A DNA stretch of 63,367 nucleotides, the filler included, from Hausera hauseri (Eukaryota): NCBI GenBank assembly GCA_046269625.1. It is 13 parts of 13 records of this genome, joined end to end, with 100 filler letters (N's around TTAATTAATTAA, not from the genome) between each part and the next. Parts side by side here need not be neighbours in the genome. Positions count along the whole stretch, not along the records: positions 22,197 to 28,085 come from JBJURY010173528.1; 12 more parts are not named here. The stretch is one strand, 5' to 3'. Within the stretch, counting starts at the first letter, position 1; each line of letters starts with the position of its first letter. Below are positions 1 through 63,367 of this stretch, one piece after another. Below the pieces are notes generated by a model. The model was not told the DNA's origin and made no database searches. It saw nothing but the letters and a program-made list of their open reading frames with translations. A program made the translations under genes and the position numbers.

Positions 1-12379: not shown

Positions 12380-12925
12380 CTTCAAGAAAAATTCAAGAAC
12401 TTCAATTCTTTTAACCAAATTAGTAAGAGGAGAACAATATACTTTGAAACTGATTCTTCCTGGTCTTAGTATAGCTGGATCAATAAGATATAGTCGGTTT
12501 GAACAAGCTATTATGAAAATTGTCGACTGTTTTAAACTTGAAATACCGTCGCTTTCAGTTAGTAACTGAGTCACTACCCTATCCGTACACCCGTACTGTC
12601 ATGGCCACGTATAGGAGCAGGTGCTTCAAATTCATCAAAGAAGAACAGAATCGGTTGAATACTTCTGGAAAACTCAAAGAATTTTCTAACTTCCTCTTCA
12701 CTTGATACAATATATTTATTTAGTAACTCTGGACCCTTTGTTAATTTAAAATTCATTTTAACTTCATTGGCCAAGGAAACTGCAAGATGACTTTTACCGC
12801 AACCTGGAAGGCCAAAAAGAAAAAGACCTTGGTGTGGCTTAGTCGGACACTTGGAAAATAATAATTGATACCTTAACGACCAGATAAAGAGTTCATGGAG
12901 TTTGGTTTTGGCGTCGTCTAAGCCA
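12380..12925 (-). pseudogene. PEX1: Peroxin-1 AAA ATPase D2 domain, frameshifted and truncated
   Basis: GLPGCGKS Walker A, KGPELLNKYI, FFDEFE Walker B, RGHDSTGV/TDRVVTQLLT (PEX1-typical; restored by adding 1 nt near 12587), DPAILRPGR. Confidence 0.82.
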
Positions 12926-13026
12926 NNNNNNNNNNNNNNNNNNNNNNNNNNNNNNNNNNNNNNNNNNNNTTAATTAATTAANNNNNNNNNNNNNNNNNNN
13001 NNNNNNNNNNNNNNNNNNNNNNNNNA

Positions 13027-13131
13027 TAATAATTAATTATGTCATGTGGTTGCAACTGTTCATTTTAATTTTTGGGTGAATTATCGTTATGGATATTTGC
13101 ATTTTTCAACATTTCCTCATTCGATTTATTT
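13027..13131 (+). repeat. Left arm of a 105-bp inverted repeat bounding contig 4
   Basis: Reverse complement of 17867-17971 with one mismatch. Confidence 0.95.
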
Positions 13132-14929
13132 CATTATTTTTTGTAAAACCTGTTGTTGTTATTGTTTTTACAAATTAACGACAATAGCATAATCCTGGAT
13201 TATTCGATAAGTAGCAACATCTATCATGTCTAAATTATTAATTCAAATCGAATGAAACGTTGACGAATTTGTTGTCATTTGTATAACTTGATTCATTAAT
13301 TTGAAATAAACAAATCATTTCAGTTTTGCAATATTGATGCATATTTGGTTTATATTTTGTTTTAATTGACTGCATGTTTGTGTTTTACTATACTTGTATA
13401 ACACAACATTCACACATTGCATGTTTGTAAAGTCATTTGATAGGTGGAAGTAAATCAGGGAATTGTCCATCGAAAATTTATCAACATACAAAATACTTAG
13501 CATTTGTCTTTTATGTGCCTTTGTAGATTTGATGAAAAATGCAACTGTTATATTTTGGTGGCCCTTAAACAACATCCAACTATGTTAATCGTCGTTTTAC
13601 TGATTAATTTGGGTTTTTGTTGGAAAGGACTGTCGTTCTCGATCAGTCGTTTGTGTCTATTAGAATATTTAAAATTGTTGGCACTGAATGTAGAACGAAT
13701 GCGTGCGGTAAAACTGATCTTTCTCTTACCTATAGAATTTAAATCGATTTTGTCTAGCGTACCTCTAACCTCCCTTAAAGGGCGGTGGGAAACTATAAGA
13801 ATTTATACTGAAAATTTTACTCAAATAAAAAATACTTTCGACATAGTGTCGAACAATTATAAAAGTTTTTACAATTCGATTTAGGAATAAATTCATCAGA
13901 CAAAAATATCTTTCTCTAAATAATCTTCCGTTTTCGTCTTAGGTCCTGTTTACCACTGCTCTACTAGTCAACACTGGTCTGCTTATATATACTTCGGAAT
14001 TGGTGGGCATTGTTGACTATTAATTTTATTACGATCGTCTTGAGTTTATTTTTGATATTTAAAAATTCTTTGGAAATTAATTCAGCGATTTCAATTTGTA
14101 ATTTTGCGTTTATTCTCTGTCCTTGAAGTTGATTGAAGTCTTCTGTCAATTTAATAAATCTTCGCTCGGCAACGTTTCGTTTAGTTTCTTCAATTACAAG
14201 TAACCTTTTATCAACTAAGTTATCTAGATCGTCCGTCACACACAAAACTTCCAAAATTCGTGAGATCCAACAATCGAAGATCCGCACAATTGAATCAACC
14301 ACGTCACTACCGATGTGTGAACTATTATATTTATTTTTTTAATTTTGTTTATTTTAAATTCGATGAAAAGGCAAATAAGATAGAACAAGATGGACTCAAA
14401 TTAATTAAAAATACACAAAAATAAATTATTATGACAACTGAAATAAACAACAACTGGTAACCAATTAATTATCATTTGTTCCTTCACCAAATCGAGACGT
14501 ATTTGATGATCGGAATATTCGTAGAAAAATAAAACTTTCAGCAAAAGTGAAACTGAGGAATTTATTACGAATAAAATGTTGATGTTTTTGTCTAATATAA
14601 ATTGTGTTGACTAGTTACATGATGCGAATTGTATAACTCGCAAAAAAATATAAATACAAAAATAAAATTAATCATTATGAGAAAAAAAGGAATAAATTAA
14701 TCTCGAACATTATCACATCACGAATAACAAAGATAATTATTCATGAATTAATTCTTGTATTGTTAACAAGAAAGTCACGGTTATCTCTCGAATCAGATTG
14801 AAATACCACATCACATGGTTTCATTATAAAACTACAAAATGAACTACTAGTAGGTCTTTTTGGAAAAAATTACGTTTTTCAAGAAATTTTCCCTTTTGGA
14901 GAATAGAAGAAATGCATAATTCCAAGTGT

Positions 14930-15260
14930 TTATATTATATGCAAATATAAGTGAATAATGTTGTGGAACACAATCACACAGTGTCCTTGATTGTCAATAA
15001 CATTGCGTATGTGAATTTGTAACTTATCTACTTGTTCCATTATTTCCGGGGTGAGAATTCTTAATACATTATTCAAGTAATCACTTAGATCATCGGCTGT
15101 GTCAAATATCACGCGAGAACGTTTCATATCCAATTTAGCGAAAATAAATCGGTCCAAAGTATGAACGTCTGGTGAGTATACTGGTTGGTGTAGAATGTGA
15201 CAACTCTTTCATTGACGAAATTCTGTAGTGTGACGTGAGCTGTCGAAATTTCCATTATAC
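14930..15260 (-). mobile_element. Tc1/mariner transposase C-terminal fragment
   Basis: HQPVYSPDVHTLDRFIFAKL matches the mariner PPYSPDLxPxDxxLF motif. Confidence 0.7.
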
Positions 15261-15789
15261 TACGATAAGAAGCAAATGAGTAAATTATATTTGAAATATG
15301 GAGCCAACAACACGAAACAAATAACTAATCATAACTAATCATGATTTTTAAACATTCTTATTTTAATTCATTTAAACAATGTTATTTCTTCTATATTGCC
15401 GCTTGAATAAATTTAATTATGCCATTAGCAAACATTAACTATCAGATATTTTTGCAACATTTTTTGAAACATGAAATGTTTTCCGAAAAGACCGAATAAT
15501 TATCGTCTATTATCAATGTAAATCAGCCACCTCTTGTAGTCGTTTCACAAAAACTCTAATTTGTAAAAGATGATTGATCTAGATTGTTTGTTCAGATAAC
15601 TGCAGATTATCGATGTAGATGAGAGGAATTTTGATTTCAGATTCGGCGGATTACATAATGTTAAAATGTTCCTATCTGTAATAAATTGTACACACCTTAT
15701 GGTGCCATACTCGACCATTGTGAGTTGCGTTTAGTGACACCGTTATAAAAATTTGGCACCGAGGAGGAATTTCGTGTATTTTCATTTTG

Positions 15790-16345
15790 AAGTCCATGAT
15801 AATTCCTGCATGTTTGGGTACGAATTTGTCACAAGGAATAACATCCAACAAATCTTTAGCTAAATTGTTTGAACTTTATCGGTGCACAAAATTATCCTCC
15901 TATCGCTTGGGGTCGTTAGCAATTTATTAATTTTGGCAGTTTTCGTCAGAAATGCCTCGCTGAGAAACAGTGACTCAACAACGACAATGTCAAATTGATT
16001 GATCAAATTATTTGGAACTTCTGTTGGAAATTTGTAATCATATTTCACAAATCCATCGCATTTGTTAAATCAATTGTCATATTCAAGTAAAGTCGAACGA
16101 ACACAAACCACTTTTGATAATTCAGTTTTTATGGATATTACTTCCTTTCCCAATTTAATTCCCAATTTAATTCCCAATTTAATACTTTTCCCAATTGTTT
16201 CATCATCATACCAAAATTGTGACAAATGCTAATCTTCCTTTATTTGTTTATTACCGGAATCATCATATACCTCAGTGCCAAGTGATTCTTGGATAAATTC
16301 AGTTAGAGCTTTCAAAGTTTCTGGACTCAAATACAAATTACCATA
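15790..16345 (-). pseudogene. EEF1AKMT1: eEF1A lysine methyltransferase 1 (N6AMT2) pseudogene
   Basis: KED*HLSQFWYDDET; YDYKFPTEVP..FDIVVVESLFLSEAFLTKTA..RIILCT; CDKFVPKH; DPPF motif degraded; stops, frameshifts and a 12-bp triplication at 16147-16182. Confidence 0.8.
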
Positions 16346-17866
16346 ATTAAAAATCATTCTGAATTCTTTAAATCAAAAGTTCAAATGAGGTCAAACTTGT
16401 TTATTAAATTTTAAAAAATGTACATAAATTAAATTTTTTGTCACAGTCAAACAAAACGTCCATTTTATTTGGGCAAATAAACACAAAAGAACAAACAGCG
16501 GGCAAATCGACTATATAGCGAACTCCGCACTTGTTCACTATTGCACCAACATGACAAAATGACAAATATAAAAATATCACGGCAACGTTTCATGGCCAAT
16601 AAATTTTTAACAAATATGTATAATTAATGATTTGTAATGTGCAGCTTTCATGGACAAGTGATTTTTTAAAGAATAGGCAATCGTTGAAATAATGGTATTA
16701 TATGCGGAATTTCATCAACAGTGCCGATTAGATCTTTAACCCATTCATGTATTTCAACACACTGCGTATCAAATTCTGTTCGATATCTCTTCGATGTCAC
16801 TGTTGGCCGATCTACAAGCTCGGGTTTTATTACAAAGACCTGTAAATAATTAAATTGTTTTGGTTCGGCAACATAATCCGACATAGATCACATTGGCATC
16901 TGTCGTGTTGGAATCCGAAAGAATCACGATGCAATCAATGTACTTCTTTACATGATTAAAAACTTATTTGATGACACTTCATCTTTGTCAATCTGTTTTC
17001 TCAGTGGAATTTCTTTGTAATCAGTAAGATAGGACTGAGAATGGAGTTGTTTCAGAATCGATTGGAGTTGTTTCATCTTCGATTCGCTAATGAAGTACAA
17101 GTAGGCCAATTCGATGTCGAGTGAGGTTTAATGAAATTTGAATTTGTAATTTTTTAGGAAAAAAGTAATAGATAACACTTTTGAGTATCTACTCAAGTCA
17201 TGCACGGTTCAAATACTGTTTATGTATTAAGCATGTAACATCTCATTTTGACTTTGTCTATATTTGCTCTGACAAATATCTTTAAGCAAGGTTCTGATCT
17301 GAAACTTTTTCTCGAAATTTGCAAATGCTATTTACAATACCAGTAATGTGACTTGGATCCAATGCTTCTACAACGTTTTCAATGGTTACACCATCATGTA
17401 CATGTGCGTCAAACTGTGAAATACGCTCTTGTAGCGTGACTGGTCGGCTGCCAATCGAGCAAAGACCAAAAGGCGAAGGCCGAGGCAGAAAACACGCCGA
17501 TCTAGCAGTGTGGAGTGCCAAGTTTAAAACCGAAATCGTGTCGACACCTGCAAACGCGCCACTACAATCGACATCGAATTTTCATTCATTTCTTCATTAT
17601 TGTATGAGATGAAATTGAACTGTTTCACACAAATGATAATTAATCTCTAGCAAGCCTTTTCCAAAATTTAAGTCATGATTTGAAAATTCAAACTGAATGT
17701 TACTGCACAATAATTTTCGTTCGTTTCATATTTTACAGTACGTCCACGATGTGATATTTGAATTTAATTAATTGGTATTTCTACAGTTCATCAAAATCTT
17801 GACATTTTAAATGCACAATTTGAAGAAACAACAATTATTCATAAAATAGTTAATTAATTAATCATA

Positions 17867-17971
17867 AAATAAATCGAATGAGGAAATGTTGAAAAATGGA
17901 AATATCCATAACGATAATTCACCCAAAAATTAAAATGAACAGTTGCAACCACATGACATAATTAATTATTA
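17867..17971 (-). repeat. Right arm of the 105-bp inverted repeat bounding contig 4
   Basis: Reverse complement of 13027-13131. Confidence 0.95.
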
Positions 17972-18344
17972 CNNNNNNNNNNNNNNNNNNNNNNNNNNNN
18001 NNNNNNNNNNNNNNNNTTAATTAATTAANNNNNNNNNNNNNNNNNNNNNNNNNNNNNNNNNNNNNNNNNNNNGTACATTGGATTTCCCTTTGAAGACAAA
18101 AGGTTTTTCTCCTAGTTGATTTTTTTTTTCTTCAAACCTATTACTGTTACATGCACTTTTCTTGTTACTGATCTATGAGGCTTATTTTAGTTTCCCGTAC
18201 TATATTTTAAAATAAAAAAACACTTCAGGAGATTCTTATTATTCGAATTAATCTAAATATGAACGAATACTTCACACCAGAAACACAAAGAAAGCCAGAT
18301 TTTACAAAACAGACCTCCACATGTCACAAATGGCAACAAAACAC

Positions 18345-19406
18345 AGATGATTCTTTCCAGCACCTTGCCATACACATTCTGTAGGTTGATGATACGATAA
18401 CCTTTAATATTTGTGGCTTTTTTGCCAGGTTTTACCAAAGGGAACAGCTAGCTGTGTAGCTATTCCTCTGGTATACTACCTGTCTTCAGACTCTTATTTA
18501 AGTCTTCTGTAATCTTGATTACTAGGTCATCTTCATTGTCTTTTAGTAGACTATATCGTATTCCATCAGGTTCTGGTGTGCCATCAGATGCCCGGCGGAT
18601 GGCATATTCAATATCCTCCATGTCTACCAGATCTTCTGTTACATACATTGTTCCTATAGTTGTTGTTAATGTTGCAACTACTGTCATGCGTTGAGCTATG
18701 TCATCTTGACTGGTCTGCTGGAGGTACCTATCGAAAAAGGCCTTTCCTTTCTGGTCATCGTTTATGTCTACATAGGGCTTGGTGCTGTTTTTCCGGTTCA
18801 TTGCTTTGTGCAGTTTCCAGAATTTGTGTGAAGCCCTGCCGGCTGTCACCTTTTCTGTAAATTTCGTCCAGCTTTGCTTCTTGGCTTCCCTAGCCATTTG
18901 TTTGAAGTCCTTGATAGCTCTTTTCATTCTGCTCTCTGACTTGTTTATTCTCTCTCCTGAGGCTCGTACTTGTCTTCGCTCACGCTGCCAGACTTTAGTA
19001 GTTTATTTCTTTAACACCCATGCTGCTTCGACTTCTTTAGTCCACCACGGGGGTTGACTGATGTTGGGTCGTATCGTTTTTCTGTCCCAAGCTTTCCGTC
19101 TCAACTGTCCAAGCGCTGAGTCATCGGTGCATGGATATCTAAAGGCATGCTGTATCTTAGTTCGTCTGCTGGGCTGGCTTTTTGTGATGGTTTCCGAGCA
19201 TGGCAAATGATCGCTGCCATGGTATGTTAATCCTCCCATCGGGTGTCAAAAGCGCATTGACAGGAGACTAATGCAAAAGGTCGATGTTTGAATCAGAGTC
19301 ATTATCTCTTGTAGACATTCGAGTCATATTTTCGCAGTTAAGGACTGTGAGTCCCGCCTCAAGAAGACACGAGCCTAAGACCTGCCCCTGTGGGTCGTTG
19401 TTCGTG
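18345..19406 (-). mobile_element. Non-LTR retrotransposon (LINE) fragment: APE endonuclease end, linker, RT start
   Basis: HGSDHLP, PPWWTKEV, TPEPDGIRY, KPGK..KGYRIINLQNVYGKVLERII; ends abruptly at the Polinton terminus at 19407. Confidence 0.85.
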
Positions 19407-19456
19407 AGTAGTATAAATTGCAAAAAACGGGGCCGAATTTCAGGGGTCGTATAGAG

Positions 19457-20168
19457 GGAGCATAGAAAAATACCTGGAGCAAGGCTGGAGCAATGATGTC
19501 ATATCCGGCAATGACGTCTTATCCGGCTATTAAGTTGACGTAAGACGATGTAAGATTGTGTAAGGAATTATATATTTGTATGTTTTTGTTATGTAATTGT
19601 TACGAAATATTTGATTAGGGAAGCTGGAACAATGACGTCATTGCTCCAGTCGATTAAGGTGAGACAACTCTTTGGAATTTTTTTGTAAGTGGAGCATAGA
19701 AAAAACCTGGAGCAGGATTGGAGCAAGATGGCGTCGGCTAAACGGGAACAACTTTTGGTAAAATTTTTAGTAAGGGGCATACAATTTACATAGAAATTTT
19801 TGTAAGGGAGAAATAATTGAGGCTAGAGCAATGACGTCATTGGTCCGGTATGTTAAAGGGAGACAATTCTTTGTATATTTTAGGTAATTATGTAATTGTG
19901 TTGACGGCGTCAGCTTCCATGCCGAGTCATCCGCATAGTCGGGGCCTCCAAACACCGGGTCACTGGCCACTGGATCATTCGCCAAGGTCATTTGCACAGA
20001 CTTCCCCGTGTTACAAAATTGTTCTCGAGACATGTTCAGACTTGTCTTTGGGGAATGATAAGGTTATCCTCCGATGACTAATGGGTTTTTCCTTAGCTTT
20101 TTTGTTCTAGAGACATGTCTAGACTTGTTAAGAGGTCGGAGTTTTCCGAAACATGTCCAGACTTGTTA
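19457..20168 (+). promoter_or_regulatory. Polinton terminal regulatory region: CRE palindromes, YY1-like motif, three p53-consensus elements
   Basis: TGACGTCA at 19633 and 19832; CAAGATGGCG near 19724; tandem RRRCWWGYYY pairs at 20028-20047, 20111-20130 and 20149-20168; about 35-bp direct repeat at 19457 and 19691. Confidence 0.55.
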
Positions 20169-20244
20169 AAAGGGTGTCACATTATCCATTCATTTTACCC
20201 AGAATATTAGGCAGGAATATTGTGACAACACTTCATTAACAGGA

Positions 20245-20853
20245 ATGGATCCGAGGTGGAAGCATCCATTTACTGCTCTTGTAGCGGGACCGACCGGGAG
20301 TGGCAAAACCGTATTTGTGTGCGAAACTCTGACTCATCTTCCGGACATGGTCGTACCCATACCTGGGGGAAAATATATGGTGTTACGGTGAGTGGCAATG
20401 TACGAAAACATGACCGGTATCCAATTTAAAAAAAGTTCTTCCCGATATGGAACAATGGCAAGGGAACAGGAAACGCTTAGACTGACGAGCTGATGGCCGA
20501 AACCGACGACAGAGTCACAAAATTATTTACGAAGGGTAGTCACCACTGGAATCTCAGTGCCGTGTATATTGTCGAACATTTATTTCGGAAAAATAAGGAA
20601 CAACGTACCATAAGTCTAAATTCCCATTACTTTGTTCTTTTCACAAACCCCTGGGATACTTCGCAGATTACAAACTTGGCCAAACAAATGTACATGGGTC
20701 GAGTTTCATATTTACAAGAAAGCTTTAAAGACGTGACATCAAAACCGCATGGTTATTTGTTACTCGATCTTTAACAGGAAACCCCAGACCATTTGCAGTT
20801 AAGAAGCACTATTTTTACTCACTAACATTAAATTGTTTACGTCCCGAAATTAA
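20245..20853 (+). pseudogene. Polinton packaging ATPase
   Basis: MDPRWKHPFTALVAGPTGSGKT; DELM..LFTKGSHHWNLS..QRTISLNSHYFVLF.NP.D..QI..LAKQMY..PHGYLLLDL; frameshifts. Confidence 0.92.
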
Positions 20854-21195
20854 ATGGCAGAAAAAATGAAATGGCATGGTGAAATGTTAAAAGGTTTGGC
20901 CCGAGCCAATCCGACCACTGTGAAAACAGTTATGAAAATTGCTATGCCGACTCTTATTTGCGCTCGTTGTGAATGTTGCCATAATATATTAAAAGGTAAT
21001 GTTCCACTCACCCGAGGTCATAAGAATTGTTTGCGTCAGTATAAAAACAACCTGCGAGTTCTCACTAAAAAGAAAGCGTCAATCAAAAAACGGAAACAAA
21101 TCCTTCAACAATGTGGATTCATTTGCGCTTTATTGGGTCCTATAGTGAACGTGCTGAAAGGCGTGCTGGGGCTTTTTAAAAAACCATGGCCATAA
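20854..21195 (+). CDS. Small basic conserved Polinton protein
   Basis: CECCHNILKGNVPLT...KKRKQILQQCGFICALLGP, typical of the small gene that follows the ATPase in animal Mavericks. Confidence 0.75.
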   Translation: MAEKMKWHGEMLKGLARANPTTVKTVMKIAMPTLICARCECCHNILKGNVPLTRGHKNCLRQYKNNLRVLTKKKASIKKRKQILQQCGFICALLGPIVNVLKGVLGLFKKPWP

Positions 21196-21285
21196 ATAAT
21201 AATTTTGATAGACCCAAGGTTGTTATATAATCAAAAACCATATATAGCGCCCGACGCCGTTAGCGATAATTTGTGAGATTTAGAT

Positions 21286-21665
21286 GTTGTTGTTGTTGTT
21301 GATGATCTCCCCATCGTCGATCGTGAGCCCTTTGTGATGGGCCCTGAGTAAGGACCGTAGTCCTGAAAAGGACTACAGGAGTGGTTTTGTGAAAGCTTTG
21401 ACGCATCCCGGTCCCCATATTGGAGCATGGGTCCCAATTTAACGGAGATTTGCAGAGTTCACCTTCAGTCCCGGGGTGATGATGTTGGCTTGACAGTCTC
21501 CATCACGCTCCACTACTGCAAGGGACCAGGTCGATCCTCCCACCGTCGGCCAGAATTTTTTCTGTTTCCACGGCACACTGCGAGGAAGTGGTGAGAGGTC
21601 TTGGCTAGTGTGTTAATCCTGACACTGACAAGAGGGCCACGAAGGGGGCCTTGTCTCGGTGCCCC
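21286..21665 (-). mobile_element. 5'-truncated retroposon (LINE 3' end or SINE) with an (AAC)n tail and 13-bp target-site duplication, nested in the Polinton
   Basis: GTGAGATTTAGAT at 21273-21285 and 21666-21678; (GTT)5 at the left end; GC-rich relative to its flanks. Confidence 0.85.
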
Positions 21666-22196
21666 GTGAGATTTAGATAGGCAGATGCAATAAGTTTTTG
21701 AAAGGGAATATTTACACCACGATAAAGCCAGACAATATCTACAAACTTTACAACATTATTGGAACAGACTCGAGCAGCGCAGACAAAAAAACTCTAGGTT
21801 AGTTGACATAAAACGCCTCAAGAAACTCTTCCAGTGTTACAGCCTGTACTTAAACAAGAAGAAGCTGTAGATAACACACCTCAATCGCCTGTTAACAAAC
21901 TTCCTCGGTTGTGCCCCCTCCATTACTAAAAGGAGGTCAGGAATACCAGTGTCTCGTAGAAACGACATACAGAAACAAATACGCCAAACTGAGAATCATG
22001 GTCAGACAAATAAATGCGATTTTACGAAAACATTAGTACGATCCGAAACGACAAGGGGCATTTACGGGCGCCGTGGCTTTACAACGAGCAATAAAANNNN
22101 NNNNNNNNNNNNNNNNNNNNNNNNNNNNNNNNNNNNNNNNTTAATTAATTAANNNNNNNNNNNNNNNNNNNNNNNNNNNNNNNNNNNNNNNNNNNN

Positions 22197-22952
22197 CGAC
22201 TTATACCATTAAATGCTTCTATTCCTATTCCGGAATATTGTTTTCTGGTTAGACACAAATCCACGACGTGCTGTGTAATACAAGCAGGACAAAAGTATCA
22301 GTTGCAATTCGATTTGTATAATACGCACCCCAGAGAGCCAAGCACTTATTTGCGTGGATTTCGCCCGAGAACTGTAATATGGGAGCTTCCTTTTCCGACC
22401 ACTACAAGTAGACTATCTACAATTCCAAGCACAACTCTCCTTATTTCGATCGTCACTTCGGACGAAAAGCCCGGAAGCATGCCAATTAAGATTTTGGCAA
22501 AAAGCGATAAAATTGTATTTTACGCGGAAGAGACACTTCTTCGAGACGTCAAGATCAAATGTCGTACTTTGCACACCAACCAAGTCGTGATCCTGAAAAA
22601 GAATAGTCAAGAAGCTGAATGTAGGTCACTACGACCGCAATATGACTATATAATCAGAATTACCGCAAAGGGTAAGAATCTTAAAACTTTTACAGTACGA
22701 ACTCTTGGCAATAGAGTTGAAGTAATACCATATAAAGATATCAGTACTCAAAATGTGTTCACCACGGAAAGTTCTATTGAGCCGAGTAATCTACCGATAA
22801 TAACTATATTCAGTTTGTTAATTTTCGTTCTTGTCATGGTAACAGCGGTGATTTTTCTAGTTTCCAAAAATTGTAGTAAGCGCTGTAAAAATCAAGAGGG
22901 AGATAAACGGGTAAAAGGGTACCGAGACGGACCTTATGATAGCATAACTTGA
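22197..22952 (+). CDS. Single-pass membrane protein with an FN3-like domain (5'-truncated); putative retroelement accessory gene
   Basis: Open frame runs to the contig edge; CRSLRPQYDYIIRITAK..FTVRTL is FN3-like; TM LPIITIFSLLIFVLVMVTAVIFLV; short basic tail ending YDSIT. Confidence 0.6.
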   Translation, partial: RLIPLNASIPIPEYCFLVRHKSTTCCVIQAGQKYQLQFDLYNTHPREPSTYLRGFRPRTVIWELPFPTTTSRLSTIPSTTLLISIVTSDEKPGSMPIKILAKSDKIVFYAEETLLRDVKIKCRTLHTNQVVILKKNSQEAECRSLRPQYDYIIRITAKGKNLKTFTVRTLGNRVEVIPYKDISTQNVFTTESSIEPSNLPIITIFSLLIFVLVMVTAVIFLVSKNCSKRCKNQEGDKRVKGYRDGPYDSIT

Positions 22953-23057
22953 CAGCTACAGGTCGGGTTATCCCATCATCAGACAGAGAAAATGTTTTGT
23001 TTCAAAACGATGATCTGTCTTAGGATTAATCTTTATTTTTATTTCAGCAAAGTAAGT

Positions 23058-25466
23058 ATGACCGAAAAGGCGAAGAATTCATCAGTCACTTCCAATTTCG
23101 ACATCTATAATTTCTTGCAACAACACGTCACTGTCCTCAAGCCGCTATCCAAAAATCTATACCGATAAATTGGAAAAAATTTGAAAAGCCAGAATTATCT
23201 AGAATTCAACCAAGAGAGTAAAATACCGAACGGACTAAAATGGGGTTTAGAAGAGAATAGATTGGTCCGATTATACGCCATGCGAAGTCGAAAAGATGCA
23301 CGAGTATACCTTTTAAAAGATCTAATTCCATATGAGCCAACACATCAGCAATTGTACGTACATGTCGCTGATGGAGAAATTCAATACAGGATGTTAGGAC
23401 AATCCTGGAGCACCCAAAAGGGACAGCAGTGGAAATTTAGCACTTATGAGATATGTTGTTATAGCCTTATGGATTATGCTCTGGAACTCAGAATTGCAGA
23501 CCTGCCGACCAAAATCATGATCGAAATGACATGGCGAACAGAAATGATGAAGCCGCTATCCCGACTATAATATGTACAAAAACCATCTGAAAACGAAATA
23601 TAGCAAAATAGGGAATCTTACAGATTAGTCCCAGATGGCCGAAATACCCGGATATTGGCCGTAAACTATGGAGAAAAGGATGACGGACGGTACTTTCCGA
23701 TCGAGGTATCCATCAGAAATACTAATGGAGAGGAAATCATAAACAAAATAATTGCACCTCGGGCTAGGATAAAAGATACTTTCCCCGACGTTACTGGAAT
23801 CACGAAGCCGCAGCTCGAAAAGGGAAAAGATTTTTTGGAGATCCAAGAAGATATAAGACATTGCTTATATGGATACGTCGTTACCGGATTCCGAGTGCAC
23901 GAAGCGTTGGAGCGACTAGGAATCAGACAAGAATACATAGCCGGAATTCGAGAATTGAGTAGAAACCCAGCAGTAGTGAGCCAAGTGGAAAGTACACTGA
24001 TACGGAAAAGAGGCTGTCTGCTGCCGTCAGCATCCCGTGAATAGCAATTTATGATGCTAGAAGCCATGAATGGCGATCGATTCAAATTCCCTAAGCTTAT
24101 GAGAACAAGCCAAAGGACCAAATTCGTAAAATATATCTATAACTCGTTACGGTGGGATCACGAATGGAAACCCAGAAGTCCCATACAGAATGCAATATCT
24201 GGCAACAACCCCAAGGCACTGATACAGAAATTCCGAAAAGGGTTTAGTGAATACCCTAGCTATCGACAGATCGAAACCCGTAAACATAACCAATTCCGAA
24301 TAACAGTCTATAACAACCCAACGGAAGCCCCAAGCAATCAACAGAAACCATCAACCAGTAAAGCTAAAGAAGTAACAATAAGAGCTGATAATTCAGAGAA
24401 ACCGAAGAGGCAAAAGACAAAGACCTCTTTTCTGGACTACATCAACAAAAAAGAAGCAAGACCAGCAAGTGCCCAACGACAGATAACCTAATCCCGGAGA
24501 AACACATAAAATATCAGAAAGGAGTAGCAAATCAAGAAAAACGGAAAGAAGATAGAGAAAACCAACTAGAAATTACTAAGCCTAAAACCCTTAAAACGGA
24601 AGTTAACGTTCTTCGGAAGAACTGGGAAGAAGATAACCCAATTATCGTCACAGAATTTGGCCAAGTAAAAGAATATAAACGAATCCACGTCATGGCCGAA
24701 TACTATAGCAAAGGGAAAATTAAAGAGACTATATTTTACGTATCTACCGTTCCAAGGCGAATAGTGAGTGGAAACGGATATGCCAGAGAAGACCACGCTA
24801 TTGGCAGATACCTAGCCACAATATTTCAATCAAAAAGTGGCACTAACAGATTAACAATTCCCGTGGATACCCAAGTTAGGATTCAACTAAAAACACAATA
24901 CAAGAAGACTGGAGTACCCGATTTGGACAAACAAGAAATAGTCGAATGGACCTTAGTCGCAGTATCCGATGACCCAAAGAAAAGCTCAATAAACCCAAAT
25001 CAAGAGATTGTACGGATACTTATATCAAGACAAGAAAGGCCTGGTATTTGAGAGAATAGAAGTGGATGAAGACCTTGTGGACATTGATGCGGCCGAAAAA
25101 GAAGAATGTCCCGTTTGTGACGCGGATCTTTATCAATGTTTCGTAGTCCTAGATAATAAGGATTGCAGCCATAAATACTGCCAATATTGTGTGGAAACGT
25201 GGACTCTAAAAAATGGGAAAACGACCTGCCCAGTATGCCAAGCCTACGCTACAAAGCTGAGATACTACTCGAATGGCGAGAACAAGAAAATAGTGGAGAT
25301 ATTGCCCGAACCAGCCACTACATCCTATCATATTAATTTGCAATCACCATCTAACGAAACAGATTCGGAAGCGGACTTACACGGACGAATGCACAGATTA
25401 CGCGGCACCTCTACTGACGCAATGGGCACATCCGAGAGTGCCGTTCAGAATAGACAAATGTTGTAG
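23058..25466 (+). pseudogene. Accessory polyprotein: VHL/BC-box-like region, REX4/ISG20-type DEDDh-like domain, basic linker, C3HC4 RING finger
   Basis: ATG 23058 and the ORFs at 23181, 23655, 24051 and 25008 share one frame (24692-25051 is shifted); TRILAVNYGE..IEVSIRNTNGEEIINKIIAP..DVTGITKPQL..DFLEIQ..GYVVTG; CPVC..CSHKYCQYC..CPVC. Confidence 0.7.
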
Positions 25467-26180
25467 AATGGCCGTTGTAGACTATGAAACCGAAACCGAA
25501 ATTGAATGTAAATAATTACATAGACGGAAAAGTAGAAATAATGACAATGAATTAATTATAAACAATTGAATCAAACTAATTATAGCAATTGAATGATGTA
25601 TACGGATTGTAAATAGAATTGAATTATATTGAATACAGAAAATCAATTTAATTACAAAATTAATTGCATGTAAACAATGGCTCTAAACGTATATATAAAA
25701 GATGTACATACAGTAATCGTAGTAGTTCTTAACCAGAAGCTATTTAACAAGTTGTCAGTTAGTCAGTTGTTATACGATTCTCAGTCAGTATTATTCCGTG
25801 GATCAAAGACTTGAAATTGACGATTATATTCGAACTATTGCTTTTTGATCTGACATTATTTCTGTTGAATCGAAATTATTGTTAAGGTATAATTTTCGTG
25901 TTTAATAAATTTTTGTATCTAAATTTCTAATAGTTTTCCGTCGCTCCTTACGAGGGACTTGCACCATACTAAGTTTTAAAATCATTGTAAAATCCATAGC
26001 TAAGTTGAGAATTTTGTAACTTACGCAATCACCGCATATACAGTACACGCATCTTAAATCAGTGCAAACATTCTAACGAGAGCGTTAGATCTTACCTGCG
26101 CGACTAATATTATCTAAATCTTAAAACTTACTCATTGTTATAGTTGGGTGTTGGATAGGGCCCACCTTCAACTATTAACA
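25459..26180 (+). mobile_element. LTR of the gag-env element (5' boundary approximate)
   Basis: Ends ...TTAACA just before the PBS; TATATAAAA near 25692; AATAAA at 25904; 3' part similar to 32383-32634; candidate TGTT start at 25459. Confidence 0.8.
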
Positions 26181-26183
26181 TTT

Positions 26184-26201
26184 TGGCGACCCTAGAAGGA
26201 C
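26184..26201 (+). promoter_or_regulatory. Primer-binding site, tRNA-Arg type
   Basis: TGGCGACCCTAGAAGGAC, 3 nt after the LTR; complementary to a ...GTCC...GGGTCGCCA tRNA-Arg 3' end. Confidence 0.75.
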
Positions 26202-26259
26202 AGTTTGCACTTGCTAGACTTGACTCTTAGTGAAAAGTAACGACGTATTAGCGATCAGA

Positions 26260-28085
26260 GCGGTAATTATGATCGCCGAAACGATCGATACAGCAATCAG
26301 AACTTTGATAATAGTTGAAATAGCTTTTCTAATAAATCAAATTACCAGACAGATAAACGCCTAAATGGCTCTAAAAACTTTAGTCGACAAAATGACAACC
26401 GGAGTTATGATAATCGTCAGTATGAAGACCCCAGACAGACTCCACCGCAGCAAGGTTACAATAGAAATCCGAGTAGACCGAAATCTCCATTAAACGAAGA
26501 TGGCCGACAAAGGGTTGGAACAAATGGCAATTTAGTCTGTTTCACATGTGGACAAGAAAGACACATAGCGAGGTCCTGTCCGAATCAGCGAAGTGTCGAA
26601 TTTGTGGAACCTAGTAAAACCAATGTAATTAAAAACGAAAATTTAGAAGCAATTTACGGTGTTCGTAGAGACACAGGAATGATTATTGAGATACAGAATT
26701 TACCACGTTTCTTAAAAGCCCAGCCTGAGACTAAGGACCCCAAAGTTTTAGTGGCTAGAAATGAATATAAGCACAAATTACGACTAATGGAAGTTTACCA
26801 CGGCCTGCGTGAACCAGAAAAGGAATATGAACATTCCATTGCCCCACCAAGGCTAACTGTTATGGTTCGGAAAAAGAACGCTCCTACGATAAACAAAGAA
26901 CCAATCGAATCAGGGATGCCTGAAACTCCGGATAAGGAAGATTCAGAACCTGAGTATGCTATAGAAAAGGTAACCAAGGAGACAGAGCCCGACGAAAAAG
27001 AAGAATTTATCGAACCGCTTATACTTAAAATCACCAAGAATAGAAGCCGTAGCCCATCACTGAGACGGACACGTAAGGATCGTTCGAGATCCCCAATGAT
27101 CAAAGAGAAATCAAGGACAGAGATACGGAATTCGCATTAGAGAGTGAAACGGAGTGTGCCCCACACATTTCGAAAATTAATTTAGTTACGCCCAGCGAAA
27201 TGGGTGAGCTGATGAAATCTATAGATGAAATAAATGATGTATGTCGCTTACCTGCAAGCGAAGAGGAAACAGAACGAGAAGAAAAACTCGATCCTAAAAG
27301 TGGAAAATTAGGCGCTGGTGGAAAAAATGCAGAGAAGTTAAAAAGAATAAGGATGAATTATCGCAAACCAGAGGTATTACGACAGAATCTAAAGAAGCTC
27401 AAAGCAATGAACGAACAAGTGGATATTTCTAGTAAAGAACAGCAGTTTGTAGAAAGATTATATAAAAAATATGAAACTATGTAGCGAAGGGAAACTAAGT
27501 GAATCTATAGATTTGGATCAGCCAGAAGTGGCAAAAAACCCTAGTTCATTGAAAACGTGAATTAGAACGCTGGTTCAAAAGACGAAATTTCCGGAGACAT
27601 GGGATAAAACTACCCAAAACATTGAAACTAGGGTCAACCAGTCTCAGACGTTATTAGCCACATTAGAAGCCAACCCGAAATTAAAAAGAGCAGCACGTAA
27701 TTTGGAGCGTGTCATGGACGAATTTAGATTCATCATAGTTAAACAGGTAAAAAAGAAGCCGGTCAAAGAACGAGATGCAAACGACTTAGAGATATTGGGT
27801 ATAGATATATTAGATATTCCGCCCTTAACGGAAATGATAAAAATCGCTTTTACTGCGACAAGGCAATATACTAGTCTGGAAAACCGTCTTAAAATAAAAG
27901 TCGAAATGCGATCGCAAATATATAGTCTAAGGAATAGGATCATGCACCCAGCTGATATAGAAACACAAAAAATAATTCTTACTTGTATCCTCGAATTCGA
28001 TGAATATAAAGATGAGTTTGACTATGCCTACAGGATTATCGATTTTATTAGAGGTCCAGATGACGAGTTAGATGACGCCCGCAAA
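26260..28085 (+). pseudogene. gag: gag-env element copy A: capsid deleted; CCHC knuckle in frame with unknown region X
   Basis: CFTCGQERHIARSC at 26538-26579 reads straight into VEPSKTNVIK; collinear with 33786-35610. Confidence 0.85.
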
Positions 28086-28185
28086 NNNNNNNNNNNNNNN
28101 NNNNNNNNNNNNNNNNNNNNNNNNNNNNNTTAATTAATTAANNNNNNNNNNNNNNNNNNNNNNNNNNNNNNNNNNNNNNNNNNNN

Positions 28186-28690
28186 GTCACTGAGGCATAT
28201 TTCTCTTCTCATCTCTGTGTTGTTACAACATTGGAACAATAGTTCCTCTTCCAGAGCCTCGCATGAAAGATTGTGCTTCATTACTTTGTCCAGAAGTTTC
28301 TTGATTGTCTCGAAGTAAACATCTGGTTCCGCCCCATTCTTTTTGTACTCGAGCGCTTCTTTTAGATCTTAGCATAGCGTTGAGGGTCGTGCGAAAGCCT
28401 TCTGTAGTCGGTTTTGGTATCCCGTTATCCTTGGATCTACTGCCTCGTATCTTTCTAATTCATCTTCCTCCAAGAGGCATTCAATCATGATTTCCCGCTT
28501 CTCCGCCGAAGTGTTAATGTATTTAAAGAATTTTTCACATCCTTTAATGAACTTCTCCACGTCGTCGCCTTTCCTAAATTTGTTAGGCAACAATTGATTC
28601 GCGAAAATATCCGTCCTGGCGTCATCGCCATGTTAGCTGCGTACGCATCCACGTTGTCCACGTCATCGCCCAGCTTGGGTAGAGTTGGAA
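28186..28690 (-). mobile_element. gag: Gag fragment of a separate LTR retrotransposon
   Basis: LPNKFRKGDDVEKFIKGCEKFF..YQNRLQKAF; possible LTR end/PBS (TACA-AC-TGGTG) on the minus strand near 28760-28770. Confidence 0.55.
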
Positions 28691-29219
28691 AATACCCACT
28701 CTCTGGTATGTTTGCTGAATCAGAATTGGATCGTTTGAAATTACTTATTGAAAAGTAAACACCAGTTGTAGAAAATTTTTATTATAATCCAAAATACTTA
28801 TTTGGAAACAAATTTTCCCAAATTATAAATTCAAATCAAAATTTTAATATTACACTTTTAAATTAAATTTTTTTTAATTTAAAAATTGTTGTAACTTAAA
28901 TTTAGAATTTGCGTTCTCCATTATATCCTCACAGTTATAGCACTGGACAACAGAAAGAGTCAAATTATTTACTCTTTGCAATAAAACCTACCACTTTACA
29001 ACAAAATGAGACAGAACGCATCAGTTATTACCTTGACATAACGGAACTCAAACAACCAATTAAGGAATCTGGAAGCTATGCTCAATCTCAGGATAGTTTG
29101 ATGGTTATGTTATCAAACAGAACAATAACAAACTATTGTGCAGCAAGCTATATAGACGACACAGACGATCATAATGATATACTAACGTTCCTTCAATTAA
29201 TAAGAGGTAATTGGCCTCA

Positions 29220-32200
29220 TGCGACAGCTCATTTTGGCACTTTTGATTTAAATGCAATGATTGAAACAAGAGCCAGTATTTCGCTAATAGCACGGCATGC
29301 AATACCTAACAAATTCCAGTCTCAAATAAAACTAGTTCCAAAAGATTGTACAGGAACTATTTCAGTTTTCCACTAATGTTCAAAACCTTATGGATACTGG
29401 AAATATGAACTACTGATTTGTGAACAAAGGATTAAAGTAACACAGGATGTAATGAATACTTATACCCTCGATGCATTATAGGGATGAATGTATTACGAAA
29501 ACTCAAAGGGTTCCATATTAACCTACAGTCAAGATCTATCTGTCCTAATAAAGATATTCCCAGAAATTATGAAAAAGCAGATATTTGGCTAGAACATATT
29601 AAGAAAATACCGCCGAATTCTAGGATGGTTATTCACACTAGAATAATATTTTCGGATAACAGCATCATTGAATTCGTACCACAAATTATTCTAAATGGAC
29701 TTATATTATCACACTACTGTGTCAATGCGATAGGAGGAACAACTCCTATTGAAGTATTGAACCCATCGCCAAAATACATCACATTATTTCCAAGAATGAA
29801 GATTGAACAAGCACATGAAATTATTCGTCACGCTGAAATTGACAGAAAGCTTGCAGCAGTTTCTTTAGATATGGAAAAGAAAGTCGAAGATATGCTCGAT
29901 ACTGTTCTCGTAAAGGCGAAGAAAAATTTATCAGTGGAACATTTAAATAATTTCTCAGAACTAATTTATGAATAAATTTATATATTCGCTAAAGATGAGA
30001 CCGACATTGGGCGAACCGATTTAGTCGAATTCAAAATGTCATTCTTGACTGATCCTCAGACAGGAAAGGAGATAGATTTATTGCAACAACCTATATTAAA
30101 GTGATACCCACATCCTAAAGCACTCCAAAAGGAAGTTTAGGAACAAATACAAACAATGTTGGATAAAGGCATCATTGAGACTAGTCAGTAACCGTAGCCA
30201 TCGCCTAGTTATGGCAAGAAAGTCAATACTACAAAACATCGTTTGTGTGTAAACTACTTTACATTGACTAAGCATCTCATGAACCGTGCTTATCCAATAC
30301 CGTGAATACGACATATTATCGACGAACTTAAGGACTGTAAGTATTTTACTACTTGGGATTTGCAGAGTGGATTTTGGCAGATTCCCGTAGCTGAAAGTAC
30401 CATTAGAAGACTGCGTTCAAAACACATGCAGAAGTTTACCAATTTACACGCATGCCATTCGGGCTAAAAACAGCATTAACGTTCTTTCAAGAATTTATCC
30501 GTCTAGTCCTAAAAGAAGTACGTGGATTGTCGTGTACAGACGATATTTTGATTGCAGCAAAAACTTGGTCAGCACACTTAATGGGATTACGAGAAGTATT
30601 CGACCGGATTAAACTTGCGAAATTGAAACTAAATCCAAAAAAGTGTGAATGGCGTAAAAACAAAGTTCGATATCTTGGATTTGTAGTTTCAAACCAAGGA
30701 ATATCTACCAGTCCGGATTTAATAGCCAAAATATTTAAGTATCCCCCACATACCAGTTTTCACGAAATGAGAGTTTGGTTGGGATTTGGAGGATTTTACG
30801 CCACTTTTAAAGAAAATTTTGCCGAAATTAATCAACCACAATATAAACCGTTGAGAAAGGACTGGAAATGGGAATGGACCGAAAAAAATCAAACTTCTGA
30901 TGAAATTCACCGACGTTTAGTATCTGCGGCAATGGTGAGATATCCAGATTTTTCCTTACCGTTCATCTTAAAAGCAGACGCCAGCATCAAGCAATCAGTT
31001 ACATTTTGCACAACAGAACCCGGACGAGTTAATTGAACATGTAATTGCTTATGGAGGACGCAGTTTAAACAACGCTGAGAGAAAATACTCTACCACAGTT
31101 AGAATTGCTAGCAATACGCGACAGATTACGTCACTACAATTATTATGTTTATGGACACAAAATTATGGAAGTTAGAACTCTTGAATTATGATGTTTAGTA
31201 TAGATACCGACCGGAAAGGAAAATACGGATGCAGACACAATTTCGCGATTATCATATGAGAAAATAGTAGTTTTGGTACATAAGCCAAGGGTTACACAAT
31301 AATATAGGTAACTGAATGAAAAAATAATTAACGAGATGCTACATGAACAGCAACAAGTTCAGGTTCGAAATATCGAAACCTTATAAAATCAAGATCCATT
31401 TATTGTTCAAGTCAAACAAATAGTAAATGGACAAATGACTGAGCAAGTGTCAAATCAAATTCAGAAATTTTATGAGAAACGAAAGGAACAATTAGAAATT
31501 GAAAATGGCATTCTAAAACTCAATGTCGGAGAACGAAAACTCATAATCGTACCTAATATAGCAATTAAATCTGTGATGTTACAAGAGCACGATTCGCATC
31601 TAGCAGGTCATCCATCTTTAAATAAGACACTAAAGCATATAACCGCAAAATATTATTGTCCTCAGATGAACAAGCATATTAAAGGATGGGTACGCTCTTG
31701 CAAAATGTGCGCAACTCGAAAAGATAAAGGATTTCGTGCAAAACCATTTCTAGGAAGCCTTCCTGAAGCACGACAACCTATGGAAGTTTGTTCAATGGAC
31801 ATTTCGGGACCTTTTCCAACATCTGATTCAAGATATAAATATATTCTGTCACTCGTAAATTATTATTCGAGATATGTCGTTTTGGTCCCATTGAAAAATA
31901 TGACAAGCAGTACTGTCGCAGAAGCCTTTTCTATCAAATAGTATCCGTATTAGGCATGCCGAAACAGTTGTTAACTGACCGCGCACCATATTTTATCAGC
32001 AAATTTTTCGAGAAATTAACAAAGATTTTTCAATGCAAACATTTGTTAACTACATCCTACTATCCACTATGTAATGGTATGGTTGAAAGAATGAATCGAA
32101 CAATTCAAGGTATTCTGTCCACAAAAGTCGTCCATGATCAGAAAAATTGGAACCAACATTTAAAAACAACTTCATACGCAATAAACACTACACCTACGAA

Positions 32201-32282
32201 AAGCACCAATCATTTACCATTTGAATTAATGTTAGGACGATTACCATTATTACCATTAGATACTGAATTATTACCATCTTCC
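29220..32282 (+). mobile_element. pol: Ty3/gypsy pol (PR, RT, RNase H, IN), decayed
   Basis: AMIETRASISL; MPFGLKTA..CTDDILI; FILKADAS; HDSHLAGH..CKMC; MDISGPF; LTDRAPYF; NGMVERMNRTI. Confidence 0.93.
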
Positions 32283-32382
32283 NNNNNNNNNNNNNNNNNN
32301 NNNNNNNNNNNNNNNNNNNNNNNNNNTTAATTAATTAANNNNNNNNNNNNNNNNNNNNNNNNNNNNNNNNNNNNNNNNNNNN

Positions 32383-32634
32383 TCTTATAGTTTCCGTCGC
32401 TCCTTACGAGGGACATAGAAATGCTAATCTAAGGATTAAAATCACATTAAACTTTATAGATAGGTCGAGAGTCGATTAAACTACGCAAGGCACCGCAAGC
32501 AGTACACGCATTCTAAATTTGTGCAAACATTCTATCGAGAACGTTAGAACTTATCTGCCTAATATTATTGTTAAATCAAATTTCATTACTGTTATAGTTG
32601 GGTGTTGGATAGGGCCCACCTTCAACTATTAACA
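32383..32634 (+). mobile_element. 3' part of the 5' LTR of gag-env element copy B; PBS at 32637-32654
   Basis: Homologous to 25930-26180, with an identical ATAGTTGGGTGTTGGATAGGGCCCACCTTCAACTATTAACA end; PBS TGGCGACCCCAACAGGAC. Confidence 0.88.
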
Positions 32635-32922
32635 TTTGGCGACCCCAACAGGACAGTTTGCACTTGCTAGACTTGACTTTTAGTGAAAAGTAGCGACACA
32701 TTAGCGATCAGCGTTAACACATCAAATAATTGATTGCAGGTTGTCGTGAGACTAAAATTTGGGATTATAAAGAAACCCTCAATATTATAACGACATATTA
32801 TTTAATCAAGAGCGAATATTGATAAACATAGGTCAGACGATAGCTTAAATCTTATTCTAAACGGTAAGGAGAGTATTAATTTTCGCGAAACACGTAATAA
32901 AGTATATAGACAAGATAAGACG

Positions 32923-34110
32923 TTGATTAGTCGCACTTTATCTGAAACGAATTTAGCTAACACTGAACCTATTAATTTAAACTCTGTTGGAAAGCATACT
33001 GAATTTAAAGTTCCTGATAAGAGAATTAGACCTCGTAAAATAATTGAGCAAAACCTAATAAACGTTGAAAACATGGTTGAAAATCGGGCAGTAGCTCAGA
33101 AACTGGATATTTTTACATTTGGCTGTCTGAATTTGCCAGCATATAACGGAGACCCGGACGGACTTAACGAATTCTTAAGGATTTATAAGTTGCAAGCAGA
33201 AGGTGCTGGACTAGCAGCTAACGTGATGATTGAACGTTTGTCGTTATATTTGAAGAATCTGGCCGCTGATGCCTATAGTGAGCTCACTGATGATGAGAAG
33301 AAAACGTGGTCCTCCCTGGTAGGAGTTCTGAACCGAAAATTATTGCCGACTGTAACTCCGCAACAAAAATTTATGGCTTTCCAGAATAGAGCACAACAAA
33401 AGGGTGAATCCATAACCCAATTCGCTTTTGCCTTAAAGAAATTGGCAAACAGTTACTCAAGCACCTTAAGAATCGCAAACATAGCCAAGGCTAAAAACGA
33501 AGCAGAACAAAAAGCCGCAGAAAAGGCAGGTCCTCCAGATTTGGACGTCATGATGATGACACAGTTAATAAACGGTATTTGGTCTAAAGACATACTAAAG
33601 CAACTGATTCTAGCGCGCCCGGAGAACTTTGATAGGACATTGCAATTAGCTTAGGACTTGGAAATTGCACTAGAAACAACGACAGAAATGGAAGAAATAA
33701 TGATCAAAGTAATCGATGTAATAGAAATCGGAATAATAGAAATGATAGACGAATTAACAGGAATTATGGGGATCGGAACAAGAACGGTAATTATGATCGC
33801 AGGAACGATCGATACAGTAACCAGAATTTTGATAATAGTCGAAATAGTTTTTCTAGTAAATCAAACTATCATACGAATAAACGGCTAGATGGCCCCAAAA
33901 ATTTTAATCTACAGAATGACAGCCGGAATTACGATAACCGCCAATATATGGATTGTAGGCAAGCCCCGTAGCAGAAAGGCTACAATAGAAATCTTAGTAG
34001 ATCGAAATCCCCAATAAACGAAGATGGCCGACAAAAGATCGGAAAAATGGCAACTTAATCTGTTATACATGCGGACAAGAAGGACATATAGCGAGATCCG
34101 GCCCAAACCC
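32923..34110 (+). pseudogene. gag: Ty3/gypsy-type Gag (capsid, RN-rich linker, zinc knuckle), copy B
   Basis: LPAYNGDPDGLNEFL..LYLKNLAADAY..QQKGESITQFAFALKKLA; CYTCGQEGHIARS at 34061. Confidence 0.9.
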
Positions 34111-37100
34111 TCGAAGTGTTTCGTTTGTCGAACCTAGTAAAATTAATGTGATTAAAAACGAAAATTTAAAAGCAATTTACGGTGTTTGTAGAGACACGGG
34201 TATGGTCATCGAGATACAAGATTTACGACGTTTCTTGAAGGCCCAGCTTGATACTAAGGACCCTACAGGTTTAGTGGCTAGAAACGAGTACGAACATAAG
34301 TTACGATCATTATAAGTTTATCACGGTGTGCGCGAACCAAAAACGGAATATAAACGTTCCATTGCCCCCCTAAGGCTCAGTGATATGGCACGGAAGAAGA
34401 ACATTCCTACGGTAAGTAAAAAGTTAGATGAAATAGGAAAACCTAGGACTCCGGACAAGGTAGATTTAGGTGTAGAATCCGAATATACTATAAAAAGGGT
34501 AACCAAGGAGTCTGAGGCCGACGAAAAAGAAGAATTTCTGGAACCACTGATACTTAAAATTACGAAAAATAGAGGCCGTAGTCTATCATTGAGACGAAAA
34601 CGCAAGGATCGCCCGAGATCCCCGATGATTAAGTAGAAACCGAGCACAAAGATAGAAACCGAAATCGCTTTAGAAAACGACATAGAGTGCGCCCCGAACG
34701 TTCTAGAAATTAATTTAGTTACGCCCAGCGAAATGGATGATCTGACGAAATCTGTAAATAAGATAAACGATATATGTCCTTTACCTACTAGCGAATAGGA
34801 AACAAAACAGGAGAAGAAACTTGATCCTGAAAAGTGGAAAATTAGACGCTCGTGGAAAAATGCCGATGAATTAAAAAGAATGAGGATAAATTGCTTCAAC
34901 CCAGAGGTAGTGCAACAGAATCTAGATAAACTCAAGGCAATGAATGAACAAGTGGATATTTCCGGCAAGAAACGGCAGTTTGTAGAGAGATTATATAAAA
35001 AGATGAAATTATACAGCGAAGGGAAACTAACTGAAGCTATAGACTTAGATCAACCGGAAGAAGTGACAAAAGAAAAACTAGACAAATGGAAATGCGAGCT
35101 GGGAGTCTGGATGAAAAGTGGGATGAAAACTCCAGAAGCGTAGAATAAAACCACCAAAGATATTGAAACTAGAATCAACCAAGCTCGGTAGCTATTAGCT
35201 ACATTTAAATTAAAAAGAGTAGTACGTAATTTGGAGCGTGTCATGAATGAAATTAGATTTGCAATAGTCGAACGACTTAAGGAAAAACCGGTCAAGGAAC
35301 AAGATGCACATGACCTAGAGATGTTGGGCATAGATTCGATAGATATTCCACCCTGAATGGAAATAATAAAGGTTACTTCGACGGCCTCAAAGCAATATAC
35401 AAGTATGAAAAATCGTATTAAAATTGAAGCCGAAAAACGGTCGCAGATATATGGTTTAAGGAATAGAATTATGCACATCAATAACGAAGAAACACACAAA
35501 ATAATTATGGCTTGCATCCTCGAGTTCGATGAATACAATGACAAATTTGACTATGCCTGCAGGATCATCGATTTTATTAAAGGTTCAGATGATGAGCTAG
35601 AGGACGCTCACAAAATGTTAAACAAAGCAATATTGGCAAAGCCAGAAATCGCTAATCAGTTGAAAGAATGGTCCAAAGTAATAACAAGGTTGAGTGCATT
35701 GATAAACAATCGGAAGAACGAATTTCCAGAGAGCGAGCCTACAGTGAAAAAGCGATTAGAAAAAGACTCCCGAAATCTAGATACTATGAAGGCAGAAACT
35801 GACCTCCGAACTCAATTTGAGGCATTACGTCAATTGGATTTTATGGAAAATAAACAAGAAATGGCGATACTAGATGATATATATATAAGATGATCGAAGA
35901 AACAAACTTCATGCGGAAACGAAACGCGACTTGTGATTTCTATCCGCGATTAAGAGATATCCGGCTGAAAGGAATACGGTATTTGACAACCAAACCTATC
36001 GAGGAAATCTCAATCCGTGACCTTAGAACCTTGGACTTTTGTCCCGAATCTCGGTCAATGGTGGAAGAAGCGGTGAAGTTCTTACACCAGCCACAAGAAT
36101 GGATAGATGGGACGGATCAAATGCATCAAATGAACTGAATAAAATGAAGAACGACCACCGCCTTAGCTTCGAAGAAATCAAATTTGTAAAAAAGCTATTA
36201 GATGCGATAGATCCAAATTCAAAAAGTATTAACGAGATGTATGAATTAGCGTTGCTGATGGCGGAAATGGCAGAAATTAATGACGAGAAACTAAGACAAT
36301 TGTTGCAGCAGATACAACAAGTCGAAGAAACTTGCATTAAAACGAAACAGAGAGCAATGAGATTAGACAAACTCGCTAGAGAACTCGACGTCTATAAGAA
36401 CAAATATGCCCTTAACGAAGCAAAAAAGGCTGACAAGTCATAATTCGTGCAAAGCTGGCAAAGATATGTCACGTCCGAACTAACAAGCTATCAAGAACAA
36501 TGACTGATTTCTGCAGAAGAATTATGTTCGTTGTTAACGCTGCTACACCAAACTTCTGCTAATGGGCGCTGTTTTCGAACGACGAAAATGGTCCAAATGC
36601 AACAAAAACTACAAGAACTCAGAAAAACTACATGGACCGCAGGTGTGAATATGCCAACTAATGCACCGTCAAGTGACTATGAACTGCCGGATAATGAGAA
36701 TGAAACAGAATAGGAGGCATATTTAGATGCAGTGATTGCCGAGAACCCTAAAACTCCCATACGACGGAGAGAAACGGAGGTATATTTTTCGGACCAAAGA
36801 TTTAACGTAGGAATGCTCCTAGACCCAATACAAACCGAGAAATATTTAATTCAGTTGATCGAAGTAAATCTCACGGAAATTTAATTATGACAGTTGGTCC
36901 CCACTCTAACTAAATTAGCTAGCGAAGGTACGATATATAGTACGGTACCTAAGCTTTTACTTAAGAAGCATGCTAAATTCTTAAAGAAAAAGGCAGAGGA
37001 GACGATTCCAGTAAAGATAGTATCTGACTGGATGGCCGAGAAGGAGCACGAGTTCACTACGCGCTCCCGCGTGAAAGACGTAATATGGTGGATAAGAAAT

Positions 37101-37947
37101 AATGGGTACAACCAGGAGTTAAACTACAGACTCTATTTTAGAGGGAGAATACTAGAGGAAACGGAGCTGTTAATAGAAGTCAGCATTATTCCAAGTGAAG
37201 CAAACCGTATAGTTGTAGCCATTCCTATCGAAGAAACAAAAGAAGAAGCCATAAGAAATTCTAAAGAGAAACAGTGCGTAGGATGAATCATAGGAGTTCG
37301 AGATGCAGTAATGTATTTAGAGTACTTGCAGACAGACAGAGATAATGAGCAATACGATAAGAATTTAGTACCCATTAACGATAACGTACTTGCTGTAACA
37401 AAACAGAAGCGTCTTGTCGGTAAGCTGCGGAAAATACGAGAGGAAATCGATTACAATGGAGATTTAATCAAAGAGTTGAGGCAAATGTCCATACCGACCT
37501 TCAGTACGGATAATGAGGAACTGAACGAACTTATGAAGAATTTGATTCAAATAGTAAACTACTCTAGTCTCGGCGGTGATATATTGGATGAGAAAGAGAA
37601 GGCCATATCTAATGCCGCAAGGGCCATGAAGGGCCTCCGGTGTAAATTATTCAGAAGTACCTTAAGCGATGAAGCGGTGATTGAGAAAATTATGGCCGAA
37701 AATAACATAGAAGAATTAAGAAAAGTGTTGCTATATCTGGCCATTAAAACTAACCCAAACCGAGAAAATGAATTCAACAAGACTACTAGTTTAACACGGA
37801 AGGCTGCCAGGAAACTACCTCGAGAGGTGAACTGGTCTAAGTTATTCGAAAAAGAAGAAGAACATCAAAGTAGATCATTCTTCGGTAACAATAAATTCAA
37901 AGATCTGCTACGAAATGCAACCGGAAATCACAGAAGAAATCAGTCGA
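34111..37947 (+). pseudogene. Unknown charged, helical region X fused to gag, including a ubiquitin-like domain near 37000-37220
   Basis: Consecutive ORF fragments homologous to 26604-28085 and 52750-54293; no PR/RT/RH/IN motifs; ETIPVKIV..RVKDV..YRLYFRGRILEETELLIEVSI is UBL-like. Confidence 0.75.
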
Positions 37948-40061
37948 ACTGGCTAATCAACTTTTTGACCATGATGGTGTTAATAAGACAAATGGGTGCG
38001 GTTGCAGTATATGATTGCAACAAATTTAGACTTGGCCAAAAATATTCAATAATGGACTTGGAAATGTGCGAAGACGCGAGACCACACAAATTAGAAACAA
38101 AAGAGAAAAGTTACGTCCTGTATCAACAACGCAAACTAGTCACGTTGGATGGAGTAGAATGTATGTTGCAACAATATCGCAGCATCTTTCATTGTGGCCT
38201 GGTACACGGACACTCGTCAATAATCAAGCCAACAACCCCGCCAATTCCGATGAACTTAGAATGACAGCATTGTAAGCAAGCTAGAGAAACTGGGAAAATA
38301 AAATGAAACGGCATGGAACTGGAAATGCAACAAAACAAAATAATCAGAGTATACAAAGTAGCGGCAGAAAGACTAGATATGCACACCGGAAAATGATTAG
38401 AGTCGAATATTTTAGTAGTAGACTTTTATGAAACCGAAATGCGCATACAGAAGGTAATGTTCCATAGTGTTACTAAACTTTACACCGAGAACTATAAGTG
38501 TCACATTCAAGATGGCACATGCCCGTTCCGAAGTTTTATAGTAATTTGGGAACCTCCAGCCAAGACCGATTGCAACTTTATCAGAATTAAAGAACTTAAA
38601 TTCAATGAGACGACAGGAAAACGGTACATAAGTAGTACAGAAACTTATTTTAAAACACTAGAAGATGTAGTTAAACAGTCCACACCAACGATACGGATCT
38701 CTGATACCCACGGACTAAAGTTTGTGAAGAAAGATGTACTCACAAGATGTGACGTTATACTGTACGCTACCAACTATGAAGTATTTTTAGTCGTGGAGAC
38801 GGAAATAAACGCCAGAACGTTCAAGCTCGAGATTCAGGACATCCGGATTGAAGGCTATTTGAAGAACAGAGACAACTATTTCTACTATAAGGGACAAGCG
38901 GGAATAGCCGAGCTATACCACAAAATGATAACCAATGACTGCAAGTTGTATTTAGAAATAATAAGAACTAAGCTGGCCCTAATATATGCCAATCTCGAGT
39001 TGGCATCACCAATAATTCCAATGAAGGAAGGTGTTTTTGGACGGGTAACCCGAGAGGTCTTATTGACATATGAGTGCGAGATGAAAGACGTACAGATTAA
39101 CGTGGAAGAGAAGAGGTGTATACAAGAGCTTCCCGTAATATATCAGGACGTACCTAGAAAAGTAACACCAATTACCAGAGTATTGTTGTCAAATTCTACC
39201 CAACCGACAATCCTGAAAGATTGTAAGACCAGCCTGGGCCAGCCGATGTTCAGAAGAAGTGAAACCGACGGGGTAATTTTACCGAGCAGCGGTATTATCG
39301 CACCACCTGCCAAGTTGACAGGGACAAACTTAATAAAAGGAATAACCAATGATAAATTTTAAGATACAGCCGCGAAAGGTATTTACCGACCAAAAGAAGT
39401 AGAGGCGTTCAGACAATTTCTCGACTTCCCTTGTCAGCGTACGCGCGAACTGAATCGAGCAATGCACACAATATTGGAGGATTCGTGCTACCAAGCGAGA
39501 TGGGAGTCATTACTCGGTTTTGGCTATTATAAAAAGCTAACTACGGAAATACTGTACAAAATTTGGGGAAGGTTCCTGATATTCGGACAAGCCGCGTCAG
39601 GATTTCTAACGATATACTTCTTAATTCAACTGGTAAAGGCTATAATTCAAGCAATCATAAATGGATATGAGATATTTACTTTGACAGGATTTTCGTGCAA
39701 AATTTTAACGGCTATTATTACACCTTTCGGCAAATTCTTAAGGGCTTATGAAGAGAGTAAATAAAAAGCAGATGCGCAGCGACACGTTGGCTATCATAAT
39801 CGAAAACGTAAAAGACGCATATTTGATTATAGGCAAAAATTCGTAGGTAGTAAGACACGAAGAAATAATTCTGACGATGACGAGCCTAAGGGTGGAGACG
39901 TCATCTCTAAATTGAACAGGCACAAAAATTACTTTGTTATAAAACTACCATTACCAATATTGCCGCCAACGGCACCTACATATGAAGATTGCGAGAAACA
40001 ATCTATGAGCTCGTGCCAGACAGACGTCTATCGGAAGCCGTTTAGTTTAGAAGACCTGTAA
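37948..40061 (+). pseudogene. env: Envelope glycoprotein, chuvirus-like class III type, copy B
   Basis: Internal signal WLINFLTMMVLIRQMGA then VAVYDC..YSIMDLEMC..Q..ECMLQQYRSIFHCG..HSSII; C-terminal WGRFLIFGQAASGFLTIYFLIQLVKAIIQAIING..TGFSCKILTAI, the pattern of Chuviridae G proteins. Confidence 0.8.
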
Positions 40062-40263
40062 GGTTCCACCTTACAAAAAGAAAAAATATAAAAATCACAA
40101 TATAAAATCACGGATTCATGTACAAACAAAAATTAAATTATCAAAATAAAATTAATATTCAGCNNNNNNNNNNNNNNNNNNNNNNNNNNNNNNNNNNNNN
40201 NNNNNNNTTAATTAATTAANNNNNNNNNNNNNNNNNNNNNNNNNNNNNNNNNNNNNNNNNNNN

Positions 40264-43200
40264 GGCTGCACCTTCAAACCAAACACGAACGACGGAAGTA
40301 CTACCTTTTCTTTTAATAGTCTTCCTAGTTCACCTTTTCAGAAAAATTAAATTTCTCACCAGAAGTCACGGCAAACTCTAGCAAAGACACTACTTTATTT
40401 TCTGAACGCCGACACGACTCTTTTGATGTCTTTACTCTAAAGGCCGCAATAACCACTCCTACAACGCAATCCTTTGACTTCCTAATTGATACAGGTGCAA
40501 CGATTTCCTTATTACCACAATCTTTTCCTGTACAAAATTCACCATTCCGAATTAAACCCTTATACACCGCTTTAGGTCAACCGCTGCACATTTCTGGAAC
40601 GGCTAAATTATCCTTTACCTTACCAAAATTTCCTTCACCGTTCCACTGGACGTTCACAGTTGATAATGTCTAGACGGCAATACTACGGTCCGATTATTTA
40701 TTACATTATAATTTATTGGTCGTCACTTTTACACTTCGTACAAAAAGAGGACGGTACTTTTAGACATGCGGTGACTACCACCAGTTAAAAAACTTGACAA
40801 TCATGGATGCATACCTCTTGCCACTCATCAAGGACATCCTACATCGCCTTAATTAAACTACCATTTATTCGACCATCGATTTGGCTAAAGCATACCACCA
40901 AATACGAGTGACATCCGAAGACATAGAAAAAACTGCTCTCACTACTCCTTTTAGCCTCTACGAGTACCTGTTTATGCCTTTCGGTTTGCGAAATGCTGCA
41001 CAGATCTTTCAGCGACATATTGACTCAATTCTCTCAGATTTTCCGTTTGAGCACCCTTACATTAATGATATTCTGATCGTTTCGTCTTCGGTCAAACAAC
41101 ACGAGGAACACCTCCGCGCAATATTCCAACGCCTTTACCACTATAATCTACAAGCCAATTTCGAAAAATTCCATTTTTTCAAAAAACGCATCAACCTTTT
41201 AGGCTACGTTATTTCACCAGACGGCCACTCTCCTCAACCAGACCGAGTTGAAGCCCTTAAAAATATCCTGTTACCACATACGACCACCGAAATGCGCAGC
41301 TTCCTTAGTACACTACACTTTGTACATAAATATGTATCATATTGCTCCACAGTTACAGCACCATTTGCACACTTGAGCGGTGGCAAAAAACATCAGCCAA
41401 TCCAGTGGACACCTGAATTGGTAGAAAAATTTGATAAGTTACGCGAAGGAATTAAGACCGTCGATATTCTCGCTTTCCCCATACCTGATGCAGAACTCAT
41501 CCTTACTACAGACGCTTCAACTACTGCGGTAGGTGCTGTACTCCACCAGATCTACAAAGGAGAAAATCAACCGCTAGAATTTTTCTCGCGCAAGCTAACA
41601 TCCCCTGAAACCAGATATTCAACGTTCGATCGAGAGTTATTGGCCATCGTTCTTGCTTTAAAGCATTTTTCCCACCTACTTGTCGCTCGCCATTTTACTA
41701 TACAAACCGATCACAAACACTTACTTAACATCATGGCTATAAAACATCCTTCCACACGCCAAGAACCACAGATATCATACTTGTCGACATTTAACTTTTA
41801 CATAAAACATATTAATGGGGTTAATAATTTGATTGCCCACTTTGTATCTAGGTCGGTTAGTTCGATTAATTTTTCACGGATTTTTACGCAAGTTTAACTT
41901 CAACAGAACCAGCTACCTCAAGACATGCTTAATTCTTTCGAATCTTGCACAATTTTTGACGGCGTGGCTTTAGACACTTCCAAACCAGTTTATTCCGTAA
42001 TATTTCTCGCCCCATCATTGCAAATGCAAGCATTTAATGCAGTACATTCGCTACATTATCCTGGTGCTAAAGCCACTTTTTGTTTACTCAATCGACAAGT
42101 AATATGGCCGTCAATGCGTTCTGATGTACAGGCATGGGTTAAGGAGTTTGTGGCATGCCAAAAATTCAAAACAACTAAGCATTTAAAGCCATCACTGTTC
42201 CACTTCCCCTGCACAAAGCGTTTCGAGTCCGTGAATATCGACATCGTTGGCCCTCTTCCTCCAGATAACGATCATCAATTTATTCTCACCATGATGGACC
42301 GTTCCTCGCGATGGCAAGAAGCCATTCCTCTGCGGGGCACGAACACCGATACCATAGCTGACGTTTTCATTTGCACATGCATTAGAAGGTTTGGATCACC
42401 TTGCTTCATCATCACGCAGCAGGGTCAACAGTTTGAATCCAACCTGTTCAGATCCATTGTTAACCAATTCGGGATCCATCATATACATACTACGCTTTAC
42501 CATCCCCAATCGAATGTCCTCCTAGAGCGCCTCCACCGAACATTGAAAACGTCACTATGAATCCTTGCAGAGTCCAACACTAGTTGGACAAACCTTCTTC
42601 CGTTTGTTTTGCTTGGCTGGCGGAACACTCCGTCCACTTCTACGGGATGTTGACCACCTGAAGCCTTATTCGGAGCTCCTGTACGATCATTTTTCGAGCT
42701 AACTGCCCTAGACGACACTCCTACAGATGAAACGATACGGGTGGCGCAAAATCACTTCCTTACGGTCAGCAAAGATTCGTTCTGCAGGATACTTCACAAA
42801 GACAAAACATATTTACCCGAAGACTTGTATTCGGCAAAATTCGTATAGCTAAAAAATCAAACACCGTGCGGTTTTCAGCTGCGGTATCTGGGGTCCTATA
42901 AACGGATACAGCTGCATTCACATAATGCTATTATCTCTAAAGACGGCAAAGAAATTACAGTACATATTACCAACTTAAAGCCCGCCTTCTTTGTCGACGA
43001 TACTTCACCAATCGACACGTCAACCTCCATTTTCACTCCCACATTTCCTGCTGTTCCTTTATCTGTTGCTACACCAGTTTCACCTCCTTCTTTTGCTCCT
43101 AGTTCTGCTTCATCATTTTCCACAACTTCTGCCTCTATTCCTATCTCTCTCATTTCTCTACCACTCCCTCAGTCTCATTTTCTACTTCTGCACTTTCACC

Positions 43201-43617
43201 TAACACAATTCCACTTTCTACTTCAATTTTCTTCTCTCCTTCTTCATCCACCACTTCACCTTTTGTCACTCCTTCGTCTTCTAACACTCTCTTGAATACC
43301 TTTAACCATCCGTCTCTAACCATCTCTCTCTCTTTCACCTTCTTCTTCCCTTCGTTCTGACTCATCTTTGCACGACACAACACTCACAACAAAATCTGAC
43401 AACTTTCCCCCCAACTTCAACCCCTGCAAACAAACACACCGCATAAAGACAAAACACACAGAGTCACATTTAGCAAGTATAGCAGGGTAAAATCAGTAGA
43501 AGGCACTCAACATCTTGTTCACACTAAGACCAACTGACACAGGCACTTTTTGTTTAGCGATTTTTTCTTTCCCTCTATTTTGATCTTTACAGTTTTCACT
43601 TTGTAATGGGGGGGTGA
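40264..43617 (+). mobile_element. pol: Ty3/gypsy pol (PR, RT, RNase H, IN) with Ser/Thr-rich tail and PPT
   Basis: FLIDTGATISLL; YLFMPFGLRNAAQ..YIND; TTDASTTAVG; NIDIVGPLP; GPY-type motif near 42890; G-tract at 43608-43614. Confidence 0.93.
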
Positions 43618-43727
43618 TGTGGTGCCCATCGCGGCCGGTGCCCTTTGGCCCATTTGGTCGGGCACGGCCGGGCGTCCGCTGTCACCGCGTCGGATCAATA
43701 ATCGGGTTCGACTCCCCGCGTTGAGAA
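43618..43727 (+). mobile_element. Start of the 3' LTR, containing a GC hairpin and a tRNA-Asp-like segment
   Basis: TGTGGTGCCC right after the PPT; 3' boundary not identified. Confidence 0.5.
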
Positions 43728-43764
43728 TATTTGAGAATATTTGCTTATATTTTTTTGAAGCCTA

Positions 43765-44320
43765 ATGTCTAATGAATTTTGGGATGACTTTGACTTTTTA
43801 TCAGATGACATACGATTTGAGGAAGTAGGAAGATACATACAAGCGAACCCTCAGGATAAAATTGTACGCGAAACATTTAAATCAGGAATCGACTTACGGG
43901 AAACAATTTGAAGTTCGAATTACCGTTCTGCGCGACCAGACCAATCGTACTAAAGGCTGGAAATCACCAAATCCTTCATCAACAAAGAACAGTGATTATT
44001 CCAAATCGACATCTTCTAAATTGTTAAAACAAACACGAATAAATGTTTCTAAGGAAAATTATCAGCATTACAAAAGACAAAAGTATTTATCAGAATCATC
44101 ATCGGATTTTTCATATCACAAAATCGATTCTCGTAATAAACGATCAAGAAATGAAGCAAGCTCAAAAGATCGATCTGATTATGATCACAAAAGAACTCGT
44201 TCCAGATGTAGATCACGATCTTCGAAAAAATCCAAGGATTTCTACAGAGCGGATTCACGAATCAAGAGCTCGAAATCCAAGTACTATTATAATTCCAAAG
44301 AAAAATCACGCTGTCAATGA
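43765..44320 (+). CDS. Arg/Ser/Lys-rich low-complexity ORF of unknown identity (probably frameshifted)
   Basis: RSRCRSRSSKKSK-type composition; no domain recognised. Confidence 0.3.
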
Positions 44321-44550
44321 ATCCGAATTATTGAAACAGTATAGAAGTCGTCATCATTATTGAGAAGAAGAATTTAAACGAATATTGATGTTTGAATTTA
44401 ATTCAAAGTCAATTAAATAAATAGCCAATATAAAGTCGAGAAATTCCAAANNNNNNNNNNNNNNNNNNNNNNNNNNNNNNNNNNNNNNNNNNNNTTAATT
44501 AATTAANNNNNNNNNNNNNNNNNNNNNNNNNNNNNNNNNNNNNNNNNNNN

Positions 44551-63367: not shown

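What the first reader, a model, noticed from the sequence alone, without database searches (positions are those of the whole stretch)
22197..26180. Complex-retrovirus-like accessory cassette immediately upstream of the family's LTR
Seen: 3.3 kb of tightly packed, intronless, same-strand ORFs (FN3 membrane protein, then a BC-box/DEDDh/RING ORF) run right up to an LTR whose 3' part matches the LTR heading the gag-env element. Inference: this is the 3' end of the same element, giving it host-manipulation genes. Established: extra ORFs, including DEDD exonucleases, occur in bdelloid rotifer LTR elements, and giant planarian elements carry extra domains. I do not recognise this combination.
Basis: partly seen in the sequence, partly recalled or inferred. 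Interest (0 to 1): 0.8.

Follow-up and report, generated by a model that had tools for sequence, protein, structure and literature searches.

The report
Retrotransposon tail with host-like accessory genes
A decayed copy of a retrovirus-like jumping gene appears to end in two extra genes, a receptor-like membrane protein and a disabled nuclease joined to a ubiquitin-tagging domain, a cargo that may help the element evade its host's defences.

Summary
The cassette is real and most likely the 3' end of an envelope-carrying Ty3/gypsy element, but the picture needs corrections. The window is a set of unlinked contigs joined by artificial linkers, so env is not physically linked to the cassette. Within the cassette's own contig, ORF2 ends at a purine tract and runs into a 722-nt TGTT…AACA LTR. 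The LTR is followed by a tRNA-Arg-type primer site and a partly deleted gag of the env family (78–80% identity). This PPT–LTR–PBS junction suggests a shared LTR. An intact 870-aa relative ends with codons that force the same purine-tract/TG signal, and an ORF1 relative sits on a contig of identical length (16,242 nt). ORF1 is the rear half of a three-repeat FN3-like type I membrane protein. ORF2 is decayed here (4 stops, 2 frame changes). It combines an unknown domain, an ISG20-like DEDDh domain lacking catalytic residues in all three close copies, and a complete RING finger. No BC-box was found. ORF1's stop has a readthrough-type context, in frame with ORF2. Extra ORFs and gag-linked gB-type env are known; I found no report of this cargo. 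Function is inferred only.

The parts
22197..22952 (+). ORF1, 5'-truncated by the contig edge: C-terminal 251 aa of a type I membrane protein (most of FN3-like repeat 2, S/T-rich linker, FN3-like repeat 3, TM at about 22797-22862, short tail ending YxxIT). The full-length relative P0007 (479 aa) has a hydrophobic N-terminus and three repeats.
22950..22958 (+). ORF1 stop TGA followed by a CARYYA-type hexamer, in frame with ORF2: candidate stop-codon readthrough site (post hoc observation).
   Evidence: 14 of 6,556 stop triplets in the window have this context; 1 of 71 stops that end a >=100-codon frame, namely this one; motif from passages
22992..25466 (+). ORF2, decayed (4 in-frame stops, 2 frame changes), collinear with the intact 870-aa relative P0005.
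23100..23600 (+). N-terminal domain of no known family, always found ahead of the DEDDh domain in the distant relatives long enough to cover it.
23646..24165 (+). ISG20/REX4-like DEDDh domain without catalytic residues (pseudo-nuclease).
24665..25060 (+). Conserved pre-RING domain of unknown family (54% identity to P0005).
25107..25238 (+). C3HC4 RING finger.
25447..25458 (+). Degenerate polypurine-tract-like run (10 of 12 purines) inside the last codons of ORF2.
25459..26180 (+). Inferred LTR, 722 nt, TGTT...AACA. TATA-like at 25690, AATAAA at 25904. The 3' 255 nt match the LTR of the gag-env contig. The 5' edge is inferred, not seen in a second copy.
26184..26192 (+). Primer-binding site; 9 nt complementary to tRNA-Arg 3' ends listed in a published PBS table.
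26257..28085 (+). Distal gag (CCHC knuckle about 26535-26585) and downstream coiled region of the env family, 78% identical to 33781-35614. About 1,070 nt of leader and gag capsid are deleted at 26257/26258.
32383..40163 (+). Separate contig: LTR 3' part (to 32634), PBS (32637), gag (33073), long coiled region, possible ubiquitin-like domain, and gB-type (Monjiviricetes_fusion) env at about 37959-39776. No pol. Decayed.
50283..54293 (-). Separate contig: second, more diverged env copy (67% nt). A frame stays open for about 135 codons past the env-tail PTAP motif to the contig edge.

Best explanation
The cassette is the 3' accessory region of a large Ty3/gypsy LTR retroelement that carries a gB-type envelope directly behind gag. 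It lies between the element's internal genes and its 3' LTR, and ORF2 overlaps the polypurine tract and the first bases of the LTR, as HIV nef overlaps U3 (recalled analogy). In this contig one LTR serves both as the 3' LTR of the cassette-bearing copy and as the 5' LTR of a gag-deleted copy, either as a tandem or as a collapsed or circularly permuted assembly. SHOWN: junction anatomy, domains, loss of catalytic residues, decay of this copy. INFERRED: the LTR 5' edge, co-location in a relative, position of pol. Most likely mechanism (about 0.45 given membership): ORF2 is a RING E3 ligase whose dead ISG20-like domain, with its N-terminal partner domain, works as a binding module that brings host anti-retroelement factors or RNPs to be ubiquitinated. 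ORF1 is a receptor-like surface protein with a YxxI sorting tail, acting as a decoy or adaptor. Occasional readthrough of the ORF1 stop could anchor the ligase to membranes.
For: Junction: a 10/12 purine run, then TGTT, 722 nt, AACA, TTT and the PBS. The ORF2 stop lies inside the LTR. The last 13 residues are 8/13 identical to those of P0005 although the tail before them is gapped and divergent. P0005's terminal codons force >=10 purines, 5 of them G, before a TG; 0 of 237 other Met sites in the retrieved proteins are as extreme (threshold set after seeing the site). After the LTR the contig continues into gag of the env family. Relatives of both genes (P0008 46%, P0005 43%) lie on ENA contigs of 16,242 nt. 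ORF2 has the family's A-rich sense strand: AT skew +0.28, against +0.28 for gag-X and +0.24/+0.23 for the env contigs. The dead nuclease site is shared by the window copy, P0005 and P0006 at 41-51% identity while the RING ligands are kept, which implies selection on a non-catalytic role. Precedents: extra ORFs downstream of pol or env, and env in frame behind gag; tandem elements sharing an LTR (abstract); a circularly permuted LTR scaffold.
Against: No second LTR copy covers the 5' edge, and the relative's DNA was not seen. The window PPT is degenerate, and another TGTT in the contig (22993) has 11/12 purines upstream. Equal contig length is only a proxy: among the 22 relatives with a length, one other pair (P0010/P0018, 1,256 nt, different sources) matches by chance. 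No env relative was found in either size class searched, so env was not placed on the 16,242-nt contig. The composition signal is weak: a LINE fragment scores as high, and ORF1 does not show it. The FN3 model has pLDDT 49 and best VIA Z 7.9. No functional data exist, and this copy cannot make the protein.
Confidence: 0.72

Rival explanations
1. The cassette is the 3' end of a different LTR family (or sub-family) that was joined to the gag-env family through similar LTRs, by recombination or by assembly collapse.
For: Only the 3' 255 nt of the LTR can be compared with the env contig. No pol or env is on the cassette contig. The window holds many collapsed or fragmentary repeats.
Against: The TGTT start and AACA end form one LTR unit with TATA and polyA signals in order. 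LTR identity (80%) equals internal identity (78%) to the env contig. Recombination or collapse needs near-identical LTRs, which means the same family.
Confidence: 0.12
2. Host genes (or a host retrogene) into which the element inserted; the cassette is not mobile.
For: FN3, ISG20-like and RING domains are common in host proteins. The genomic copy number could not be measured.
Against: The ORF2 stop lies inside the LTR, and a 43%-identical relative ends with the same two residues and a forced PPT/TG signal. The body is intronless and decays like the neighbouring gag. No named host orthologue appears among 19 of 19 hits in 1.84 billion representatives.
Confidence: 0.06
3. Same element, but the genes serve its own replication rather than attack host defence: the dead nuclease binds or protects the RNA 3' end or the RNP, and the RING ubiquitinates Gag/Env to aid ESCRT budding (a PTAP motif sits in the env tail).
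For: PTAP occurs at the same place in both env copies. Rodriguez et al. propose RNA-end processing or RNA-binding roles for DEDD ORF3s and note inactive DEDD proteins in piRNA biology.
Against: This does not explain a three-repeat FN3 surface protein. Most gypsy elements replicate without such genes (established knowledge).
Confidence: 0.3
4. The family is non-autonomous and lacks pol, so env is followed directly by the cassette (LTR-gag-env-ORF1-ORF2-LTR).
For: No PR, RT or IN hit in any of the three family contigs. In contig 32383-40163 the env frame stops near 40059 and turns AT-rich.
Against: In contig 50283-54293 the frame stays open to the contig edge, and that stretch has no similarity to the N-terminus of full-length ORF1. 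GAG-ENV-POL order with gB-type env is published. The known parts sum to about 12.2 kb, leaving about 4 kb of the 16.2-kb contig, roughly a pol gene's size (recalled).
Confidence: 0.2

Closest known systems
Burro / GYPSM1 giant gypsy elements of planarians (Arkhipova & Yushenova 2019, PMC6431247, section 7 read; figure not seen)
   Same: Retrotrans_gag plus CCHC, a long extra region, then a mononegavirus-like env in frame behind gag. Accessory ORFs and ubiquitin-related cargo. Decayed copies in some genomes.
   Different: Burro cargo is MATH, BCL2, BIR, ankyrin and SUMO-like, mostly inside a 4,900-5,100-aa polyprotein, in elements over 30 kb. None of those domains was detected here. The text lists no FN3 membrane protein or DEDDh-RING ORF. 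The estimated size here is 12-17 kb.
GAG-ENV-POL HSV/gB-type errantiviruses of Nematoda, Bryozoa and Platyhelminthes (Chary & Hayashi 2026, PMC13524379)
   Same: gB-type env placed behind gag; tRNA-primed Ty3/gypsy organisation.
   Different: The paper's main text has 0 hits for exonuclease, RING, ubiquitin or accessory. pol was not located for the family here.
Bdelloid Vesta/Juno LTR elements with a DEDD exonuclease ORF3 (Rodriguez et al. 2017, PMC5408684)
   Same: A DEDD-superfamily ORF as 3' cargo. The DEED variant they report also occurs in 7 of the 9 distant relatives here that keep Exo I D and E.
   Different: Theirs are described as catalytically intact, RNase D-like DEDDy, stand-alone and without TM or RING. 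This one is ISG20-like DEDDh, dead, and fused to a RING.
PML / Plex9 (Mathavarajah et al. 2023, PMC10123124, abstract only)
   Same: A DEDDh domain paired with a RING-containing protein (PML's RBCC domain is recalled and named in a section heading); acts on retroelements via nuclease or ubiquitin-proteasome.
   Different: It is a vertebrate host restriction factor with the opposite domain order, and no sequence relationship was tested. It is an analogy only.
Complex retroviruses (HIV nef, foamy bel; recalled, no call)
   Same: Accessory ORFs between the structural genes and the 3' LTR, the last one overlapping the PPT and U3.
   Different: Those are Retroviridae with env after pol and unrelated accessory proteins.

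Membership tests
Ty3/gypsy LTR retroelement (Metaviridae) | LTR with TG...CA ends | tested here: met
   TGTT...AACA, 722 nt; 3' end confirmed by a second copy, 5' end inferred
Ty3/gypsy LTR retroelement (Metaviridae) | tRNA primer-binding site after the LTR | tested here: met
   9-nt match to tRNA-Arg ends, in both copies
Ty3/gypsy LTR retroelement (Metaviridae) | Polypurine tract before the LTR | tested here: inconclusive
   10 of 12 purines in the window; stronger signal implied by the relative's codons
Ty3/gypsy LTR retroelement (Metaviridae) | gag with capsid domain and CCHC knuckle | tested here: met
   Retrotrans_gag E 0.0076 and zf-CCHC E 0.00047, both just below the curated cutoffs
Ty3/gypsy LTR retroelement (Metaviridae) | pol in PR-RT-RH-IN order and RT phylogeny | tested here: inconclusive
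   No pol on the three family contigs; the pol contigs in the window cannot be linked. Gypsy rather than BEL/Pao therefore rests on gag and PBS only.
Ty3/gypsy LTR retroelement (Metaviridae) | Two LTRs and a target-site duplication | not testable with these tools
   Contigs end inside the element
gB-type GAG-ENV-POL errantivirus | Class III (Monjiviricetes/gB-like) fusion protein | tested here: met
   PF24664 at E 6e-23, 3e-16, 6e-13 and 4e-39 on four pieces
gB-type GAG-ENV-POL errantivirus | env directly after gag, with no pol between | tested here: met
   Contig 32383-40163
gB-type GAG-ENV-POL errantivirus | pol after env | tested here: inconclusive
   Frame open to the edge in one copy, stop in the other; similarity to the pre-protease region of contig 44551 is not significant (100 and 213 of 500 shuffles)
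Burro | Ubiquitin/SUMO-like domain before env | tested here: inconclusive
   UBX E 0.058; no ubiquitin hit in PDB
Burro | MATH, BCL2, BIR and ankyrin domains | tested here: inconclusive
   None in Pfam scans of the correctly framed pieces; the coiled region 34140-35940 was scanned only in wrong frames and via its copy at 26247-28085
Burro | Length over 30 kb; sequence relationship to Burro1-4 | not testable with these tools
   No Burro sequence available in the tools
Bdelloid Vesta/Juno DEDD ORF3 | Intact catalytic D-E-E-D residues | tested here: not met
   Exo I positions are A and N in the window copy, P0005 and P0006; Exo II and III are lost where covered
Bdelloid Vesta/Juno DEDD ORF3 | RNase D-like DEDDy subtype | tested here: not met
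   The family profile hits ISG20L2, ISG20 and SDN1; intact members have H-x4-D
BC-box/SOCS-box protein | [APST]LxxxCxxx[AILV]-type motif (recalled) | tested here: not met
   0 matches, strict or loose, in 5 of 5 proteins; no SOCS_box in Pfam
FN3 type I membrane protein | Seven-stranded FN3 sandwich repeats plus a single TM helix | tested here: inconclusive
   Three beta domains; Foldseek top hits are tandem FN3 (E 6e-9); VIA Z 7.9, rmsd 2.7, 71 aligned, with mixed Ig/FN3 hits; Atlas 0.87; Pfam fn3 E 0.12; TM clear
C3HC4 RING E3 ligase | Eight zinc ligands; ligase activity | tested here: met
   Ligands complete in the window copy and P0005; activity itself not testable

The most novel reading that the evidence does not exclude
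An invertebrate 'complex endogenous retrovirus' of the Ty3/gypsy lineage, with a gB-type envelope behind Gag and a nef-like 3' cassette. It makes, by CARYYA stop-codon readthrough, a membrane-anchored FN3-receptor / pseudo-ISG20 / RING ubiquitin ligase that removes host surface or antiviral proteins. This would be a dedicated counter-defence E3 ligase in a metavirus.
Probability: 0.17. Interest if true: 0.87.

Novelty: new variant of a known kind. Interest (0 to 1): 0.62.

Why it matters
Envelope-carrying gypsy elements are now known across invertebrates, but they are described as gag/pol/env units, and almost nothing is known about how they counter host defence. A conserved 3' cassette encoding a receptor-like surface protein and a pseudo-nuclease-RING ligase would be a concrete, testable candidate for counter-defence genes in Metaviridae, parallel to retroviral accessory genes. 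It also points to an unannotated family (N-terminal domain plus ISG20-like DEDDh, 15 distant members compared here) in which 6 of those 15, as well as the three close copies, have lost the Exo I catalytic pair.

Tried and rejected
Env relatives, to link env to the 16,242-nt contig: no hit among proteins of 852-2,713 aa or 240-765 aa; 766-851 aa and >2,713 aa were not searched, so a long polyprotein would be missed. Genomic context of relatives: two scans of bacterial/archaeal genomes found none (0 of 298 and 0 of 115 pattern matches confirmed); metagenome and viral contigs were closed, so the context stayed unchecked. Single-sequence fold of P0005: pLDDT 31, discarded. N-terminal domain: no Pfam family, Atlas best score 0.77; a cupin-like look is by eye only and untested. 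PDB sequence search with the ORF1 profile: nothing significant. BC-box: rejected. First LTR-start scan favoured 25507 or 25608 by terminal-repeat match alone; I replaced these with 25459 after the comparison with P0005. No second copy of the cassette or of LTR U3 exists in the window. No stable hairpin after the ORF1 stop (z -1.19). No tRNA gene in the window. Link between env tails and pol contig 44551: not significant. Wrong-frame references (3 of 10, 1 of 2, 1 of 16) were uninformative and are not counted. Literature: searches returned 0 papers holding all terms; one search returned 5 and one search returned 1, none describing this cargo in what I saw. Grohme 2018 and Sacco 2022 are not held, Repbase is not searchable, and paper figures are not visible, so a Repbase entry or figure with this cassette cannot be excluded.
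Full report
Window structure. The window is not one locus. Twelve identical 100-nt linkers join separate contigs. The finding lies in contig 22197-28085, the gag-env element in contig 32383-40163, and a second env copy in 50283-54293 on the minus strand. Only sequence similarity can relate them. The host is not identified; the mix of gypsy, Polinton-like and piggyBac-like fragments suggests an invertebrate (inference).

The ORFs. ORF1 is open at the contig edge and stops at 22950-52. It has a strong TM segment and a tail ending YxxIT. ORF2 starts in the same frame (first ATG 22992) and ends at 25464-66, but it carries four in-frame stops and two frame changes. A search of 5.8 billion proteins returned 2 hits among 4,311 candidates. 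One, P0005 (870 aa), is collinear with all three ORF2 pieces at 40, 54 and 45% identity, so ORF2 was a single gene. A search of 1.84 billion representatives with ORF1 plus the first ORF2 piece gave 19 hits, 4 of them below 1e-30: P0005 and P0006 for ORF2, P0007 and P0008 for ORF1. P0008 and P0005 are both on ENA contigs of 16,242 nt. I read this as the same contig, by inference. Among the 22 relatives with a contig length, one other pair shares a length by chance (1,256 nt, different sources).

Domains of ORF1. P0007 (479 aa) has a hydrophobic N-terminus, three beta-rich repeats, a TM helix and the same tail. Its model is weak (3 sequences, pLDDT 49) but shows three beta domains, the last with seven strands. 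Foldseek's best PDB hits are tandem FN3 fragments (E 6e-9). VIA gives Z up to 7.9 (rmsd 2.7, 71 aligned) with mixed Ig/FN3 folds. The Atlas gives FN3 leads below 0.9. 'FN3-like' is therefore likely, not proven.

Domains of ORF2. The RING passes the Pfam cutoff and keeps all ligands. The nuclease domain has no Pfam hit itself, but distant relatives hit RNase_T, and a profile of 18 sequences hits ISG20L2 (1e-26), ISG20 (7e-15) and SDN1. At the Exo I positions the window copy, P0005 and P0006 have A and N in place of D and E; Exo II and III are also lost where covered. In contrast, 9 of 15 distant members keep Exo I. It is a conserved pseudo-nuclease. No BC-box was found (recalled pattern). The N-terminal and pre-RING domains match no family.

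The junction. Positions 25926-26258 match 32383-32711 at 80%, and 26257-28085 match 33781-35614 at 78%. So the LTR ends at 26180 (…AACA) and is followed by a PBS (9 nt complementary to tRNA-Arg ends in the eLife table) and by a gag copy lacking about 1,070 nt. This LTR is thus a 5' LTR. It also looks like a 3' LTR. The last two codons of ORF2 contain TGTT, the inverse of the LTR's last four bases, directly after a 10/12 purine run, and G+C falls from about 0.41 to about 0.24 just after it. P0005 ends in the same two residues, its last 13 residues are 8/13 identical to the window's after a divergent tail, and its codons force at least 10 purines (5 G) before the TG. None of 237 other Met sites is as extreme (post hoc threshold). 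An insertion into a host gene would not reproduce that. A PPT-LTR-PBS junction is what tandem copies sharing an LTR give (PMC11899658, abstract), or a circularly permuted assembly (PMC5408684). Against this reading: the window PPT is degenerate, one other TGTT has 11/12 purines upstream, no second copy covers the 5' edge, and the composition support is weak.

The family. Contig 32383-40163 reads LTR, PBS, gag, a long coiled region, and a Monjiviricetes-type fusion protein, with frame changes that look like decay. No PR, RT or IN lies on any family contig. Env behind gag is the Burro arrangement (PMC6431247, section 7 read in full) and that of gB-type GAG-ENV-POL elements in Nematoda, Bryozoa and Platyhelminthes (PMC13524379: abstract, section 5 part 1 of 2, section 22, passages and rows of supplementary file 1). 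Pol probably lies between env and the cassette: one env frame stays open to its contig edge, and known parts sum to about 12.2 kb against 16.2 kb. This is unproven, and two env searches found no relative.

Possible expression. The ORF1 stop is UGA followed by a CARYYA hexamer, with ORF2 in frame. That context occurs at 14 of 6,556 stop triplets and at 1 of 71 long-frame stops in the window, this one. CARYYA drives readthrough in TMV and gave about 15% with UGA in a mammalian reporter (passages of PMC4132726 and PMC2194720). A splice-acceptor-like run near 23033-23048 is a rival route.

Mechanism. Shown: domains, dead active site, junction anatomy. Inferred: ORF2 is an E3 ligase whose pseudo-nuclease binds substrate, and ORF1 is a surface decoy or adaptor. 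I favour counter-defence (about 0.45 given membership) over a role in the element's own RNP handling or budding (about 0.3), because a receptor-like ectodomain fits host interaction. PML, which pairs a DEDDh domain with ubiquitin-dependent restriction of L1 (PMC10123124, abstract only), is an analogy and was not tested.

Comparison and novelty. DEDD ORF3s are known in bdelloid LTR elements, but they are described as intact DEDDy enzymes without TM or RING (PMC5408684, parts 1-3 of 5 read, figures not seen). Burro carries other ubiquitin and apoptosis cargo. Searches found no description of an FN3 membrane protein plus a DEDDh-RING ORF in an LTR element. Passages of PMC11410931, PMC13238120 and PMC8532177 added nothing. 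Grohme 2018, Sacco 2022, Repbase, paper figures and the unread eLife supplements could bear on this claim and were not seen. Metagenome and viral contigs were closed, so the relatives' DNA context stayed unchecked.

Verdict. A real, decayed 3' accessory cassette of an env-carrying gypsy-type element (confidence about 0.72): a new variant of a known kind, interest 0.62.

Noticed in passing
whole window; linkers at 4549, 8825, 12926, 17973, 22097, 28086, 32283, 40164, 44451, 50183, 54294, 58799: Twelve identical 100-nt linkers (N44, a 12-nt stop-in-all-frames word, N44) join separate 4-8-kb contigs. Neighbourhood across them means nothing.
   Followed up: yes
23033-23060: A pyrimidine-rich run ending in CAG, followed 4 nt later by GTAAGT and an ATG, near the ORF2 start. 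The residues there (F-x-F...V-S) are conserved in P0005 and P0006, so this may be a splice signal for a sub-genomic mRNA. Unexplained.
   Followed up: partly
39966 and 50686 (-); 44860: A PTAP late-domain-like motif in both env tails, and PSAP just before the protease of another pol contig; 3 of the 4 P[ST]AP motifs in six frames. The similarity is not significant by shuffling.
   Followed up: partly
36990-37250 and 53437-53700 (-): A conserved 87-aa segment (55% identity between copies) before env that looks ubiquitin-like; UBX E 0.058 only.
   Followed up: partly
P0009-P0026 (protein hits): An unannotated family: unknown N-terminal domain plus ISG20-like DEDDh. Of 15 distant members aligned, 9 keep Exo I D and E (7 DEED, 2 DEDD) and 6 have lost them. 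Their genomic context is unknown.
   Followed up: partly
44551-47390 and 28900-32282: Decayed gypsy pol fragments with a spacer between PR and RT that looks dUTPase-like by eye (no Pfam dUTPase hit). The first shares the family's A-rich bias and is a candidate pol of a related element.
   Followed up: partly
4649-8824 and 58899-63367: Polinton/Maverick-like fragments: rve integrase at 5886-6275 (-); polB-like pieces by eye only.
   Followed up: no
11918-12924 (-): An intronless, frame-broken AAA ATPase (Pfam AAA; PEX1-like by eye) next to a gypsy fragment, possibly a retrocopy.
   Followed up: no
13026-17972: A contig bounded by 112-nt inverted repeats at 97% identity (13027-13138 / 17860-17971), like a non-autonomous DNA transposon.
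   Followed up: no
47500-49200; 40264-44450; 8925-11055 (-); 18463-19002 (-): A piggyBac-like transposase piece (DDE_Tnp_1_7) inserted in a pol contig; two related gypsy pol fragments; a LINE-like RT fragment (by eye).
   Followed up: no

What the first reader, a model, noticed from the sequence alone, without database searches (positions are those of the whole stretch)
32383..40163. LTR retroelement family with a single Gag-X-UBL-Env polyprotein and no pol between gag and env
Seen: LTR end, tRNA-Arg PBS, Ty3-type capsid and CCHC knuckle, then about 3.8 kb of coding sequence with no PR, RT, RNase H or IN motif, then an envelope gene. Overlapping parts of this layout recur in two other clearly diverged copies (26184-28085; 50283-54293 minus), so it is a family, not a one-off deletion. 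The knuckle reads in frame into X in both copies that have it. The TGA at 37284 is a sense CAA in copy C. Together these imply one ancestral ORF of about 2,300 codons. Established: env-bearing Ty3/gypsy and BEL elements normally have gag-pol-env. Inference: this is either a helper-dependent enveloped satellite or one half of a bipartite retroelement supplying the structural proteins, or an element with pol relocated downstream of env. The stretch between env and the accessory cassette is not assembled here, so the second option stays open.
Basis: partly seen in the sequence, partly recalled or inferred. Interest (0 to 1): 0.9.

Follow-up and report, generated by a model that had tools for sequence, protein, structure and literature searches.

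The report
Front half of Burro-like retrotransposon
This is most likely the decayed front half of a large virus-like jumping gene whose envelope gene sits before, not after, its copying enzymes; that order is already described in flatworms, nematodes and bryozoans, and the enzymes are probably missing only because the assembled piece ends first.

Summary
In detail: LTR end, primer site, capsid, zinc knuckle, about 3.8 kb with no protease, RT, RNase H or integrase, then a chuvirus-type envelope gene. Three diverged copies share no stop codon, and the whole stretch was under purifying selection. The pol-less reading is unlikely. The window is a chain of short contigs and this one ends 161 codons after env. 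Of the 18 closest relatives of the env, 11 continue in frame into protease (6 on into RT), none has pol before env, and 7 end in or just behind env. Another contig here (44551-47388) carries a pol of that lineage, and the cassette before the LTR in contig A matches the relatives' post-integrase membrane protein. Gag-knuckle-coiled region-ubiquitin-like-BCL2-Env-PR-dUTPase-RT-RH-IN in one ORF is the published layout of planarian Burro elements; GAG-ENV-POL order is also published for nematodes, bryozoans and flatworms. The ubiquitin-like domain is weakly supported here; a Bcl-2-like domain shows in relatives but is inconclusive in this copy. The env-to-pol junction itself was not seen, so a pol-less family keeps about 8%.

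The parts
32383..32634 (+). 3' end of the 5' LTR, cut by the contig start
   Evidence: 78-80% identical to the LTR in contig A, ends in CA
32637..32654 (+). primer-binding site, probably tRNA-Arg
   Evidence: first 11 bases shared with A; 8 of 8 and 10 of 12 bases pair with listed tRNA-Arg 3' ends
32806..33690 (+). Gag capsid region, one stop
   Evidence: PF03732 E 0.014; relatives' Gag profile E 1e-17; tblastn of P0022 E 6e-16
33690..34045 (+). Arg/Asn-rich nucleocapsid linker between two frame breaks
   Evidence: pN/pS 0.17 against A; like stretches in P0010, P0017
34061..34102 (+). zinc knuckle, last Cys lost in this copy
   Evidence: PF00098 E 7e-5
34103..36790 (+). region X, about 900 codons, charged and helical-looking, no family; two frame breaks; stands where Burro has Smc-like and MATH domains
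   Evidence: pN/pS 0.30-0.47; no significant Pfam or NCBIfam hit; one homologous fragment, P0063, E 3e-19
36792..37220 (+). short helical domain followed by a probable ubiquitin-like domain
   Evidence: z 4.1 and 4.3 against the same region of P0017 and P0022, z 1.0 against P0009, C copy not significant; Atlas ubiquitin clusters at 0.87-0.88, a lead only; strand/helix order fits a beta-grasp but pLDDT 37
37485..37877 (+). all-helical pre-env domain at the place of the Bcl-2-like domain of relatives and Burro; fold not established in this copy
   Evidence: relatives' profile hits Bcl-xL at E 0.003; B model pLDDT 58, Foldseek rank 1 Mcl-1 at E 1.1; no Bcl-2 protein among 50 VIA rows; no pairwise significance
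37947..39761 (+). envelope glycoprotein of chuvirus/mononegavirus type, signal-like segment near 37953 and membrane anchor near 39603; four stops
   Evidence: PF24664 E 1.5e-46; hydropathy; env tree
39762..40163 (+). cytoplasmic tail with a PTAP-like motif (label recalled), then about 100 A-rich bases unlike copy C, then the contig end
   Evidence: 67% identical to C up to 40056
22197..22952 (+). contig A: type I membrane protein with beta-rich Cys units, homologous to the post-integrase protein of the relatives
   Evidence: profile from relatives only: single hit among 72 frames, 22485-22691, E 1.5e-7; anchor at 22806
23050..25466 (+). contig A: broken accessory ORF(s) with a weak DEDD exonuclease-like stretch and a C-terminal RING finger
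   Evidence: RING E 7e-6; dnaq E 0.078; SDN1 E 0.2 and ISG20L2 E 0.65, below an unrelated hit at E 0.075
25460..26180 (+). contig A: LTR of about 720 bases behind a purine-rich stretch; the start is my reading of the sequence
   Evidence: 3' part matches B
26184..28085 (+). copy A: PBS, leader, deletion of the capsid region, then linker, knuckle and X
50283..54293 (-). copy C: end of X, UBL, pre-env domain, env and an open tail running off the contig
44551..47388 (+). contig D: pol (PR, dUTPase-like, RT, RNase H) of the env-pol lineage, no gag within the 150 codons before PR; candidate cognate or sister-family pol, not physically linked

Best explanation
Contig B is a dead copy of the 5' half of a large Ty3/gypsy element of the Burro type. 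The active element read one long ORF: Gag capsid, knuckle, region X, ubiquitin-like domain, Bcl-2-like position, Env, then PR, dUTPase-like, RT, RNase H, integrase and a second membrane protein, followed by an accessory RING gene and the 3' LTR. Shown: the 5' order in this window, selection on it, the env-pol fusion in relatives, a pol of that lineage in the window, and the post-integrase protein before this family's LTR. Inferred: that this family's own env ran into pol; that an internal signal sequence puts Env in the ER lumen while Gag and, behind the membrane anchor, Pol stay cytoplasmic and are cut out by signal peptidase and the element's protease; that the UBL, Bcl-2-like and RING parts act on host ubiquitination and cell death while particles are made.
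For: Of 18 hits with E up to 1e-30, 11 have protease after env in the same protein, 6 go on into RT/RH and 4 to integrase; 0 have pol before env; 7 end inside env or within 44 residues of it. B and C env fall in the clade of these proteins (100/100), apart from the other 9 envs, among them the two with pol-side domains before env. P0010, P0015, P0019 and P0022 carry Gag in frame before env. Contig D's RT is 44-52% identical to five env-pol polyproteins, against 32-37% for two other window pols; on shared columns it beats all three others in 15 of 15 comparisons. In an independent search, D's three best hits of near-full coverage (P0154, P0156, P0157; 254, 250, 241 bits) are 48-54% identical to P0005/P0006 over 950-1,200 residues and end in a post-integrase membrane protein, whose profile hits contig A before the LTR. 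D shares B's A-rich coding strand. Published layouts match.
Against: The junction was not seen. No protease lies in the 161 (B) or 230 (C) codons after env, whereas 7 of 9 relatives have one within 88-183 codons and 2 at 328-348. B's last 100 bases differ from C and hold stops. D's start does not match B's or C's tail, so D may be a sister family. The RT tree does not resolve D's place, and many ordinary gypsy RTs reach 45-53% identity with D; none of the 120 listed hits carries the env family in its precomputed domains, and P0156 has the small membrane protein, not env, before PR. Relatives are only about 30% identical in env. The Bcl-2 fold is not shown for B.
Confidence: 0.85

Rival explanations
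1. A family that never carries pol: LTR-gag-X-UBL-env-cassette-LTR, copied in trans by a pol-bearing partner such as the contig D element (satellite or bipartite element).
For: No protease within 161 and 230 codons after env; B's tail turns A-rich with stops; selection on the whole ORF and many diverged copies fit an active structural element too; P0156 shows a pol of this lineage with no env directly before it.
Against: 11 of the 18 nearest relatives fuse env to pol and none is shown to end as a pol-less element; C's frame stays open to the contig end; the cassette's first protein is in frame behind integrase in relatives; two relatives have env-to-protease linkers longer than C's assembled tail.
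Confidence: 0.08
2. The family is gag-env-pol, but copy B itself, like copy A with its capsid deletion, belongs to a deleted non-autonomous subfamily that lost pol behind env.
For: A shows that internal deletions occur; B departs from C at 40056, before the contig ends; a joint at 40152 in run X1 shows rearrangement there.
Against: Run X1 has depth in the last bin as in all 30; no LTR or cassette sequence follows the break. This reading leaves the family's architecture as in the best explanation.
Confidence: 0.05
3. X is a pol diverged beyond recognition, or env was added to a gag-only element from a BEL/Pao or chuvirus insertion.
For: X has about the length of a pol and no family hit.
Against: Unfiltered lineage profiles find no pol domain in A, B or C but do in all four other pol contigs; env groups with the gypsy env-pol proteins, not with the DUF5641 (BEL-type) or IN-env proteins; the same order and selection hold in diverged copies.
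Confidence: 0.02

Closest known systems
Burro (GYPSM1) giant Ty3/gypsy elements of planarians; PMC6431247, section read whole; PMC13465017, passages
   Same: One ORF with Gag, CCHC, a long insert, ubiquitin/SUMO-like, BCL2-like, a mononegavirus-like fusion protein in frame before PR, dUTPase-like between PR and RT; accessory genes; a RING domain; many copies.
   Different: No MATH, BIR or ankyrin hit here; one knuckle, not two or three; a post-integrase membrane protein and a DEDD-like stretch are not named in the text I read; host unknown here, whereas Burro1 is described as planarian-specific. No Burro sequence was available for a tree.
GAG-ENV-POL errantiviruses with HSV/gB-type ENV in Nematoda, Bryozoa, Platyhelminthes; PMC13524379, abstract, first parts of two result sections, passages, rows of supplementary file 1
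   Same: Env before pol in a Ty3/gypsy element; class III-type env with signal and anchor.
   Different: The main text has no hit for Bcl, ubiquitin, apopto, accessory or fibronectin. None of the 49 nematode, bryozoan and flatworm rows I saw is labelled with an Arg primer (6 nematode rows unseen). Figures and five other supplements were not seen.
Nematode endogenous retroviruses of Sacco et al. 2022 (not held; cited in PMC13524379; details recalled)
   Same: Continuous gag-env-pro-pol ORF with an RNA-virus glycoprotein (recalled).
   Different: Recalled as shorter and without a UBL/Bcl-2 insert; not checked.
Rotifer Juno/Vesta LTR elements; PMC5408684, passages
   Same: dUTPase between PR and RT; extra 3' ORFs including DEDDy exonucleases and small membrane proteins.
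   Different: Their env is paramyxovirus-like and lies in ORF3 behind pol.
Anakin, BEL/Pao elements with chuvirus glycoprotein; PMC7642597, search listing only, name and layout recalled
   Same: Same Pfam glycoprotein family.
   Different: Different superfamily; env after pol; the BEL-type hit falls in the other env clade.

Membership tests
Ty3/gypsy LTR retrotransposon | LTR ending in CA with adjacent tRNA primer site | tested here: met
Ty3/gypsy LTR retrotransposon | Ty3-type capsid and CCHC knuckle | tested here: met
Ty3/gypsy LTR retrotransposon | own pol in the order PR-RT-RH-IN | tested here: inconclusive
   present in relatives and, up to RNase H, on unlinked contig D; not on B
Ty3/gypsy LTR retrotransposon | two LTRs and a target-site duplication | not testable with these tools
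   no genome held; contigs of 4-8 kb
Burro-like / GAG-ENV-POL | env follows gag with no pol between | tested here: met
Burro-like / GAG-ENV-POL | mononegavirus/chuvirus-like fusion glycoprotein | tested here: met
   PF24664 E 1.5e-46
Burro-like / GAG-ENV-POL | pol follows env in frame | tested here: inconclusive
   11 of 18 relatives; junction not assembled in B or C
Burro-like / GAG-ENV-POL | ubiquitin/SUMO-like domain before env | tested here: inconclusive
   several weak concordant signals; none significant alone; B+C profile found no ubiquitin in the PDB
Burro-like / GAG-ENV-POL | BCL2-like domain directly before env | tested here: inconclusive
   relatives E 0.003, Pfam 0.001-0.2; B itself not significant
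Burro-like / GAG-ENV-POL | dUTPase-like domain between PR and RT | tested here: inconclusive
   a conserved insert at that place in D and relatives (E 7e-16); the dUTPase label comes from the paper and recall, Pfam gave no dUTPase hit
Burro proper | MATH, BIR, ankyrin domains | tested here: inconclusive
   no Pfam hit in A, B, C, but the copies are decayed and partial
Burro proper | RT groups with Burro RTs; planarian host; 25-30 kb | not testable with these tools
   no Burro sequence or host genome on hand
Non-autonomous pol-less element | complete LTR-to-LTR copy without pol | not testable with these tools
   no complete copy; no listed contig of run X1 spans the stretch

The most novel reading that the evidence does not exclude
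The family is a conserved pol-less enveloped element that supplies Gag, Env and cell-death or ubiquitin modifiers and is copied by a partner of the contig D / P0156 kind, whose pol has no env directly before it: a Burro-type genome split into a structural and an enzymatic half that keep the same membrane-protein cassette.
Probability: 0.08. Interest if true: 0.8.

Novelty: new member of a known kind. Interest (0 to 1): 0.3.

Why it matters
As read here it adds a member to a small, little-studied group. Its value is comparative: the UBL-Bcl-2-Env-Pol order described for planarian Burro shows in several unnamed relatives about 30% identical in env, with a post-integrase membrane protein that I did not find named in the passages read, which suggests a wider lineage of provirus-like elements carrying cell-death and ubiquitin modules. 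Burro1 is reported to protect stem cells from apoptosis (PMC13465017, citing its ref. 23), so the modules can be tested. A true pol-less or split form would be much more surprising, but nothing here shows one.

Tried and rejected
No genome held. Word-based protein searches found nothing for B env among longer proteins or for X among shorter ones; the first also missed relatives that one search found, so these blanks say little. Locus scans of viral contigs and metagenome contigs confirmed no locus; the env alignment was too diverse to search with. No RNA holder listed. The 406-residue model (pLDDT 37) gave no meaningful fold match. Profile-profile comparisons of B+C with relatives were not significant. 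Atlas gave no usable hit for the pre-env region. A profile of relatives' env ends, meant to test whether D begins with an env end, missed D but also missed B and C, so it is uninformative; pairwise z of D's start against 10 relatives' linkers reached 3.7 and 3.1 in two and under 2.4 in eight. No solved structure matches env by sequence. No tRNA gene in the window. Earlier findings of the scan: none that bears. Paper searches turned up no pol-less enveloped gypsy family in their listings, but none was aimed at that; I make no claim that it is absent from print.
Full report
Setting. The window is not one locus. After a repeat-filled first 4.5 kb it is a chain of 12 contigs of 4-8 kb joined by N-spacers. 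The finding is exactly one contig (B, 32383-40163), so what follows env is cut off by the assembly. No genome is held. The host is not known; one other contig holds a metazoan SRP RNA gene.

Observation. B holds an LTR end, a PBS at 32637 that most likely pairs with tRNA-Arg, a capsid, a knuckle, about 3.8 kb without pol domains and a PF24664 glycoprotein (E 1.5e-46). The absence of pol was tested three ways: Pfam on six frames, motifs and unfiltered profiles built from the relatives' own PR, dUTPase-like, RT/RH and IN, which hit nothing in A, B or C at E up to 0.5 but found PR and RT in all 4 other pol-bearing contigs. Copies A and C are 78% and 67% identical to B. In 9 aligned regions pN/pS is 0.17-0.47 with every bootstrap interval below 0.6, synonymous sites between B and C are near saturation, and 0 of 16 stops in B are shared with the other copy. 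X, the UBL region and the pre-env spacer were thus coding and selected, and the stops are copy-specific decay. In the one run that holds the stretch, 14,367 contigs lay on all 30 bins of B, 11,764 of them under 95% alike: a large diverged family, though this is no copy number and the run may be the source sample. That run also lists length differences at or beside three of B's four frame breaks; A reads in frame across the second; the first is bridged only by relatives with Gag and env in one protein.

What it is. A search of B's last 1,199 codons against 1.84 billion representatives gave 18 hits at E up to 1e-30. Eleven carry protease after env in the same protein, 6 go on into RT/RNase H and 4 to integrase; none has pol before env; 7 end in or within 44 residues of env. 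Among all 150 listed hits, 14 have pol domains after env and 2 before. In an env tree of 22 rows (20 hits chosen by me) B and C group with the env-pol proteins at 100/100, apart from 9 other envs including the BEL-type and IN-env ones. P0005 shows nearly the whole layout in one ORF: knuckle, insert, env, PR, RT, RH, IN, membrane protein (the knuckle read by eye). Its database label, a bacterial bin, is surely a mis-binned eukaryote contig (inference); the other 9 looked up are unnamed.

Two other contigs supply the missing parts by homology. Contig D (44551-47388) has PR, an insert, RT and RNase H with no gag in the 150 codons before PR; it is the window's best match to the env-pol proteins, and its own three best full-coverage database hits belong to that lineage (rank 2 of the list, P0155, aligns at only 36% and was not examined further). 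Contig A has, before an LTR of this family, a membrane protein hit by a profile of the relatives' post-integrase units (one hit in 72 frames, E 1.5e-7), then a broken ORF with a weak DEDD-like stretch and a RING finger. So this family's 3' end carries the module that relatives translate in frame behind integrase. The A contig may be a tandem sharing one LTR or an assembly join through the LTR; either way the cassette precedes this LTR.

Against this. The env-pol junction was not seen. B runs 161 and C 230 codons past env without protease, longer than 7 of 9 relatives' linkers and shorter than 2. D's start does not match B's or C's tail, the RT tree leaves D unresolved, ordinary gypsy RTs come close in identity, and P0156 has the small membrane protein rather than env before its protease. 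D may therefore be a sister family.

The insert. Relatives P0009, P0017 and P0022 show a helical domain plus a ubiquitin-like stretch, and P0004, P0007, P0017 and P0022 a BH1/BH2-like stretch just before the env signal (seen by eye). A profile of these alone hits Bcl-xL at E 0.003 and a ubiquitin-like domain at E 0.027 (rows were picked by eye, which favours the result). For B the UBL has weak concordant support and one blank. The Bcl-2-like fold is inconclusive: same place and all-helical, Mcl-1 ranks first in Foldseek but at E 1.1 with TM about 0.3, from an alignment that held the Bcl-2-like relatives, and VIA lists no Bcl-2 protein among 50 rows. X remains without a family.

Mechanism. Most likely one polyprotein: cytoplasmic Gag, X, UBL and Bcl-2-like part; an internal signal (hydrophobic segment at 37953) that sends Env into the ER; an anchor at 39603; Pol on the cytoplasmic side; a second signal and anchor for the post-integrase protein. 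Processing by signal peptidase and the element's protease, budding through the tail's PTAP-like motif and interference with host cell death are inferences from retroviral and RNA-virus biology (own knowledge) and from the reported anti-apoptotic role of Burro1.

Comparison. PMC6431247 (section read whole) describes Burro's single ORF as Gag, CCHC knuckles, Smc-like and MATH domains, Ubi2/SUMO-like, BCL-2, an env with hits to mononegavirus fusion proteins, PR, dUTPase-like, RT, RH, IN, and calls it the first case of in-frame env between gag and pol. PMC13524379 (parts listed under Closest known systems) reports GAG-ENV-POL elements in Nematoda, Bryozoa and Platyhelminthes that are not one clade. 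It works like Burro; whether it is a member of Burro proper could not be tested without those sequences. Figures and five unread supplements of PMC13524379 may bear on that.

Verdict. Observation confirmed; pol-less reading about 8%; decayed 5' half of a Burro-like GAG-ENV-POL element about 85%. New member of a known kind; interest 0.3.

Noticed in passing
window 57556-57854: Full-length metazoan SRP RNA gene, 266 bits. It looks vertebrate-like to me (recalled, untested), so the chained contigs may not all come from one organism.
   Followed up: partly
window 25460-26260: Contig A joins an element's 3' end, one LTR, PBS and leader directly to the Arg/Asn linker, about 1.07 kb with the capsid missing: tandem with shared LTR, deleted derivative, or assembly join.
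   Followed up: partly
window 11918-12924 (-): Broken, apparently intronless AAA ATPase (PF00004 E 1e-15) upstream of a gypsy gag-pol on the same strand (8925-11055); captured gene or neighbour.
   Followed up: no
window 59800-63366 (-) and 5287-6275 (-): Pieces that look by eye like a Polinton-type DNA polymerase B (no Pfam hit on the open frames) and an rve integrase (E 2e-10).
   Followed up: no
window 13027-17971: Contig bounded by 112-base inverted repeats, 97% alike; probable DNA transposon.
   Followed up: no
window 47400-48830: The pol of contig D is cut before integrase by a piggyBac-like transposase remnant (PF13843 E 6e-5).
   Followed up: no
P0004, P0006, P0008, P0009, P0015: Two to four tandem protease domains follow env in several relatives; P0006 has another behind integrase.
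   Followed up: no
P0156: The signal/beta-unit/anchor protein stands both before protease and after integrase in one ORF.
   Followed up: partly
window 28186-32282 and 40264-42900: Two further decayed gypsy pols outside the env-pol lineage; the second is 70% alike to the pol at 8925-10200.
   Followed up: partly
window 800-3980: T/G-rich simple repeat broken by many N runs.
   Followed up: no

Follow-up and report, generated by a model that had tools for sequence, protein, structure and literature searches.

A predicted class III glycoprotein in frame behind a Ty3/gypsy-like gag in contigs of Hausera hauseri

Organisation from the LTR to the Env tail

The window analysed here is a stretch of 63,367 nucleotides (filler included) from the Hausera hauseri assembly GCA_046269625.1. 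It consists of unlinked contigs strung together with N-linkers, and adjacency across a linker implies no linkage. The contig with the glycoprotein feature (copy B) occupies positions 32383–40163 and comes from record JBJURY010903979.1. Two further copies were recognised, copy C as the contig 50283–54293 on the minus strand and copy A at the end of the contig 22197–28085. Copy C aligns to positions 36797–40056 of B with approximately 67–70% identity (67% for DNA, over 3.3 kb); its ubiquitin-like module, signal peptide, env and tail occupy 50283–53883 (minus strand), the final 187 codons being open to the contig end. Copy A (25926–28085, plus strand) carries an LTR end, a primer-binding site, a zinc knuckle and the linker up to the contig end, with about 1.1 kb of gag missing. 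The family of copy B is highly repeated, as 14,367 contigs of the sequencing run X1, possibly the source of the window itself, match B at ≥80% identity and cover all 30 bins.

Copy B is read on the plus strand. It starts with the 3' part of a 5' LTR (32383–32634), which is truncated where the contig begins, has AACA as its last bases and shows an 80% match to positions 25926–26258 of the contig of copy A. The primer-binding site at 32637–32654 is likely of the tRNA-Arg type, with 9 terminal bases matching the ends of the Arg(CCG) and Arg(UCG/UCU) tRNAs as tabulated in supplement 1, sheet 2, of PMC13524379. The terminal 45 bases of the LTR (32590–32634, and 26136–26181 in copy A) are bounded by an 11–12 base inverted repeat, which forms a hairpin in copy A, whereas for B pairing with the primer-binding site is predicted as an alternative.

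The capsid region of gag lies at 32806–33654. Library profiles match it weakly (Retrotrans_gag with E = 0.013, dArc2 capsid with E = 0.07) and a profile of the gags of four relatives matches positions 33142–33453 strongly (E = 4e-14), and judged by these profile matches the gag of B is of the Ty3/gypsy type. A single zinc knuckle of the CCHC type, itself decayed, follows at 34061–34102 (zf-CCHC, E = 9e-6). No further knuckles were found in the three frames of B that were scanned, and one was seen in copy A, although decay could hide others. The next 2.6 kb or so (34200–36830) encode a long charged linker with 35% K/E/R/D, frame-shifted, containing stops and assigned to no family, and positions 33781–35614 show a 78% DNA match to copy A. 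When the linker of B was searched with Pfam for a Smc/MATH/midasin region, the matches were of the coiled-coil type and all below threshold. PDB sequence searches with the linker and with the frame read through its stops as X gave chance-level matches only, and a word-based homologue search with the linker gave no match.

A single frame, with stops read as X, runs from 36027 to 40061 in B and contains 11 stops before the final one. Within it, a helical and ubiquitin-like module common to the gag-env-pol relatives described below is found at 36840–37226. A profile of this module from 11 relatives matches B with 36 bits (E = 1.4e-12), the next two matches being the same module in copy C, and this match ties B through its linker to the clade of env-plus-protease proteins independently of env. 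The ubiquitin label is based on Atlas leads (ubiquitin/SUMO-like clusters at 0.87–0.88 for the module, a lead only), on a weak Pfam ubiquitin match in the relative P0170 (E = 0.018) and on resemblance by eye. A conserved, probably helical domain follows at 37440–37880, in the position of the BCL2-like domain of the planarian element Burro. No Bcl-2 domain was found in this part of B with Atlas, and hhalign gave a probability of 0.2%, both being weak tests; a profile of five Bcl-2 sequences, again a weak test, had no match in B or C. Weak Bcl-2 matches occur at the pre-env position in the relatives P0009 and P0169. The fold model of the pre-signal domain is of low confidence (pLDDT 35) and its structural matches are meaningless.

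The frame of B continues with a hydrophobic run (37953–38009), the motif AVYDC (with the Tyr codon at 38010), a Cys-rich ectodomain, an anchor and a tail. By hydropathy, the signal-peptide-like segment extends over 37941–38006, with cleavage predicted by eye after the Ala at 38000 or 38006. An earlier reading made from the sequence alone had placed a chuvirus-type glycoprotein at 37948–39760, introduced by a hydrophobic stretch and AVYDC and conserved in copy C. The glycoprotein is borne out by the profile and model matches given below; the Cys-rich ectodomain, the membrane-proximal motif, the hydrophobic stretch and AVYDC are present in B, but copy C reads TVYDC.

The ectodomain (38001–39557) contains four in-frame stops and 15 Cys; the stops in the env of B are at 38262, 38304, 38394, 39360 and, in the tail, 39762. 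The Pfam profile PF24664 (Monjiviricetes_fusion) matches the env of B over profile positions 7–610 of 653 with E = 1.6e-47, and each of the three open pieces of env matches this profile by itself. The corresponding matches in copy C have E-values of 6e-13 and 2e-39. An AlphaFold model of the ectodomain of B, computed with X at the stops and 107 aligned rows, has a mean pLDDT of 88; the underlying alignment was built from PF24664-type matches, and the model therefore leans towards this family. Its best matches among solved structures are herpesvirus gB ectodomains (E = 8e-13, TM approximately 0.44, 11% identity), and its best matches among predicted viral structures are chu-like glycoproteins (E = 5e-30, TM up to 0.71). 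The fold of the model is of class III, as the sequence-only reading required.

The membrane-proximal segment, the transmembrane anchor and a second hydrophobic segment lie at 39558–39730, with hydropathy peaks at 39579–39659 and 39672–39728, and the membrane-proximal motif in B reads WGRFLIFG. The tail (39731–40061) contains the stop at 39762, a basic run, a PTAP motif at 39966–39977 and the final stop at 40059, which lies within an 8-bp hairpin (40057–40075). PTAP is kept in the tails of both copies, being located near 50680 (minus strand) in copy C. A P[TS]AP, PPxY or YPxL-type motif is present in 15 of 21 spacers between env and protease compared with 2.0 in shuffled spacers (maximum 8 in 2000 shuffles); as the sequences are related, this excess is evidence of conservation and not of function. 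The motif itself suggests that the Env tail may recruit ESCRT. In B the hairpin at the final stop is followed by an A-rich run, and copy C has neither. The ending of B (40057–40163) could be the end of a subfamily, an inserted repeat or a site of translational control.

Comparisons between copies B and C demonstrate purifying selection. The pN values are 0.17 for env (622 codons), 0.17 for the pre-signal domain (182 codons), 0.27 for the ubiquitin-like module (139 codons) and 0.24 for the tail (69 codons), and pS is saturated in all four (0.76–0.94). Saturated pS combined with low pN indicates that B and C derive from long-separated lineages and that the whole frame has been constrained.

Relatives and the end of the frame

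A HMMER search with the C-terminal env frame of copy C as the query found 401 proteins at E ≤ 0.001, 150 of which were listed. The best 18 of the 401 matches (E ≤ 3e-24) are 26–35% identical and include 5 fragments within env. Among the 13 non-fragment relatives in this set, the anchor is followed by an aspartic protease in 11 (recognised by Pfam in 10 cases and by the DTG motif in P0007), and 5 of these 11 extend to reverse transcriptase (RT); the other two, P0009 and P0016, end at the env anchor. The relatives have the pol order PR-RT-RH-IN, and in P0017 a single frame encodes gag, env, protease, RT, RNase H and integrase. A continuous gag-env-pro-pol frame was reportedly also found by Sacco et al. 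2022 in nematode endogenous retroviruses. A second search returned 8 new proteins with the protease after env in all 8; it admitted only proteins of at least 2664 aa and for that reason favours protease-bearing relatives. A word-based homologue search with the 422-aa frame of copy C gave no match among longer proteins, and a metagenome scan with copy C yielded 0 relatives among 114 pattern matches.

The relatives come from metagenome assemblies, and one of them is filed in a bacterial bin. The gag-env-pol class has many unnamed intact relatives of 3.7–4.8 thousand residues in public metagenome assemblies, some of which carry ubiquitin-like, Bcl-2-like and ankyrin cargo. Several aspartic-protease-like repeats, ankyrin repeats, C2H2 fingers and a C-terminal membrane cassette were observed in P0151, P0004, P0008 and P0166–P0173, which reach up to 4,844 aa.

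An absence of pol cannot be read from B or C, because both lie on contigs that end after env (270–550 nt beyond the env stop or the membrane anchor), and no 3' LTR was found after env in either copy before the contig end. In 14 of the 18 relatives, with four mis-anchored ones excluded, the catalytic Asp of the protease is located 131–392 residues after the membrane-proximal WG motif. From the same point there are 165 codons to the stop and 199 to the contig end in B, and 269 codons to the contig end in C, the last 187 of them open. An xYP motif precedes the catalytic Asp by 31–57 residues in 15 of 18 relatives; the contig of C ends 26 codons after such a motif, which is a hint only given its three letters, and no pre-protease xYP motif was found in B. 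It is likelier that a protease follows env in both B and C, past the contig ends. The sequence-only reading had proposed that the arrangement would suit an element without a protease of its own. This proposal is not upheld, as the relatives encode their protease after env, beyond the point where both contigs break off. Nor is the signal peptide an argument for it, because signal peptidase would free only the N-terminus of Env, and Gag, RT and integrase would still depend on the protease of the element.

We consider it probable that copy B is a decayed, contig-truncated member of a multicopy Ty3/gypsy element with a class III env behind gag, most likely a Burro-like gag-env-pol element whose protease and pol are predicted to lie past the contig end. 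Several observations speak against this interpretation. Neither B nor C is physically joined to a pol, B closes with a stop and a hairpin at a place where the frame of C remains open, P0009 and P0016 likewise end at the env anchor, B has a single knuckle and no detected Bcl-2 domain, and the best pol of the window (44551–50182) falls in no supported RT clade with the relatives.

The same ending could mean that copy B represents a pol-less, non-autonomous gag-linker-env subfamily mobilised by an autonomous gag-env-pol partner, or that pol is placed in a separate frame downstream. Such a scenario would account for a frame that ends at 40059 within the hairpin and gives way to the A-rich run, and for the missing xYP motif in B, and it has a parallel in P0016, which stops just past the anchor. 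The X1 contigs still cover the last 110 bases of B (40052–40163, at a summed depth of 850–2600, which is not a copy number), and this indicates that the ending is repeated and not unique. At least one X1 contig among those listed departs from the sequence of B near 40040 and continues differently, and the existence of two continuations makes a pol-less subfamily possible. However, the same picture would arise from a repeated insertion or a recombination point, no LTR or polypurine tract is seen in the approximately 100 bases after the stop, C stays open, and 11 of the 13 long relatives run into the protease. On balance we judge a pol-less B, or one with a separate pol frame, to be unlikely. 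We find quite unlikely a more elaborate version in which B would be one of many copies of a satellite that lacks pol and accompanies a giant gag-env-pol element, and would form an enveloped particle without an enzyme of its own. Host signal peptidase would then separate Gag from the class III fusogen, Gag would be held at the membrane by the cleaved signal anchor, and ESCRT would be recruited by the PTAP motif of the Env tail and not of Gag.

Release of the glycoprotein

The position of env in the frame raises the question of how a luminal fusogen leaves the middle of a cytosolic gag-pol chain. A treatment of the release mechanism in such elements was not found in the literature searched, mostly non-subscription journals. 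The strings "splic" and "polyprotein" are absent from the main text of PMC13524379, where Env release is not treated.

The hydrophobic run is not a chance feature of the region preceding YDC/FDC: it is present in 22 of 22 sequences (B, C and 20 relatives) compared with 4 of 363 upstream control windows. P0003 and P0166 were excluded from this count as near-duplicates, and the spacer of P0017 was mis-anchored. A small residue is usually found four positions ahead of the Tyr, and the frame is open across the junction in 20 of the 20 relatives examined. Together with the profile and model matches, these data support a chuvirus-like class III glycoprotein downstream of a Ty3-like gag and in frame after a signal-peptide-like segment. 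Inspected by eye, B and C have no start codon in common ahead of the hydrophobic core. With up to 1,365 in-frame residues upstream and no shared start codon, the most economical interpretation is an internal signal cut by signal peptidase, a type of signal that is established in the polyproteins of flaviviruses and alphaviruses. The idea that Env is freed by signal peptidase and not made through a spliced mRNA, which the sequence-only reading had put forward, is plausible on these sequence features.

In the mechanism that we propose, genomic RNA would be translated into one long polyprotein, of which Gag, the charged linker and the ubiquitin-like module would remain cytosolic. The internal signal peptide would thread the ectodomain into the ER, where host signal peptidase would cut just ahead of VYDC. 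The anchor would halt the transfer and the chain would return to the cytosol; with a single passage through the membrane at each of the signal and the anchor it would come back to that side, in keeping with the basic run of the tail. The basic, PTAP-bearing tail would then lead into the aspartic protease of the element, which would free the Gag products, RT and integrase.

Alternatively, env could be expressed mainly from a spliced or subgenomic mRNA of its own, the in-frame fusion being incidental. Drosophila gypsy makes its env from its own spliced mRNA, and Env may well be needed in amounts that differ from those of Gag. Met codons are also available, inside the hydrophobic core in B and, as a single codon, 23 codons upstream of the core in C. 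Nevertheless, an upstream start codon shared by the two copies and a clear polypyrimidine acceptor are both lacking by eye, the upstream frame is as constrained as env, and the openness of the junction in all 20 relatives also speaks against a separate message. A dedicated env mRNA as the main source of Env appears very unlikely.

Kinship of env and comparison with known systems

An env tree of 117 rows, with 36 dropped (33 short fragments, and P0002–P0004 by a span filter), groups B and C in a clade of 15 rows with SH-aLRT support of 100. The clade consists of B, C, 9 env-plus-protease rows, P0009, P0016 and 2 further fragments. Two named chuvirus G rows, a BEL/Pao-type row (P0058, with DUF5641) and a row with integrase followed by env are found on the other side of the tree, P0058 being far from B and C. 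The tree is unrooted, was computed in quick mode with SH-aLRT only, and has 98 unlabelled rows of 117 and two named chuvirus rows, and it accordingly speaks to kinship and not to the donor.

A recent independent capture of chuvirus G, or a chuvirus insertion inside a gypsy element, is highly improbable and largely refuted: the best structural matches are glycoproteins of chu-like viruses, named chuvirus G proteins occur among the sequence matches of env, and chuvirus G insertions near gypsy fragments have been described (PMC10084718), but the env of B is 17–21% identical to stand-alone G proteins against 26–34% to the polyprotein clade, it nests with support in that clade next to a ubiquitin-like module common to the clade, and none of the ORFs scanned matched a viral polymerase or nucleoprotein family. 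In a non-retroviral chuvirus insertion, G would fall among the Jingchuvirales G proteins and share no retroelement context; the env of B instead belongs to the polyprotein clade, with which B also shares the ubiquitin-like module. The independent capture by a Ty3/gypsy-like lineage suggested by the sequence-only reading is therefore not supported as a new event, since env nests in an existing clade of env-then-protease polyproteins and Ty3/gypsy elements with such an env and such an order have been published (PMC6431247, PMC13524379).

The first of these sources describes Burro/GYPSM1, giant gypsy-like elements of planarians with env between gag and pol, and gives the order of Burro as gag, Smc, Ubi2/SUMO-like, BCL2, env and PR, with the env matching fusion glycoproteins of the mononegavirus type (PMC6431247). 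Copy B shares with them a Ty3/gypsy Gag with a knuckle, a long linker, a ubiquitin/SUMO-like domain and an env in frame with the linker upstream, and in 11 of 13 long relatives env lies between gag and protease. Bcl-2-like and ankyrin domains, as in Burro, occur in the relatives of B. There are also differences from the published description. Burro has two or three CCHC knuckles, whereas copy B has one; Burro has Bcl-2, MATH and midasin-like domains, and no such signal was detected in B; the Burro region has an HHpred match to gypsy-Env (F-type), whereas the env of B models as class III. Burro exceeds 25 kb and has BIR and ankyrin domains; the copies studied here were read from contigs of 4–8 kb. 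Because B differs in knuckle number and in the Bcl-2 tests, and because pol, size, LTR length and host are beyond the reach of the contigs, we do not file it as Burro. Copy B, which would function in the manner of a Burro-type gag-env-pol element, is Burro-like and not proven Burro, and it is set beside Burro by description.

Errantiviruses of the GAG-ENV-POL order with an HSV/gB-type env are reported from Nematoda, Bryozoa and Platyhelminthes by Chary and Hayashi (PMC13524379), who also report gB-type env on Ty3/gypsy elements across invertebrates and argue that it was acquired anciently. The same source describes 114 gypsy elements found with a BEL/Pao chuvirus-like glycoprotein as bait, and cites non-canonical nematode endogenous retroviruses with a flipped env-pol order. 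These errantiviruses resemble B in their class III env, with the ectodomain between a signal peptide and an anchor or between two hydrophobic segments, and in the presence of an LTR and a tRNA primer-binding site (in B a 5' LTR end and an Arg-type site); the elements of PMC13524379 are intact and copy B is decayed. The Anakin elements of mosquitoes are BEL/Pao elements with chuvirus G (PMC7642597) and thus carry the same glycoprotein family on an LTR retroelement. They have a BEL/Pao backbone with env after integrase, whereas copy B has no BEL/Pao Gag match and no pol between gag and env. The architecture is already known, and with B and C the class gains a family that is divergent and decayed. 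Their interest lies in the release mechanism, in the late-domain-like motifs of the Env tail and in a possible pol-less subfamily. Two features offer testable handles, namely the internal signal peptide with its strict conservation and the motifs of late-domain type in the Env tail.

The window contains several further remnants. Positions 700–4000 are an N-riddled low-complexity stretch of the (GTT)n type, in which long ORFs are artefacts. An AAA ATPase fragment (Pfam AAA, E = 1e-5) at 11918–12925 on the minus strand is decayed and apparently lacks introns; we take it to be peroxin-like, and a piece of gypsy pol lies on the same contig. Three more decayed Ty3/gypsy pol regions (28186–32282, 40264–44450 and 8925–10200) are further from the gag-env-pol clade. 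Another gypsy pol (44551–47160, plus strand) has an env-tail-like start by eye, PSAP and a protease 168 codons in, and is interrupted downstream by a piggyBac-type remnant, again by eye. The RT on its contig (44551–50182) is about 50% identical to that of the gag-env-pol relatives, compared with 31–37% for the two other long pols of the window. This pol, the best in the window, was considered as an env-linked candidate and rejected: a tail profile missed B and C, which served as the positive control, and in an RT tree it formed no supported clade with the relatives.

The region 5' of the LTR of copy A (22197–25466, plus strand) contains a type I membrane ORF, remains of an unassigned ORF and a RING-finger ORF (24993–25463; zf-RING_2, E = 7e-6). 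The membrane ORF weakly resembles the post-integrase cassette of the relatives (E of about 0.01–0.02, the best match in the window), and the region may represent the 3' accessory part of an element of this type, arranged in tandem.
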